From: Candidatus Aminicenantales bacterium
GTDB taxonomy: Bacteria > Acidobacteriota > Aminicenantia > Aminicenantales > UBA4085
Assembly: GCA_049515535.1 (NCBI GenBank)
Contig: JBEKTZ010000008.1
Span: 1 to 64,000, forward strand
Length of the DNA stretch: 64,000 nt
Direction of reading: 5' to 3'
The position numbers and the translations under genes are program-made. Below, one piece after another: positions 1 through 64,000 of the stretch; position 1 is the first letter of the stretch, and each line of letters starts with the position of its first letter. The notes beneath the pieces are model-generated. The model had not been told where the DNA came from. It saw nothing but the letters and a program-made list of their open reading frames with translations, and searched no databases.

Positions 1-273
1 CTCGGGCTTAATAAGTTTTATGGCGACTTCCTCGTTCAGTTTTTTATCCACCGCCCGATAGACCTTGCCCATCCCGCCTTTGCCCAGCTCTTCGATGATC
101 TGATAGCGGCCGGCGAAGGTCGAGCCGGTGGTTAGTTCTTTGATGGGAGTTTGGATTGTTTCTGTGAATTCTGGACGGATGTCTTTGGAAGGAGGAAGTG
201 GAGTTGCGCACTTTTTGCAAAATTGGGAATCAGAAGTGTTCTCAGTATTGCATTTGGAGCACTTGACGGCCAC
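1..273 (-). CDS. Ser/Thr protein kinase with N-terminal zinc ribbon (5' part; runs off window)
   Basis: Manual translation from GTG at 273: MAVKCSKCNTEN...FCKKCATPL...FAGRYQIIEELGKGGMGKVYRAVDKKLNEEVAIKLIKPE. It has the GxGGMG loop and VAIK Lys, with SD GGAAGGAG upstream. Not in the ORF track. Confidence 0.9.
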   Translation of the reverse strand, partial: MAVKCSKCNTENTSDSQFCKKCATPLPPSKDIRPEFTETIQTPIKELTTGSTFAGRYQIIEELGKGGMGKVYRAVDKKLNEEVAIKLIKPE

Positions 274-664
274 TTCTGACTCCTTCCCTTGGGTGGTTTA
301 AGAGTATCAAAGAATCGAGAGAGCGTCAATTCGCTTTGGCCCTCCTGCCGCCGCCCGCCGCTCTTCCCGTCTTTCCCCGAGACGGCTTGCCCGGGATGTC
401 CTGAAACTTCATCTATAAATCAATATTCAGCTGTCAGCCGCCTTCGCCGCTTTTCTCTTCCCCCCGACGACTTGCCCGGGATATTCTGAAATCATATCCA
501 GAAATCAAAATCAGCCGCCTGGCGCCATTCCGGTTTTTCCCTTCGACGACTTGCCCGGGATGTTCTGAAACTAGCTCAAGAAATCGATAATCAGCCGCCG
601 GCTCCGCTCTACTCCCCCGACACGCGTGTCCTATTCGAATAACCTAAATATAAAGACTATTGTT

Positions 665-883
665 CTAATTGACTGCCTTCGGCCTTATCTCGTATTTATC
701 CCTTTCTCCAGCTTTTCGCAAAGCTCGATATTCTAATTCGCAGATTGCACATTTTCCGAAATAAATTCCCGATTCATCATAATCCTCAAGCGGCATCGGT
801 AACTCGCAAGTGGGACATAGAAGAACGATTATTCTTTGAGAATATATCTTGGCCATGAGATTTATTCCCGTTTTATCAAACAC
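665..883 (-). CDS. small zinc-ribbon protein (start may be 856)
   Basis: CPTC...CAIC pairs; lies between repeat clusters. Confidence 0.55.
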   Translation of the reverse strand: MFDKTGINLMAKIYSQRIIVLLCPTCELPMPLEDYDESGIYFGKCAICELEYRALRKAGERDKYEIRPKAVN

Positions 884-1155
884 ATAATAGGCAGAAATCG
901 ATATTCAGCCGCCCGGCGCCGCGCTCTCTTTTTCCCCTCCTCCTCCTTTCCCTGCGCGTCCTGAAATAATATCCAGAAATATATAATCAGACGCCCTCGC
1001 TGTTCTCTTGCCCCTCGACGACTTGCCCTGGGTTGTTTTCGTTAAAGTGCGAGAGGATGGGGGTGTGGCAATGACTGTGTCCCCGAAGATCTCGTTTTTA
1101 GTCGCCCTTAGGAGCTCTATCAGCTGATATTATCTGATCAAATCATCCCGTTCCC

Positions 1156-1872
1156 TTAGGTGGTACTTATCTCAATTTTAATATTATTCCTCTCAAGATA
1201 TGCAATAATTTCCGGGCCTCGAATTGCGTATGCGTAGGCAGCAACATTGCCTCCGCTAGTAAGAATACTCCCATGATTCATACCGATTACGAAACCATTA
1301 ACGTCAAAAACAGGAGCGCCGCTTAGCCCTGGATACGATAACATATTGATCTCATAATGCGTTAACTCCGCTGATTCCCGATCAAATTCTGGCTTCATAT
1401 CATTGGCACTTATAAATCCGGTTGCCAATCTTTTAGTAATAGTTAGACTTCCTCCTCCTGGGCGTAGTATAGGCTGATGTGGAATTGGAAATCCCACAGA
1501 AGCGACGGCAGCTCCAATTTCCAAAACAGCAGGCTTAGCAAAAGTCGCAGGCACGATATCAACGGCTTCTTTAGAAACCTCAAAAACTGAAATATCTAGG
1601 CTTTTTTCTATGAATCTAATGCCAACGCCAGCGACACCTGCTTTGCTTTCAGGCATAAATGCTGCTAAAGCCAAATGCTTTTCATCATAAGGAATGCCGT
1701 TTTCATTGCAAACCACATGGGCATTTGTGATTAAAAGCGGATTAGGCTTCCCTTTTATCGAAAAAGAGGTGCCGATTGTCCGCCAGTATTTAGGCTGTGT
1801 TCCGGACTTAGGCGTTTCTAATATAACAGCATGAACTGAATATGAGATTTTTTTATAAGCGGTCCGCCACAT
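1156..1872 (-). CDS. trypsin-like (S1) serine protease, no signal peptide
   Basis: TNAHV (His), LDIS (Asp) and PGLSGAPV (Ser) triad motifs. Confidence 0.85.
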   Translation of the reverse strand: MWRTAYKKISYSVHAVILETPKSGTQPKYWRTIGTSFSIKGKPNPLLITNAHVVCNENGIPYDEKHLALAAFMPESKAGVAGVGIRFIEKSLDISVFEVSKEAVDIVPATFAKPAVLEIGAAVASVGFPIPHQPILRPGGGSLTITKRLATGFISANDMKPEFDRESAELTHYEINMLSYPGLSGAPVFDVNGFVIGMNHGSILTSGGNVAAYAYAIRGPEIIAYLERNNIKIEISTT

Positions 1873-2273
1873 CTCATTAGCTCTCCTCTATGGCATAATA
1901 ATAAAAAACTCCTTTAACATCAATTCTACTATTGTGTATCAAAAGGGAATCGTAGAATAGGGAAGAATGTGATTCGACCAATCCAGGCCCCAAAACGCTT
2001 CTTCTTCGCGGAGAAAGAAGGGCAAGGTTTCCTACCGGTATGGTGTCTCGGTCCATCGAAAAATCACTCTTTATGGTCATTGAAATTTTTCCCTTCCCGT
2101 TATCAGGCCGCTTCCACTTTATCCTGTCTTCCCTCCTAATCCCCTCCTTCCCCCCCTCCTCCTCGCCCTGAGTGTTCTGAAGCCACGTATTTAAATCGAT
2201 AATCAGCCGCCCGGCGCCGTTTTCCCCCCTCCTCCACTATTCTCTCGTCCGCATTAATAATCCGTCCCTCAGT

Positions 2274-3416
2274 TCACTCCCAGATCGCCTTATAGACAAC
2301 GAGCTCCTTGTATCCGCTGTCCGAATTGTTCAGCGAATAGATCCTCCCCATCATGGCCACAGCCGTCCGGGGGTGGTAAGGATCCGAATTCCCGAGACTC
2401 GTCCGTCCGATGAACGCCCCCGCCTTATCGAAGATGTCGTACGTGAATTCGCCCGGCTTGGCCCCTGGCTCCCGCGTCATGACGAAGAGCCGCCCCTCGT
2501 CGTCGGTGAACATATATCTAAACGGCGGCCAGCTCTTCGCGAACTGGTATTTACTCTTCCAGGGATCGCCATCCCGGAAGCGAGCGAGATAAACCGTTTT
2601 AAATTTCTCATCGATATTCACGGGCGTATAGGCCTTCCGAATTTTGCGGACGATTCTGCCGGTTCGATCGCGAACTTCGATCTCATAGCCCCGTCGCGAG
2701 TCTCCGATAAAGATCCGGTCCTTGGAAGCTCCGATGATGTAGGTCGCCTCGCCGACCACGATCTTTTCAGCGCGCAACGCGTTGGGGAATTTGTATAGCA
2801 AGATCTCGTTCATCGACGCGAACGTACTATCGCAAAGGGCAACATGGTCGATCAGGTTGTTCGGATCGCTGAATTGGTCTTGCCAGTGGACAAGATACGT
2901 ACCGTCATCGAATCTGGCCTCGATCTCGAGAACATTTGGAAGGGGCGTCTCACGAAGGAACTTGCCGTCGCGGCTATAGACGAGGAACTTCCGTTTCGAT
3001 GGATCCTTGGCTATGATCTCCCCGTCGCCGACGGCCATCACGATCCCGCCCCATTCGATCTCCCCGGGACCCTGCCCGTATCGGCAGAAGGAGCCGAGGA
3101 ATTTGCCGTTCCCATCGAATTTGTAGATATAGTCCCCTTTGACGTGCCATTGGATCACGTAGATCATTCCGTCCGAATCAATATCGAATGTCTCGATGTC
3201 GGTCAATCCGATCTTCAGGAGCTCGCTGTTCTCCAGGTCAATCGAGAATTGCTTTTCCAATCTCAGCCGGCCGGATTCGCCCTTGATTTGATACGGTTCG
3301 AGATGGTTGAAGACGACCTCCACCCCGTTCTCCAGGGTCTTTTCCACGCGGTCGCGATTCGAGCCGCAGCCGACTAAAAGCATAATTGCGCCCAATGCGA
3401 AGCATAGCTTTTTCAT
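2274..3416 (-). CDS. 6-bladed beta-propeller lipoprotein
   Basis: Start MKKLCF after SD GGAGGAGG; lipobox LVGC; GQGPGE motif and FD-G-F blade repeats. Confidence 0.85.
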   Translation of the reverse strand: MKKLCFALGAIMLLVGCGSNRDRVEKTLENGVEVVFNHLEPYQIKGESGRLRLEKQFSIDLENSELLKIGLTDIETFDIDSDGMIYVIQWHVKGDYIYKFDGNGKFLGSFCRYGQGPGEIEWGGIVMAVGDGEIIAKDPSKRKFLVYSRDGKFLRETPLPNVLEIEARFDDGTYLVHWQDQFSDPNNLIDHVALCDSTFASMNEILLYKFPNALRAEKIVVGEATYIIGASKDRIFIGDSRRGYEIEVRDRTGRIVRKIRKAYTPVNIDEKFKTVYLARFRDGDPWKSKYQFAKSWPPFRYMFTDDEGRLFVMTREPGAKPGEFTYDIFDKAGAFIGRTSLGNSDPYHPRTAVAMMGRIYSLNNSDSGYKELVVYKAIWE

Positions 3417-3666
3417 ACCGCCTCCTCCGCTTAAGCTAAATATATCCCATATATTATATTTAAGCACGACCGCGAAACGTTGCGTTTTTTATCCTTACTC
3501 AGAGGAACGAGATCTTCTGCCGCCCGCCGCCGCTTTTCACCCTCGACGACTTGCTTGGATACTCCTAAACCATATATAGAAATCGATACGATGCCGCCGC
3601 TTTTATCAGCTCCTTTGCTTTTTCCTCCGCCTTCTCTGATCACTTCCTGGAAAATCGCCAACTTTA

Positions 3667-3999
3667 TCAGGATTTTTCCTTATATCTCGCTGGCTCGTCA
3701 AAGAAATCAACGACAAATACTTTCGAATGAAATACGGCCGAATGAGGCACGCCCCTCGGGATGAAATACGTGTCCCCCTTCCGATATATTCTCGTTACAC
3801 CTCCTATGGTTAGGCTCATCTCTCCGTCGAGGACCATTCCGAATTGGGCTCTATGGGCATGTTCCGTCACCTTTCCAATTGGCTCGATTTGCATAAAGAC
3901 GATCTGTTGATCTTTGCCTTGGAAAATCCATCCTTGAAGACCTTTGAATGCGATGTCTGCTTGTGGCAAACACGTTACCATCTCGGGGTATTCGTTCAT
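3667..3999 (-). CDS. cupin domain protein
   Basis: HAHxxQ...GDTYFIPRGVPHSA cupin motifs; SD GGAGG before ATG 3999. Confidence 0.85.
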   Translation of the reverse strand: MNEYPEMVTCLPQADIAFKGLQGWIFQGKDQQIVFMQIEPIGKVTEHAHRAQFGMVLDGEMSLTIGGVTRIYRKGDTYFIPRGVPHSAVFHSKVFVVDFFDEPARYKEKS

Positions 4000-5000
4000 T
4001 TTTTTCCTCCGATGATTAATCCTAAAACATTTTATCCCCTTTAATTTATCGGTTGTCAAGGATTAGCAAAAAATGCGCTCTATAGTCTTCGAAAATCCGC
4101 TTTTTCCCCTTTCTTCGACTTGCCCTAGGTGTCCTGAAATTATATCCAGAAATCGATATTCAACCGCCAGCGCCGCTCTCCTGCCCCGAGACGACTTGCC
4201 CTGCGTGTCCTGAATCCACGTCTAGAAAACGATAATTAGCCGCCGGCGCTGCTCTCTTTTCCTCGACGACTTGCCCACGACGTTCTGAAGCCACCTCTTG
4301 AAAATGAGATTATGCCGCCCGCGACTTTCTTCTCCTTTCCTCCCACCCCTCGACGACTTGCCCTTGCTTTTCTTGCTAAAAAATGACTTGGCGATCGTTG
4401 ACTTTAGGGAAGGCCTGGCTTGATCTAAAGGAGTGTCAGGCATCTGACCGAATAGACGTCGTACTGTATCAGGGATTGAAGCCATGGATTCGTTCTTTGT
4501 GATAAAATATTTCTAGCTCTCTTTAGCCGGCTGGGGAGAGTCCTATCATCAACCCCCCTTTAGCAAACAGCCGGCCTTGCCTAATCGCCAATTCTTTGTG
4601 CAAATAGCCAGAAATATAGAAAGATCAACGTATTGAGAGAAGAAGCCGCTCATTTATCAACAAGCTTATTAACAAATACTGTGGATATCTCTTTTCATGT
4701 TTTCTTTTTAACTTCGTCAGCCTCCCCCCCTCCTCCTTGCCCGTAAAAACTTTAAACCACGTCCTGAAATCAGCCGCCGGCGCCGCTTTTTTCTCCGCAC
4801 TACCCGGATGTTATTAATATTTCATAGATAGGTTATTGCTCATCCGTTTGTTCCGATGGCTTCTGTCTTTTTTCTCCGCTTATGGCCTGAGCCGATGCTA
4901 TGCCTTATTATATTTTTTCAGTATCGGTTTATTTCTTTTACAATTAAACTTTCATGATAATTCTGCTGGGGATTTAAAGATATCAAAGAGATAATTCTGA

Positions 5001-5516
5001 CTACGGTTTAGCTAGCCCAATAATTATCGAAGCAAGATCTACCACCAAGCTAACCGGCTTTCCGTATTTTTTTAAAACTGCGTCTATTTTTACTTTTCTC
5101 GCTTCACGAGCAATATTCTTTATATCTTCACTTTCTAAGAGGTCTACGATATTCTTGAACACCTTCCATCTTTCATCAGTTGTTGAAATCTTTCCTAAAA
5201 TAATTTTAAAAAGGTAGTTATATTCAAGAAAAACCGATTTTTGCGTTTTCCTTTTTAATATTTCATCTGGATTCATATTTGTAATGACAAGAATGGGCAT
5301 CTCATTTTTATCTTTAATTTCAAACAAGTCTTTTGCTTGATTATAAGTAAACTTATCCGGTAAAAATACGGCAACCTTATCCTTTCCTAGTTGATCTCCG
5401 ATTACCTTCATATTCTTCGTAAATAATTCGTAATCTGGTCCATATTCTTCAATAATAATAAATAAATAGCTCTTATATTTTTGGACATTATAAATATCGC
5501 ACACATACCATGACAT
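5001..5516 (-). CDS. hypothetical protein (AT-rich)
   Basis: 171-aa ORF with SD AGGAGAGG; no family recognised. Confidence 0.65.
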   Translation of the reverse strand: MSWYVCDIYNVQKYKSYLFIIIEEYGPDYELFTKNMKVIGDQLGKDKVAVFLPDKFTYNQAKDLFEIKDKNEMPILVITNMNPDEILKRKTQKSVFLEYNYLFKIILGKISTTDERWKVFKNIVDLLESEDIKNIAREARKVKIDAVLKKYGKPVSLVVDLASIIIGLAKP

Positions 5517-6137
5517 TTATTTCCTCTCCTTTTTTGAACAGAACGAAATCAATAATCTCAAATTAATAGTTGTTATATTAGCATCACTCCGTTTATTGAA
5601 CCTTTAATGGTATTTCTGCTTAATAATAACATTTTTATTTTATTATGTGTCAAGCTCTTGTGCGTTTTCACCGATTCCTAAGATTGTAAGTCTTTTATCC
5701 CTTCTCTCTTTTCTGACCCGGCCGGGATGTCCTGATTTCACTTCCAATCATCAACAATCAGCCGCCGGTGCCGCACTTACCCCCCTCCTCCTCGCCCTAA
5801 GTGTCCTGAAATCAACAATCAGCCGCCGGCGCCGCTCTTTTTTCCCTCTCCGATATGCCTTTTATGTCTGCATAATAAGCAGGAGAACGACTTTTCCTTC
5901 AATCTCATCCCGCCGGCTTTAAGAACAATCCTGGCTTGTTATAAACTTCAGGATTAGAGAAATCTTGTAATCGTCCCATTTCAAGCGGTGGCGAATATAT
6001 ATGGATGCGAATACCTAAAGTTTTCTTGATGTCGGCGCGAATTCGATGTTATATTTGATTCTCGATTGTCCGCCGAGATTTTAAATTCAGAGGAAGGGGA
6101 CACAAGATATGACGAAATTTATTTTCTCCTTATCAAA

Positions 6138-7883
6138 ATGTATATCCTGCAAGTCGTAATCCACAACTTCCGTGGGATTAAAGAGCTGGACTGGACGCCT
6201 TCTGGGCGCCTTGCCTGCCTCGTCGGGCCGGGTGACTCGATGAAAACGACAGTCCTCGACGCGATAGAGTACACGTTGTCACCGAACTGGAACATTCAGT
6301 TCTCAGACGTTGACTTCTACAATACAGTCATTTCGAATCCTATAGAGATATCGGTTACTGTCGGCGACCTCCCTGGCGACCTATTAACAGAAGACAAGTT
6401 TGGGCTCTACAAGAGGGGATGGCGTCAGGGAAGTGGGCTTTCAGATGAGCCGCGCGAAGATGAGGGAGCGTGTGAGGCGGTCCTCACAATCGTCCTGCAC
6501 GTTGACTCAAATCTAGAGCCTGAGTGGAACGTCGTAACAGACAGAGACCCTGAGGGAAAACTCATCTCGTGGCGCGACCGGGCTCGGCTCGGGATGGTGC
6601 GGTTGGGCGCGGAGATAGACAGGGAGTTCTCCTGGAATCGACTGTCCAGTCTCACAAAGATGACGAGTGACTCCGGCGAGACCACAGCAATCATTGCCGA
6701 GGCACACAGGAAGCTTCGCGATGCGGTAAAATCCCAGAACATGGACAAGCTACTAGAGGCGGCGAAGAATGTAGAAAAAGCGGCAAAGCGGCTTGGATTC
6801 ACCCCGACTACGGAATTCGTACCTAGGCTCGAGTCAAGGCTCGTGAGCTTGGGCATGGGAGCATTAAGCCTTCATGACGGCGAGATACCACTCGCATCTG
6901 CAGGTCTAGGTAGCCGTAGGCTCGTCGCTCTGGCCATCCAGAGAGCCGCCATTCTCAACGGAGCGATCGTCCTAATCGACGAGGTGGAGTACGGACTTGA
7001 GCCTCACAGGATACGGAGGTTGCTCCGCTCTCTTAAACGTGGTCTCCAGTCCGTCACGGCCACAACTGAGCAGGAAGAACCCGCGCTTGGGCAGGTCATC
7101 ATGACGACCCATTCGCCTACCCCGGTCCTGGAACTCGATGCGACAGACGTTAATGTGGTTAGAGTTTCTCCATATGGCAAGATCGACATCCATGACGTTC
7201 CCGGTGACCTACAGGGCACACTGAAGTACGCCCCCTACGCGCTACTCGGTCGCAAGGTTATAGTATGTGAAGGCGAGACGGAAGTCGGCCTATGCTGGGG
7301 TCTCGAGGAGTTCTGGCAGTCAAGAAACGGTAATGAATCGATAGCCTGTAGGGGCGTCGTAGTCGCTAACGGCGGCGGCGAAAATGCGGCCGCCCGCGCC
7401 AAGGCGCTGCGAGACTTGGGGTACGAAGTGGCCCTACTCGCTGACGCAGACAAGACTATCAACCCCGACGAGGATGCACTCCGAACGTCAGGCGTCAATG
7501 TTGTTAGGTGGGATGGCAATGCATCGACCGAAGAGCGTGTCGTGCTCGACGTGCTATTCTATGAGCTCAAGGGACTCTTGAAGCAAGTGATCGGCAGTCG
7601 AGGTGAGATAAGCGTAGCTGACTCCATTGCCGCTCAGGGTATCGCTAAGCCAATCGCCGCCGCGAGCGACCTCGATAGCTGGTTGGCTGTAGGGGACTGC
7701 ACTGAGGATCGCCTACGCAAGGCTATTGGCAGGGCTGCGAAGAAGAAGGACGCGGAGTGGTTCAAGTCCATAGGAGGTGGAAGGATGCTTGCGGCAGCGG
7801 TCGTAGATTCCTTTTCAAGCATTGGGTCCACGGATACGGCAAAAAAGCTGGAAATCCTTGAGCACTGGTGTTATGACGGATGA
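6138..7883 (+). CDS. OLD-family ATP-dependent nuclease (ABC ATPase + TOPRIM), GajA-like
   Basis: IHNFRGI; Walker A GPGDSMKTT; Walker B IDEVEYGLEPH; TTHSP; TOPRIM VCEGETE...DAD. Confidence 0.85.
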   Translation: MYILQVVIHNFRGIKELDWTPSGRLACLVGPGDSMKTTVLDAIEYTLSPNWNIQFSDVDFYNTVISNPIEISVTVGDLPGDLLTEDKFGLYKRGWRQGSGLSDEPREDEGACEAVLTIVLHVDSNLEPEWNVVTDRDPEGKLISWRDRARLGMVRLGAEIDREFSWNRLSSLTKMTSDSGETTAIIAEAHRKLRDAVKSQNMDKLLEAAKNVEKAAKRLGFTPTTEFVPRLESRLVSLGMGALSLHDGEIPLASAGLGSRRLVALAIQRAAILNGAIVLIDEVEYGLEPHRIRRLLRSLKRGLQSVTATTEQEEPALGQVIMTTHSPTPVLELDATDVNVVRVSPYGKIDIHDVPGDLQGTLKYAPYALLGRKVIVCEGETEVGLCWGLEEFWQSRNGNESIACRGVVVANGGGENAAARAKALRDLGYEVALLADADKTINPDEDALRTSGVNVVRWDGNASTEERVVLDVLFYELKGLLKQVIGSRGEISVADSIAAQGIAKPIAAASDLDSWLAVGDCTEDRLRKAIGRAAKKKDAEWFKSIGGGRMLAAAVVDSFSSIGSTDTAKKLEILEHWCYDG

Positions 7884-9318
7884 CTTGGCCGCAGCATTCG
7901 CCGGCTCCTGCCGAGGAATCGTGGTTGCCGCGGCGGGTTGCGGGAAGACGGAGCTAATCGCGCAAGCAGTCGCCAAGTACGCGAACGGAAGACAACTTGT
8001 CCTGACACACACCCACGCGGGCGTCAGGGCGCTTCGCGACCGCTTACGGCGGCTTGGCGCGGACCCGGGGACATTCCGCGTGGACACGATAGCCGGCTTC
8101 GCCCTTAGATACGCATCGGCGTTCCCCCGGATTAGTAACTGCCAGGTCACAAGACCGAAAACGGAAGAAGACTATCTGCAGGTGTACGATGCCTGTGCCC
8201 GTGCTCTCAGCAACCGACACGTGCGGGACACGGTGTGCAATACGTACACCGGTACCTACATTGACGAGTATCAAGACTGTACCATACGCCACCACGCGAT
8301 AGTGAAGGCACTGGCAGATTTCCTGCCCTGCAGGGCGGTGGGCGATCCTATGCAGGGAATATTTGATTTTGCCGACGATCCCCTTGCAGACTGGAATCAG
8401 GATGTACTTGGCTATTTTGTATGCTTAGGCGAATTAACCACACCTTTCCGGTGGACGAAGACCAACCCGGCACTTGGGGAATGGCTCGGTGGAGTCCGAG
8501 ATAAGCTCGTCTCCGGTTGCTCGATTGACCTCGATGGCTATTGGAAGCAGTTACCTGATACTCGAACAAGGATTGCGGCACAGGTCGCGGAGTGTAAGAG
8601 AGCCCTTAGCCTTAAAGATGGGGCGGTTGTTGTTATCCGCAAATGGGATAAGCAAATGTTCGCTATCGGGAAAATGCTAAAGGGAACTTTTGCGTGCATG
8701 GAGGAAGTCGAGTGTCGAGCCCTCGCTATAGTATGCGGAAGACTAGATGAAGCTATCCCAGGCCAAAGGCCGGCAATCCTGCTCGACTTCGCCAGACAGT
8801 GCATGACATCAGTGCCTGCAGCATTCAAGACGCTCGAGAATTGCCTCATTGCCGGGAAGGCCCCTTCTCCGAAGTTTCTTGCCGCCTACCCCGGACTCTG
8901 CCGCTCTCTGGCATATTCTGCGTCTACAGAGACGCCTGCCGCAATTATTTCGGTGCTTAGCGAGATTGCGATGCTGCGAGATGTCAGCTTCCATAGGAAA
9001 GAGCTTTACTTCGAGCTTCGTAATGTTGGCATCAACTTTGATCCTGACTTGGATGAGTCCTTGCAGGCAACTGCGTGGCGAATTCGGGAATCCACAAGAC
9101 GCGCAGGGCGACGGCTACCCCGACTTTTAATCAGCCGGACGGTACTCATTAAGGGTTTGGAGTTCGAACATGCACTGATTCCCGATGCGGACGACTTTGA
9201 TAACGCCAAGGACTTCTATGTCGCTGTCACCCGTGCTTCCAAGACTCTATGCGTTCTTTCAAACAAGAGGTATATCTCGCGCGCTAAACCAAACGCGGCC
9301 AACTTTTACGATGTTTGA
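7873..9318 (+). CDS. UvrD-like SF1 helicase, GajB-like
   Basis: AAAGCGKT, IDEYQDC, GDPMQGIF, KGLEFE and YVAVTRA motifs; ATG 7873 overlaps the end of the OLD gene. Confidence 0.85.
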   Translation: MTDDLAAAFAGSCRGIVVAAAGCGKTELIAQAVAKYANGRQLVLTHTHAGVRALRDRLRRLGADPGTFRVDTIAGFALRYASAFPRISNCQVTRPKTEEDYLQVYDACARALSNRHVRDTVCNTYTGTYIDEYQDCTIRHHAIVKALADFLPCRAVGDPMQGIFDFADDPLADWNQDVLGYFVCLGELTTPFRWTKTNPALGEWLGGVRDKLVSGCSIDLDGYWKQLPDTRTRIAAQVAECKRALSLKDGAVVVIRKWDKQMFAIGKMLKGTFACMEEVECRALAIVCGRLDEAIPGQRPAILLDFARQCMTSVPAAFKTLENCLIAGKAPSPKFLAAYPGLCRSLAYSASTETPAAIISVLSEIAMLRDVSFHRKELYFELRNVGINFDPDLDESLQATAWRIRESTRRAGRRLPRLLISRTVLIKGLEFEHALIPDADDFDNAKDFYVAVTRASKTLCVLSNKRYISRAKPNAANFYDV

Positions 9319-9421
9319 TAAAGCCGCCGTCGAGGGAGCGAGCAATTGAATTTCAGATCAACAAAATACACCTCGCAATATTAATAATTCCGGTTGGAGT
9401 GAGATAAAAGAAAAAAACTCT

Positions 9422-9817
9422 CTATTTTTTCTTCGCAGGCGTAATATTCTTCCGCGTTTTCTTAATGATTTTTTCCTTGATTTGCTTTTTTTCTGGCGCC
9501 TTCTTTCTCATTGGTTCTAGAATTGACTTTTTTGCGCGATTCTTTTTCCCTATAGCTCTTACGACTACCCTTTTCGCTCGGGTCGTCCTCTTAGCGCTGG
9601 TTCCTTTCCTGAGCGCCTTCAGCCTCAGATCTAAGTCTTTTATTAGTGCAACGTGTTCCTTCTTCGTTCTATACCATAACAATTGCATCCGCTTTTTACT
9701 TTTCTTTAGTCTTTTGAGATCGCTTCTAATTTCTTTGATCTCTTGCTTGATCTTTTCATCTTTAGGATTCGCTTTGCTTTTAATATGTTTTTTCATTATT
9801 GCCTCCGAGTTTTCCAT
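9422..9817 (-). CDS. Lys-rich basic hypothetical protein
   Basis: Coiled-coil-like N-half, K/R-rich tail; start may be 9796. Confidence 0.5.
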   Translation of the reverse strand: MENSEAIMKKHIKSKANPKDEKIKQEIKEIRSDLKRLKKSKKRMQLLWYRTKKEHVALIKDLDLRLKALRKGTSAKRTTRAKRVVVRAIGKKNRAKKSILEPMRKKAPEKKQIKEKIIKKTRKNITPAKKK

Positions 9818-9862
9818 TCTATTAATATTTCAATTTCTAAACAATATTTATTTGCACTTTTC

Positions 9863-10288
9863 TCAAATCCATTCGCCATCAAATTTCCCCAAAAACTTAT
9901 TTTTTAATCTGGGCTTGCCTTCTGAGAATTCAAAATCCCAGAAATATCTGCCATCAAAAACTTTTCTATCGTTTGAAAGAAGCTCAATAAATTCCTTAAG
10001 CCAGATGAAATCCGACTTAGCTTCTTCTTCCTTCTTCCAGATGTCATCGGTTGAAAAAGGAGAAAATTCCATATTGGTTTCTGAATAATCAAACCTCACA
10101 ACCGCAAACTCAATTGTCTTCTTTTTTAGATTAGGCCGGCGTTCTATTTTTATCTTGGTCATTATTTTTTCAAGATGGATTTCGTCATCGGAATCGTCAG
10201 AAAAGCAATAATACCAATCGCTCTCCCAAAAATACTTTTTTAATTCATCATTCGGAACAAAATCCAATATCGTTGGCATTACTATCAC
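9863..10288 (-). CDS. hypothetical protein
   Basis: 141-aa ORF with SD GGGGGAG, closely following the upstream gene. Confidence 0.65.
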   Translation of the reverse strand: MIVMPTILDFVPNDELKKYFWESDWYYCFSDDSDDEIHLEKIMTKIKIERRPNLKKKTIEFAVVRFDYSETNMEFSPFSTDDIWKKEEEAKSDFIWLKEFIELLSNDRKVFDGRYFWDFEFSEGKPRLKNKFLGKFDGEWI

Positions 10289-10294
10289 TCCCCC

Positions 10295-10438
10295 TCAAAT
10301 CCCCCACATTATTTTTGCCCTTTCGTATGTCCTGAAGTCAATTGCTCCTCGCTTCATCAAACGGTGCAGTTCAAGGAGCAAGATGTCCTTGTCCTCCTCA
10401 GGCTTAAGGGCTTTAAGTTTTTGTTCAAGGTTATCCAT
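10295..10438 (-). CDS. small hypothetical protein, paralogue C2
   Basis: MDNLEQK...EDKDILLLELHRLMKRGAID...MWGI with SD AGGAGG; similar to the next ORF. Confidence 0.6.
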   Translation of the reverse strand: MDNLEQKLKALKPEEDKDILLLELHRLMKRGAIDFRTYERAKIMWGI

Positions 10439-10525
10439 GGAATCCGCCTCCTTTCCCAATATAGACTGTCCCTTTCCTTTAGCCAAAAAGGTGGGCGACG
10501 TTCGGCCGCCCAATCAAAGAATATT

Positions 10526-10738
10526 TCATATCCCCCAGTCCTCCATAGTTTTAACGAAAGTTTCTTTGCTGATAGTCCCTTTCTTTCTCAGACGATTGAG
10601 CTCGAGGAGCAATATCTCATCCTCTTGCTCTTTTGTCGGCGGTTTAAAGTCAGCCATATCTTGGTGAGTGTCGGTTTCATTCATAGTCATCATCTCCATT
10701 CGCGCTATTTCTGTTGCCGTTTCCATTCCTATTGCCAT
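10526..10738 (-). CDS. small hypothetical protein, paralogue C1 (start uncertain)
   Basis: EDEILLLELNRLRKKGTIS...DWGI, paralogous to C2. Confidence 0.6.
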   Translation of the reverse strand: MAIGMETATEIARMEMMTMNETDTHQDMADFKPPTKEQEDEILLLELNRLRKKGTISKETFVKTMEDWGI

Positions 10739-11039
10739 TGTTATTCCCGTTTCTCAGAAAATAGATTTTTCTATTGATGTAGCTCTCGAAAAAACTTTGG
10801 GCGTTGATCCGATTGCTTTCGTATATCCTGCATGCGACTGCTGTTATCGCGTCCACATTGCTGCTGCAGGATGTGAATCTCGCGATAATCTTCTCGGCTA
10901 TTTCATATGCTCTTTGCATAACGGCTTCGTTTTTGTTCTCTATGATTTCTTGAAGTGACTCCTCTTCTTGCTCAGTTATCCCAGCTTGTTCCCAGTCACT
11001 TCCATTCCTGAAATTCTTAACAAAACTTAGTGCTTCCAT
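10677..11039 (-). CDS. helical hypothetical protein, paralogue A2, Asn/Gly tail
   Basis: MEALSFVKNFRNG...; SD GGAGGTGA; similar to 11541..11888. Confidence 0.7.
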   Translation of the reverse strand: MEALSFVKNFRNGSDWEQAGITEQEEESLQEIIENKNEAVMQRAYEIAEKIIARFTSCSSNVDAITAVACRIYESNRINAQSFFESYINRKIYFLRNGNNNGNRNGNGNRNSANGDDDYE

Positions 11040-11043
11040 AATC

Positions 11044-11544
11044 TCACCTCCAGCATGATTCATTCGGTCGTTCATAATTTTTCAAAGTTAGCTTCAAGGC
11101 TTGATGTGGTCTATTTCGTCTTTGAAGTTCGCTGATTTTCGTGTCAAGGAATTCATGATAAGCTTCTATTGATTGCTTGGTTCGCTTCTCGAATAACGCA
11201 TCTGCGAACAGATTAAGAAACCTCAAGGGCTTATTGCGTGCAGAGATATATCTTGTCAAAATCCTTTCTGCCACGTTCAGGCATTCATAATAAATTCGGT
11301 TGTTGTTTTTATATAATCTCCGAATATTTTGATTTTCTGTCGCGACTGATGCCTGTTGCTTGAATCCGTTGCCATTCTTGGAATCCATTTCAAATGAAAC
11401 CGCATTTTCCATTTTGCTTAAGTCTGTTTTCAGCTCGTCTTGTTTCATTAAACCTGCTTGGGCTTTATCCCCAAAATAGACTGTCCTGTTCTTTTGCCCT
11501 AAAAGGTGGGGGCTGTTCCGCCGATTATCGAAATAATCGCTCAT
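11044..11544 (-). CDS. helical hypothetical protein, paralogue B2 (true start possibly internal)
   Basis: ECLNVAERILTRY...FADALFEKRTKQSIEAYHEFL, matching 11876..12238. Confidence 0.7.
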   Translation of the reverse strand: MSDYFDNRRNSPHLLGQKNRTVYFGDKAQAGLMKQDELKTDLSKMENAVSFEMDSKNGNGFKQQASVATENQNIRRLYKNNNRIYYECLNVAERILTRYISARNKPLRFLNLFADALFEKRTKQSIEAYHEFLDTKISELQRRNRPHQALKLTLKNYERPNESCWR

Positions 11545-11888
11545 ATCTCCCCGCCTCCGTTTCCATTTATGCCATTTCCGTTGTTGCCATTCCCGTTTCT
11601 TAGCATCTGCACTTTTGCTCTTAGGAATTCCTGATACGCTGTCAAACTGTGTATGGCTCTTTTCTCGAATAGCCTGTCTGCTGCCTGCTGTATTTGAGGC
11701 AATGGGTTGCTGTAAGCCACGATAAATCTCTTCAGCATCTCGTGGGCATCACGCACGCACTCCTCATATATTTGGTTGTTCATTTTTCTAAGCTGTTCCT
11801 GCAGGGTATTGCTCTCCTCCTCGGTTATGTTTGTGGTCTCCCAGCCATTTCCGCTCCTGAAATTTCTCACAAAGCTTATTGCTTCCAT
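11541..11888 (-). CDS. helical hypothetical protein, paralogue A1, Asn/Gly tail
   Basis: MEAISFVRNFRSG...ADRLFEKR...AYQEFL. Confidence 0.7.
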   Translation of the reverse strand: MEAISFVRNFRSGNGWETTNITEEESNTLQEQLRKMNNQIYEECVRDAHEMLKRFIVAYSNPLPQIQQAADRLFEKRAIHSLTAYQEFLRAKVQMLRNGNGNNGNGINGNGGGEI

Positions 11889-12238
11889 AAACTCGCCTCC
11901 AGTACATTTCCCACTTTTGAAATCCTCGCATTTCTACATCGCAATTCTTTGATTTTAGCTTCAAGAAATTCATGGTACGCTTCTGTTGATTCCTTTGTTC
12001 GCTTCTCAAATAGCTCGTCTGCAAATACCTTTAGAAACCTCGAGGGCTTTTGGTACGACGGTAAATATCTTGTCAAAACCCTCTCAGATGTTTTCAGGCA
12101 CTCTAAAAACATTCGGTTGCTTCTTATCCGCTCCCCTTCCTGAATTTCCCTGCCCCCTTGCTGTGCTATTGCCGCTTGCCCCCGATTTTCTGCTACACCA
12201 AAATCCCTTTCAAGATTTGCTTCTTCCATACCTTCCAC
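11876..12238 (-). CDS. helical hypothetical protein, paralogue B1
   Basis: ECLKTSERVLTRY...FADELFEKRTKESTEAYHEFL; likely ATG 12229 with SD GGAGGTGG. Confidence 0.7.
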   Translation of the reverse strand: MEGMEEANLERDFGVAENRGQAAIAQQGGREIQEGERIRSNRMFLECLKTSERVLTRYLPSYQKPSRFLKVFADELFEKRTKESTEAYHEFLEAKIKELRCRNARISKVGNVLEASLWKQ

Positions 12239-13269
12239 CTCCGCTTTTTCGATCGGCTCTTGGTTGAACCGAATCTATTGAGACAATATTTGGAGCAAAG
12301 CGACCTTCGTTATTGGCGGGAGGCGGCCTTCTTATTTGAGCGAAAGACAGAATACCGCCGTCAGATATCACCATAAATAATATAGGCGGGTATCTGGATT
12401 TTGCTCCGTTAATATAAGCCGCATTTATGCGGCTGGTAATATAACGCAAGCCAGCCCTTTAGGGTGGGTTGCCTATCTTTTATTGTTCTACTCTGCAAAC
12501 CTCTTCACCGTGGGTTGCCTGTATTTATCTAATTCAATTTCTTGGTTTGATCTAATGCCATAGCTGTTGTATCAAACACTTCTCTTTCATCTCGCCTTAG
12601 CGGATTGACCTGATCTTCGGTCTTGTCGCTTTGGCGGACTGTTCTTCTTCTTGGGCGCCTGAGATGGCGCTCTCTTGCTCTTTGGCTAGGCATCTCCTCG
12701 AGATCCTGCTCTCTTTCCTCTCTGGCTTGACCAGATAGTTGTTCGCGTTCTTTTGCCAAAAAACGCCTGGCCTTCCATGCCTGAAAACCCCCACCAGTTC
12801 AGTGGCCAAAATGGACAGTCTTTTTTAGAATGCTATAAAAAAGAACCCCCCTCTTTAGGGGCGGAAGCTGGCCGGATTGGGGGTTCTCGACTCATAGTCT
12901 TTCTCATTTCCTCATTTTTATTATTTCTCTTTATTTCCTTATCTTATAAGCTGGAAATAAACGGCTTTTTCTTCCCCAACGCGTTAATATCAATAAATTT
13001 AGCCCTTAGAAATAAATCGCCCCTATTTTCTACCATAAAAAGCAAAATGCGTTATAGATATGTAGGATTCTCGAGGGAAATTCTTTCTTGAAAAAGGAAT
13101 AGAGAATTTACTTCTATACACAGCAAAATGAGATATATGATAAATAATTATGGAAATATGATTAATATAGAAAACCGCCTGAAAATACCCTCCCTGCCTA
13201 TAACGCAAGATGCAATATATAGTAAGTTATTGCGGCGTATAGTAATAAATTGCGGAGCATAGTAAATAA

Positions 13270-13530
13270 TTATAGAGAATAAACAACGATCGTCCTTTTG
13301 GCTGCTTTAGAGACGATGTGCCGCTTTATTCGATGCTCGGCGGCGAGCTCCTCAAGATACTTATACACCGTGATCCGGCAAACCCTATGCCCTAAAGGGA
13401 CGGAGATTTTTCTCGCCACGGCGGCCGGATTCGCCATTTTAAGCTCCCGAAGCGCCGGCACTATCGCCCACTTTATGTTCTCATTCCTGGGCCTTCCGGA
13501 ATGGATTTTCGGTTCAAGCTCTACTCCCAT
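13270..13530 (-). CDS. putative winged-helix DNA-binding protein
   Basis: GRPR basic arm; PAAVARKI...RITVYKYLEEL HTH-like pattern. Confidence 0.55.
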   Translation of the reverse strand: MGVELEPKIHSGRPRNENIKWAIVPALRELKMANPAAVARKISVPLGHRVCRITVYKYLEELAAEHRIKRHIVSKAAKRTIVVYSL

Positions 13531-13898
13531 TTCTTCTCACCTAGGATCCTCGAATAGGCCTGAAATATCATTCTTCGGACGTTTTCTTCGATCCCTTTTA
13601 CAGGCCAAATAACCAAAGGATTTGTCCCTTCTATTATCTGAAGAAGACCTCGTTCCTGAAGCCAACGGCAGCGTCTTGCGACAGTATCTTTGCTTATCTT
13701 CAGTCCCCTTAGCTCTCCGTGAAGAAGCCCAAGAACGAAACATTCCGGGCACTCGGATCGATAAAACTTCTCCAATATTCTCACGGAAACCAGGTCTATG
13801 CTTAAAAGAACATTCAGCCAATCGATGCTGAGGTTGGCGTCGTATGGTTGCTGACATTCCTGTTCTTTCTCAATCGTTAAGTCAATTTCCTGCTCCAT
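13521..13898 (-). CDS. putative winged-helix protein
   Basis: SVRILEKFY...ISKDTVARRCRWLQERGLLQII pattern; overlaps the next gene. Confidence 0.6.
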   Translation of the reverse strand: MEQEIDLTIEKEQECQQPYDANLSIDWLNVLLSIDLVSVRILEKFYRSECPECFVLGLLHGELRGLKISKDTVARRCRWLQERGLLQIIEGTNPLVIWPVKGIEENVRRMIFQAYSRILGEKKWE

Positions 13899-13996
13899 TT
13901 TTCTCGCCCTATTTTTTGCTTAATAATTAGAAATCGGAATATTTAAGTATTTCGATACTCAAGCGGCGAGGTCCTTATTTTTTATCCTCTGGAGTC

Positions 13997-14014
13997 GAGA
14001 AAAATATTTATAGT
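13997..14014 (+). promoter_or_regulatory. archaeal-type BRE/TATA candidate
   Basis: GAGAAAAATA-TTTATA; TATA starts 28 nt before ATG 14035; no SD, so leaderless-like. Confidence 0.4.
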
Positions 14015-14034
14015 AGGCTATCCAATATTCTTGA

Positions 14035-14649
14035 ATGTTCTTATCTAAGCTGTTCAAACGGGAAAAAAAGGACGTGCCTGGTCAGAGAAGCCGACATTCC
14101 GATGATTATGATAGTTATGATACTTATCATAATCTTGGTCCGAGCCATAATGATGAAGAGGCGAGTCATCATTATGATAATTATGATAATCATGCCAAAA
14201 CCCGGAGTAGAAGCTTGGACGATGTTTATAGCCTGCTCGAAAAACACGACGCCGAGGTCAAGGCTCTCATCAGCTCAATTCCATCACAAACGATCGAGAG
14301 TTTAAAGTCTATCCAGAAGAACTACCCCCGCCTTTTTACCTCTCTTATGCAAAAATTCGAGGAGGCGGTAAAGTCCCAAGTGGAGGATCTTATCGACAAA
14401 TCAATCCTTGCGGCAGTCAAAGGCCAAGGTAAAATCTCAAGCCTTAAGCTTCTTGACGAAATTACGGTTTCTAAAAATATCTGCTCCCAATCCACGCTTT
14501 ACCTGCATCTAAATAAGCTATTCAAAGAGGGAGTTCTGCTCAAACAAAGAGAAGGAAAGATCGTTTATTATTCCTTCCCGTCCCCCAGAATAGAAAAGCT
14601 CGAGCCGACAGTCGAGATATCGAACGATTACGATTACGATCAGCCATAA
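14035..14649 (+). CDS. protein with D/Y/N/H low-complexity N-region and C-terminal wHTH
   Basis: CSQSTLYLHLNKLFKEGVLLKQREGKIVYYS, an ArsR-like wing. Confidence 0.7.
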   Translation: MFLSKLFKREKKDVPGQRSRHSDDYDSYDTYHNLGPSHNDEEASHHYDNYDNHAKTRSRSLDDVYSLLEKHDAEVKALISSIPSQTIESLKSIQKNYPRLFTSLMQKFEEAVKSQVEDLIDKSILAAVKGQGKISSLKLLDEITVSKNICSQSTLYLHLNKLFKEGVLLKQREGKIVYYSFPSPRIEKLEPTVEISNDYDYDQP

Positions 14650-14771
14650 TCGAAATCGAAAGCGTCATAATTATGAACGATTATGACCCGAATCATAATG
14701 GTCATAATGGTTGTATGGGCAGGAATTCTTATCTTTGCTTGAAACCGCTCAGGGGAGTAACATAAGAGATA

Positions 14772-15530
14772 ATGACAACGGGAATTATCCTAGCAATTGC
14801 AATTCTTGTTATTCTTTTAGCTTCATTGGTCTTCATAAAGGTTCAGCCAGGTCGAAAACCCAGTCTTGAAGGCATTGAAGACCTTCGAGCGGCACAAGCC
14901 TACGACCGGATCAGTAAATGGCCGCAGTTTCGGGCATTAAGGCGGCTGATTGTGCGGGAACTTCGCCAGCATCGGCCAACGGGAATCCTTGCTGATATTG
15001 GCTGCGGTCCGGGGTTATTGACTATACTCATCGCCCGGAAATTTCCTCAATTGAAGGTCCTTGGGCTCGACACGGCGCAAGAGCTGATCAAAACTGCCAA
15101 CAAGAATGCGTTATCTCTAGGATTCCAAGGGCGGGTCGAATTTCAAGAAGGGAATATCCGCAGCATGCCGGTGCCTGATCATACGCTGGACTTTGCCGTA
15201 AGTAGCATGTCGTTACATCACTGGTCCGAACCTGAGCGTGGCTTGGCGGAAATCCATCGCGCACTCAAACCCGGAGGGCAAGTATTGTTGTTTGATATGC
15301 GCAGGGATTCGCGGCTCTTCTTTTATATGCTAATGAAATTCGCCAGATCGATTGTCATGCCTACTGCGATGCGAAATCTCAACGAACCACTGGGATCAAT
15401 ACTGGCCAGCTACACCCCGATGGAAGCAAACGAAATGTTCGCTTGCTCTCCGTTTAAAACATTTATAATTAAAGACGGGTTCGCATGGATGTTCGTATGG
15501 GGGAGGAAGGAACCATCCAACTCCGGATAA
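14772..15530 (+). CDS. class I SAM-dependent methyltransferase with N-terminal TM
   Basis: ADIGCGPG, SLHHW and LKPGG motifs. Confidence 0.9.
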   Translation: MTTGIILAIAILVILLASLVFIKVQPGRKPSLEGIEDLRAAQAYDRISKWPQFRALRRLIVRELRQHRPTGILADIGCGPGLLTILIARKFPQLKVLGLDTAQELIKTANKNALSLGFQGRVEFQEGNIRSMPVPDHTLDFAVSSMSLHHWSEPERGLAEIHRALKPGGQVLLFDMRRDSRLFFYMLMKFARSIVMPTAMRNLNEPLGSILASYTPMEANEMFACSPFKTFIIKDGFAWMFVWGRKEPSNSG

Positions 15531-15660
15531 ATTGAACAACTGTCAACATTATCTATTTTGCGATTAAAGCGCCGGTTTCGCTCATTATTTTTGAGATAAG
15601 GGAGCTAATCCTCACAAATCATCCTAACTCAATGCTTCCCTGTCCGCCTATATTACCAGC

Positions 15661-16089
15661 TCAATTCTGTCCCGCGATCAGGAGCATCCGGTGAAAGCTC
15701 TTCCTCACTTTGCCCAGCATTTTGAAGAATTTCGGGTTTAGATAGTAGTAATAGTTATTTTTATACAAGGACCTGTCGTACCTCCGCCGAAATCGAATTA
15801 CCTCATTCTGCTTGAGATTATGTAGGATCTTGTGCATTGTGCTCTTTGCGATTTTGTTTTCTCTTCTAAATCTGGCAATGTCTTTTCCCTCTAATACCCT
15901 CTCCCTTTTGGACATAAATAGGTCGAAAAACGAGGCTAATGTCGACTCTTCCTTATCGTTTGAGGCCAGGAATTTCGCCGCGGCCATGTCCATCTTGGCA
16001 AGTCTCACATTTCGGCTACGGATTTTTATCATGATTTTCAACTTCACGGCCATGACCGAGATTTTTCCATCAAGAAATACTTTTTTCAC
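15661..16089 (-). CDS. putative wHTH protein
   Basis: IAKSTMHKILHNLKQNEVI...YYLNP pattern. Confidence 0.55.
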   Translation of the reverse strand: MKKVFLDGKISVMAVKLKIMIKIRSRNVRLAKMDMAAAKFLASNDKEESTLASFFDLFMSKRERVLEGKDIARFRRENKIAKSTMHKILHNLKQNEVIRFRRRYDRSLYKNNYYYYLNPKFFKMLGKVRKSFHRMLLIAGQN

Positions 16090-16264
16090 GAAACTTTAAA
16101 TGCTTATGGTTCACGAAATCGGAAACCTCGGCTGTTTTTAATAGAATTATGGCAAATGCCCCTGATCTTATGGCAAGAGATATTCTTCCCGAAATATTTG
16201 AAATAGTTTTCAAACTTTCAATTTGTTTTAAGCCTTTTTAAAACTCACTCGATTAGCTCAGCTT

Positions 16265-16280
16265 GGGAAAGTTTTAAATA
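16265..16280 (+). promoter_or_regulatory. archaeal-type BRE/TATA candidate
   Basis: GGGAAAGT-TTTAAATA; TATA starts 30 nt before ATG 16303; no SD. Confidence 0.4.
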
Positions 16281-16302
16281 GTTTTCAAACCGATAAATAT
16301 TT

Positions 16303-16554
16303 ATGTCTAAACGCGGAAACGAGAAAAAAGAGAAATATCTAATGGATAAAAGAATTCTTTCAATTCTAAAAAGAGCTCCAAAAAGAGGGATTTGGATGAA
16401 AAATCTTGCCCTAAGATTAAAAATATCGAGATCACTATTAAATTACTATTTGTTCGGAATGAGAAATAATGGGAGTATAAAGGGAGGCAGAATCAGAAAT
16501 ATTATTGTAATCCGTAATGAGGGAAATAATCGATTCGTATATCTTAAAGATTAG
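16303..16554 (+). CDS. small wHTH protein
   Basis: DKRILSILK...LALRLKISRSLLNYYL. Confidence 0.6.
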   Translation: MSKRGNEKKEKYLMDKRILSILKRAPKRGIWMKNLALRLKISRSLLNYYLFGMRNNGSIKGGRIRNIIVIRNEGNNRFVYLKD

Positions 16555-16840
16555 GTGGGGGAACATATTTAGCTCTCCGACTGTCTTGTCTGTCTGATCA
16601 AGAAAATCGTTAACTTGCATGCCGCTTATTTTAATTTATGGCGGATAGAAAATTGAATATTCTTGAAAAGTTTCTATAAGATCACTTAGTTTATTGCAAA
16701 AATGAGAATTATTCCTGCCTTCCTTCGTCCTTCATTATGAGGCTAATATTCGCCGTCACGGCATCACTTCTCCTGGGTCCTTCGTTCCGGAGGGAGGTTG
16801 TGATACCCTTAGAAGTGGCATCGGAGGCAAATGCTCATTG

Positions 16841-17638
16841 CTATAGCCCTTTTCCGTGGCATTTTTTGTATTTCGTCCCACTTCCGCATGGACACGGTTC
16901 ATTTCTTCCTACTTTAGCAACGCTTTTTATTGAAGTTAGTTTTTTTATAATATCCGGAGGAGCCGTAGTAACAGAAACGCCTCCGAATATCAGCCCGGCC
17001 GTAGTATTTTGTTTTTTTGAATAAGTAGGGATTAAAGACTTTAATGTTTCATGGGCGATCTGACGTATTGCAGCGCGTTCGGGTCCCTGTAAAGGGCGAT
17101 TCCCATGCGCATTTTGCACTATCCATCCTAAGCCACCCTTTTTTGATATTATCGAATATGCCTCATCCAATTTTGGATCGACATGGGCACCGCCATCTTG
17201 ATTTGTAGTAAATAATATAAGTTGACCTCGAGAGAACTGGCGTCTTTCTGTGTCCACGAAAACAGGATTGTTCCACCATTGATCAAAATCGATTTCTTTT
17301 AATTTTTCTGGCGTGTCGTCTAGCATAGCAATATATCGGGGAGATGAAGATTCCATGGCAATACACACTAACCCGCCATATCCCAGCAAGTTGTTTGGAT
17401 CATATTTTACGGCAGAATCAATGAACATTTGATTCTTCATCCCCAACTGCCCGAGTAAAGATGTAGATTGTTTTGAATCATAAAGCAAAATGCGAAGGTC
17501 CACTGCCAGTCTCTTCGCCTCTCCCTCAAAACCGCTGTCAAAAGAAATTGCTGATTGTTTTAGAAAATGTAATTGTTCATTAAGGTGTCTAATAAGATCG
17601 TCTTTTGAAATAGGAATTTTTGGGCGTATTTTTAACAT
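16841..17638 (-). CDS. SEC-C motif protein with uncharacterised (possibly HEPN-like) N-terminal domain
   Basis: C-terminal [29 protein letters not shown] motif. Confidence 0.8.
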
Positions 17639-17888
17639 TTTACCCCATTCCCTGAGAATTTCTTGCCTCTCGGCCGTCTATATTGATGAGGCACATCCTT
17701 CGCCGTCACGGCGTCGTTTTTATGGGGGAGGCTAGCGATGACCCGGCCTTCCCCGCCTCATCCATATCGGCCAACTTCCTAAACTCTGGATCATCCCAAA
17801 GTGAAGTTAAGTCCTTCTCTGTTTTTATCAGTATTTTTATATTTTAATCCAATTCGATAGCTTTTCATTATTTTCTCAACGCAGGTGC

Positions 17889-19691
17889 TTACCTTCCTAT
17901 CTTAGACAGACAATAAGCGATTCTGAGCAAAGCATCCGAAAAATCCGGTTTCAATTCCATAGCTTTTTTATAAGCTCCGATAGCTTCTTCGAAGCGGCCG
18001 AGCTTTTCAAGCGTAGATGCTTTATTAATCCAACCTTCTGGAGCCATCGGCTTCAGTTTGATAGCTTTGTTAAAAGCGATGAGGGCTTCCTCAAAACGGC
18101 TGAATTCTTTAAGCACTATGCCCCTGCTATACCAAGCATTTGCGTAATCCGGATCTAACTCAATAATTTCATCGTAAGCGGCGAGGGCTTCCTTAAAGCG
18201 AAGAAGCTTTTCAAGTATAAGGCCCTTGTTATACCAAACCAATGTACTATCCGGCTTCAGCTCGATGGCTTTCTCGAAAGCGGCAACAGCTTCCTCGAGG
18301 CGATTAAGCTTTTCAAGCATAACGCCCTTACTAAACCAAGCCTCTTGAAAATTCGGATCTAACTCGATAGTTTTTTCGAAAGCGGCGAGTGCTTCCTCAT
18401 AACAATCCAACTTTTCGAGCATATAGCCCTTGTCAAACCAGGCCATTTTATCATCCGGCTTCAGCTCGATGGCTTTCTCGAAAGCGGCAACAGCTTCCTC
18501 AAGGCGATTAAGCTTTTCAAGCATAACGCCCTTGTTAAACCAAGCCACTTGAAAATCCGGCTTTAATTCGATAGTTTTTTCGAAAGCGGCGAGTGCTTCC
18601 TCATAGCAATCTAACTTTAAGAGCATATCGCTCTTTTTATACCAAGATACGTAATCATCCGGCTCAAGCTCGATAGCTTTTTCGTAAGCGGCAAGGGCGG
18701 GCCCAAAGCGAGCTAACTTTTCAAGTAATTGGCCTTTATTGAGCCATGCCATTCGATTTTCCGGCTTCAACTCGATGGTTTTTTCATAAGCGTTGAGGGC
18801 TTCTTCGAAACGGCTGAGCCTCTCAAGCGTATAGCCTTTGTTAATCCATGCGGCTGGATCGCCCAGCTTCAGCTCGATAGCTTTCTCAAAAGCAGCAAGG
18901 GCTTCATCGAAGAGGCTGAGATCTCTAAGTGTATAGCCCTCTAAATACCAAGCTTTTGGGTCATCCGGATTGAGCTCAATGGCTTTTTTAAAAGCGTTGA
19001 GCGCTTCCTCAAAACGGCTGAAATCTCTAAGTATCATGCCCCTGCTATACCAAGCATTTGCGTTATCCGGATCTAACTCAATAGTTTTATCGTAAGCGGC
19101 GAGGGATTCCTCGAAGCGTCCGAGGTGCCCAAGCACATAGGCTTTATTCATCCATACTACCGAATCATCCGGCTTGAGCTCGATGGCTTTGTCGTAGGCG
19201 CGAAGGGCTTCCTCCCATCGTTTAAGGAAGCCGAATGATACTCCAAGATGGTATTGTGCAATCGTCCGCGCCTCAATATCTCCAGTCCTGGCAGCAATCA
19301 GAGACATTTCCGAAAAATATGGAAGGGAATTTTCATGCCTTCCAGCCCACGTAAAAGAAACCCCGATTAGATTTAGAGCTGCGCATTTTTCGCTATCTAG
19401 AATCGAATATCGCTTAAGATAATCTGATAATACGGAAATGGCTGTTTCATAGTCGGAGTTCTTCATTGCTGCCAGAGCTTTATCGTAGACGGCTTGCTTG
19501 TCCTTCTTTTTTAGGAAGGAGACTCCGTCTTGATAAAGGTATGTATCAATCTTATCGCTCAATTCCTCGAAAAGGGCCTCGGTTCGCTTCTGGTAATTTT
19601 GGCTTCTTTTTTCTTGAACGACGAAAAGAACTACAGCGACAATGGCTGCAATTACCGCAAAAACCGCGGCGATTATCCAAGGAGAGATCAT
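17889..19691 (-). CDS. membrane-anchored TPR protein
   Basis: N-terminal TM, then many 34-aa W-NKG--L--L-R-EEA--A--KAIEL-P repeats. Confidence 0.95.
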   Translation of the reverse strand: MISPWIIAAVFAVIAAIVAVVLFVVQEKRSQNYQKRTEALFEELSDKIDTYLYQDGVSFLKKKDKQAVYDKALAAMKNSDYETAISVLSDYLKRYSILDSEKCAALNLIGVSFTWAGRHENSLPYFSEMSLIAARTGDIEARTIAQYHLGVSFGFLKRWEEALRAYDKAIELKPDDSVVWMNKAYVLGHLGRFEESLAAYDKTIELDPDNANAWYSRGMILRDFSRFEEALNAFKKAIELNPDDPKAWYLEGYTLRDLSLFDEALAAFEKAIELKLGDPAAWINKGYTLERLSRFEEALNAYEKTIELKPENRMAWLNKGQLLEKLARFGPALAAYEKAIELEPDDYVSWYKKSDMLLKLDCYEEALAAFEKTIELKPDFQVAWFNKGVMLEKLNRLEEAVAAFEKAIELKPDDKMAWFDKGYMLEKLDCYEEALAAFEKTIELDPNFQEAWFSKGVMLEKLNRLEEAVAAFEKAIELKPDSTLVWYNKGLILEKLLRFKEALAAYDEIIELDPDYANAWYSRGIVLKEFSRFEEALIAFNKAIKLKPMAPEGWINKASTLEKLGRFEEAIGAYKKAMELKPDFSDALLRIAYCLSKIGR

Positions 19692-19892
19692 TGCCTAGTT
19701 ATATGTCCTTAATTATTCCTAAAAAATCACCTGGGATACTTTTAACGAACCCTTTGTAGAATCCCCCGCGGCTTGCGTAGAAATATTTAGTCGGTCGCTC
19801 AGGTCTTTTATTGAAACGGTCGAACTGCTCTGATAAATATCTATCCTCCTCACCGTCTATATCAATGAGGCGCTACCATCGCCTTCACGGCG

Positions 19893-20309
19893 TCACTTCT
19901 CCCGGGGGCCAGCCGGGCGATCGGCGGCCCCGGGCGCCTCATCTTTTCTCTTCGGAAATGCTTCTCTTAACGCCTCCTTACATAATTCTACTGCCGGTAG
20001 ATGCCGCAATTCGGGATGATTTTCAAGATATTTCCCAAATACATCCGCTATTTGTCCGACCGTTACGCCCGTTTCACCACTAGGTAGATCGAAAAACAAA
20101 CTATTAAAACAATCAGCGACGGCTGCAGTGAATCCAAGGAAAAACGCAGCATTAGAAAAATCCAGATTCGTCTTTACTTCTTTTTTTCGTGCCAAATAAT
20201 TTTCATATATTTTATTCCCGGTCATAAACTGGCCATAAACTTCAGAAAACAAAACAATCAAAGCAAAGCAGACAGAAATCAGCATAGACGTTATGCTTTT
20301 AATCTTCAT
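19893..20309 (-). CDS. Rap1a/Tai-family immunity-like exported protein
   Basis: Signal peptide; FMTGN...VTVGQIADVFGKYLENHPELRHLPA...ALREAFP resembles Rap1a; SD GAGGAGG. Confidence 0.7.
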   Translation of the reverse strand: MKIKSITSMLISVCFALIVLFSEVYGQFMTGNKIYENYLARKKEVKTNLDFSNAAFFLGFTAAVADCFNSLFFDLPSGETGVTVGQIADVFGKYLENHPELRHLPAVELCKEALREAFPKRKDEAPGAADRPAGPREK

Positions 20310-20374
20310 AGACCCCTCCTCAATAAATGCGATCGGACGCAAATTCTTTATTAACCGGATCCCTGGGCCCTGCC

Positions 20375-20572
20375 TCAAAACAATTCGAACACTCTTTTGC
20401 AATCTGAACAATGCCAGACCTCAATGTTCGCTTCAGGATATTTATTCGAATTGCCGCTAGGCCCGGCAGCATAAGACGTGAACCCCTTATAAGTATTTGT
20501 GGATTGGCAATAGGGACACTTCCCATCGAAAGTTTTTTTGGAAAGCCGCTCGATCGTTTCGTTTTCTTCCAT
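20375..20572 (-). CDS. small zinc-ribbon protein
   Basis: CPYC...CSDC; SD GAGGAGGGG. Confidence 0.65.
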   Translation of the reverse strand: MEENETIERLSKKTFDGKCPYCQSTNTYKGFTSYAAGPSGNSNKYPEANIEVWHCSDCKRVFELF

Positions 20573-20574
20573 AT

Positions 20575-20742
20575 TTATTCCCCCTCCTCAATCGTTATCT
20601 TCTCCACCCTGCAGTACTCCGGCCGCTGATCGAAATCCTCGTTCGTCCCGAGGTTGTAGAATCGGCAGAAGTAAAGAAACCGGCGCTTCTCCCCGAACGG
20701 GCAGGTCGGGCAATTCTCAGGGACAATGATTCGATCAACCAT
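20575..20742 (-). CDS. 55-aa Cys-containing protein (below ORF-track cutoff)
   Basis: MVDRIIVPENCPTCPF...FCRFY...RPEYCRVEKITIEEGE*; stop abuts the next ATG. Confidence 0.5.
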   Translation of the reverse strand: MVDRIIVPENCPTCPFGEKRRFLYFCRFYNLGTNEDFDQRPEYCRVEKITIEEGE

Positions 20743-20784
20743 AGGTAATTTCCCATGAGACCGTCGGCCTGTCTCTCCCGCCTC

Positions 20785-21174
20785 TTATCTTTGAAAAAAG
20801 ACTTGGCCTCCACCTCTTTTTGGCGTTCCTCCATTTTTTCTACAAATCGGACATGTGAAGATCCCTGGGGTCGCTGATTCATGAAGATTAATTAATTTAT
20901 TTTCAGAGTCCCAACATCCGGAACAATACGGACCGGTTTTAATCCCATCTTTCCCATTTTTATATATAGCATTATTTTCAAAATACACGGAATCTTTCGT
21001 CTTAAGCGTTTCATTCAGACGAGCGACCTCTTCCCTCAACTCCTGGTTCTCTCTTTGAGTATCGATTATTTTTTCTTGGATCTCAATGAGTTTGTTATAA
21101 AGATCAATATTTCCGGCTTTCTGTAGGGCCTTCCCTATCAATTGAACATCCGAAATAATTCCCATCCTATTCAC
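20785..21174 (-). CDS. coiled-coil + zinc-ribbon protein (prophage-like)
   Basis: Heptad N-half, then GPYCSGCWD...CPIC. Confidence 0.7.
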   Translation of the reverse strand: MNRMGIISDVQLIGKALQKAGNIDLYNKLIEIQEKIIDTQRENQELREEVARLNETLKTKDSVYFENNAIYKNGKDGIKTGPYCSGCWDSENKLINLHESATPGIFTCPICRKNGGTPKRGGGQVFFQR

Positions 21175-21186
21175 TCCTTTTTTACA

Positions 21187-22917
21187 TCAAGTTCCCTTTA
21201 AAACCATCTGTTCTTTTTTAGGTTTCTTAAACTTCTCTGCTTTCTTAAACGTTGCCCCCAATTGCCGGACCGGGGGCATGTCAATGGCCTTGACAGCCAG
21301 GATCTCGGCAACCGTGAGTAACTGGAGCTTCGGGTGCTTCGTCCCCCAGGCCCTATGTTCATAAAATCCAGCGGTCACCGCTTCTGTCTGCATCGGCTTA
21401 GTCGGCTCATCCATAGAAATAAGGGCCCCGATTGCGGCCTTCTCACGCTCGACAACGCCTCGGAGATCTCGGATATCAGTGGCTTTTAGATTGCCGCCCT
21501 TTACGGAGATGATGACGGTCTCAAATTCTCCGGGTTTTTCTCCTTGGAAGATGATCTTCCCGTCAATCCCCTTGTCAGCCCCTTTCTTCCGCTCGACAGG
21601 ACGAGCCCCGACAAGGCCAAGTGCCCAGTATTGGAATTGATAGGGATCTGATTCAGCGAGCGCGGCCGCGTCCGGGACAGAAACGGGCTCTCCAATGACT
21701 TGGTATTTCGCTTGATCCCCGAAAGCATCCTTAAGCCTAGTTTTCATTAGGGTGATCGCCAGGTGCGTGATATCAATTCCGATCCATTTTCTTTGGAGCT
21801 TTTGAGAAGCAGCGATAGTCGTTCCGCATCCACAGAACGGATCAAGCACTATATCATCCTTATTTGAGCTCGCTTTTATTATTCGGCCCAGCAAGCCCTC
21901 AGGCTTCTGCGTCTGGTAGCCCAATCTTTCCCGATCTCGCGTGGAGAGCCAGCGAGCATCCTCGTCAATCCCTTCTTCAGTACCAAAAACAGTTCCATTC
22001 GTATAGGGCTGGAACGCCCAAATATCCGATAATAACTGCCCATCATCTTTTTTTAAACGCCGCTCATACATTGGCCATGCTTGTCCAGGATCTATCTTTA
22101 TGAACCCAAGTTCAAAAAGTCTATCCAACTTTTGATGCTGAGATAGACCTGACATGTCTTCATCAATATCATCTAATAAGGCTCCGGGGAGTGCCCAGTG
22201 CCTGTTTTTCGCGGAGGGATCGATTCCACGCCACGTTTTCCCGGATTCCCCTCCGCGCAATCCCGCCCCGGTAAGGACGTTCCCATAATATGCAGTTTTG
22301 TATCCAGAATCGTCCTTAACAAAATTCTCTTCAACGTGGCCTTTCATATAAGGGCGTTTAGGATAATTCCACGTAAAGTTCCCCGTTCTCGTATAGAAAA
22401 GAATTACGTCGTGGATGGGCCCATATCTAAGCAATTTATTATGTGATCCTGTCCGTCGCCATATGATTTCATTCCTAAAATGTTCGGGTCCGAAAACCGC
22501 ATCCATCAGCATCTTGAGGTAATGGCTGGCCACCGGATCACAATGAAAATAAATACTTGCCGTTGGCTTCATCACCCGCCGAAGCTCAACGAGCCTCGGT
22601 GTCATCATGACCAGGTAGGCTAGCATATCGCATGGGCCTAGAAATTTTCTGAAAGCTTGAACGCAGTCCGCTACCTTCCCGCCTTTTGTTATGAGTTCGG
22701 CGTATGTTTCTTCGCCCTCCTGGTTCCAAGTCCAGGTATCCTCGAACGCCCGGATCTGACTGGCTGCTCGGGCGCCATTCTGCTCCTTGTAGAGGATATT
22801 GTAGCTCTGGTCGCTTTTAAACGGCGGATCGAGATAGACCAGGTCTATGCTATCGTCCTTTATGTATCGCTGGAGAATGTCTAGGTTGTCGCCGTAGTAG
22901 AGGGTATTCTCGTCCAT
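21187..22917 (-). CDS. N6/N4 DNA methyltransferase fused to an Mrr-like endonuclease domain
   Basis: YLDPPF, DPFCGCGTT, TQKPEGLL; C-terminal GADKGIDG...SVKGG. Confidence 0.9.
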   Translation of the reverse strand: MDENTLYYGDNLDILQRYIKDDSIDLVYLDPPFKSDQSYNILYKEQNGARAASQIRAFEDTWTWNQEGEETYAELITKGGKVADCVQAFRKFLGPCDMLAYLVMMTPRLVELRRVMKPTASIYFHCDPVASHYLKMLMDAVFGPEHFRNEIIWRRTGSHNKLLRYGPIHDVILFYTRTGNFTWNYPKRPYMKGHVEENFVKDDSGYKTAYYGNVLTGAGLRGGESGKTWRGIDPSAKNRHWALPGALLDDIDEDMSGLSQHQKLDRLFELGFIKIDPGQAWPMYERRLKKDDGQLLSDIWAFQPYTNGTVFGTEEGIDEDARWLSTRDRERLGYQTQKPEGLLGRIIKASSNKDDIVLDPFCGCGTTIAASQKLQRKWIGIDITHLAITLMKTRLKDAFGDQAKYQVIGEPVSVPDAAALAESDPYQFQYWALGLVGARPVERKKGADKGIDGKIIFQGEKPGEFETVIISVKGGNLKATDIRDLRGVVEREKAAIGALISMDEPTKPMQTEAVTAGFYEHRAWGTKHPKLQLLTVAEILAVKAIDMPPVRQLGATFKKAEKFKKPKKEQMVLKGT

Positions 22918-23443
22918 CGAAGGCCTCCCGTTTAAACCCTAGGAGGATTCTAATCCAAAGGCGTGGGCCAGGGCAACCCTCATCTTGGAGGCCTTCTCCT
23001 TTCCTCTGCTTGTCGATCTGGAACCGCAAGGATGGTCAGCGGCGGTTTTAGCTGTAGCGGAAAGGAGGGCGGCTATTCAGCCGACCCGGGCTCACCATTG
23101 CAGCAGGGGAAGAAATCTTTATGGAGATGCCCCCGCATGGCTTCCAGGCGGGCGCATGGGCAGGGCTGGGGCGCATCGGCTCAAAGCTATACCTACGCGC
23201 TATGCTATAGAGCATAGCATAGCTATATATATATTATTAATAAATATAAATATGAGCATAGCAAAGCAGGATCCACGCCTAGCTGAGCTGCGGCTTGGCT
23301 AGAGGCCATTGCAGAGCAGGGGCGAGCGCGCGCAGGCCAATAACCATTGCGTTTGGGGAACTTGGATATATGACTTTGCGCTCGCCAGACGCGTGTGAAC
23401 CTAAGGAAAGCATGTATCCTCGGCCGGGCCTTCCAACGCCAGT

Positions 23444-23993
23444 GTATGACCTTCGAAATCTTTCTAATTGACTCGGAAAAGATTTTGAGGACGCAAATAA
23501 AGACAACATCAAATCGCTCATAGGGAGAATCGAGCAAAAAACGTTTACGCGAAGAACTGGATCGGAAGTCCCCTATCAAGAGAGCACGAAACGAGATTTC
23601 CGAATAACGATTAGAAAATTCTATAAATGGCTCCGAGGAACGGAAGAACTCCCGGAAGAGGTGAAATGGATAAAATCCAATCGCAAAAAATGCCAAAGAA
23701 TCAAGCTTCCAGAAGAGATGTTTACTGAAGAAGACACAAAGAACATGATTAACGCTGCGGAGAATCCCCGCGACAAAGCCTTCATTGCCGTCCTATACGA
23801 AAGCGGTTGCAGAATCGGGGAAATGCCATTTCTTAGATTAAAGCATATAAAATTCGACCAGTATGGAGCTCAGCTATTAGGGGATGGCAAGCCCGGGTAT
23901 AGAAGAATAAGAATAATTGCGTCCGCTCCATATCTCACAGAATGGATCAATAAGCTAGAAAGGCGGAAAATCCTTCATTTCTCGGGGGATTAG
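23444..23993 (+). pseudogene. tyrosine recombinase/integrase fragment (archaeal-like style)
   Basis: In frame: YDLRNLSN*LGKDFEDANK...RKFYKWL...RDKAFIAVLYESGCRIGE...DGKPGYRRIRI. TGA at 23469; the HxxR/Tyr half is missing. Confidence 0.85.
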
Positions 23994-24352
23994 GTGGGGT
24001 GAGCGAGTATCCAAATCTATAACTCCATTCATAGATTTTTTGAAATATAATTCGATTTCCCCATATATAGAATCTTTACGCCAGTGTATCGGAAGGAATG
24101 TAGAGTAATCCCATAATCAGTTGGCAATCGGGGACGCATAAACGAAAAAATTGTTTGAGAATCGATTTGTGTTACTAAGATTTATTGATATAGTGAGCTC
24201 TGAGAAAATCTTAGAAATCATTCAATGTAAAGATGAAATATGATTCATTAAATCGATTCGTAATTCGATAATATATGCTTTGCTAAGAAGCGGCAAGGTC
24301 TTAAAAATCTCACTTCAGAAGAGGCACATTGAGTGGGGGCGGATCAAAATAA

Positions 24353-25288
24353 CTAAGCAACAACGATCTTGATACTATTCAGATTTAAGTAAGAATCCTT
24401 AATCTCTTTCAAATACCATTCAGCATTCTCCTTTGCTCTCTCGGGCATATAGTGGTCAGTAAGCGTTCTAATTGCCGCTAGGCCAAAAGTGATTGTCATG
24501 CGAGCTATAGATGGAACCTCAGAGGGGAGCCTAAGCTGTGAAAATGATACCACTCCCGGCCCTTCAATCGAAAACTTATCCTCCATAATATCTGTTCCAT
24601 GAACTAATTCAGACCAAGAACGATATAATATCTCGTACAGGGCTGGAAACCCCAGGTGTTCTGCTAATTGGCATACATCGTTTGAGCCGCCGTGCATACT
24701 ATACCAATGTCTGGGCGGCTTGCCTTTAGTGGACTTTATTCTTTCATATTCATCGCTGGATTCTTTATAGGACGGAAGTTCAAAAAGCTTCTTTAGCTTT
24801 TCAATCCGCTCTTCAATATCCGGTATAACTCCCGATGGCATATATTTAAGAATTTTATCTTTCGCTTTCTTCTTTTCATACTGGATGTATAGATCATCCT
24901 TTGGATCAAATCGCCTATAGGAAAGTATCTTTTTATGTCTTTTCCATACCAAAAAATCCATGCCTCTTGATTTGAGGTCTTTTTCAAAAAGGTAATTAAT
25001 ATTAAGTAAAGATTCAAAAAGGGATCTCAGAAGAATGTTGCAAGGCTCAATACAAGAATTCCTAATTAACACCGAGATGGAATCTATTAATTCAAAAATA
25101 TTTCTATACATGAGGAATGCGGGCACATTTTCATCGCCTTCTTTAATACTATCCATGCCCCACCTGAAAACATGAGAACCATAGTTTATGACTTCTTCTA
25201 TCAACGAAGAAATATGAACTAAGATACTCCTAACCTCGGGATTATCTATTTCCCTGGGAATGAATTCATTTATAGGTTTTGTAGGCAT
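24353..25288 (-). CDS. DUF5677-like (HEPN-like) protein
   Basis: ILLRSLFE and LYRSWSELVHG patterns. Confidence 0.6.
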   Translation of the reverse strand: MPTKPINEFIPREIDNPEVRSILVHISSLIEEVINYGSHVFRWGMDSIKEGDENVPAFLMYRNIFELIDSISVLIRNSCIEPCNILLRSLFESLLNINYLFEKDLKSRGMDFLVWKRHKKILSYRRFDPKDDLYIQYEKKKAKDKILKYMPSGVIPDIEERIEKLKKLFELPSYKESSDEYERIKSTKGKPPRHWYSMHGGSNDVCQLAEHLGFPALYEILYRSWSELVHGTDIMEDKFSIEGPGVVSFSQLRLPSEVPSIARMTITFGLAAIRTLTDHYMPERAKENAEWYLKEIKDSYLNLNSIKIVVA

Positions 25289-25542
25289 TGTGTTAGCTTT
25301 ATCAGAGAAGCAAATAACGATTAACGTAATTTAGATGAGGCTCATCGAACTGCAGATAATAGCAGATGATTTTATTGACCAATGTTTCCCCTTTCAGAAT
25401 AATGGGCTTTGAGCGGAGTATTGTCAAGCTGCGTGGCCAGAGCTATCCTGAACATCTTCTTCCCGCCCTGTTCGGCTACATCGTAGACTATCCCGGCTTT
25501 ATCAAGGTACGTCTTGGTCCGGCCGAATGTCAATTCATATAA

Positions 25543-25571
25543 TTGACAATTAGAAAGTAATTAATCATAAT
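25543..25571 (+). promoter_or_regulatory. sigma70-type promoter
   Basis: TTGACA-N17-CATAAT upstream of ATG 25594, at the head of the plus-strand gene string. Confidence 0.7.
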
Positions 25572-25593
25572 AAACCTCTACTAAAAGAGGGGT

Positions 25594-26058
25594 ATGCCGA
25601 TTAAAAGCAAATGTTCTATTTATCTAAAATATTTAGCATATTCATTATCTTTCCTGATCTTCATTTTTTATTGTCTTTCATGTAAAAGTGGAGCTCCGAC
25701 AACTCCTACTACGTCAACTAGCTCATCGACCTCAACTTCGTCTACGACTAGTTCCACAGCATCAACATCAACAAGTACTTCAACAATAATTTCTACAACA
25801 TCAACATCTAGCTCAACAACTTCTTCTTCGACTTCAACAAGTTCTTCAACATCTTCTTCGACAACTACAACGACCGTTCTGGTTACTACCGTTTACATTA
25901 CAAATTCCGGAACTAAATATCATTTAGACGGCTGCCAATACCTTGCAAATAGCAAAATTGCTATATCTTTGGTTGATGCTTGCAAACAAGGATATGAACC
26001 TTGTTCTGTTTGCAAACCGCCTCCCTGTCCAGAATCTTTTCACTTTGAGAATAAATAA
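25594..26058 (+). CDS. lipoprotein with Ser/Thr linker and small Cys/His metal-binding domain
   Basis: LSC lipobox; long S/T run; VYITNSGTKYHLDGCQYL...GYEPCSVCKP. Confidence 0.8.
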   Translation: MPIKSKCSIYLKYLAYSLSFLIFIFYCLSCKSGAPTTPTTSTSSSTSTSSTTSSTASTSTSTSTIISTTSTSSSTTSSSTSTSSSTSSSTTTTTVLVTTVYITNSGTKYHLDGCQYLANSKIAISLVDACKQGYEPCSVCKPPPCPESFHFENK

Positions 26059-26163
26059 TTTCAATTTTGCTATACGAAATTGTCCACATTGTGGAAAAAA
26101 GCTGGAGTAACTGTCTAGCAAATTTGCTTTGATACTTTCGTTCAGCAAGTTGAGACGGATATT

Positions 26164-27660
26164 ATGAAAAAACATATTCTAAGGCTTAGGGCTCATTTCA
26201 TCTCAATAATCATATTTTTATTATTTAATCTTCCGATTTATTCCGAGGGCATAAAAATTGCCACGTGGAATTTGCTCAATTTTCCCGGCAGCACAGGATC
26301 ATCCCGAGAAATTGACTTTCGTAAGGTCGTTGATCAATTAGGGCTGGACATTCTCATAGTACAGGAAATGACCAGCTATGAAGGCGTTAATGAATTTAAA
26401 AACAATGTGATGAATTATTCATCTCCTGGGAAATATGAAGCGGCAAGTTTTTATGACGGCCCTGATACAGACAATGAAGCCTTTTTCAATAAAGCAACCA
26501 TTTCCCTTATCAGCCAATCAAAGATCCCGACCTCTCTTCGTGATATCTCGGAATATTTATTCGAGATAAAAGCCGGGTCTGGAACAGGATTACGTTTTAG
26601 AATTTATTCTGCGCACTTAAAAGCCGGGACAGCTGCCGATGATAAGAATGAACGAGCTCAAGAAGCAACTGTCTTGAGAAATTATCTGAATGATCTCCCG
26701 CCGAATAGCTATTTTCTCGTTTGCGGCGATTTTAATATGGAATCTAGCAATGAATCTGCTTTTGGAATTCTTGCGGGTAACCAATCAGATAACGACGGCC
26801 GCGTGAAAGATCCAATAAATAAGCTCGGGGATTGGTATAACAATTCAGCATTTGCAAAGCTTGACACCCAGTCAACCAGGGCAATCCAGTTCGGAGGAGG
26901 CGCTTCTGGAGGATTAGATGATCGATTCGACTTGGTTTTAATCTCTTATGCGCTCGACGGCGCTAATGATCTCATCTATAAACAGGGAAGCTATTTTGCC
27001 TTTGGGAACGACGGAAATCATCTTAATAAAGCGGTAAATGATGGAACAAATGAGGCCGTTAATTCCGAAATAGCAAACGCATTATATGAAGCATCCGATC
27101 ACCTTCCGGTCGTCATCGAAATAGATGCAACAAATACCATCGAAACCCATGCCTTAACGATAGTATCAGGCACAGGTGGCACTACGATACCCTCGCCTGG
27201 AACCTTCCATTACGGAGTTGGAACTCAGGTTGCAGTGACCGCGATTCCGGACGCTTTCTTTAAATTTGCGAATTGGACAGGAAATGTAGCTAGTGGACAT
27301 GAATTTGATAATCCGCTTTCAATCACGATGGATTCCGATAAATTATTGACAGCGAATTTTCTAAGGATCATCTATCCTCCGCTCCAACTTGCCGGGCAGA
27401 AAGTTCTTAACCGCTCTTTATCTCAAGCTGAATATATTAATGTGATCACATGGAATCCGAATCCTAATAATGCGAATATCGTTGGATATAGAATTCGTCA
27501 AATAGAGGTAAATTCCGATTTTTTACTAGCCGAAGTGAACAGTTCAACCTCTAAACTCCAGCATAGGAAAGTTGAAAAGAACAAAACTTACACGTATTCC
27601 GTCGTGGCCGTGAACAACGAGAACAGAGAAGGCAATCCTGCATATGTGACGATTCGATGA
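26164..27660 (+). CDS. secreted EEP (endonuclease/exonuclease/phosphatase) protein + InlB-like repeat + FN3
   Basis: IATWNL, VQE, HLKA, GDFN, RFD and SDHLPV motifs; C-terminal beta domains. Confidence 0.9.
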   Translation: MKKHILRLRAHFISIIIFLLFNLPIYSEGIKIATWNLLNFPGSTGSSREIDFRKVVDQLGLDILIVQEMTSYEGVNEFKNNVMNYSSPGKYEAASFYDGPDTDNEAFFNKATISLISQSKIPTSLRDISEYLFEIKAGSGTGLRFRIYSAHLKAGTAADDKNERAQEATVLRNYLNDLPPNSYFLVCGDFNMESSNESAFGILAGNQSDNDGRVKDPINKLGDWYNNSAFAKLDTQSTRAIQFGGGASGGLDDRFDLVLISYALDGANDLIYKQGSYFAFGNDGNHLNKAVNDGTNEAVNSEIANALYEASDHLPVVIEIDATNTIETHALTIVSGTGGTTIPSPGTFHYGVGTQVAVTAIPDAFFKFANWTGNVASGHEFDNPLSITMDSDKLLTANFLRIIYPPLQLAGQKVLNRSLSQAEYINVITWNPNPNNANIVGYRIRQIEVNSDFLLAEVNSSTSKLQHRKVEKNKTYTYSVVAVNNENREGNPAYVTIR

Positions 27661-27806
27661 AAAAATAGCAGCAAAAGCTGGATCTCCTAGGCTTTGCGAT
27701 TAAAGAGATACCCTAACGGCGAAGGGAGGCCTCATGATGAAAGACGAAGGAAGGCGGGAATAATTCTCATGGGACGGAACCGGGTCCGAAAGAAAGGGGA
27801 AATAAC

Positions 27807-28442
27807 ATGACTATTGAAGAACGCTTGGAGAACATGGAAAGAGAACTGGGGCGTCAGAAGCGGCGTAACCGCTGGCTGTTGGGAGCGATTCTGCTTGTAG
27901 TCGTGGGCTTGATCGCCCCCGTATTGTTAAAGACAGCGCCTTTACAGGCACGGGCACAAGTGCCAGGAGCGGTCAAGGAGGTTCGGGCCAATAGAATCGT
28001 ACTGGAGGACGAAAACGGAAGGATCCGCGTTAAGTTGATCGTGGACAAATATGGCCCAGGCCTTAGGCTATATGATGAAAATAGCAAACTCTGCGGCGAG
28101 TTGAGCGTGGATAAAGATGGCCCGTTTTTGTCGCTTTTGGACAAGAATGGCGAAATCCGCGCCCACTTGGCGGCGTCCGAAGATGGCCCGTTTTTGTCGC
28201 TTATGGACAAAACTGGTAAAGAGCGCGCTGTGCTGGCCGAAACCAATTATAGCGCGCTCCTATCGCTATATGACGAGAACGGCAAGATCCGCGCCGGGTT
28301 GGAGGCGTCCAAAAATGGCCCGAGCCTGAAGCTGAATGATGAAAACGGTAAGATCAGCGCCGTGCTGAGCGTGTTCAAAAATGGCCCGAGCCTGGGGCTG
28401 TATGACAAAAATGGCAATGTTATCTGGAGCGCGATAAAATAG
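27807..28442 (+). CDS. membrane-anchored beta-repeat protein
   Basis: TM, then ~22-aa GP-L-L-D-NG--R repeats. Confidence 0.85.
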   Translation: MTIEERLENMERELGRQKRRNRWLLGAILLVVVGLIAPVLLKTAPLQARAQVPGAVKEVRANRIVLEDENGRIRVKLIVDKYGPGLRLYDENSKLCGELSVDKDGPFLSLLDKNGEIRAHLAASEDGPFLSLMDKTGKERAVLAETNYSALLSLYDENGKIRAGLEASKNGPSLKLNDENGKISAVLSVFKNGPSLGLYDKNGNVIWSAIK

Positions 28443-28613
28443 CTAAAGACACGGGAATGCGGAAATAATTCTCATGACTAGGATCAGATACCAGGAAGCC
28501 GCTGGGCTGGAAGTGAAGCGGGGACGTCCGCCGCTGGGGCCGGGGTATAAAATACCGAATAGATTAACAGGGGAACATTCACTGTTTAGGTTAATAAATA
28601 GGGAGGGAGGCCA

Positions 28614-29147
28614 TTGAATAAAAAAAGAGTTTTAGTCTTAGTTGTCGGAATTTTGGTTTTTGGGCTTCTTGGTTATGAATTATTTCAAATTAGAAGCATT
28701 AAATCTCAGATCGAAGACATGGAATGGAGGTTTGCGCTCCAAGAAAAATCTCAAGAGGATACTATAACAACGGATGTTGGCACAATTCAGTTTCTGAAGA
28801 GGGGTTATTCGATCCATATCGAAAGTGCAAGGTTCATGGCAGAGGGCCTTTACCTTAAAGGTTATGTTGGGAATCCCTTGAATATTTGGGTAAGCAATCT
28901 AACCCTAAAATTCGTCGTTACGAAACCGCTGTATGAATATAAAGACCAGTTTTATAAAACAAACAGCCCGTATTTTTTCTGGTTTGGAGCTGAGAATATA
29001 GGAGATGCTCAGACTTCTCCTATTGTATCGTTATTACCTAGTAAAAGAGCTCCATTTGAAGTCACGATTCCCAATGTAAAACAGACAAAGGAGGGATTAA
29101 GAATAGCTGTTTCATTCACCGGTGAACGTTATAGCTATTTAGAATAA
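28614..29147 (+). CDS. membrane-anchored hypothetical protein
   Basis: TTG start with SD GGAGGGAGG; N-terminal TM. Confidence 0.75.
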   Translation: MNKKRVLVLVVGILVFGLLGYELFQIRSIKSQIEDMEWRFALQEKSQEDTITTDVGTIQFLKRGYSIHIESARFMAEGLYLKGYVGNPLNIWVSNLTLKFVVTKPLYEYKDQFYKTNSPYFFWFGAENIGDAQTSPIVSLLPSKRAPFEVTIPNVKQTKEGLRIAVSFTGERYSYLE

Positions 29148-29305
29148 TTTTTTCTCTGTAAAAAAAGGTTGATCATTTCTAAGATGAGGCAGGGAAGGCC
29201 GGGTCATCGCCAGCCTTCCCGATGAGAAGTGACGCCGTGATGGCGAAGGATGCGCCTCATAGGAAGAGACGCTTGAGCAATAGATTTTTCTCACATGAGG
29301 AGAAG

Positions 29306-29665
29306 ATGGACAAAAGTCAAATGAAGTGTGGATGTTGTGATAATCAGGAAAAGGACATTATAGAAATATTCAGGGAATCTGGTCCTTCTAATGAGCACTT
29401 CATTTACTATTTAATTTGCGGTCACGAATATGTCAGCGATGATGTCTCTGAATTTCTTGGAATCCAAGAATTTATTAGGACGGAATATACGGAATATAAA
29501 GATAACAAGGGGAAGCTTCTGAGCGTCTTTAAAACAAAGATAAGTGGCGAAACCAAAAGACCAGCCAGAGAGACAATTAAGATTGATCATGAGAATAGAT
29601 CACATCATCATATTGTCGAAGAGCAAAATGAAAAAGGAGAATGGGAAATAGTATATAACCAATAA
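29306..29665 (+). CDS. hypothetical protein with Cys cluster
   Basis: MDKSQMKCGCC...ICGH; SD GAGGAG. The ORF-track 5' extension lies within the repeat element. Confidence 0.55.
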   Translation: MDKSQMKCGCCDNQEKDIIEIFRESGPSNEHFIYYLICGHEYVSDDVSEFLGIQEFIRTEYTEYKDNKGKLLSVFKTKISGETKRPARETIKIDHENRSHHHIVEEQNEKGEWEIVYNQ

Positions 29666-29764
29666 ATGATAACAAAGGCAGGGACCCCAGGGGACGCTGG
29701 TTAGCGTTCGGTTGCCTCATAGGAGAGACGGCCGGGCAAGATAATATTCTCAAAGGAGGGTGTG

Positions 29765-29950
29765 ATGAGACCATAATTTGAGGTTTTCAAAGACAGTGCA
29801 TGGCAATTCCGCTTTCGGCTCAGGGCTCCAAATGGAGAAATCATCGCGACAAGTGAAGGGTACACGACCAAGCAAGCTTGTCTAATTGGAATAGACGGCC
29901 AGCCTTTAAATCTCGCCTTTATTAAGGGCGGGGAAATGATAAATTCTTAA
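29765..29950 (+). pseudogene. YegP/DUF1508-family pseudogene
   Basis: MRP*FEVFKDSAWQFRFRLRAPNGEIIATSEGYTTKQAC; TAA at codon 4; SD AGGAGG. Confidence 0.8.
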
Positions 29951-29991
29951 TTGTTATTTTTATGTTATAATATTTAAAGAGGGAGATTGTT

Positions 29992-30423
29992 ATGAAGCAA
30001 GAAGATCTGATTTTGGCGGCGTTCGGCGCTTCTAAGATTCACTCATATGAACCTGTTCAAATACAAAAGCTCATTTTTATTTTCCAGCAAAGAGCATCCC
30101 AATTTTTTAAAGTTAGACCGTTTGATTTTCGTGCTTATGATTATGGCCCTTTTTCCGTAGATATATATTCTCGTCTTGATGAATTAGCGGCAGAAGGATA
30201 TATAATTATCGAGGGTGAACCGTATAGCCGTTATCGGCTTTATTGTCTTAGCGAATCAGGAAAAGAGAAGGCAAAAAGCTTTCTTGATCTAATTCCTGAT
30301 CCTTACAAGAAATACCTGCATCAGCTCGCCGATTGGATCCAGTCCCAAACTTTTTCTCAACTTGTAGGGGCAGTATATAAGGAATTTCCGGCGATGCGGG
30401 CTAATAGTGTTTTCCACGATTAA
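29992..30423 (+). CDS. SocA/Panacea-like (DUF4065-like) protein
   Basis: IQKLIF...FRAYDYGPFS-DIY--LDEL motif. Confidence 0.7.
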   Translation: MKQEDLILAAFGASKIHSYEPVQIQKLIFIFQQRASQFFKVRPFDFRAYDYGPFSVDIYSRLDELAAEGYIIIEGEPYSRYRLYCLSESGKEKAKSFLDLIPDPYKKYLHQLADWIQSQTFSQLVGAVYKEFPAMRANSVFHD

Positions 30424-30426
30424 ACG

Positions 30427-31179
30427 ATGACTGCTGTTGTTGGGGTTCTCTGTGAAGATGGAGTAGTAGTCGGGACAGATAGCTCCGAGACTTTTTCGGC
30501 GGGAACGATACCCACGATCGAGCAAAAAACAAAAAAAATTGATATCGTTGAAAATAGTGTTATTATCGCAGGAACCGGTCAGATTGGTTTAGGGCAGAGA
30601 TTTGTTGGATTGGTCGAACAAGCTTATCATGATAAACTATTCACAAAAAATTATTTAGAAGTCGGGCGCTATCTAAGCAAAGCAGCTATTGAAAACTTCG
30701 CCTCAACCTATTCTGATAAAATGCAATATGGAGCGCTACTAGCTTACAGTTCAGGAGGTAGTTTTTATCTATGTGAGTTCGCCGAAAGGGATTTCCAGCC
30801 CGAATGGAAAAACGCGAATATATGGTATGTCTCTTTAGGCTGTGGGCAGCGAATAACGGATCCGTTTCTGGGATTCATACGAAAGATTTTTTGGAAAGAC
30901 AAAATGCCCAAGGTTGCGAGCGCCACTTTCATCGTCACTTGGACAATCCAAAATGTTATCGAATTAAATGCAGGGGGAATAAACGAACCAATACAATTGG
31001 CCGTATTAAGGCGGACAGTTAGAGATCATCATTTTCAGGCAACAATAGTCACGGATGAAGAATTGAGAGAACACATGGGAAATGTCATAGAAGTAGAAAA
31101 ATATTTGGGGAAATTTAAGGCGGAGTTTTGCGATGAGACTGCGCCTGCCATTCCCAAGTTGAATACTAAAGAAACATAA
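30427..31179 (+). CDS. proteasome-beta-like Ntn hydrolase
   Basis: N-terminal M-T-AVVGVLCEDGVVVGTDS, KKI, SLGCG and GGIN motifs. Confidence 0.75.
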   Translation: MTAVVGVLCEDGVVVGTDSSETFSAGTIPTIEQKTKKIDIVENSVIIAGTGQIGLGQRFVGLVEQAYHDKLFTKNYLEVGRYLSKAAIENFASTYSDKMQYGALLAYSSGGSFYLCEFAERDFQPEWKNANIWYVSLGCGQRITDPFLGFIRKIFWKDKMPKVASATFIVTWTIQNVIELNAGGINEPIQLAVLRRTVRDHHFQATIVTDEELREHMGNVIEVEKYLGKFKAEFCDETAPAIPKLNTKET

Positions 31180-31450
31180 TAATTAGGCTATTTTTTTGCC
31201 AGAACAATGAGCCCCCGCCGCCGCGAAGGTCCGTTTTTGGATAGCCGCCGTGGGACATTCTACTTCGATATGTTCGTCGGCTTCCCTCCAATTGGCTAAA
31301 TCAGACAAAAAACAAATCGTCGGGGACCGCGTATCAAAGTGAAGACGCACCTCTCCCCGTGTGACACCGGTGTCACAAAAAGTGCTAAATCTCGCTTAAA
31401 TTGGGATAATGGAGCTTAAAACGAAAACACTATTTTCAGGGGAAAATCGA

Positions 31451-31491
31451 GAGCCAGCGAGAGGAATCGAACCTCCGGCAGACTAATTACG
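31451..31491 (-). other. 3' half of tRNA-Thr(CGT): att-site relic
   Basis: Reverse complement CGTAATTAGTCTGCCGGAGGTTCGATTCCTCTCGCTGGCTC covers anticodon, T-arm and acceptor 3' strand; no 5' half. Confidence 0.7.
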
Positions 31492-31791
31492 GCCAGGCCG
31501 AGACTTCCCAAAAAGCTCTCCCTCATTCATTAAGGTAGGGGCGGAATATTTTTGATCATCTCATTTTCATCGGAAGGGAAAGTCTATCATCTTTTGACTA
31601 GGGCGAAAGGGTTTTTTGCCCCGGCATGCTCTTCCGCAATCGACGTTCGCGATGTCAGAAAACTCACATTATGTCTGGACCATTTTTTAGGGATGAGGTC
31701 CTGGGGTTAAAAGATCGGCGCGGTCAAAAAGCATATTCTGATACAATCTAAGTGAAATGCTATTAAAATATTAATCGAAAGGGGATATTCA

Positions 31792-33093
31792 ATGAGTACA
31801 CAATTTCAAGAAAAAGCTGACTTAGTTAATACCATTGAAAATATTTTTCCCGGCAATATTTCAGAAGTAGTCTGGAACAATTATACGAAATCTGAAGTAG
31901 ATAGATATGAATTGTTCAGTACTAGTTTCTTCATTCAAAGCCTTTTTTTTGGGAAGTTGATTATACCAATTAAAAGCATTCTCAATCACCCTCTTTACTA
32001 CTCCCTGATAATGAATAACAAAATCGACAATATAAGAAAATTAATTCAACCAATTTCTCTTCATAGTAGTGATCATAGAATTAGCACTGCTAAAAGAGAG
32101 CTTATTCAACGGGGAGACTTAATTTTAGAAAAAAGCAAAATCAATAAATTAGCGAGTTATCTGTCTGAAATGCAAAAAGACGTAAAAGAATGCGATAAAA
32201 CCGATTTTCATAGAACTTACCACCATAATTTATGCCAAGTGTTTTCTTCAATCAATAATTACGCTCTAATCATTAATAACAAGACCCTAATTCAATCGGG
32301 TAGTTTATTAAAAGAAATCTCAGAAATGTCTAGGTGGGATGATTTAGAATGGACCGAGGAAAAGTATTTTGGCAGCAGAACAGCGACTAGCATTATTGAG
32401 AAACATAAGACCGGGAATGAATTAAAAATATTAAATGATGCAGTTTATGCAACATGGGATTTAACATTTCAGAATTATTTAAATATATATGTATCGCAAA
32501 CTCCCGAATATTTAGTAATAAGAAATATTGTAAAAGATATATTGGAAAATGGAAGGCCAAACTATAACATTACCAATGAGAAGTTAACTCGGGAATATGA
32601 ACGACTATTATTTCCGATTCCAATTATACCTCTGAGTATTGATTTCGAGGTGATCTCATTATTTAAAGAAGAAAAATGGTTTGAGGAATATTCCAATCTA
32701 GTTTCATTGGCGAGAAATATATCAAATAGAGAAACTGAAATTAATGAAGTTAAAATAATATATAGGAAATATAAAGATACTCTCGATATTATTATTTCTG
32801 ATGCAAGAGGCAGATGGGATAAAGCATCAATGGAAAAATCAATAAATAATTATAATGATAAACTTAAAATATTAAGACAAATAGCTGGAGATGAGATTGT
32901 TAAGGCAGGATTCTCTATATTTATTGGACAATCTATTTCTGGTATTAGAATATTGTTCTCAGCTGCTAAAAAAATAATTCAAGAAAAATTTGGAGAGTTA
33001 TTCTCAAGCAAACCGGTCGATTATTTTAAAGAGGTTTATACTCAGCCATGTATGTTTAACCCTGTAACTGGAGATGTCGAAAAAATAAGATGA
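31792..33093 (+). CDS. AT-rich hypothetical protein
   Basis: 433-aa uninterrupted ORF in very AT-rich DNA; no family recognised. Confidence 0.75.
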   Translation: MSTQFQEKADLVNTIENIFPGNISEVVWNNYTKSEVDRYELFSTSFFIQSLFFGKLIIPIKSILNHPLYYSLIMNNKIDNIRKLIQPISLHSSDHRISTAKRELIQRGDLILEKSKINKLASYLSEMQKDVKECDKTDFHRTYHHNLCQVFSSINNYALIINNKTLIQSGSLLKEISEMSRWDDLEWTEEKYFGSRTATSIIEKHKTGNELKILNDAVYATWDLTFQNYLNIYVSQTPEYLVIRNIVKDILENGRPNYNITNEKLTREYERLLFPIPIIPLSIDFEVISLFKEEKWFEEYSNLVSLARNISNRETEINEVKIIYRKYKDTLDIIISDARGRWDKASMEKSINNYNDKLKILRQIAGDEIVKAGFSIFIGQSISGIRILFSAAKKIIQEKFGELFSSKPVDYFKEVYTQPCMFNPVTGDVEKIR

Positions 33094-33390
33094 TTTAATA
33101 TAAATATTCTTAAAAAGAATAGGAAATAAATATCTGTTAAAAGCGAACGAATTTAAATAAAATAAAAATATCTTTTATGTAAGGGCATTGAATAACTCGG
33201 GTATAGCCGATGATCCTTACGTCAAGCCTTTCAGCAACGAAAAGCAATGGTATGTCATCGAGGATAAATTGTGCTGGCGGTTGATTATCGGTTTCAGGAC
33301 TGATTAACGTCAAGCATTATTCCCATTTGGTGAAGGTCAACGTTCCCAGTTCAAAACTTTCATTCACTGGGCAAAAAAAAATTCTAGTTT

Positions 33391-34884
33391 TTAAATCCTA
33401 TTTCTATTCGGTCTCCGACGCCTCAGAGATATATCAAGATCACGCCTAAAGCGCCGCTGATGCCGCCACGACCCCCTTAGCAAGTATACCGCTAAGCCGC
33501 CCAATGATATCAGTGCAAAAAGCATGAAGATACGAACCGGAAAAGGGATTTGAAGCTCAAGCCATGGCACGCTTAAAAAACTGAAAATAAGAGCTGGAAC
33601 ACCAATCATAAATGTTAAAAGGTCTATTTTTCTTTGCATTTGTTCTGCACGGTCAAAACTGACTCTTTCGTACATCCGTTGGACTTCATCGCTTAGTTCA
33701 TTATGCAGCTGGGGTATTTGAAAGATTTCCTGGCACTTTCGATAGCAACGGTGGTGATGCTCGCGTTGCATAACTTGAGCAAAATATATACGAGCATCAA
33801 ATTCTAGCAATTCTTCATAAACGCGCTCAAAAACGCATGCCTTTTCCCCCTTGGCTGTATTGAGCCATCTTTTAGCAACTTGTTCTTGAATATTTGCTAA
33901 TGTGAAGCGTTGGTTTGTGGAGATAAGAAAAAGCAAAAAATATTGTTTCCTGATATGGTCAGGAAGGGTAGTGTTATTAAATTCATTCTTGGGCGCATTG
34001 AATGACACGAATCCGGCCCCATCAAGCGTGAAAAAAAACCATTGGCGCGAAGCATAAGCAAGCAAACTCGAATGATCAATTTTAAGGTCTTCATCGCACG
34101 GATTATTCGCTTGATTGCTATGGTAAAGGCTTCTAGCTTTGAACAGATACTTAGCCTGCTCACCTAAATCCTCAGACGCCCCTTCAATCATTAAACATAC
34201 AAATGGAATCAATTGGTCAGGAATAAACACGTCGTGCCACCAGTTTTTATCGATATTCCCGTCGTTTTGGACAGACGATAACAGCGTTTTAATGACTTGA
34301 TCTAAATATATTTTTCCATCTGAATATTCAGCCAAACACGATATAGTACAAGGAACGAAGAAGGACCATTCATCTTTCCCTATCTTATTGCGTGCTGTAA
34401 GATACGGGGCCCTTTTCCCTACAATAAAACGGAAACGGTGTATAAAATCAAGCCAAATATCGGGATCATCAGAATGCGGTCTAACTTCTATAGTCAAAAA
34501 TCCTGTTCCCAAACGAAATAGAACCAACTCCACCGAAGTCCATTCGATCTTAATGATTTCATCCTTAGAAAGATGAACCTCCCATTCGGCCTGCGCGCCC
34601 ATTCCCCAGTTTATTGATTTTAGGGCAGGATCTTGAATCATCCAGAGATGCGCCGTAGCTTCTTGACAATCGCTATCTTTTCTATTGCCTCCATTAAGAA
34701 ATCTAGCGACATGAGGCAATAAATCCTCTTCTGGAAAGTTCAAGTGACCCCAAATATAATGAGGATTATTTTCATCGCCCCAATATGCCCTGTTCGTCAA
34801 TTCAACCAAATTCTCGAACCTAGTGGGATCAAAAACGAATGGGTATACAAACCTAACAAATGAAGCCTTTGTCGCAGAACCCAT
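33391..34884 (-). CDS. CorA-like protein with two C-terminal TM helices
   Basis: alpha/beta N-domain (ELVLFRLGTGFLTIEV), long helices (QRFTL...LHNELSDEV), 2 TMs; no canonical GMN; SD GGAGGG before ATG 34884. Confidence 0.6.
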   Translation of the reverse strand: MGSATKASFVRFVYPFVFDPTRFENLVELTNRAYWGDENNPHYIWGHLNFPEEDLLPHVARFLNGGNRKDSDCQEATAHLWMIQDPALKSINWGMGAQAEWEVHLSKDEIIKIEWTSVELVLFRLGTGFLTIEVRPHSDDPDIWLDFIHRFRFIVGKRAPYLTARNKIGKDEWSFFVPCTISCLAEYSDGKIYLDQVIKTLLSSVQNDGNIDKNWWHDVFIPDQLIPFVCLMIEGASEDLGEQAKYLFKARSLYHSNQANNPCDEDLKIDHSSLLAYASRQWFFFTLDGAGFVSFNAPKNEFNNTTLPDHIRKQYFLLFLISTNQRFTLANIQEQVAKRWLNTAKGEKACVFERVYEELLEFDARIYFAQVMQREHHHRCYRKCQEIFQIPQLHNELSDEVQRMYERVSFDRAEQMQRKIDLLTFMIGVPALIFSFLSVPWLELQIPFPVRIFMLFALISLGGLAVYLLRGSWRHQRRFRRDLDISLRRRRPNRNRI

Positions 34885-35089
34885 ATGGAACCCTCCATCT
34901 AATACCTTGTATATATTACAAATATATTGAGTGCAACTTAATGTCAACTAATTAGATTGTTGACGCGCCCAAATCTATTTATTTTGACTTATGGAATGAC
35001 TCGATAAAGCATGCCTCAGCAGTTTCTTGAATAAGTTCAAGAAACTGTTATACACTAGATGCAAAGGGATTCATAAACGGAGGGGGAAA

Positions 35090-37177
35090 TTGGAAAACTT
35101 CAATCAAACAATACTTCATGAATATCCACACCCAATTGCAAAGTGCTACGAAAACGTCATGGGTGCGAGAGACGCAGTAGAACGATGGGAGAAAATTCGT
35201 CAGCTTTATGAGGCCACACTCAAATACTGTTCCTGTATTGCGATTGCTGAATATCTGCAGACTGAACATGAAGACCAAAGAATAAATACTGCCCTCAGCT
35301 ATTTAAGCAAGCCTACAATGGGACATTGGTTTAACCTTTTCCGTCTTTGCTCCGGCTACTGCCGCAACCAAGGCAAATCCCTTTTCCCTGAATCCGCATT
35401 TGACAAAATAAAGGATCGGCCTGATCTAATTGCAGGCTTCAATAAGATCAAAACCTTCCTTGAAACAGGGAAACATTTCCAATCCGAGGCTGTGAGCCTC
35501 TTAGCCTACTTAGAGCTCTGGGTCACTTATAGAAACAGAACAAGCGGCCATGGCGCGCCACAGCGTGCTCACATCGAAGAGCTAAACCCATTTCTCGAAA
35601 AAGCCTTTATCGATGTGCTACTCAATCTAAGTATCCTCAAACAAGCCACCTTGGTATTCTTGTCAGATATAAGAGCCGAAAGGCACAGCTTCGTTCATTT
35701 GCTCTATCGGCTAATGGGAACAAGCAAGATCGCCATTAGGGATTATATAACTTCAAAAGAAAATGCCCTCTTGGGACTCGATAATTGCCTATTGATTTGT
35801 TCTCCGGAGAACGAAATACCAGTTCTTTCCGTCCATCCTCTTATGATATTTTCGAACGATGATGTCTATTTATTGCATAGTAGTGATCTAAAGCATAATG
35901 TTGAATACATTTGTCATCATAGTGGTGCATTTTATTCTGCCGATAGAATTTATGAAGATTTTAAGGAAAAGCTTGGAGCTTTTTTCCCCGGTTACGCAGC
36001 TGAGACCGGGATCGACAGTGAAGGCATATATTCAAACGCCGTAAAAATGTCACTCCTTGATGGAATAATAGAAGAAGAAGAAAGGAATTCGCTTGATGCA
36101 ATGCGTCATCAATTGGGCCTTTCGGATGAGCGCGCCAAAGGACTAGAGGAGACTGTCTTCAGCAAATTAGGTATTCTCGTGGATTCAGCAATTGAACCTA
36201 AGACCAACCCGCAAGCTCCAATAATAATTCCCTATGAGCAAGCATCAAGGGAAATCGGAATAAACAAACATGAGTTTTCGCGAATCCTGTTTTATCCATA
36301 TGCTTCCGTGAGATTGGGATTCTGGGCGGAGTTAGTAAGTCGATTAGCATCACAGGCATTTAAAAATAATATGGCTTTTTCAATGGTGGCGCCGGATCCA
36401 TCCGCAGATTACGATTCATCAGCGATGATTGCCCTTCTGGCGAGCGCCGATGATATTATGAACATGTATCAACCTGATCTGGTAATTATGGTGCCCTCCT
36501 TTTCGCAATCTTTTATGGAGTTGTTTCATAAAAAGTTCCAAAAGATCTCGTGTTCTCTCATGACTGTAGATACGGAATTCTACGAATATGATTACTTTAA
36601 AGAGCACGGATTACCTGTTCCACCAGTAGTTCAAATAGATAACTATGAAGGCGGAAGGCTAGCAGCTGGCATATTAATGCGTAGCTTAATTAAGGAAGGA
36701 TCAGATATAAAGTTGCTTGTGATGCCCGGGATCGAGGATGCCCCGCATTCAAAGGCAAGAATCCAAGGATTTGAAGATGCAATCAGATATAAACACCCGG
36801 ATGCAAGGATTAGGATGCTGCCTTCCGCGAATTTTCAACGAGAAAAAGCACGCCAAATTATGGATAATTATTGTGAGGATATCGATATTGCTAAATATCA
36901 AGGCATATTTTGTTGTAACGATGAGATGGCTCTCGGGGTATATGCCAGTCTCAATCATAAGTTCGATAATAATTTGAATTTTGGCATCGTAGGATTCAAT
37001 AATACCCTTGAAATGCAGCATTCCGTATTGATGGATAAAAGGGGTTGGTTAAAAGGGACAATTAGTCAAAATTTTCCTGAATATATTTCTGCGATTATAC
37101 AAGTCGCAAAAAAACTACTGCGAGGTTCACCCGTTGAACAAAAATATTTGATCAAGCCAATTGAGATTCACAAATAG
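35090..37177 (+). CDS. multidomain protein: HEPN-like N-domain, TerB-like helices, LacI/RbsB-type ligand-binding fold
   Basis: YRNRTSGHG; LLDGIIEEEERNSLDAMRHQLGLS; IDNYEGGRLA, ARIQGF, IFCCNDEMALG, IVGFN. TTG start with SD GGAGGGG. Confidence 0.7.
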   Translation: MENFNQTILHEYPHPIAKCYENVMGARDAVERWEKIRQLYEATLKYCSCIAIAEYLQTEHEDQRINTALSYLSKPTMGHWFNLFRLCSGYCRNQGKSLFPESAFDKIKDRPDLIAGFNKIKTFLETGKHFQSEAVSLLAYLELWVTYRNRTSGHGAPQRAHIEELNPFLEKAFIDVLLNLSILKQATLVFLSDIRAERHSFVHLLYRLMGTSKIAIRDYITSKENALLGLDNCLLICSPENEIPVLSVHPLMIFSNDDVYLLHSSDLKHNVEYICHHSGAFYSADRIYEDFKEKLGAFFPGYAAETGIDSEGIYSNAVKMSLLDGIIEEEERNSLDAMRHQLGLSDERAKGLEETVFSKLGILVDSAIEPKTNPQAPIIIPYEQASREIGINKHEFSRILFYPYASVRLGFWAELVSRLASQAFKNNMAFSMVAPDPSADYDSSAMIALLASADDIMNMYQPDLVIMVPSFSQSFMELFHKKFQKISCSLMTVDTEFYEYDYFKEHGLPVPPVVQIDNYEGGRLAAGILMRSLIKEGSDIKLLVMPGIEDAPHSKARIQGFEDAIRYKHPDARIRMLPSANFQREKARQIMDNYCEDIDIAKYQGIFCCNDEMALGVYASLNHKFDNNLNFGIVGFNNTLEMQHSVLMDKRGWLKGTISQNFPEYISAIIQVAKKLLRGSPVEQKYLIKPIEIHK

Positions 37178-37410
37178 CAATCTAGAGAGAAATGTTCGAT
37201 AGCTGTGTAATGTCAAGTTGAGATTGGGCCGTCTCAAATAGCGGGTGTCACATTATCAATGGCCTCGTGATACCGCCGGTGATTATAGTGGTCCACCCAC
37301 TCCCCGATCCTTTCGGTCAACTCGGTGGGATAGGGACAATTATGAGGCTAATTCTATCTCTTGCCGCAGAATTAGCAAACGGCAAAGGCAAAATATGAAA
37401 ACTAACGGGT

Positions 37411-38922
37411 TCATTCCACCAAGAGCAGGCGGATATCCATCACATTTGTCCCGGTCGGACCGGTGTGGATCAGCCCGCCCGCCCGTTGAAAGAAATTGTA
37501 CGAATCGTTACTGGAAAGGAAGGCCGCCATGTCCAATTCGAGCCTGAGGGAGGCCCGATAGATTTCGGGCGAGGCCCAGGCTCCGGCGGCATCAGTATTT
37601 CCGTCGATGCCATCCGTACCGAGGCTCGCGACGAGCCAGGCCGGCCCGCTGAAAATGCCGTTTTCGCCGCCCGCAACCTTTGCTCCGGGCCGACTTACGG
37701 CAAGGTCAGTATTTCGGACACCAGCCTGGCGGACATCGTTCATTATGCCCAGTCGTTCGAGCTCGGCAAGAAAGCCCAGGACGAATTCCTGGTTCCGGCC
37801 GCCCATCCCGCATCCCGTCACCCGGACCGTCAATTCGCCGCCCCCGAGCCGGCACATCGATCTTCCCGTCCCTGCTTCGCCGCGTTTCCGGACAAGATCC
37901 ACGAGCCGCCCCGCATACCTCTTCGCGACATCCCTGGCCTCGCCCTGTTCTTCCGACATCAGAATGGAAACCAGAAAACCCAGGTCCTGGGCTTGCTGGC
38001 GGGCGGCATCGAGGGCCATAGCGTTGTTCCCGATAAGATAGGCGGACGTTTTTTCTAAAACCCTATCGCCTTTCTTCAGCGTCTCTTCAGTCCGTCCGGC
38101 TAGGCCATCCTCGACGAGCGCTTTAGCCGCTCGGGGAGCACGGTCCCAAAGATCATATGACTTGAGAACACGGCGTGCATCCTCGAACGTCGAGGAATCC
38201 CAGTGGGCCGGACCCGAGGCGATGGACCCAGGATCATCCCCGACGACATCGGAGATCATGAGAACCGCGACCGCGGCAGGGAATGCGGCTTTCGCCAGGA
38301 GTCCTCCTTTGACGGCCGAAAAATGCTTGCGGACGACGTTGATCTCGCCGATATCAGCGCCCCGAAGCATGAGCTCCCCGGTCAGCCGCCTTTTTTCATC
38401 CAGCGAAAGCGGCGGCCGCGGTAGAGCGACCTGCGCCGAGCCGCCGCCAGATAGAAGAATCACGACCAGGTCATTCCCGCCGGCTCTGCGAGCAAGATCG
38501 AGCGCGGCCCGCGCAGCCCGGGAGCTTCTCTCATCGGGCAATGGATGCGGGGCTCCGAGAATCGTCATCCGTGGCAGCGAGAGGGCCTGTCCGGGGAGAG
38601 AGACGACGAGGCCCGACTTCACCCTATCTCCGAGAATGTCCAGGAAGGCGCCGGACATGGCTGACGCCGCCTTGCCGAAAGCGATCAAATAGAGATTCTC
38701 GACAGCAGCGAGATCGTAGGCGTTCGAGTTCGTATAGTCTGAAGGATGTTCGGATAAGGACGGGCGTTTCGGCAAGATGCTTTGGATTTCGAGTCGCTCC
38801 CCGTCAAGGTGGACAGAGCGGCGGATCAAATCCCCTGGCGCAACAGCGGACAGGGCAGCCTGCCAGATCTTCTCGGCCGCGGCCGCAAGAGTCGGAGGAG
38901 TCGGAGCGGGCATCGCCTCCAT
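37411..38922 (-). CDS. glycerate kinase type 2 (DUF4147 + MOFRL)
   Basis: GKAA, HPLPD, LSGGGSA, SDVVGD, GGRNQE, TDGIDG and TGTNVMD motifs. Confidence 0.95.
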   Translation of the reverse strand: MEAMPAPTPPTLAAAAEKIWQAALSAVAPGDLIRRSVHLDGERLEIQSILPKRPSLSEHPSDYTNSNAYDLAAVENLYLIAFGKAASAMSGAFLDILGDRVKSGLVVSLPGQALSLPRMTILGAPHPLPDERSSRAARAALDLARRAGGNDLVVILLSGGGSAQVALPRPPLSLDEKRRLTGELMLRGADIGEINVVRKHFSAVKGGLLAKAAFPAAVAVLMISDVVGDDPGSIASGPAHWDSSTFEDARRVLKSYDLWDRAPRAAKALVEDGLAGRTEETLKKGDRVLEKTSAYLIGNNAMALDAARQQAQDLGFLVSILMSEEQGEARDVAKRYAGRLVDLVRKRGEAGTGRSMCRLGGGELTVRVTGCGMGGRNQEFVLGFLAELERLGIMNDVRQAGVRNTDLAVSRPGAKVAGGENGIFSGPAWLVASLGTDGIDGNTDAAGAWASPEIYRASLRLELDMAAFLSSNDSYNFFQRAGGLIHTGPTGTNVMDIRLLLVE

Positions 38923-39236
38923 GATAACAAACTCGGGGACTTGAATAAAATATATTACAATGCAGAAGACCTGGATGGTTCAAGATCGTCAAGTTAGGAA
39001 ACTACGCATGCTGAAGACAAGAAAAGAGACGCCGGAGGCGGCAGCGATGTCTTCTTCCATCCCGAAGCCTGGATAATCCAATCGGAAAGGAGCATCCCCA
39101 GCGGTCATCAGCCCGGTGAACCATTCAATTTCGTTCCCCCAAGCTCGAACCGCTTTTCATAATTCCGGTCAACCTGGGATTCCATTGATGACAATACGTC
39201 GATATATAGATAAATTCTCGGCTGGCCTCGAAAATC

Positions 39237-39929
39237 TTAACTATCTTGGGAGAATTTTGAGCTCTTTATTCTGCAAAAAACCTCAACCACCCTTTCATCA
39301 TAACGGACACCTCTATTTTTTTTAATATCTCTAATTGCATCGTTTAAATTCTTTGGCATATTATAAGCCCTTTTCTCTGTCATCGCGCAATAATCATCAG
39401 CTACCGATATAATTTTATCAGGCAGACTAAGATCGTCTCCGTCAAGCCCCCGGGGGTAGCCACTGCCGTTCATTTCTTCCTGATGTTCGTAAATTGATTT
39501 TACTATCTTTGGCTTTAGAATCCCTGCCGCGAGTTCAGCCCCCTCTTCGGGATGCTCCCTTATTTCCTTCATGTCCAATTCTGTTAGCCGTTTTTCTTTT
39601 AAAATCTTTCTACTGATAAATAGCTTTCCTATATCATGGAATAGAGCGGCTTTTTTAACATCTTTGATTTTTGTTTTTCCACCGTATTTTTTGAGATATT
39701 CTCGGCAAATTTCGCCAGATAAGGTCGCAACTCTTCGACAATGCCCATAGGTATCGAGATGTTTGAACTTTAGGGTCAGAAGCAAGCTTCGCGCTGGAAA
39801 AATGTCATATAAAATTACAAGAAAAAATCGCCTGAATCGGCTAAATTCACTCTCGGATAAAATCTTTTTAAATAATTCTTTTGGATATACGATCTTATAA
39901 TAGATTTTCAGCTTCTTCGAATTTTGCAT
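39237..39929 (-). CDS. HD-GYP domain phosphohydrolase
   Basis: HCRRV, FHDIGK, HQEEMNGSGYPRGL and VADDY motifs. Confidence 0.9.
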   Translation of the reverse strand: MQNSKKLKIYYKIVYPKELFKKILSESEFSRFRRFFLVILYDIFPARSLLLTLKFKHLDTYGHCRRVATLSGEICREYLKKYGGKTKIKDVKKAALFHDIGKLFISRKILKEKRLTELDMKEIREHPEEGAELAAGILKPKIVKSIYEHQEEMNGSGYPRGLDGDDLSLPDKIISVADDYCAMTEKRAYNMPKNLNDAIRDIKKNRGVRYDERVVEVFCRIKSSKFSQDS

Positions 39930-40110
39930 TTATCCCAATTAGCCTTCTTTTTTGAAATATAGAACGTCGCCTATATAGAGTCAATAGAATTAATTTCCCC
40001 CGCAGCTATAGAAGGAATTTATACGCTTAATCTCAAATTAGATTAATGCCTATTTTGTATCTTTATCTTGTAAACTGAAAATAAGCCGCCTGTTTTTCAT
40101 CAACCTCACT

Positions 40111-40250
40111 TGGACCTTATCCCTGAAAAATGGTCCACCCATAATGTGAGTTTTCTGGCAAAATCTCTAGTCAGGAGGTTTTGCGGATGAAGAAGTCGAA
40201 GCTCACGGAAGAGCAGATCGCCTTTGCACTCCGCCAAGCCGGGGCGGTCG
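40111..40250 (+). mobile_element. IS3-family left-end remnant
   Basis: TGGACC...TGGTCCA end, SD AGGAGG, orfA start MKKSKLTEEQIAFALRQAG at 40187, then breaks off. Confidence 0.8.
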
Positions 40251-40486
40251 ATGACGCGGTCCGCCGCAGCATAGTCCATGATGAAGGCTACTCCCTTCAT
40301 CGTCTAGCCAAGATCGGACGTATCCCTGCTGTGTCAGTTTTGTGTCACCTATTTGCATAATTCCATGCAAACAATGCAAACGGTGGGAACGGTACAAACC
40401 GCCCCTTTTCTTTATAAGTTGTTAATTCTTTAGTAAGTAACTGGCACTATTGGGCTTAAGGGAAAAAGCCCGTTTTTCTTCCTGGA

Positions 40487-40507
40487 GGATTTTAAGTCCC
40501 TTGCGTC
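40487..40507 (-). other. tRNA-Leu(TAA) anticodon-arm fragment: possible att relic
   Basis: Reverse complement GACGCAAGGGACTTAAAATCC matches the typical Leu-TAA arm. Confidence 0.55.
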
Positions 40508-40546
40508 AGGTACATATTTTTATCAATCTTAAAATCTGCGAGAAAA

Positions 40547-41104
40547 TCAATCTTCTAATTTGCTTTCCTCTTCCTCCCGCCAGTGTTCTTCCCTTTCTCG
40601 CTTATCTTCTTCAACAAAATAGTTGTAGCATTCCATACATATTAAAAACCAATCCCTATGGCAGTCTGGCGGTGTCGTAGAACAGAAATTGCAGATCAAT
40701 TTTCCGCAGCGCTCGCAATTTGTGAAGCTAAGGGGAGGAGAAGGAAATGTTTTCCCTTCAGTGTGGGGTTCATGCGCGCCGCAGACCTGGCATCTGGGAA
40801 TGACTCTCTTTGCTTCTTCCTCTTCGAGCTCTTCTTGCCTTTGCCTTTCCTCTTCCTCCTTTTCTAGCTCCTCACTTTGTCGCTCCTCATCGCAGTCAGG
40901 ACAAACGTAGCAAAACCTATCCTCCCAACGACTAAAACGAATTTGTGGCCGAAGACTTGCGGGCTTTAAAGTCCATCTCGCGTGAACGGGGCAAATATCT
41001 TTTTGACAGAAATAGCAGCTTTTTAATAGTCTAATGTCTCCAACAAAAACGCCACAAACGTCACATTCAAAGCCGAGCTTGCCGCTTCTAACTGAGTATC
41101 CCAT
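40547..41104 (-). CDS. Cys-rich double zinc-finger protein with acidic linker
   Basis: Multiple CxxC pairs in two clusters. Confidence 0.7.
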   Translation of the reverse strand: MGYSVRSGKLGFECDVCGVFVGDIRLLKSCYFCQKDICPVHARWTLKPASLRPQIRFSRWEDRFCYVCPDCDEERQSEELEKEEEERQRQEELEEEEAKRVIPRCQVCGAHEPHTEGKTFPSPPLSFTNCERCGKLICNFCSTTPPDCHRDWFLICMECYNYFVEEDKREREEHWREEEESKLED

Positions 41105-41282
41105 TTTCTTCCTTGCCTCTTCTCTTTCGCGCAGGAATATCCTTCTTCAGCGATTCGAGAGCGGTTTCATATCGCCGAAGCTCCTTCTGGATCTGGATCA
41201 GCTCTTCTTTCTTGGCCTTTTCTCCTTCCCTCAGCTTACTCACTTTTCTTTCTAACATTTCCTCGATGTTTTGCCTTGCCAT
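41088..41282 (-). CDS. small coiled-coil protein
   Basis: SD AGGAGG; overlaps the downstream gene. Confidence 0.6.
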   Translation of the reverse strand: MARQNIEEMLERKVSKLREGEKAKKEELIQIQKELRRYETALESLKKDIPARKRRGKEENGILS

Positions 41283-41307
41283 TTTGGCCTCCTTTTATGA
41301 TATATCT

Positions 41308-41381
41308 TTCGGGTAGCAATTCGGGTAGCAAAATATGGCTAAAATTGCTATAAATTTGGCTAATTTGGCCTAATTTGGCTA
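41308..41381. repeat. short direct repeats next to the tRNA 3' end (arm-type/RDF site candidates)
   Basis: TTCGGGTAGCAA x2 (41308-41331); AATTTGGC(C)TA x3. Confidence 0.6.
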
Positions 41382-41448
41382 ATGAAGTCAGATAAAAGAA
41401 AAAATCACAACTTATTGATTCTAGAACAATATAGGGGGAAAAAAGGAG

Positions 41449-41522
41449 CGTGCCTGACAGGATTCGAACCTGCGACCTACGGCTCCGGAGGCCGTCGCTC
41501 TATCCAGCTGAGCTACAGGCAC
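41449..41522 (-). tRNA. tRNA-Arg(CCG), CCA not encoded
   Basis: GTGCCTG/CAGGCAC acceptor stem, D-arm AGCTCAGCTGGATAGAGC, ACGGC-CTCCGGA-GCCGT anticodon arm, GGTTCGAATCC. Confidence 0.97.
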
Positions 41523-41807
41523 GTGGGCGGAAAATCCGTATATTTTTATATCTTAATTGGCCGCTAAAGGCAAGGGACGGGCAGGCTGAGGCTCATACTG
41601 GACTTCAGTACAGTTTCTGGGTACACGATACCCTGTCCCCATCTGATGATCTCCACGAAGTTGATCATTAAATCGCTTCCCATGGGGATAGGGAATCATG
41701 TCCCCGAAACTGGACCGCCGCAAAGGCAAGGGAGGAACACGCTTCAACTTGCCTAACGCCGCCATATCAGCTATCTTATTTCGGAAAGGCCGCGCAAAAA
41801 GATAAAG

Positions 41808-43028
41808 ATGCAATATCGACAATTCGGCAGGCTCGATTGGAAAGTTTCGGCACTGGGGTTCGGCTGCATGCGGCTACCGACGACCGACCACGCGCCAGGC
41901 AGCCAAGCTGTTAACGAAAAAGAAACGGAATCCATGATCCTCTCCGCGATCGACCGGGGCGTCAATTATGTCGATACCGCCTATCCGTATCACAACGGGA
42001 TGAGCGAAACCATCGTCGGAAAAATATTGAAGGGCGGCTACCGCCGCAAGGTCAAGCTGGCGACGAAGTCGCCGGTCATGCTCCTCAAAAAGCCGGAGGA
42101 TTTCGACGCGTATCTCGCCGAGCAGCTCAAACGGCTCCAGACCGACCATATCGATTTCTATTTGCTTCACGCTTTGAGCGCCCAGCGATGGCCTGTGATC
42201 CTCGGCCTCGACGTCCTTCGGAAAGCGGAAACCGCGGTCCGGGACGGCCGGATCGGGCATTTCGGATTCTCGTTCCACGACAATTTTGAGACCTTCAAAA
42301 AGATCGTCGACGGCTATGACGGCTGGACTCTCTGCCAGATCCAGTACAACTACATGGACATAGAGAACCAGGCCGGAACCAAGGGCCTTCGATACGCGGC
42401 GGCCAAGGGGCTGGCCGTCGTCGTCATGGAGCCGCTGTTGGGCGGGCGATTGTCGAAACCGCCGCGGGCTGTCCAGGATATTTTCGACGAATTTCCCGTA
42501 AAACACTCGCCCGCCGATTGGGCTCTCCAGTGGACATGGAACCAGCCGGAAGTCGCGGTCACCCTGAGCGGAATGAGCGAGAAAAAACAGGTCGAGGAAA
42601 ACCTGCGTTCAGCCGAGAACTCGGCGATCGGGTCTTTTGGGCCGGAGGAATCGCGCCTGATCGAGCGCGTCCGGGAAAAATTCAGGGAGAGGACAGTCAT
42701 CCCCTGCACGAAATGCGGATACTGCGTCCCCTGCCCGAACGGGGTGGACATTCCCAGAAATTTCGAGCTTTATAACGACGGCGTCATATACGAGGACATG
42801 AATACGCCGCGGATGCTCTATATGCGGTTTTTGGGAGAAAACGAGCGGGCAAGTTCCTGCCGCCAATGCGGGACATGCGAGGAAAAGTGCCCGCAAGGCA
42901 TCGCCGTCCGCGAATGGATGACGAAGGTGGATGCAGTGCTGGGGGAGGGCAAGGCTGCGGCCACGGCGGCCACCGTGGGCACGGCGGCCGGAGCGAGCGG
43001 AAAAACCGGTTCGACCGGGAAAAAATAA
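41808..43028 (+). CDS. aldo/keto reductase with C-terminal 4Fe-4S domain
   Basis: LGFGCMRLP, DTAYPYH, CTKCGYCVPCP and CRQCGTCEEKCPQ motifs. Confidence 0.95.
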   Translation: MQYRQFGRLDWKVSALGFGCMRLPTTDHAPGSQAVNEKETESMILSAIDRGVNYVDTAYPYHNGMSETIVGKILKGGYRRKVKLATKSPVMLLKKPEDFDAYLAEQLKRLQTDHIDFYLLHALSAQRWPVILGLDVLRKAETAVRDGRIGHFGFSFHDNFETFKKIVDGYDGWTLCQIQYNYMDIENQAGTKGLRYAAAKGLAVVVMEPLLGGRLSKPPRAVQDIFDEFPVKHSPADWALQWTWNQPEVAVTLSGMSEKKQVEENLRSAENSAIGSFGPEESRLIERVREKFRERTVIPCTKCGYCVPCPNGVDIPRNFELYNDGVIYEDMNTPRMLYMRFLGENERASSCRQCGTCEEKCPQGIAVREWMTKVDAVLGEGKAAATAATVGTAAGASGKTGSTGKK

Positions 43029-43127
43029 GCCGGCGCGCGAAAAGTCCGGTCCGGCCTTGTTTTTTGAAAGAAAATCCATGCTCGTGACGTCTAAATAGTG
43101 TTTACGTTTAACTTCTAGGAGGAGTGA

Positions 43128-44978
43128 ATGAAAAAGAGACTCTTGATCGCACTGCTTCTCATGTTCTCGATCATCGCCCTGCAGGCCCAACAGCCGGCCC
43201 AGCAGCAGATGAAGCTCGAGGACGTGCAGAAAGCGCTCAGCCTGGTGGACAAGCCCCAACCCGTCCCCGATAAGTACAAAGCGGGATTCGAGGCCATCAC
43301 GGGGAAAGACTCGATCGCCATGCTGACCTACCTTTCATCCGACTGGATGGAAGGCCGGGAGACCGGAACTCGGGGCTTCGCCATGGCCGCCGAGTATGCC
43401 GCTTCGCTTTTGAAGCTGTGGGGCGTCAAGCCCGCCGGCGACATGCCGGGATTCGGCGGCGGCCGCGGCGGTTTCGGCGGCCCGAGCGGCGGCGCAGCAG
43501 CGCCGGCCAATCCCCCCGAGCGGACCTACTTCCAGGCATTCGCCTTGAAACAGACCTTGGACGTTCAGTCTTCGATCACCCTCGAAGTCAACAAGAACGG
43601 AGCGCTGAAGTCGCATACGTACCAGGGCGGCCTGGACTACGCGGCCGGCCAGGGCGGAGCGTCCGAAATCCTGAGCGCGCCCGTCGTGTTCGTGGGCTAC
43701 GGAATCCAGGAGCCCTCGATCCAATGGGACGAGCTTAAGGGCCTTAACCTCAAGGGCAAAATCGTCCTGGTGCTGACCGAAGCGCCCGGAAAAGACGACC
43801 CCAAATCGCCCTTCAACACGAAGAAAGAATTGAAGGACAAATACTTCCCCGCGGCCCCGGCCGGCGGCATGAGAGCCATGATGGGCCCGGGCGGACCAGG
43901 CCAAAGATTCAATAAGCTCGATGCGATCCGGAAGCTCGGCCCGGCGGCCATCGTCCAGGTCGCGAACAACGGCACGGACGCCGCCATTTTCCGGCAATTG
44001 TCCGCGCCTCGCCCCATCAACGACGAGCGGCCGATCATCAACAAGCCCCGGACCCGCCTGGCGGTCGCGGGCGACACCCAGGGAGCCATGGGCCAGGGCG
44101 GCGGCCAGCCCCAGACGATCACCCGCGAAATGGCCAACTTCCTTCTCGATGTCGCGGGCAAGACGATCGACGATCTGAAAACCCAGATCAATACCACATA
44201 CAAGCCCGCCTCGATCGACCTCGGCGGCACGAAGATGACAATCAACACGGCGGCCAAGACGGCCCTCATCCGCGGCCTCAACGTGCTCGGCATGATCGAG
44301 GGCTCTGATCCGACGCTCAAGAACGAATATTTCGTCGTGGGCGCCCACTGCGACCATCTTGGAAAGTGGGAAGATTACGTTTACAACGGCGCGGACGATA
44401 ACGGCTCAGGCTCGATCGGCGTCCTGAATATCGCCCATGCCATCGCCACCAATCCGATCAAGCCGAAACGGTCCATCGTGTTCGCTCTGTGGACGGGCGA
44501 AGAGGAAGGCCTCCTCGGTTCCCGCTATTATGTCCAGAACCCGATTTACCCGATCGCCAAGACCGTCGGCTACCTGAACTTCGACATGATCAGCCGGCCC
44601 TTCGATGCAACCACGATCGCCCGCACGCTTCAGACCTATAGCGTCCCCGGCGCCGAGGAGCTGGTGAAGAAGATCCGCGCGCCCTGGTTCGTCACCGTCG
44701 ACCTGACGGAAGGCACGCCTTTCGCCGACATCGCCCGCGATATGAACAAGTACGTCGGCCTTGACCTGGCTATGCGGCCGGCTCCGCTCGGCGTGGGGCG
44801 CGGCGGCTCCGACCATGCTTCGTTCGCCTCGGTCAAGCTGCCTTTCGTTTATTACATGGCGGCCATGACCTCGGATTACCACCAGACGAGCGACAGTGTG
44901 GAGAAAGTCAGCGGAGAATTGATCGCCAAGATCAGCCGGCACGGCTATCTGACGATTTTCGCCTTCGCCGACAAATAG
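43128..44978 (+). CDS. M28 family peptidase with PA domain, secreted
   Basis: GAHCDH, GADDNGSG, GEEEGLLGS, NFDMI, SDH and YHQ motifs. Confidence 0.95.
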   Translation: MKKRLLIALLLMFSIIALQAQQPAQQQMKLEDVQKALSLVDKPQPVPDKYKAGFEAITGKDSIAMLTYLSSDWMEGRETGTRGFAMAAEYAASLLKLWGVKPAGDMPGFGGGRGGFGGPSGGAAAPANPPERTYFQAFALKQTLDVQSSITLEVNKNGALKSHTYQGGLDYAAGQGGASEILSAPVVFVGYGIQEPSIQWDELKGLNLKGKIVLVLTEAPGKDDPKSPFNTKKELKDKYFPAAPAGGMRAMMGPGGPGQRFNKLDAIRKLGPAAIVQVANNGTDAAIFRQLSAPRPINDERPIINKPRTRLAVAGDTQGAMGQGGGQPQTITREMANFLLDVAGKTIDDLKTQINTTYKPASIDLGGTKMTINTAAKTALIRGLNVLGMIEGSDPTLKNEYFVVGAHCDHLGKWEDYVYNGADDNGSGSIGVLNIAHAIATNPIKPKRSIVFALWTGEEEGLLGSRYYVQNPIYPIAKTVGYLNFDMISRPFDATTIARTLQTYSVPGAEELVKKIRAPWFVTVDLTEGTPFADIARDMNKYVGLDLAMRPAPLGVGRGGSDHASFASVKLPFVYYMAAMTSDYHQTSDSVEKVSGELIAKISRHGYLTIFAFADK

Positions 44979-45005
44979 AGAGTATTGGTTTATTTCGACA
45001 GCAAT

Positions 45006-45042
45006 GGCGCTCGCCCGCGGCTAATAACCGCGGGCGAGTGCC
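45006..45042. terminator. GC-rich hairpin after the M28 gene (terminator/REP-like)
   Basis: GGCGCTCGCCCGCGG-CTAATAA-CCGCGGGCGAGTGCC; a related inverted copy lies at 45303-45338. Confidence 0.6.
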
Positions 45043-45470
45043 ATTTTCCCCTCCCCTCCCTCTTCCTCATCAAAAAAATGCATCAATCTTGCCGGTTTTT
45101 GTCATTAAATTCGCTCTCATTTCGGCAAAAAACCTTATCCCCGCAAAAGGTGATATTTCGAGCATAAATATCACCCTTGGATTCATCGGCTTTGATGATT
45201 GACCCCCCCTGTTGACATTCGGTATCATGACATCGCGATGAAAGCCGTGCCCTGCACAAATAAATATCGGCGGGCATTGGCAATTCAGCGCGCAACCGGC
45301 TCGGCACTCGCCCGTGGTTTTTAGCCATGGGCGAGTGCGGCGGATGCGGATCCCCGGGCAAAGCCCGGGGCCCCGGCTGCCGTTGAAAGTTCGCGTAATG
45401 AACGAAGGTGACATTTTTTGTCAACGGCGGTAGCATATCTCTTGAGTCCTTCATCAGCTCCGGCTAAGAC

Positions 45471-46898
45471 ATGAACACGATCAAAAGAATCACGAAGAAC
45501 ACGGCCGTCATGCTGGGGGCCAACCTCATCAGCAAGATCTTCACCTTCTTTTACCTGATGTACATCGCCCGCTTTTTGGGCGCCGAGGGCTACGGGCTGT
45601 TCTCCTTCGCCTTCGGATTCACCGGCATCTTCATCATTTTCACTGACCTTGGATTGGAAACGCTGGCCGTCCGCGAAGTCGCCCGGGATCGGCGGCTGGC
45701 CGGAAAATATCTCGGCAACTTCATAACGATGAAGCTTGGCCTTTCCCTGTTGACGTTCGGACTGATCGCCGGGATCTGCGGCGTCCTGCATTATTCCCCC
45801 GCTTCGGTCCGGATCATCTATCTCATGACCCTCCACATCGTCCTCAGGGCCTTTTCCAACCTGTTTTACTCGATCTTCAAAGCTTATGAACGAATGGAGT
45901 TCATTTCCATCGGCGCGCTGCTCGGCAACGGGCTGACGCTCCTGGGCGTCGGTCTGGCCATCTGGCAGAAATTCTCGGTCATGGGCATCGCCTGGATTTA
46001 CGTGGCCGTCAGCGCCGTGGACGTCCTTTTCGCGGGATGGATCTGTCTCTGGAAATTCGCCCGTCCGAAGTTCGAAGCGGACTGGCCGTTTTGGAAAAGT
46101 TCCGTGGCCAAGGCCTGGCCGATCGGGGCCATGACCATCTTCACCATGATCTACTTCCGGATCGACACGGTCATGATCGATATGATGAAAGGCAATCCCC
46201 ACGTCGGCCTCTACGGGGCCGCCTACAGGCTCGCGGAAGTCATGACGATCATCCCTTCCATTTTCATGGTTTCGGTTTTTCCCGTCCTCTCGTCCTTCTA
46301 TCAGGTCGCGAACGATTCGTTTAAGCGGGCGTATGCGCTGTCCACCAGATATCTGTTCTATCTGGCCCTGCCCATCGCCCTGGCCGGAACGATCCTCGCC
46401 CGGCCCATCGTCGCCCTCGTCTACGGCAAGGAATATATGGACGCCGTGCCCGCCTTCCAAATCCTGTTGTGGGCGTCGGCGATCATGTTCGTGACGATGG
46501 TCCAGGGGACGACGTTCGTCGCCTCGAACAAGCAGCTCGTCAATATGGTTCTCAGCGCCCTCTCCGTCGCCTTGAACATCGGCCTCAACCTCCTCGTCAT
46601 CCCGAGATATAGTTATGTCGGCGCGTCGATGGCGACGGTCGTCACCGAGCTGTTCGGGCTCTTGACCGGCCTCTATTTCCTGAACCGCTGGGGATTCAAG
46701 CTGCGCTTCGCCCAGACCTGGCTGGTCCCGCTCGCGGGCCTTCTCGCGGCCGGGGCGATCGCCGCGCCTCTTCTCATGTGGAAGGTTAACGCCGTCGGCG
46801 TCGCCGTCCTGGCCTGCCTCGTTTATTCCGGCGTGGTCTTCAGCCTGGGCTTCAAGCGGGAAGACCGGCAGCTGCTGAAATTCGTGTTTTCAAGATGA
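45471..46898 (+). CDS. Wzx-type polysaccharide flippase
   Basis: Many TMs; IARFLGAEGYG and VGLYGAAYRL motifs. Confidence 0.9.
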   Translation: MNTIKRITKNTAVMLGANLISKIFTFFYLMYIARFLGAEGYGLFSFAFGFTGIFIIFTDLGLETLAVREVARDRRLAGKYLGNFITMKLGLSLLTFGLIAGICGVLHYSPASVRIIYLMTLHIVLRAFSNLFYSIFKAYERMEFISIGALLGNGLTLLGVGLAIWQKFSVMGIAWIYVAVSAVDVLFAGWICLWKFARPKFEADWPFWKSSVAKAWPIGAMTIFTMIYFRIDTVMIDMMKGNPHVGLYGAAYRLAEVMTIIPSIFMVSVFPVLSSFYQVANDSFKRAYALSTRYLFYLALPIALAGTILARPIVALVYGKEYMDAVPAFQILLWASAIMFVTMVQGTTFVASNKQLVNMVLSALSVALNIGLNLLVIPRYSYVGASMATVVTELFGLLTGLYFLNRWGFKLRFAQTWLVPLAGLLAAGAIAAPLLMWKVNAVGVAVLACLVYSGVVFSLGFKREDRQLLKFVFSR

Positions 46899-47845
46899 AG
46901 ATACAGCGTTACGACGAATCTTACAAAACCTTGTGGGACGATTTCGTCCGGACATCGAAGAACGGGGTCTTTCTCTTTTATCGGGATTACATGGAATACC
47001 ATGCCGACCGGTACAAGGATTTTTCCCTGCTCTTCTTCGACGGCCGCAACAAGCTCAAGGCCGTGCTCCCGGCGAGCGTGGCGGGCGAAACCGTCATCTC
47101 GCATGGAGGGCTGACCTTCGGCGGCGTCGTTTCCGGCGTCAAGATGAAGATGTCGGCCATGCTCGAGATCTTCGATTCCCTGAGCCGCTTCCTTCGCGAA
47201 AACGGCGTCCGCCGGCTCATTTACAAGGCCGTTCCCCATATCTACCACATGATGCCGGCCGAAGAGGACCTTTACGCTCTCTTTTTGCTCGGGGCGAGGC
47301 TCGTCCGCAGAGACGTCTCCTCGGCCATCGCCCGCGACCCGCGGATCGCGTTCAACCGGGACCGCCAGCGGGGTATCCGGCAAGGCAAAGAGGCCGGGTT
47401 GGAAATCGGACGCGATCTCGATTTCGCCGGTTTCATGACGCTCGCCCAGGAAGCGCTCACGGAAAAATACCGTCTGCGCCCGGCCCACACGCCCGAAGAA
47501 ATGGCCATGCTGGCCGGGCGGTTTCCGGATCATATCAAGCTCTTCACGGCCCGCAAAGAGCGGGTCTTGACCGGCGGCGTGATCGTTTATGAGAGCTCCC
47601 AGGTGGCCCACGCCCAATACAAATTCGCCAATTCCGAGGGAAGAGAATGCGGCGCGGCGGATCTCGTTCTTGATTATCTCATCCATGACTATTATCGGGA
47701 GAAACCCTATTTCGATTTCGGGATTTCGACGGAGCAAGACGGCCGCTACCTGAATGCCGGGCTGATCGAGAACAAGGAACGCTACGGGGCCCGCTCCATC
47801 GTCTATGATTTCTACGAATGGAACATTATGGAAGAGCCGAAATGA
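46895..47845 (+). CDS. GNAT/FemAB-like acyltransferase
   Basis: WDDFV..SKNGVFLFYRDYMEYH, SHGGLTFGG and YFDFGISTE motifs. Confidence 0.85.
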   Translation: MKIQRYDESYKTLWDDFVRTSKNGVFLFYRDYMEYHADRYKDFSLLFFDGRNKLKAVLPASVAGETVISHGGLTFGGVVSGVKMKMSAMLEIFDSLSRFLRENGVRRLIYKAVPHIYHMMPAEEDLYALFLLGARLVRRDVSSAIARDPRIAFNRDRQRGIRQGKEAGLEIGRDLDFAGFMTLAQEALTEKYRLRPAHTPEEMAMLAGRFPDHIKLFTARKERVLTGGVIVYESSQVAHAQYKFANSEGRECGAADLVLDYLIHDYYREKPYFDFGISTEQDGRYLNAGLIENKERYGARSIVYDFYEWNIMEEPK

Positions 47846-48282
47846 AAGATGACAACCGGATGGAACCGCGTATTCTCGAGTTCCCGAAAATTACGGATCC
47901 TCGCGGAAACCTGACCTTTCTCGAAGGACTCCGGCATATCCCCTTCAAGATACGCCGGGCCTACTGGATCTACGATGTCCCCGGCGGCGAAGTCCGCGAC
48001 GCCCACGCATTCAAGAAAGCGGAAGAGGTCATCATCTCTCTTTCCGGGAGCTTCGACGTTCTCCTGGACTCCGGAGAGAGAAAGCAGGTCTTCACCCTGA
48101 GCCGCTCCTATTACGGCTTGTATATTCCCAGTCTGTTCTGGAGACAGATGGTTCATTTCTCGACGAACGCCGTGGCCCTCGTGGCGGCATCAGAGCCCTA
48201 TGCCGAGGATGATTACATCCTGAATTTCGAAGATTTCGTGAGAATGAGAAAACATGTCCAAGGCCATAACGACAATCCGTGA
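47842..48282 (+). CDS. FdtA/QdtA-like sugar 3,4-ketoisomerase (cupin)
   Basis: DPRGNLTF, IYDVPGG, HAF, FSTNAV and DDYI motifs. Confidence 0.9.
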   Translation: MKDDNRMEPRILEFPKITDPRGNLTFLEGLRHIPFKIRRAYWIYDVPGGEVRDAHAFKKAEEVIISLSGSFDVLLDSGERKQVFTLSRSYYGLYIPSLFWRQMVHFSTNAVALVAASEPYAEDDYILNFEDFVRMRKHVQGHNDNP

Positions 48283-48703
48283 CGTCCGCTTGATCGACCT
48301 CCCCAAGGAATCGGGCGAGCGGCAGGGAAACCTGACCTACGTCTATGAGAACGAACACGTTCCTTTTCCGATCGCCCGCATCTATTACCTCTACGACGTC
48401 CCCGGCGGAGCGGAGCGGGCGGGCCATGCCCATCGAGAGCTGGAGCAGGTCCTGGTTTCCGTATCCGGGAGTTTCCGTGTCGTCGTCGACGACGGCTCCA
48501 AGCGGAAGGAGTTCACTCTCAGCCGGCCGTATTATGGCCTCTATATCCCTCACCTCATCTGGAGAGAGTTGATCGACTTTTCCTCGGGAAGCGTCTGCCT
48601 GGCTCTGGCCTCGCTGCCGTACGACCCCGAGGACTATATCTACGAGTACGAGCCGTTCCGGCGAATGAAAAAAAATCCGCCGATCAAGGGGCGGAAAAAG
48701 TGA
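48254..48703 (+). CDS. FdtA/QdtA-like sugar 3,4-ketoisomerase (cupin)
   Basis: LYDVPGGAERAGHAH and FSSGSVCLALAS motifs. Confidence 0.9.
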   Translation: MSKAITTIRDVRLIDLPKESGERQGNLTYVYENEHVPFPIARIYYLYDVPGGAERAGHAHRELEQVLVSVSGSFRVVVDDGSKRKEFTLSRPYYGLYIPHLIWRELIDFSSGSVCLALASLPYDPEDYIYEYEPFRRMKKNPPIKGRKK

Positions 48704-48707
48704 GCGC

Positions 48708-48857
48708 ATGAAAACGATCCCTTTTATGGACCTTCGCCCGGAATATGAGGAGATGAGCGGGCGCATCGACGGCGCGATCCGGAGAGTGATCAAGCGCGGT
48801 CGATTCATCATGGGCGAGGAACTCCGGCGTTTCGGTCGAAAGGTGAAGTCTTTATGA
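48708..48857 (+). pseudogene. 5' stub of a DegT/DnrJ (FdtB-like) aminotransferase
   Basis: MKTIPFMDLRPEYEEMSGRIDGAIRRVIKRGRFIMGEELRRF...* (49 aa), the typical DegT N-terminus. Confidence 0.8.
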
Positions 48858-49759
48858 ACGCGGGCGACCACGCTCACGGCCCAAAGGTCTCGGTCATCAT
48901 CGTCAACTGGAACGTGGCGAACCTGCTCGACCTTTGCCTGGCCTCTCTCCTCAAGAACGCGGCCGATGTTTCATGGGAAGCGGTCATCGTCGACAACAAC
49001 TCGTCCGGGACGTCGTTCCGGGATGTCCGGAATAAATACGCGGGTTTCTCGCAGTTCCGTTGGATCGAGAACAAAGAGAACATCGGAAATGTGGCCGCGA
49101 ACCAGGCCTGGCGCATCAGCCGGGGGCAGTATTTATTGGAGCTGGGGCCGGATGCCATGGTCCTGCCCGGCGCCGTGGCAAATATGGCCGAGTTCCTCGA
49201 CGGCCACCCTGAAGCGGGGGCGGTCGCGGCCCGCTTTCTGAACCCGGACGGGACGCCCCAGAACTACTACTACCGGCATTGGAATCTCATGATGTGTTTT
49301 CTGACGACCGGCCTGGGCAAGCTCATCGACAAAAAAATCTTCCGCCATGCAAAGGAAATCAAATATTTCGGATATGACCTCGATACCCGGAAGATTATAA
49401 CGGTGGAACAGCCGGCCGGAGCCTGTCTCCTGGTCCGGCGGGAAGCCCTGGCGCCGGGAGATCTCGTGGACCGGCGATTTCCCTTTTATTTTGACGACGC
49501 CGACCAATGCCAGAGGATCGCGGACAAAGGATATAAAATCTATATCCTCCCCTCGGCGGAGATCATCCACGATCAATGCGCGTCTTTCAATAAAACGAAC
49601 AACGACTGGCGGGAGCGGGAATTCCGCCGGAGCGCCGTCCGGTATTTTCAGAAGTTCCATCCGGGTCAGGTCGTCTTCTTGAAGATCTTGTTCTTGTTAA
49701 CGTCGGCAACGAAATCTTTATACGATACGGTCCTTTCCCCGGGCCGTCGGAACCGCTGA
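48854..49759 (+). CDS. GT2 glycosyltransferase
   Basis: VSVIIVNWN, IVDNNS and GACLLVR motifs. Confidence 0.9.
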   Translation: MNAGDHAHGPKVSVIIVNWNVANLLDLCLASLLKNAADVSWEAVIVDNNSSGTSFRDVRNKYAGFSQFRWIENKENIGNVAANQAWRISRGQYLLELGPDAMVLPGAVANMAEFLDGHPEAGAVAARFLNPDGTPQNYYYRHWNLMMCFLTTGLGKLIDKKIFRHAKEIKYFGYDLDTRKIITVEQPAGACLLVRREALAPGDLVDRRFPFYFDDADQCQRIADKGYKIYILPSAEIIHDQCASFNKTNNDWREREFRRSAVRYFQKFHPGQVVFLKILFLLTSATKSLYDTVLSPGRRNR

Positions 49760-50803
49760 ATGCCCGCCTCAACCGCGCTTCGAGTTTCCATCGTCATTCT
49801 CAACTGGAACGGATGGGAAGACACGCTCGCCTGCCTGGAATCCGTGCGGCGCTCCGACTATCCCGATTTTCGGATCATCCTCGTCGACAACGGCTCCACG
49901 AACGATTCCCTGGAAAGAATCTCGGCCTGGTGCGCCGGCAAAATGCCCGTGATTTCGATCAACGCCGCCACCCAGGAAAAGGGCCCGGCCGAAGCGGAAA
50001 ACATGGACAGCCTCCCGCCCGCCGAGCGGCCTCTCGTCATCCTCAAAACGGGAAAAAATCTGGGCTTTTCCGAAGGCAACAACGTCGCCATCCGACGGGC
50101 TTTAGCGGGATCGCGGCCGGCCGACGTGGTTTTTCTCCTCAATAACGACACGAGGATCGAAACCGGCGCCGTCTCCCGGGCCGTCGAGGTCCTGCGCGAG
50201 CGGCAAGCCGGAATCGTCGGCTGCGTGATAAAGGACGCATCGGGAACAGTGACACTGTTCGGCGGAGATCTCCGCCCGCCGAAGTTTTTTTATGCCCCTT
50301 ATAGGCTCTTCCTGCGCAAACACAAGCCCGGCGACGAGGCGGTCAGCGTCGTCTGGGGAACGGCGATGCTCATCCGCCGCGATGTTCTGCTCGCGCATGA
50401 AGCGCGCTTCGGCCATTTTTTGAATCCCTCGTATTTCCTCTATATGGAAGACTATGATTTCTGCTTCGAGACGCAGAAAATGGGATATCCCATCATAGTG
50501 GCCAAGAACGCCGTCGTCTATCATGGCCACACCGCTAATTACGCCCAAACCAAGTTCCGGAATGCCATCACTCTTTATTATTCCACGAGAAACACGATCC
50601 ACATCGCCAACAGTTTCCTGCCGATCGGATGGCGGCTGATCTTTCATCTCTATTTTCCCTTGGTGAGATGTAAGGATATCTTTTTATTGCTGATCCGAAG
50701 AAAGACCATCGAGGTCCGGGCCCTGCTTGACGGTCTCCGGGATGGATATCGGGGAGTGAAGGGCGAATGGCCCAAGCACCCTTCGGAAAGCCGGACCTCG
50801 TGA
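49760..50803 (+). CDS. GT2 glycosyltransferase
   Basis: ILNWNG, VDNGS, LLNND and YMEDYD motifs. Confidence 0.9.
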   Translation: MPASTALRVSIVILNWNGWEDTLACLESVRRSDYPDFRIILVDNGSTNDSLERISAWCAGKMPVISINAATQEKGPAEAENMDSLPPAERPLVILKTGKNLGFSEGNNVAIRRALAGSRPADVVFLLNNDTRIETGAVSRAVEVLRERQAGIVGCVIKDASGTVTLFGGDLRPPKFFYAPYRLFLRKHKPGDEAVSVVWGTAMLIRRDVLLAHEARFGHFLNPSYFLYMEDYDFCFETQKMGYPIIVAKNAVVYHGHTANYAQTKFRNAITLYYSTRNTIHIANSFLPIGWRLIFHLYFPLVRCKDIFLLLIRRKTIEVRALLDGLRDGYRGVKGEWPKHPSESRTS

Positions 50804-50815
50804 GCGGAACACAAC

Positions 50816-51946
50816 ATGCGACATCGTGACCTGCCTCAGGTGCTGAAAATCCTGATCTACGGGCAGGTTCCTCCGCCGCATCACGGGTCCAACATCATGA
50901 CCGAATTTTTCATCCGCGCTTTGAAGAAGCTCGGTTACGACGTACGCCTTTCTCCGAAGAATTTCTCCCGGACCATCGGCGAAGTGAACAAGACGTCCGC
51001 GACAAAACCGGGGAGGGTCCTCTCCGCGTTCGGGCGGTATCTCAAAAATTTCCTGAATTTCAAGCCCGACCTTGTCGTCTTCTTCACCTCGTCCCGGAAA
51101 ATCGGCCTTCTCGTGGACGCCCCCTTTGTCCTGGCGGCGCGAATCGCCGGAATTCCATATGTTCATTACATCCATACGCAGGGCCCCTTTCGCATTTACG
51201 CTCGAGGAGGCCCCGGCCGCGTCCTGATCAAGAGCCTCATCGACAAGGCGTCCGCCTGTCTGGTCCTGGGAGAAATATTCAAAGAGCAAATCCGCGTCTT
51301 TTACGGAGGTCCCATCCACGTCCTTCCCAACTGCCTCGAGGGTTCTTGGAATCCCGCGGCGAGGACGGAGGATCCGGACCGGCCGGTCAACGTCATCTTC
51401 CTATCCAACATCCATAGGGCAAAGGGAATCTTGACGCTCATCAAGGCGATTCCCCTGGTCGTCGCCGAACATCCCCGGGCACGATTCATCATCGCCGGGC
51501 CCTGGCAGGACCAAGATCTCCGCGATGAAGTCATGGCCTCCGTGAAAGAACTGGGCCTGGAGCAAAACGTCCAATTTCCCGGCCCCGTCTATGGCCAAGC
51601 CAAAACCGAGCTGCTCAGCCGAGGCGACATTTTTGTCCTGCCGAGCGATTATGAGGCTTTCGCCATCGTCAACCTCGAAGCCATGCGGGCCGGGCTGCCG
51701 GTCATCACCACGGCGGTCGGGGCCATGCCGGACGTGATCCTCGACGGCCGGTCGGGATTTCTCATCTCTCCCAAACGCCCGGATCTTCTCGCGGAAAAAT
51801 TGAATCTCCTCGTCGGGAATGCGTCTTTGCGCAAGGCCATGGGAGCGGAAGGCCGCCGCCAATTCGAGAAACTTTTCTCTTTTTCTTCCTATACCCTCAG
51901 GCTGGGGGAGATCATGTCCGAAATTATCGACAAGGGAACGCCATGA
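50816..51946 (+). CDS. GT4 glycosyltransferase
   Basis: LPSDYEAFAIVNLEAM motif. Confidence 0.9.
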   Translation: MRHRDLPQVLKILIYGQVPPPHHGSNIMTEFFIRALKKLGYDVRLSPKNFSRTIGEVNKTSATKPGRVLSAFGRYLKNFLNFKPDLVVFFTSSRKIGLLVDAPFVLAARIAGIPYVHYIHTQGPFRIYARGGPGRVLIKSLIDKASACLVLGEIFKEQIRVFYGGPIHVLPNCLEGSWNPAARTEDPDRPVNVIFLSNIHRAKGILTLIKAIPLVVAEHPRARFIIAGPWQDQDLRDEVMASVKELGLEQNVQFPGPVYGQAKTELLSRGDIFVLPSDYEAFAIVNLEAMRAGLPVITTAVGAMPDVILDGRSGFLISPKRPDLLAEKLNLLVGNASLRKAMGAEGRRQFEKLFSFSSYTLRLGEIMSEIIDKGTP

Positions 51947-53196
51947 AAAGACTCAATGTCCTGGTATCCGCTTACGCGTGCAACCCGATTCCCACGGAGG
52001 ATGCCTATCCGGGCGAAGCGATCCTGGGCTGGAACCTGATCAAGCAGCTCAGCCGGTTCTATGACCTCACCGTGCTCACCCGGACCTACAACCGCAAGAA
52101 CCTGGAGAACGAAATAAAAACGGGAGGCATCTCCAACACGCGCTTCGTCTATTTGACCCTGCCTCCATCCTGGGAGCGCCTCAAAAAATCGTTTTTGGGA
52201 TTCAGCCTTTACTATCTCCTCTGGCAGATCAAAGCCTATTCAATCGCCCGCCGGCTGCGGAAAGACCGGGACTTCGACGTTTTCCATCACATCACGTTCA
52301 ACAACGACTGGATGCCGAGCTTCATCGGCGCCTACATCAAGATGCCTTTCATTTGGGGCCCGATGGGCGGCGGCCAGCAAATCCCGCGCTGTTTGAAAAC
52401 GGAGCTGCGCCGCAAAACCCGCTTGAACGAGCGGATGCGGCTCTGGGGCCAGTGGTTCTTTCGCCACTCGTACTTCCGGCTCCGGGGCATGAAAAGAGCC
52501 AAGGCCGTTCTCGTTTGCAATCGGGATACGCAGAGGATCATTCCGGCCCGTCCGGAGCGCGTCCACTTTTTTCCGGTGAACGGCATCTCCATGGAAGAAT
52601 TTCCGCGGCTCATCCCGATGGAGAAGCGAAACGGCGGCGCGTTCCGCATGATCTATGCGGGACGCCTCGACCCGATCAAGGGCCTGGGCTTGGGAATCAA
52701 GGCCTTCGAGCTTTTTCTCAAAAAACGTCCGGACGCCACTTGGGAGATCGTCGGCCAAGGGCCCGAGTTCAAACGCCTGGAGCGGCTCATTGCCGATAAA
52801 AAGCTCCAGGGCAAGGTCTTCATCACACCCTGGCTGGACCGGCGGAACCTGATGAAAAAAATTTCCGAGTCCGACGTCCTCTTTTTCCCGAGTTTCCGGG
52901 ACGGAGGAGGCGCCGTCATCGTCGAGGCCATGGCCCTCGGCAAGCCCGTGATCGGTCTCGATATCGGCGGCCCGGGCTATCACATTCGCCCCGCATGGGG
53001 AATCAAGGTCCAGGCGCGGAACCATGACCAGGTCATCGAGGATTTGGCCGACGCCTTGAAGACTCTGAGCCGCGACGAAGCGTCGCGCGAACGGCTGGGA
53101 AAAGCCGGCCGGAAGCGGGCGCTGGAATTTTATCTCTGGGACAAGCTGGGAGATCAGCTTCACGACATTTATCAAGGAGTCCTGCCGCCGACATGA
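51943..53196 (+). CDS. GT4 glycosyltransferase
   Basis: SAYACNP and FPSFRDGGGAVIVEAM motifs. Confidence 0.9.
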   Translation: MKRLNVLVSAYACNPIPTEDAYPGEAILGWNLIKQLSRFYDLTVLTRTYNRKNLENEIKTGGISNTRFVYLTLPPSWERLKKSFLGFSLYYLLWQIKAYSIARRLRKDRDFDVFHHITFNNDWMPSFIGAYIKMPFIWGPMGGGQQIPRCLKTELRRKTRLNERMRLWGQWFFRHSYFRLRGMKRAKAVLVCNRDTQRIIPARPERVHFFPVNGISMEEFPRLIPMEKRNGGAFRMIYAGRLDPIKGLGLGIKAFELFLKKRPDATWEIVGQGPEFKRLERLIADKKLQGKVFITPWLDRRNLMKKISESDVLFFPSFRDGGGAVIVEAMALGKPVIGLDIGGPGYHIRPAWGIKVQARNHDQVIEDLADALKTLSRDEASRERLGKAGRKRALEFYLWDKLGDQLHDIYQGVLPPT

Positions 53197-53203
53197 GACG
53201 CCC

Positions 53204-54679
53204 ATGAGGATGTTCAAAACGAACGGGACCGCCGAGCCCCTCGAGCCGACTCTCACCGGGAAGGTCGTCCGGGGAGGAGTCTGGGTCTTCGGTATCCGCT
53301 TCGTGAACCAACTGTTTTATTTCGCCCGCCTTGTGATTTTAGCGCGCCTTCTCGCCCCCCGGGACTTCGGGTTGTTCGGGATCGCCATGTTCGTCCTCGG
53401 CATCCTCGACACCGTATCTCAGCCCGGTCTCCAACAGGCCATCATCCAGAAAAAGGACAACTCCAAAGATTACCTGGACGCGGCCTGGACGGTGATAGTC
53501 ATCCGCGGGATCGCTCTGTCCGCTCTGATGTGGTTTCTGGCGCCGTCCGCCGCCCGGTTTTTCAACGTCCCGGAAGCCAGAAACATCATCCAGATCATGA
53601 GCCTTTCCATTTTCATCCAGGCGTTCACGAATATCTCCATCGTCTCCATTCAAAAGGAGATGCAATTCCATAAGCAATTCATCTATCAGGTCGCGATCTC
53701 CACCGTGGATTTCACGGTCGCCGTCGTCGCGGCTTTCCTTCTACGAAACCCATGGGCCCTGGTCCTGGGCGTTCTCGCCGGACAGACGGTGGGACTCATC
53801 GTCAGCTACGCGATCCTTCCCTACCGGCCGCGTTTCCATTTGGATTTCCGGAAAGTCCTGGAACTGACGAAATTCGGGCGATGGGTCTTCGCCGCCAACA
53901 TCCTGATTTTCGCCATGGGCAACGGCGACGACGCGTTCGTCGGCAAGGTCCTGGGCGCGGTCATGCTCGGCTTTTACCAAATGGCCTACAGGATTTCAAA
54001 CACGCCCTGGTCCGAAATCACCCGCATCGTCTCCCAGGTCACCTTTCCCGCATTTTCGAAAATACAGGAAAATGTCGAAAAGCTCAAAGAATCCTACATG
54101 AACGTGCTGCACCTATCGACATTCTTCGCCTTTCCGGTCGCCGGCCTTCTCCTGGCCCTGGCCCCCGAGTTCACCCGGCTGGTCTTGGGGGCCAAGTGGA
54201 TGCCGATCGTTCCGGCCCTCCGGATCCTCTGCGTATTCGGCTTATTCAGCTCCATAAACTCTTCATTCAGCCCGGTTTTCTACGCTATCGGGCGGCCTTC
54301 GATCATGACGAAAAATATCCTGATTTCGCTCGTCACGCAAGCCGTACTGATTTATCCCCTGACCAAAGCCCTTAAGCTTCCCGGAACCGCCCTCACCGTT
54401 GTGCTGGCCAATCTCGTTTGTCTCATCGTCATGCTCCGGCACGTCGAAAAATCTCTCGGCCTCCGGACCCTCGACATCCTCCGCAAGATCGGCCCGCACG
54501 CCGGCATGACCGTCGTCATCACGGGACTGGTCTTTTTGACGAAAGCCCTGTTGGGCGGACATCTCGGCCTGCCCCTCACCTTCCTGGCCTCCCTGTTCAT
54601 CGGTCTCGGGGTCTATCTTTTTTACGGCCGGAGCCTCATCCCGTCGTTCCGGCCCTATTGGAAGGCGATTTGGCGATGA
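53204..54679 (+). CDS. WzxC-like PST-family flippase
   Basis: LARLLAPRDFG and LGFYQMAY motifs; many TMs. Confidence 0.9.
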   Translation: MRMFKTNGTAEPLEPTLTGKVVRGGVWVFGIRFVNQLFYFARLVILARLLAPRDFGLFGIAMFVLGILDTVSQPGLQQAIIQKKDNSKDYLDAAWTVIVIRGIALSALMWFLAPSAARFFNVPEARNIIQIMSLSIFIQAFTNISIVSIQKEMQFHKQFIYQVAISTVDFTVAVVAAFLLRNPWALVLGVLAGQTVGLIVSYAILPYRPRFHLDFRKVLELTKFGRWVFAANILIFAMGNGDDAFVGKVLGAVMLGFYQMAYRISNTPWSEITRIVSQVTFPAFSKIQENVEKLKESYMNVLHLSTFFAFPVAGLLLALAPEFTRLVLGAKWMPIVPALRILCVFGLFSSINSSFSPVFYAIGRPSIMTKNILISLVTQAVLIYPLTKALKLPGTALTVVLANLVCLIVMLRHVEKSLGLRTLDILRKIGPHAGMTVVITGLVFLTKALLGGHLGLPLTFLASLFIGLGVYLFYGRSLIPSFRPYWKAIWR

Positions 54680-54743
54680 TGACCCAGAACGACTCAACCC
54701 GAAAATTAAAAGGGCAGAGCTTTTTAGAAAAGGGCCAAGCGGT

Positions 54744-55973
54744 TCACTTCGACGCGCTCGAGGCCGAAGCGAAATTCATAATCTCCGACAGCAGCTCGTC
54801 GTACTGGGACCGCGTTTCGCGTTCCAGCTCTTGAAATCTCAGGACGCCGGCCCTCGACAGCTCGCGCCGCCGGGCCTCGCTCCCGCTGAGATAAAGGATT
54901 TTATTGGCGATGTCGGCCCGGTTGTAGGCGTTCATGTATTCGGCCGCGCCGGCGCAGATTTCGGGAATGGAGGAAATGGCCGAGACGAGGACCGGAGTCC
55001 CGAACGACATGGCCTCGATCGGCGGGATCCCGAACCCCTCGTTCAACGACGGATAAATGAAAAGCTCGGCGTTTTTGTAGAGCGACATCTTTTCATCGGC
55101 GCCGATATATCCTCGGATATCCAGGAATTCCCAAAGTCCGGGAAACGATTTCCGCACCCGCTTCGCGAGCGCCGGATCGATGCTCGTGATGACGTATTTA
55201 TGGCCCGGGAAGAATTTTCGGAACATATCGAAATGAGCGAGGGCGTCCAGGACCCGCCATAAGTTCTTGTACCAGCGCCCTGCTCCGACGGTCAAAAAAT
55301 AGGGCCGGGGCGGGACGATTTGATTCCGGGGCTCGAACGATCGAACGATCGGGAAAATGACTTTGGCCCGGCGCGCTTCATCTCCGAAATACAACTTGAA
55401 AGAAGACATGGAAAACTGGGAAACCAGGACCACCGTGACGTCCGCCGACTGGAAGCTCCGGAGGATTTTTCGATATTGACGCGTGTATTTCGCGATCGTG
55501 AATTCCTTGAGAGCGTAGTGCTTCAGGAACCACCGGACGATCCTCTTGCCCCGGGCGCCGCAATAAACGTATTCGTAGCGATCGGAAACCAGTTCCAAGA
55601 AGCGGAACCCGTGGAGGACGGCCACGACTTTCGCCTTTCGAATCTCCAAATCATCGCCGATGAAGATCCAGTCCGGCAGGGGAAAAATGAACAGATTTCG
55701 AGGGGCGTCGTAGTCCCGGATCACATCCCGGTATTCCGACGTCCGTTCGAGGAAGAGGGTCTTCGGGCAACTCGCGGTGACCTCCCCCAGCAGATCTTCA
55801 TCGATCCACTTGTTGCGCAGCACGACCGGCACAAGGTCATACCGGTCCTGAATCCCCCGCCCCAATAAAAACCTCAGCATTTCCTTCCCGTATTCTCCGC
55901 CGCCGTGGATTTTGATGTTCCCCTCCGGCTGCGTCTGGGTCAGGTCGTAGATGAGGATCGGCTTGTCCATCAT
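54744..55973 (-). CDS. GT4 glycosyltransferase
   Basis: HGGGEY and YPSLNEGFGIPPIEAM; ATG 55973 overlaps the upstream TGA. Confidence 0.9.
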   Translation of the reverse strand: MMDKPILIYDLTQTQPEGNIKIHGGGEYGKEMLRFLLGRGIQDRYDLVPVVLRNKWIDEDLLGEVTASCPKTLFLERTSEYRDVIRDYDAPRNLFIFPLPDWIFIGDDLEIRKAKVVAVLHGFRFLELVSDRYEYVYCGARGKRIVRWFLKHYALKEFTIAKYTRQYRKILRSFQSADVTVVLVSQFSMSSFKLYFGDEARRAKVIFPIVRSFEPRNQIVPPRPYFLTVGAGRWYKNLWRVLDALAHFDMFRKFFPGHKYVITSIDPALAKRVRKSFPGLWEFLDIRGYIGADEKMSLYKNAELFIYPSLNEGFGIPPIEAMSFGTPVLVSAISSIPEICAGAAEYMNAYNRADIANKILYLSGSEARRRELSRAGVLRFQELERETRSQYDELLSEIMNFASASSASK

Positions 55974-56743
55974 GTTCTCAACACAACGATGAGGTTCGGC
56001 GTCTGATACCAGTTGTCCAGACTCTTTCCCAACAGGACGCGGTCGAGAGCGGGCAGGAGACCGAAGTAAAGAGCGTGTCTCGGAATTTTCAACCATCCTT
56101 GACAAATCGACCGGTCGTTCAAAAAAACGATCCGGTCCTCCTCCCACCCGCACCTCCTCAAGATCTGGGCGAAACTCCGGACGGTGTAGAACCCCTCATG
56201 GGTGGCATCGTCATAGAGCCAGTGGTTATGATAAAGCGTGCCCGCATGCGGCATGACCATGAAGCCGAGGGAACCTTTTTTCATTTTTGTTCTCAGGCCG
56301 CTCAAAAGCTCTTCGAGATAGGGCCGGGGTAAATGTTCGACAACGTGCAAGAACGTGTAGACGTCGGGCGGCTCGGCGTTGTTCTTGATGAACGATAAGG
56401 CATCCGTCCTCTCGACAATAAACCGGTTCTTGCGGTGCTCGTCGGCGAACGCCCATGAGCTCGCGTCCGGCTCAACCCCCCGGAGTCTCCGATATCCCCG
56501 CTCGTAAAGAAAATGCAGAAAATTCCCGGTCGAACATCCGATATCGCAGACCGCGATCTCATCGGTCCGCCGGTCGCGCACTCCGGCGATTTTCTCGATC
56601 ACGGAAATATACGTCTTGAAGCCCGCCTCGGTTCCCGAGACGAATCGATAATGCGTCCGGAGATAATCAGGATTCTCGTTCTTCATGTTCTTCGTTATAG
56701 GCAATCGGGAGGATCGGTTCGATTCCATGAAAATATTTTCCAT
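55970..56743 (-). CDS. class I SAM methyltransferase
   Basis: DIGCSTG and HVVEHL motifs; start uncertain. Confidence 0.85.
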   Translation of the reverse strand: MENIFMESNRSSRLPITKNMKNENPDYLRTHYRFVSGTEAGFKTYISVIEKIAGVRDRRTDEIAVCDIGCSTGNFLHFLYERGYRRLRGVEPDASSWAFADEHRKNRFIVERTDALSFIKNNAEPPDVYTFLHVVEHLPRPYLEELLSGLRTKMKKGSLGFMVMPHAGTLYHNHWLYDDATHEGFYTVRSFAQILRRCGWEEDRIVFLNDRSICQGWLKIPRHALYFGLLPALDRVLLGKSLDNWYQTPNLIVVLRT

Positions 56744-56940
56744 ATTATTTCAGACGCGGGATGATGTCAATGGACCGGACCGGACCGGAGAGGCGCCGGC
56801 CGGCCTCCAAAAGGACTATTGACAGAGGTTCGTCAAGCGCGATATTTTAAGCGCGGGAGAAGATCGGCCATGACAGAAGAACTCCTGAGGGCGCCCTTCC
56901 GCCGTCGCGGCGATAACGGCCCGGGCGCCGGAGGGCAAGG

Positions 56941-58089
56941 ATGAGGACCGCCGTTCTTTCGTTTTATGAGGCCTATCCTCCCGTCTGCGGAGCGGCTGCC
57001 GTCGCGTACAACGTGGCCAAGCAACTGCCGGGCGAGAAGCTCCTCATCCAGCTCGTCGAGGCCAAACGAGACGAAGTCGCCCACGAGGATTTCGAAATCG
57101 TTGACCTTCCCATGCGCTCGTCGCGTCATCTCGTCAAAGCGCTCCATCTGGCCGTTCAGTTTCCGCGCATCGCCAAGCTTTTAAAGTCGTTCGCTCCGGA
57201 TTGGCTGATCCTCGAGGGCTCGTCTTGGACGGTTTATTATCTCGCGTTCTTTGACTTCCTCAAGATCCGGCGCGCTCCTTATAAAATCCTCTACCATGCC
57301 CATAACGTCGAATACCTTTTGAGGGCCGGGAAAAACGGCCGGGTCGTGGCCGCTCTGACGAAATGGGCTGAGGGGCTCCTGGCCAACAGAGCCGACCTCG
57401 TGACCGCCGTGTCGGAAGTCGATGCCGGACATTTCAAGCGGCTTTACGGGATCGACCCGCTGATCTTTCCCAACGGCGTCGATGTCGGCCAGTTTCAAGA
57501 CGTTTCGCCCGAAAGCGTCCAGGCCGTCAAGACGAAATACGGCCTCTCCGGAAAAATCGCCCTGTTCATGGGCTTGACGAATTTTCGTCCTAACGCCGAA
57601 GCTCTCGCCTTTCTCCTGAAGGATGTTTTCCCGGGCCTCGTCGGCGTCTGTCCCGATGCGAAACTGGCCGTTCTCGGCGGCCGCCTGGAGCGCCGGGCGG
57701 ACTGGCTGATCAATCCCGGGGTGATCCCCTTTCAGGAAATTCCCGCGTTCATCAAAGCCTGCGACGTCTGCCTGGCGCCCATCTTTTCCGGCTCGGGAAC
57801 GCGCCTGAAAATCCTGGAATACATGGCCGCCGGCCGGCCCGTCATCGCGACGCCGAAAGGAGCGGAGGGACTCAGCGTCCGGGACGGAGAAAATATCGTC
57901 ATGGCCGAAGACGCCCCCGGCTTCATAAACAAGATCCTGGAATTATTTGCCGCCCCGGAGACGGCCGCGGCCATCGGGCGCCGGGGCCGCGACGTCGTTC
58001 AAGAAGAGTACGCCTGGCCGATTCTCGTCAAACGCTTTTTACCGCATCTGGAAAAAGCCGTCGCCGAAGGCGGCGGCCAGCGCGGCTAG
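56941..58089 (+). CDS. GT4 glycosyltransferase
   Basis: HNVE, PNGVD and GSGTRLKILEYMAAG motifs. Confidence 0.9.
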   Translation: MRTAVLSFYEAYPPVCGAAAVAYNVAKQLPGEKLLIQLVEAKRDEVAHEDFEIVDLPMRSSRHLVKALHLAVQFPRIAKLLKSFAPDWLILEGSSWTVYYLAFFDFLKIRRAPYKILYHAHNVEYLLRAGKNGRVVAALTKWAEGLLANRADLVTAVSEVDAGHFKRLYGIDPLIFPNGVDVGQFQDVSPESVQAVKTKYGLSGKIALFMGLTNFRPNAEALAFLLKDVFPGLVGVCPDAKLAVLGGRLERRADWLINPGVIPFQEIPAFIKACDVCLAPIFSGSGTRLKILEYMAAGRPVIATPKGAEGLSVRDGENIVMAEDAPGFINKILELFAAPETAAAIGRRGRDVVQEEYAWPILVKRFLPHLEKAVAEGGGQRG

Positions 58090-58107
58090 GTCCGGCGTAT
58101 CGCCGTG

Positions 58108-58187
58108 GATTATTCGTTTTCCCGGCCGGCTTTGGTGATATTGGCCCATGTGTCGCGGAGCGTCACCGTCCGGTTGAAGACGGGCTT
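58108..58187 (-). repeat. duplicate of the glnS 3' end
   Basis: 78/80 identical to 63461-63540. Confidence 0.95.
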
Positions 58188-58305
58188 TAAACCGCCTAAT
58201 TTCAACTCTGGGGTATCCGGCCCGCCGACAACCCCCAATTAGAAGATCCCATCCTTAGAACGGCGTTGTGGACACTTTTAGGGTATCGGGCCCTGATATC
58301 TAGGC

Positions 58306-59340
58306 CTAATTGAAAATATCCGCTTTTCCCATTCTTCCCAAGACTCCATCCCAGGTCCCTCGAATGATAATCTTAATCCGCCCCCATTTGTGATCATCGT
58401 ACAAAAAAATCTGGAGAATGAGATGCAGCGTTCTTATTAACGCATAGGGAATGAAAAAAAACGGCCGATTTTTTTTCTCGAAATAAATCCCGTTTCGAGC
58501 ACAATAGTATCCGGGGATGGGGAAGCCTTCCCAAATGATCCTTATCACTGTTTTTCCCAAGATCCATTTTTCGATTCGGCGCGATCCTGCCGAACTCCCC
58601 CATTTATGAAATACGATGCTCCGAAAGTTATAGAAAAGCTTCCAGCCGTTTCGCCTTGCCCTAAAGCTCAAATCCAGATCTTCAAAATAGCAAAAATATT
58701 TCTCATCGATGGGGCCGATGTCCCGCAAACAACCGGCTTTGACAAGAATGCTCGCCCCTTCGACGGATTTCGATTCCAGACATCGGTCCAGAAAGTGAGA
58801 TCCTTTCACGGGGAGTGGCCGATCACTAATAATATTCACATTGTAAGAGGCAACTATTCCCGTTCGACGATCGCGTTCGGCGCAAGATACCAGTTCTTGG
58901 AGCGAATCCGGCGTAACAATCGTATCGTTGTTTAAGAGCCATACATAGTCATAGCCCGCCAGGAGAGCGCCCTCGATTGCGATATTGTTTCCTCCCGCAT
59001 ACCCATGATTCTCCTTGAGGCCCAGGAACAAATATTTGGGCAAGGCATCATTGGCCATCGCGCTCCATCGCGAGGCCATCTCGCGGATCGGCAGGTCCTT
59101 CTCGTTCAATACCATAGCCTGGGCGCCCTCGTGTCGGATCCAATCCTCTATGCGCTGCCATGAGTCGTTCCGTGACCCATTATCTACGATCAAGATGGAT
59201 TGCTGTTCGTATTCAAGGTTTTTTAGTGAAGTCAAGCACTCAACCGTGTCCCACCAGTTGTTCCAGTTGAGCACAATGATCGCCACCGCGGACGCCCTGT
59301 TTTCCATATGCCCATCCATCTTAATCTTTGTCACCTTCAT
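58306..59340 (-). CDS. GT2 glycosyltransferase
   Basis: VLNWNN, VDNGS, LLNND and YFEDLD motifs. Confidence 0.9.
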   Translation of the reverse strand: MKVTKIKMDGHMENRASAVAIIVLNWNNWWDTVECLTSLKNLEYEQQSILIVDNGSRNDSWQRIEDWIRHEGAQAMVLNEKDLPIREMASRWSAMANDALPKYLFLGLKENHGYAGGNNIAIEGALLAGYDYVWLLNNDTIVTPDSLQELVSCAERDRRTGIVASYNVNIISDRPLPVKGSHFLDRCLESKSVEGASILVKAGCLRDIGPIDEKYFCYFEDLDLSFRARRNGWKLFYNFRSIVFHKWGSSAGSRRIEKWILGKTVIRIIWEGFPIPGYYCARNGIYFEKKNRPFFFIPYALIRTLHLILQIFLYDDHKWGRIKIIIRGTWDGVLGRMGKADIFN

Positions 59341-59578
59341 TTATAAATCAAAAGCTTAGTGAGTGGCCAATTCTATTCCAGGTCCTTAGTTCTCAAAGGC
59401 AAAATACTTGATTTCATTTAAAATTGCAAACGGGGCGGATGCATTGCGGCATTCAGCGGAAATAGAGCCATCGAGGTTCTATATGCATAAAGCCAAGCCC
59501 TATTGTAGACTTGAATAGAAAGAAAAGGATTGCGATAATACATTAAAAATATATATATTGGTACGAACGCACATAATT

Positions 59579-60256
59579 ATGGATACAATGCAGTGGCTTT
59601 TTTATAAAGTCTATTCCAGAATTGTCCCCAACTACTACTTTCTTTTAAGAAAAGAAGTAAAAAGCTGCCGGACGATGATTGATCTCGGATGCGGAAACGC
59701 TTCACCCCTCAAATACATTAAATCAAAAAATCAGTATACAGTCGGCGTGGACCGATTTGATCCCTACCTCAAAAAAAGCAAAGAACAATTCATACATGAC
59801 AAATACATAAAATCAGACATATTAAAACTCAAGTTGCCAGCAAAATCATTCGAGTGCGCGATGGCTCTGGATGTCATAGAGCATTTTGAAAAGCAAGAAG
59901 GTTGGAAACTGATAAATGCCATGGAACGTTTGGCCCAAAAAAAAATAGTTCTAGTTACGCCTAACGGCTTTGTCCCTCAAGAGATAATAGACAGCAATCT
60001 CTACCAACAACATAAGTCGGGGTATAATTATGCAGAAATGAAAAAAATGGGCTTTCGTGTTTATGGCGTGAATGGGCACAAGGCATTGAGAAAAGAAGAA
60101 GCCAATTATAGGTATTCGCCGCGCTGGATTTGGTTTATTATCTCAGAAATAACTCAGCTCTATACTTGCTTCTTCCCCAAAAAAGCTTTCCAGATTTTAT
60201 GCGTAAAAAAAACGGGGAGCAAATCACCTAATATTTTCACCAAAAGAGATTTTTAG
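59579..60256 (+). CDS. class I SAM methyltransferase
   Basis: DLGCG, LDVIEH and TPNGF motifs; start uncertain. Confidence 0.85.
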   Translation: MDTMQWLFYKVYSRIVPNYYFLLRKEVKSCRTMIDLGCGNASPLKYIKSKNQYTVGVDRFDPYLKKSKEQFIHDKYIKSDILKLKLPAKSFECAMALDVIEHFEKQEGWKLINAMERLAQKKIVLVTPNGFVPQEIIDSNLYQQHKSGYNYAEMKKMGFRVYGVNGHKALRKEEANYRYSPRWIWFIISEITQLYTCFFPKKAFQILCVKKTGSKSPNIFTKRDF

Positions 60257-60494
60257 GCTGCTTCCCGTTGCTGAGGATAACGCCGCACTGAAGGATTGAG
60301 TATCGCGTTCCAAATCCAATATCCTCAATTTAGGAAAGAAACCGATGCCGGGATCCTGTCCGGAATTCGTTTTTCCCGGCAGCCCCAGTCTGACTATACA
60401 TCGAGCGATATAACCGAGAGAGGCTGCATCAATCCTTGAAGGAATATGATACGCCTTTTGAGTCTTAGCGGCAGATGAAAATGGCCGTGGCCGG

Positions 60495-60931
60495 TATGTC
60501 GTTTCCTGGGAGCTTTCCACGACACTGGACACCGGATTCTGTTTGGAGGCGCTGCGTAAAGCACTCCGGATCTCGAAGCCGGAGATTTTCAACACGGACC
60601 AGGGGCCGCAGTTCACGAGCGTGGATTTCACGGATTTTTCCGACTATTTCGAGTTTTATAACAACGAGCGACCGCACGAGACGCTGGGTTACCGGACACC
60701 GCACGAAGTCTATTTTGGGACGAAGGCACGACTGGCGCCGTCGTCTGAGGCTGTGGTTTGACATGGACCGGGATGAGATCGTCGTTCCTAGGGCAAATGG
60801 CGAGGCCGTTTTTTCGGGGTTCAAGTTAAAATGGCTTTCAGCCTTCAAAATGGATAAAATGGTCAAAAGAGGCAGGCTCTCAATCCACCTTCAGAATGCC
60901 TCTCAACTGTCCAAAGAATGGGGAGAGGGTC
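60495..60931 (+). mobile_element. IS3-family transposase remnant with internal deletion and right end
   Basis: KPEIFNTDQGPQFTS joined almost directly to YNNERPHETLGYRTP; ends ...TGTCCAAAGAATGGGGAGAGGGTCA. Confidence 0.8.
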
Positions 60932-60941
60932 AACTGAATGA

Positions 60942-61805
60942 ATGTTTGAGGACGCGATTTTGTTAAACAACATGGCCAAAGACCAAAGGGAGTTCTGCTG
61001 CCGTGTTTGCGGTCAGCCACTTGCCGCGCAAGCTTGGGGTGGTGGTGAGTGCAGCGCTTGTGGTTCTGTGTCCGCAACGCTATTGCCTTCAGAGGCGGAA
61101 ATCGAAGCGCACTACCGCGCCGACAACCCTGTATATATTGGAGGTAGCTGCAACCTCGAAAGGTATGCCCGGCAGTATTTACGCTTATGCCGGAAACACG
61201 CGACGAACGGCAGGTTACTGGATGTCGGAAGTGCCACCAGCCCGTTCCCCAACTTCGCAGTTGCGGCTGGATTTTCTGTCTCGGTGATGGATTACATAAG
61301 GCCAGAAGGACTTGTCTCTGAGGTCAGTTTTCATCGAGGCACGCTCAATGTGGAAGACACCGTTAGACCGCTCTTCGGCTCGTATGACGTGGTGACCGCG
61401 TGGGCAGTCATTGAGCATGTTCCTGATCCTGCGACTGCAGCTAAAATCATAGCAAGTTGTTGCCGTAAGGGAGGAGTTATCCTCCTATCCACACCAGAGA
61501 TCGGAACGTGGTTGACCAATCATTCCTTGGGCGCCTCAAACTGGTTTGATCCTCCTGGGCACCTTCACTTGATCTCGCCGCGAGGAATTTTGCGTCTGTT
61601 CGGCGAACAGCGTTGTCAACTCTTGGAATGGGGCAGGTTGGAGCTTAATGCGGCTCGCTTCGTTATACGATACGGCATTGGGTTTTGCGAGACGTTGCTT
61701 GGGTTGCCGATAAAAACTTGTGCAAACCGCACGTGGCACCGGCTGCGTGATAATCGAAGGCAATTATTTAGAGGCATAACATATTACGCTTTTAGACGAG
61801 TTTGA
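60942..61805 (+). CDS. class I SAM methyltransferase with N-terminal CxxC pairs
   Basis: CRVC..CSAC, LLDVG, WAVIEHVPDP and PPGHL motifs. Confidence 0.85.
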   Translation: MFEDAILLNNMAKDQREFCCRVCGQPLAAQAWGGGECSACGSVSATLLPSEAEIEAHYRADNPVYIGGSCNLERYARQYLRLCRKHATNGRLLDVGSATSPFPNFAVAAGFSVSVMDYIRPEGLVSEVSFHRGTLNVEDTVRPLFGSYDVVTAWAVIEHVPDPATAAKIIASCCRKGGVILLSTPEIGTWLTNHSLGASNWFDPPGHLHLISPRGILRLFGEQRCQLLEWGRLELNAARFVIRYGIGFCETLLGLPIKTCANRTWHRLRDNRRQLFRGITYYAFRRV

Positions 61806-61835
61806 CAATCCAACTCCCCAGCGCGAACTAATGAC

Positions 61836-62069
61836 ATGGACGAGAACAACATAATGCGTAGTGCATTCGTGACCTTTTATGAAGCATACCCCCCGATCTC
61901 AGGCGCCGCGACTGTTTCCTTTAGCACCGCCCTGTATACGCACGGAGAACGACTTTTAGTCCAGGTTTTCAGCCGCGATGACGAGGTAATTGTTGGTGAG
62001 GGCTTGCGCGTCCGGTCGCTAAACTGCGGTGCTCACAACCTACTGGTGGCGACTTCTTCTTTATGGTAA
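61836..62069 (+). pseudogene. truncated GT4 N-terminus
   Basis: MRSAFVTFYEAYPPISGAATV resembles MRTAVLSFYEAYPPVCGAAAV of 56941..58089. Confidence 0.7.
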
Positions 62070-62343
62070 TTTTGCATGGTTCATCGCGCTTAGTTTTTTT
62101 AACATTGCATGGTTCTTTTTGGGTTCATGGTTTATCCTTGCTGCAATTTATCTAATTCTTAGATACTCAATCCCCAAATAATCTCTTATAATCAGTCAAT
62201 AAGTCGTGCAAATAAAACGTTAACTTTTACAAAGAAACGACTTTTTTCTTGGTATAAGGTATTTATTGCAAAAAATACACTTCAGTCATTATCGGCGGGT
62301 GATAAAGAAATAATAATCATAAAAAGTATAAACTTTCCTACTT

Positions 62344-63204
62344 TTAGCCTGCCCGAAAATTTTTTCTGTTCTCAATCTTATTAAAAATCGAATACCAATC
62401 GACTCCGGGTGAAATTAAGCTGCTCTCCAAATGCGTTCCAATGGCAGGGATAGGCACCCATAAATAATACTTGCGTCCAAAAAATATATTTTTCCAACAA
62501 TAATAAATTGCTTTCACATATATTTTAAAATAAAAACCTGAACTAAGAATATTTCGCAGATTTGTCAGTACGTTCAAACCGTTAAACTTAGTAAGCCCAA
62601 GCCACATACTGCAGTCATGATTTCCGCGTGAATATGAACGAAATATATGTTGCGTACGTCGCAACACATCTTTTGTCGTTAAAAAAGTCAAGCAGGTAGA
62701 ATGTGCCGTTCTCCAATGCAATCCGCAATAAAATGCCATTTTATATGAACCTGTACTATGAAATGGTAAAGTATAATAATCCATATGGTCGTATGGCGAA
62801 ACAAAGTCGACATGTTTATTTTTTTTTAAAAAATAAACCGCTTTCTCAAACATGCCCTCCTGATATAAATAATCATCCTCCGCGAAATATACAATTTTAG
62901 ATTCAGTTTGTTTAAGGAGGTATTCTATTTGCAGGTTAAAAGTTGCGTAATTTCCAATGCCACCCGAGTGAATAAATTCCAGATCATCCCGACTAAATGA
63001 TTCTAAAAAAATATTTTCATATTCTTTGGGACAATTATCTAAAAATATATACATTTTTGCTTTAAGGTTCCCCAAACTTGATCGAAATGACTTTACACTC
63101 AAACGTACAAGATCAAACTTATTATCGGCGTGAAAAAGGGGCGTTTTTGAGACCGCCGGATACACGCGGTATGCTACGGCAATATCATAATTTGATTTTA
63201 TCAT
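62344..63204 (-). CDS. GT-A-like glycosyltransferase
   Basis: IFLDN, YFAEDDYLY, YDHMDYY and STCLTF motifs; AT-rich. Confidence 0.7.
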   Translation of the reverse strand: MIKSNYDIAVAYRVYPAVSKTPLFHADNKFDLVRLSVKSFRSSLGNLKAKMYIFLDNCPKEYENIFLESFSRDDLEFIHSGGIGNYATFNLQIEYLLKQTESKIVYFAEDDYLYQEGMFEKAVYFLKKNKHVDFVSPYDHMDYYTLPFHSTGSYKMAFYCGLHWRTAHSTCLTFLTTKDVLRRTQHIFRSYSRGNHDCSMWLGLTKFNGLNVLTNLRNILSSGFYFKIYVKAIYYCWKNIFFGRKYYLWVPIPAIGTHLESSLISPGVDWYSIFNKIENRKNFRAG

Positions 63205-63462
63205 CCATTAACCTCGTTTTTGTGCAACCGGAGTCATTCCCCTCGATAAAGAAGGTATAATTTTCATTATTAATTTGCTCTTCCAGTTTAAGCATAAGGA
63301 TTTGCTTTTTCGCTCTGCGCGACTTACGCTCCCATTAAGCGGGGGATCGATGCTCCCGATCACGAAAAGGATAATCCCGGACGCGGATCGAGTCAAGAAC
63401 AAGAAATTTACCACGAAAGAGGCCGGCGCGGCTAGGCCCGACGCTTCGGCGTATCGCCGCGA

Positions 63463-64000
63463 TTATCCGTTTTCCCGGCCGGCTTTGGTAATATTGGCCC
63501 ATGTGTCGCGGAGCGTCACCGTCCGGTTGAAGACGGGCTTCCCGGGAGCGGAATCCTTGGCGTCCGCGCAGAAATAGCCGAGCCGCTCGAATTGAACCCG
63601 GTCGCCCGGACGGGCCGCGGCCAGCGACGGCTCGGCCATCGCCCCGGCCACGACGTCCAGGGATTTGGGATTCAAGTTCGTTTTCCAGTCCTCGCCCTCC
63701 TCGATCTCGCTGGGATCGCGCTTGGTGAAGAGCGTGTCGTAGAGCCGGACTTCGACGGGAACGGCGCGCTCCGCCGAAACCCAATGCAGGGTCGCCTTGG
63801 GGCTGCGGCCGTCCGGCGCGTCGCCGCCCTTCGTGGCCGGATCGTAGACGCAGCGGACTTCAATGATCTCCCCCGTCGCCGGATCCTTGACGATCTCCGT
63901 GCAGGTCATGAAATAGGCGTAGCGGAGCCGGACTTCCCGGCCGGGCGAGAGGCGGAAAAATTTTTTCGGCGGATCTTCCAGAAAATCGTCGCGTTCGATA
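63463..64000 (-). CDS. glnS: glutamine--tRNA ligase (3' part)
   Basis: [26 protein letters not shown]...TLHWVS...QFERLGYF...[11 protein letters not shown]. Confidence 0.95.

What the first reader, a model, noticed from the sequence alone, without database searches (positions are those of the whole stretch)
16703..31179. Integron-like cargo arrays delimited by a non-attC structured element, diverging from a dead integrase
Seen: unrelated genes form a minus-strand string (16.8-22.9 kb) and a plus-strand string (25.6-31.2 kb). The cargo includes SEC-C, TPR, Rap1a-like, zinc ribbons, an MTase-Mrr fusion, an EEP nuclease and YegP. The same element follows several gene ends and flips orientation with transcription. 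Read in the sense direction it is GATGAGGC-[hairpin 1]-(GAGAAGTGA)-CGCC-GTGAN-GGCG-n-GCCTCAT-n5-6-AGACG...ATTCTCA, then often the next SD. Copies 17686-17762 and 29183-29260 are closely similar. Copy 19865-19943 has a different hairpin-1 sequence that still pairs (CCCGGGGCC GCCG..CGGC GGCCCC CGGG), and copy ~29675 has ACGCT/AGCGT in place of hairpin 2. This covariation fits a conserved three-way junction. A TTGACA-N17-CATAAT promoter heads the plus string, and an integrase relic lies between the strings. Known: integron attC sites carry GTTRRRY cores, which I do not see here. Inference: a gene-capture cassette system using a new single-strand-folded recombination site, or a mobile structured RNA (processing/termination) element.
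Basis: partly seen in the sequence, partly recalled or inferred. Interest (0 to 1): 0.85.

Follow-up and report, generated by a model that had tools for sequence, protein, structure and literature searches.

The report
Structured junction element between gene cassettes
A roughly 115-base element with a Y-shaped fold and a rigidly spaced tail sits exactly between unrelated accessory genes of Aminicenantes bacteria and marks where those genes are swapped between genomes; it is not an integron site, and how it works is still open.

Summary
The window has three full copies (17653-17766-, 19826-19947-, 29179-29293+) and four partial ones.

- **Layout:** ATGAGGC, then variable hairpin 1, then hairpin 2, then GCCTCAT, 6 nt, AGACG, 16-17 nt, TTCTCA.
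- **Distribution:** a covariance model finds the family in 27 of 101 genomes of the same order, 0 of 150 elsewhere in the phylum, 3 IMG/VR contigs and more than 125 metagenome contigs. Rfam has no match.
- **Structure:** hairpins 1 and 2 covary. The outer stem is invariant in sequence.
- **Position:** copies start at, or overlap, the stop codon of a co-oriented gene.
- **Reassortment:** sequence left and right of GCCTCAT assorts independently. One pair is 239/242 identical up to GCCTCATT and unrelated after it.
- **The tail:** it is the native upstream region of a small helix-turn-helix (HTH) gene. Truncated stubs of that gene follow many copies.
- **No integron link:** the dead integrase has no homologue at other loci, and integron integrases do not co-occur with the element. 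Neither strand is favoured by wobble pairs.

Best reading (0.4): an undescribed cassette-boundary element, recognised as folded DNA, with exchange at GCCTCAT and a promoter-like tail. The main rival (0.33) is a PeSL-like regulatory module shuffled passively. No recombinase, circular cassette or transcript was seen.

The parts
16698..16815 (-). Copy c1, decayed 5' half. Core GCCTCAT (as ATGAGGC on +) at 16737-16743; TTCTCA at 16703-16708. Follows the SEC-C gene and ends the minus string.
   Evidence: Model hit 32.7 bits, E 2.8e-5. Tail 82% complementary to c4 (I1).
17653..17766 (-). Copy c2, full three-way junction plus tail. Outer-stem 5' strand at 17755-17761, core at 17686-17692, TTCTCA at 17653-17658. 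Lies between the TPR and SEC-C genes.
   Evidence: 95.1 bits. Minimum-energy fold is a three-way junction, z -2.6.
19826..19947 (-). Copy c3, full, with a different hairpin 1. Outer-stem 5' strand at 19936-19942, core at 19865-19871, tail ends TTATCA at 19831-19836. The Rap1a-like frame reads about 50 nt into it and stops at the TGA before hairpin 2.
   Evidence: 100.5 bits. Fold z -2.8. ORF 19893-20411.
27661..27774 (+). Copy c4. Lacks the outer-stem 5' strand and hairpin 1. Core at 27729-27735, type-A tail, TTCTCA at 27764-27769, then a 13-codon stub (MGR...) of the HTH gene.
   Evidence: 26.6 bits. Tail 100% identical to L052:6296 and L117 although the cores are 52-55% alike. Stub.
28445..28617 (+). 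Copy c5: tail only (AGACA...TTCTCA at 28469-28474) directly after the stop of gene 27807-28442, followed by a 47-codon N-terminal stub of the HTH gene (28474-28617).
   Evidence: I12; 79-87% identity to the tail+HTH regions of 5 loci. (79% over residues 1-24).
29179..29293 (+). Copy c6, full. Outer-stem 5' strand at 29184-29190, core at 29254-29260, TTCTCA at 29288-29293, then GAGGAG and an ATG at 29306.
   Evidence: 99.9 bits. Fold.
29660..29752 (+). Copy c7, variant. No hairpin 1, hairpin 2 is ACGCT/AGCGT, core at 29714-29720, TTCTCA at 29747-29752, then AGGAGG and the start of a YegP-like frame.
   Evidence: Read from the sequence. Not found by the model at E<=1.
16841..22917 (-). Minus cargo string: SEC-C, TPR, Rap1a-like, zinc ribbon, two small ORFs, MTase-Mrr.
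   Evidence: Pfam. The MTase-Mrr (59% identity) and TPR genes recur in relative G013, each followed by a copy, in a different arrangement.
23661..23993 (+). Truncated tyrosine-recombinase gene (N-terminal part of the catalytic domain only). Not part of the system as far as tested.
   Evidence: Pfam E 2.1e-6. No homologue in other loci or in the genome.
25543..25571 (+). Sigma-70-like promoter match TTGACA-17-CATAAT heading the plus string.
   Evidence: 11 of 12 matches. Consensus match only.
25594..31179 (+). Plus cargo string: 154-aa ORF, EEP nuclease with fn3, 211-aa repeat protein, 177-aa ORF, about 120-aa zinc-ribbon-like ORF, broken YegP-like frame, 143-aa ORF, proteasome-like 250-aa ORF.
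   Evidence: Pfam. Homologues of the EEP gene and the zinc-ribbon-like ORF in relatives also carry a copy downstream.

Best explanation
The element is the boundary piece of mobile gene modules (cassettes) in the genomic islands of one bacterial order, named Candidatus Aminicenantes in the record titles.

**Left part.** It runs ATGAGGC, hairpin 1, junction, hairpin 2, junction, GCCTCAT, and folds as a three-way junction. It travels with the gene upstream, whose stop codon it touches or contains.

**Right part.** It runs 6 nt, AGACG, 16-17 nt, TTCTCA, and travels with whatever lies downstream. It originated as the upstream region of a small HTH gene. It carries a -10-like RAWWWT box just before TCTCA, so it probably also supplies a promoter or leader.

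**Exchange.** Exchange between copies happens at the invariant core GCCTCAT.

**Shown here.**
- The family and its fold, supported by covariation.
- The gene-end position and the rigid spacing.
- The restriction to one order.
- The independent assortment of the two halves, and one sharp recent breakpoint.

**Inferred.**
- The fold is read as DNA, like an integron attC site, by a host-encoded or island-encoded recombinase that is not IntI.
- Exchange at the core is site-specific.
- The tail drives expression of the next gene.
For: **Family is real and specific.**
- Found in 27 of 101 relatives at E<=0.01 and 0 of 150 genomes of the rest of the phylum at E<=0.001.
- 60 model-confirmed copies in 77 metagenome and viral loci.

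**Fold.**
- The minimum-energy fold closes the outer stem in 46 of 56 copies, and shows at least two inner hairpins as well in 42 of 56.
- Hairpin 2 is paired in 82.7% of cells against 72.8% in shuffles (0 of 500 shuffles reach it). It has 46 double-change cells against 17 expected. Slid controls give 22-54%.
- Hairpin 1: 107 distinct sequences, mean energy -15.0 against -10.1 kcal/mol when shuffled. Among the 82 copies with an unbroken helix of at least 5 bp there are 66 distinct helix sequences.

**DNA-type recognition.**
- The five inner pairs of the outer stem are invariant in 97-99 of 103 copies while the inner helices vary.
- There is no wobble bias. Hairpin 2 has G-U 22 against A-C 25. 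The inner outer-stem pairs have G-U 4 against A-C 9. The sense strand is the more stable in only 32 of 56 copies.
- Spacing is rigid: 6 nt in 51 of 59 copies, and 16-17 nt in 49 of 51.
- The tail is intact in 7 of 9 copies that have no co-oriented gene downstream.

**Cassette behaviour.**
- 49 of 59 copies follow a co-oriented ORF. In 20 of those 49 the stop lies within -4 to +3 nt of the stem, and in 9 the TGA inside ATGAGGC is the stop.
- Of 23 pairs of copies from different places with a related flank, 10 share only the upstream flank, 12 only the downstream flank and 1 both.
- L029 and L170 are identical at 239 of 242 positions up to GCCTCATT and unrelated beyond.
- Of 18 pairs with at least 90% identity in the 30 nt left of the core, the 27 nt before TTCTCA are at least 90% alike in 1 and under 60% alike in 9.
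- The type-A tail is 100% identical in three copies whose cores are 52-67% alike.

**Setting.** All 10 copies in this genome lie in DNA of 41-53% GC, against 56.8% for the genome.
Against: - **No recombinase.** No recombinase is consistently adjacent. Related tyrosine integrases lie near copies in 3 of the 20 fetched regions, and serine recombinases in 3.
- **No phyletic link.** Integron integrase passes its cut-off in 6 of 101 relatives, and 2 of those carry the element. Y1 transposase is in 86 of 101, so it discriminates nothing.
- **No excision seen.** No circular or excised form was seen. The likely source run shows no alternative joint that skips from one copy to another (its one joint touching a copy, 27796 to 29252 on opposite strands, comes from a contig only about 85% alike), and only contigs were available.
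- **Varied breakpoints.** c6 combines a class-I hairpin 1 with the junction, hairpin 2 and tail typical of another class. So not every exchange is at GCCTCAT.
- **Constraint as a confounder.** The left 30 nt are under structural constraint. High left identity with low right identity can therefore partly reflect constraint rather than recombination. Only L029/L170, and more weakly L028/L097, include unconstrained flank.
- **Hairpins cause breaks anyway.** A hairpin foot is also a natural endpoint for replication slippage or illegitimate recombination.
- **The tail suggests a transcriptional role.** A -10-like box, a Shine-Dalgarno-like sequence (SD) within 16 nt after TTCTCA in 51 of 105 copies, and an ATG directly after TTCTC for the HTH and one integrase gene fit a plain transcription/translation role.
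- **Ascertainment.** 55 of the 105 tails in the logo were found with a pattern that fixed GCCTCAT, RGACG and TTCTCA.
Confidence: 0.4

Rival explanations
1. It is a portable regulatory module, like the PeSL cassettes of T4-type phages. The three-way junction acts at the end of the upstream transcript (stability, processing, insulation, or coupling to the terminating ribosome). The tail is the promoter and leader of the next gene. Shuffling at the element is a passive by-product of short shared sequence and of the hairpin, with no dedicated recombinase.
For: - The element exactly fills the gap between a stop codon and the next SD or start.
- There is a -10-like RAWWWT box: A at position 2 in 67% and T at position 6 in 99% of 105 tails.
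- The tails of c3 and c4 reach 9 of 12 in the sigma-70 scan.
- All 10 HTH genes examined keep an AT-rich stretch, usually ending (A/T)TTCTCA (about 8 of 10), right before the start with no SD. That fits a leaderless or short-leader mRNA.
- No recombinase is linked.
- Restriction to one order fits dependence on host transcription machinery.
- PeSLs are promoter plus stem-loop cassettes that flank nonessential genes and mediate modular shuffling (abstract of PMC2839356).
Against: - No U-run follows the stem. Positions after GCCTCA are T-poor, so it is not a canonical intrinsic terminator.
- The best-conserved blocks (AGACG, TTCTCA) are not where sigma-70 hexamers would lie, and the presumed -35 hexamer is the least conserved part.
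- The window-wide promoter scan is at chance: 32 found against 28.6 expected.
- The tail is kept in 7 of 9 copies with no co-oriented downstream gene.
- An invariant outer-stem sequence and the lack of a sense-strand wobble bias are unusual for an RNA structure.
- The shared core is 7 nt, too short for ordinary homologous recombination (established knowledge, not tested).
Confidence: 0.33
2. It is a small RNA gene on the opposite strand. Read in antisense, TGAGAA-16/17 nt-CGTCT is an ECF-sigma-like promoter. The 6-nt gap places the transcript start at ATGAGGC, so the RNA would begin exactly with the three-way junction and run towards the stop codon of the cargo gene.
For: - The two invariant blocks, the strict 16-17 nt spacer and the strict 6 nt to the stem fit the -35/-10/start geometry better in this direction. 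The comparison with ECF promoters (AAC-16/17-CGT) is recalled, not tested.
- The fold is as stable in antisense as in sense.
- In the inner outer-stem pairs, A-C (9) exceeds G-U (4) in the sense reading.
- It explains why the tail is kept without a downstream gene.
Against: - There is no clear terminator. Only 3.4 of the 8 bases beyond the stem would be U on average.
- A loose genome scan for the motif was uninformative: 309 hits against 64 for the backwards control, with no obvious sigma gene.
- It does not explain the HTH start codon fused to TTCTC, or the SD sequences that follow the tail.
- No RNA data.
Confidence: 0.1
3. It is a miniature transposable element (a MITE or REP-like repeat). 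ATGAGGC/GCCTCAT would be its terminal inverted repeat, moved in trans by a transposase.
For: - Inverted termini, an internal hairpin and patchy distribution among genera, with near-identical copies in different genera.
- An IS200-type gene lies about 600 nt from one copy.
Against: - At most 11 copies per genome.
- Orientation is fixed to the upstream gene in 49 of 59 copies.
- The conserved tail lies outside the inverted repeat.
- The IS200 copy near L051 is one of 14 in that genome, and complete genome G027 carries the element without any Y1 transposase match.
- The flanks show cassette-like reassortment, not simple presence or absence.
Confidence: 0.07
4. The copies are debris of attachment sites, left by serial integration of islands next to the small HTH gene. 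They would mark old island ends rather than a working element.
For: - Truncated HTH stubs of 13-58 codons follow many copies.
- Integrases, a tRNA gene and a tRNA fragment lie in these islands.
- In L059 an integrase gene starts at the ATG of the tail.
Against: - The hairpins keep pairing through compensating changes in more than 100 copies, which debris would not do.
- Copies follow single genes, not whole islands.
- 7 of 10 intact HTH genes lack the junction.
- The integrases near copies belong to different families.
Confidence: 0.05

Closest known systems
Integron attC sites and cassette arrays (IntI, attI, attC)
   Same: - A folded site with conserved outer inverted repeats and a variable inner hairpin.
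- It sits right after, or overlaps, the stop codon of a co-oriented gene.
- Arrays of unrelated accessory genes, and empty tandem sites.
- Everything left of a short conserved core travels with the upstream gene, and everything right of it with the next.
   Different: - The core words differ and have the opposite polarity: ATGAGGC...GCCTCAT instead of RYYYAAC...GTTRRRY. 0 of 110 copies carry both attC cores.
- It is a three-way junction rather than one imperfect hairpin.
- It has a 35-nt conserved, rigidly spaced tail with a -10-like box.
- There is no adjacent intI or attI, and no co-occurrence with integron integrase.
- The two strings in the window diverge, whereas an integron has one array.
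- Recombination was not shown.
PeSL regulatory cassettes of T4-type phages (PMC2839356; abstract seen)
   Same: - A small repeated module that combines a structured element with a promoter-like sequence.
- It flanks nonessential, unrelated genes in hyperplastic regions.
- Exchanges between copies shuffle the genes.
   Different: - The order is structure then promoter-like tail, not promoter then stem-loop.
- The structure is a three-way junction without a U-run.
- The hosts are bacterial islands of one order (3 IMG/VR contigs also carry it), not T4-type phages.
- Promoter and terminator activity were measured for PeSLs and not here.
REP/BIME, ERIC and Correia-type intergenic repeats (features recalled, not looked up)
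   Same: Structured intergenic repeats with inverted termini. They are often downstream of genes, and some carry promoter activity or are processed as RNA.
   Different: - Low copy number (at most 11 per genome).
- Confined to low-GC islands.
- Fixed orientation and position at stop codons.
- A conserved tail outside the inverted repeat.
- No discriminating link to Y1 transposases.

Membership tests
Integron attC site | Core sites R'' RYYYAAC and R' GTTRRRY at the two ends | tested here: not met
   0 of 110 copies have both; RYYYAAC in 0 and GTTRRRY in 4.
Integron attC site | Adjacent or co-resident integron integrase (IntI) with attI and promoter Pc | tested here: not met
   - The window's integrase fragment has no homologue at other loci.
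- TIGR02249 passes its cut-off in 6 of 101 relatives, and 2 of those carry the element.
- This genome has only IntI fragments, on other contigs.
- The accession number was recalled and was accepted by the tool.
Integron attC site | Imperfect hairpin conserved in structure rather than sequence, at the 3' end of a co-oriented cassette ORF | tested here: inconclusive
   The fold is kept through covariation and the position at gene ends is met. But the fold is a three-way junction with an invariant outer stem.
Integron attC site | Bottom-strand folding with extrahelical bases; recombination by IntI | not testable with these tools
   IntegronFinder and its attC model are not available, and no experiment was possible.
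PeSL regulatory cassette | Strong sigma-70-like promoter | tested here: inconclusive
   - A -10-like RAWWWT box sits at a fixed place.
- Only 2 of the 7 window tails reach 9 of 12 in the scan, and the scan as a whole is at chance.
PeSL regulatory cassette | Stem-loop that terminates transcription | tested here: inconclusive
   A stable fold is present, but no T-run follows it. Activity was not measured.
PeSL regulatory cassette | Recombination between cassettes shuffles the flanking genes | tested here: met
   Flanks assort independently, and there is a sharp break after GCCTCATT. Mini-circles were not seen.
REP/MITE moved by a Y1 (RAYT or IS200) transposase | Many dispersed copies, terminal inverted repeats with a target duplication, a cognate transposase | tested here: not met
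   - At most 11 copies per genome.
- Fixed orientation.
- Y1_Tnp is in 86 of 101 genomes whether or not they carry the element, and G027 has the element without it.
Any Rfam family | Covariance-model match | tested here: not met
   Only a tRNA in the window at gathering scores. Nothing at the copies with E<=5 in 16500-31500.

The most novel reading that the evidence does not exclude
A second, integron-independent way of building gene-cassette arrays. A folded three-way-junction DNA site has an invariant 7-nt crossover core (GCCTCAT) and a built-in promoter-bearing tail. It is used by a not-yet-identified recombinase confined to one order of Acidobacteriota-related bacteria, and it stocks their islands with defence and accessory genes.
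Probability: 0.3. Interest if true: 0.9.

Novelty: new variant of a known kind. Interest (0 to 1): 0.72.

Why it matters
Integrons are the only well-understood system that strings unrelated genes together through a folded DNA site. A second such site would show that cassette capture has evolved more than once. This one has a different fold, a different core, its own expression signal and no IntI. It would also give a handle on how a poorly known, uncultured group trades defence and accessory genes.

Even on the plainer reading (a portable regulatory module), it is a bacterial counterpart of phage PeSL cassettes. It is also a ready marker for finding island cargo in Aminicenantes genomes. The family is abundant enough to test directly: 27 of 101 genomes and more than 125 metagenome contigs.

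Tried and rejected
- **Rfam.** No family matched at gathering scores or at E<=5.
- **Canonical attC.** Rejected on the core motifs.
- **Dead integrase as partner.** Rejected: it has no homologues.
- **Integron integrase as partner.** Rejected on co-occurrence.
- **Y1/IS200 transposase as partner.** Uninformative: present in 86 of 101 genomes.
- **Hammerhead-like core.** Considered by eye and dropped, because the junction words vary between copies.
- **Strand test by wobble pairs.**
  - Whole-core folding gave equal G-U counts on both strands.
  - The 1x1 A-C count proved unreliable, because the folding program shifts pairings.
  - The column-based count showed no bias.
- **RNA evidence.** No RNA holder was listed for this stretch.
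- **Reads.** Only contigs could be laid. The likely source run showed no alternative joint that skips from one copy to another (its one joint touching a copy comes from a contig only about 85% alike). Joints in a second metagenome reflect relatives in which the same genes are followed by other copies, not circles.
- **Consensus fold of 33 cores.** A MAFFT alignment recovered only the outer stem, because hairpin 1 varies in length. I did not build a second model.
- **Antisense promoter motif.** A genome scan was too loose to read.
- **Stop codons in all three frames.** Enriched (39 of 110 against 17.8 shuffled), but not decisive.
- **Earlier notes.** Look-ups by place and by sequence found nothing for this element.
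- **Pfam of ORFs at 1-16.5 kb.** Never completed: both calls failed on one bad coordinate and I did not resend the list.

Full report
**What is in the window**

The window is the first 64 kb of contig C8 of a 3.45-Mb genome with 56.8% GC. Positions 1 to about 41.5 kb have 30-50% GC in most 1-kb bins and end at a tRNA-Arg gene at 41448-41522(-).

The element occurs as three full copies:
- c2, 17653-17766(-)
- c3, 19826-19947(-)
- c6, 29179-29293(+)

It also occurs as four partial copies:
- c1, 16698-16815(-)
- c4, 27661-27774(+)
- c5, 28445-28475(+)
- c7, 29660-29752(+)

Every copy points the same way as the genes around it. The full copies fold as a three-way junction with z-scores of -2.6, -2.8 and -1.4.

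**The family**

A pattern scan of one genome per species found true copies in two MAGs titled Candidatus Aminicenantes. I built a covariance model from six copies, using only the outer stem and hairpin 2 as structure. Its results were:
- 11 places in this genome at E<=1.
- 27 of 101 related genomes at E<=0.01 (20 of 71 high-quality genomes, 17 of 41 genera). Hits often come as several within a few kb.
- None of 150 genomes sampled from the rest of the phylum at E<=0.001. This also serves as a specificity control.
- 60 confirmed copies in 77 loci.

Rfam has no match. The held literature has no paper combining Aminicenantes, integron and attC.

**Anatomy**

Across 59 copies from genomes, and then about 114 in all, the order of parts is constant:
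1. (A/T)TGAGGC
2. Hairpin 1
3. A purine-rich junction ending in GAC
4. Hairpin 2
5. A 7-9 nt junction
6. GCCTCAT
7. 6 nt
8. AGACG
9. 16-17 nt
10. TTCTCA

The evidence for each part is as follows.
- *Outer stem.* The five inner pairs are the same in 97-99 of 103 copies.
- *Hairpin 2.* It changes by compensating substitutions (CGCC/GGCG, CGCT/AGCG, CCGC/GCGG, CGGC/GCCG, CGTG/CACG). It is paired in 82.7% of cells against 72.8% in shuffles. It has 46 double changes against 17 expected. No shuffle reaches either figure, and slid controls give 22-54%.
- *Hairpin 1.* It differs in all 107 copies measured, yet folds (mean -15.0 against -10.1 kcal/mol when shuffled). There are 66 distinct helices among the 82 copies with an unbroken helix of at least 5 bp.
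- *Spacing.* It is rigid: 6 nt in 51 of 59 copies, and 16-17 nt in 49 of 51.
- *Strand.* Wobble pairs favour neither strand.

**Position relative to genes**

- 49 of 59 copies follow a co-oriented ORF of at least 60 codons.
- In 20 of those 49 the stop lies within -4 to +3 nt of the stem.
- In 9 the TGA inside ATGAGGC is the stop.
- The Rap1a-like frame in the window runs about 50 nt into c3 before stopping.
- The genes upstream are diverse: TPR, ankyrin, MTase-Mrr, EEP, SEC-C, DUF4411, pentapeptide, a TnsA-like nuclease and sensor kinases.
- All 10 copies in this genome lie in DNA of 41-53% GC.

**The tail and the HTH gene**

The commonest tail (GGACGAAGGAAGGCGGGAATAATTCTC) runs straight into an ATG. 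That ATG opens a 112-121-aa protein with helix-turn-helix matches (HTH_23, HTH_28, Sigma70_r4_2).
- The gene is intact in a few relatives.
- It is cut to stubs of 13-58 codons after many copies, including 27769 and 28474 in the window.
- It occurs in 11 of 101 relatives.
- Of 10 largely full-length genes examined, 3 have the junction upstream. All keep an AT-rich stretch, usually ending (A/T)TTCTCA (about 8 of 10), before the start with no SD, and several keep GACG 17 nt further up.

So the tail began as this gene's upstream region. It carries a -10-like RAWWWT box that ends at the first T of TTCTCA. In other copies it is followed within 16 nt by an SD-like sequence in 51 of 105 (55 of these copies were found with a pattern that fixed three of the words). 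The tail is still intact in 7 of 9 copies that have no co-oriented gene downstream.

**Reassortment**

- Among 23 pairs of copies from different places with a related flank, 10 share only the upstream side, 12 only the downstream side, and 1 both.
- L029 and L170 are identical at 239 of 242 positions up to and including GCCTCATT. After that they keep only the family's fixed words.
- L028 and a viral contig (L097) share the MTase-Mrr gene (80% over 771 nt) and the junction (94%), and then diverge.
- Of 18 pairs that are at least 90% alike in the 30 nt left of the core, the 27 nt before TTCTCA are at least 90% alike in 1 and under 60% in 9. The reverse case is seen in 3 pairs.
- One tail is 100% identical in three copies whose cores are 52-67% alike.
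- Other mosaics, such as c6, show junctions inside the fold as well.

**What it is not linked to**

- The window's integrase fragment has no relative at the other loci or elsewhere in the genome.
- True integron integrases occur in 6 of 101 relatives, and only 2 of those carry the element.
- IS200-type transposases are nearly universal.
- Tyrosine and serine recombinases do occur in some of the islands, as in any island.
- Laying public contigs showed no excised form.
- No RNA run was listed.

**Reading**

The data establish an undescribed, order-restricted element that bounds gene modules and marks where they are exchanged.

I favour recognition as folded DNA with exchange at the core (0.4), for these reasons:
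- the invariant stem words
- the missing strand bias
- the rigid spacing
- the retention of the tail without a downstream gene
- the sharp break at a 7-nt core

A PeSL-like regulatory module that is shuffled passively is nearly as likely (0.33; abstract of PMC2839356).

An antisense small-RNA gene is a further possibility (0.1). Its promoter would be TGAGAA-16/17-CGTCT, which fits the geometry well.

The two leading readings are not exclusive.

Noticed in passing
window 350-5850 (read on the minus strand): A second, unrelated repeat family: units of 76-85 nt (GCGGCGCCGGCGGCTGATTATCGATTTCTGGATATAATTTCAGGACA...GGGCAAGTCGTCGAGG). There are at least 9 copies, some in tandem, between small minus-strand ORFs. 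Four units fold no better than shuffles (z +0.8 to +1.4).
   Followed up: partly
window 31318-31430: A conserved block just beyond the plus string, containing the perfect palindrome TGTGACACCGGTGTCACA. It is 93% alike in L044, directly after an element tail. It also recurs in L045, L050 and on contigs C1 and C13 of this genome. It may be an operator or an island-end sequence.
   Followed up: partly
window 31431-31520 (-): A fragment that looks like the 3' half of a tRNA (T-arm and acceptor end). It differs from the tRNA-Arg at 41448-41522. It is probably a leftover attachment site, so the low-GC region is a mosaic of several islands.
   Followed up: partly
window 31653-31701 and 40112-40160: An inverted pair, 90% alike (I2), also 95% alike in L056. 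Contig depth in this bin jumps to 106 (X1) and 388 (X2), with many loose ends at 31656-31702. It is a short multi-copy repeat.
   Followed up: no
window 29764-29950 (+): A YegP-like frame (by eye) that starts ATG AGA CCA and then has an in-frame TAA. It is either broken or starts later. My Pfam calls on it failed.
   Followed up: no
window 27807-28442 (+): A 211-aa protein built of 66-nt internal repeats (D4). Relatives in another metagenome show many length variants inside it (joints at 27838-28411).
   Followed up: no
family-wide; window c3 19893-19947: The junction closes all three reading frames with stop codons in 39 of 110 copies, against 17.8 in shuffles. Upstream ORFs sometimes read into it, as the Rap1a-like gene does here.
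   Followed up: partly
G000 contig C4 3352-3769 and C14 26310-26522 (outside the window): Fragments of an integron-integrase-like gene (101-111 bits, below the cut-off; one has a stop inside). These are integron relics elsewhere in the same genome.
   Followed up: no
L054 (G025:C69) 3158-3889(-): An ankyrin-repeat protein whose first 33 or so residues are the N-terminus of the HTH protein. This is a fusion made at the element tail.
   Followed up: no
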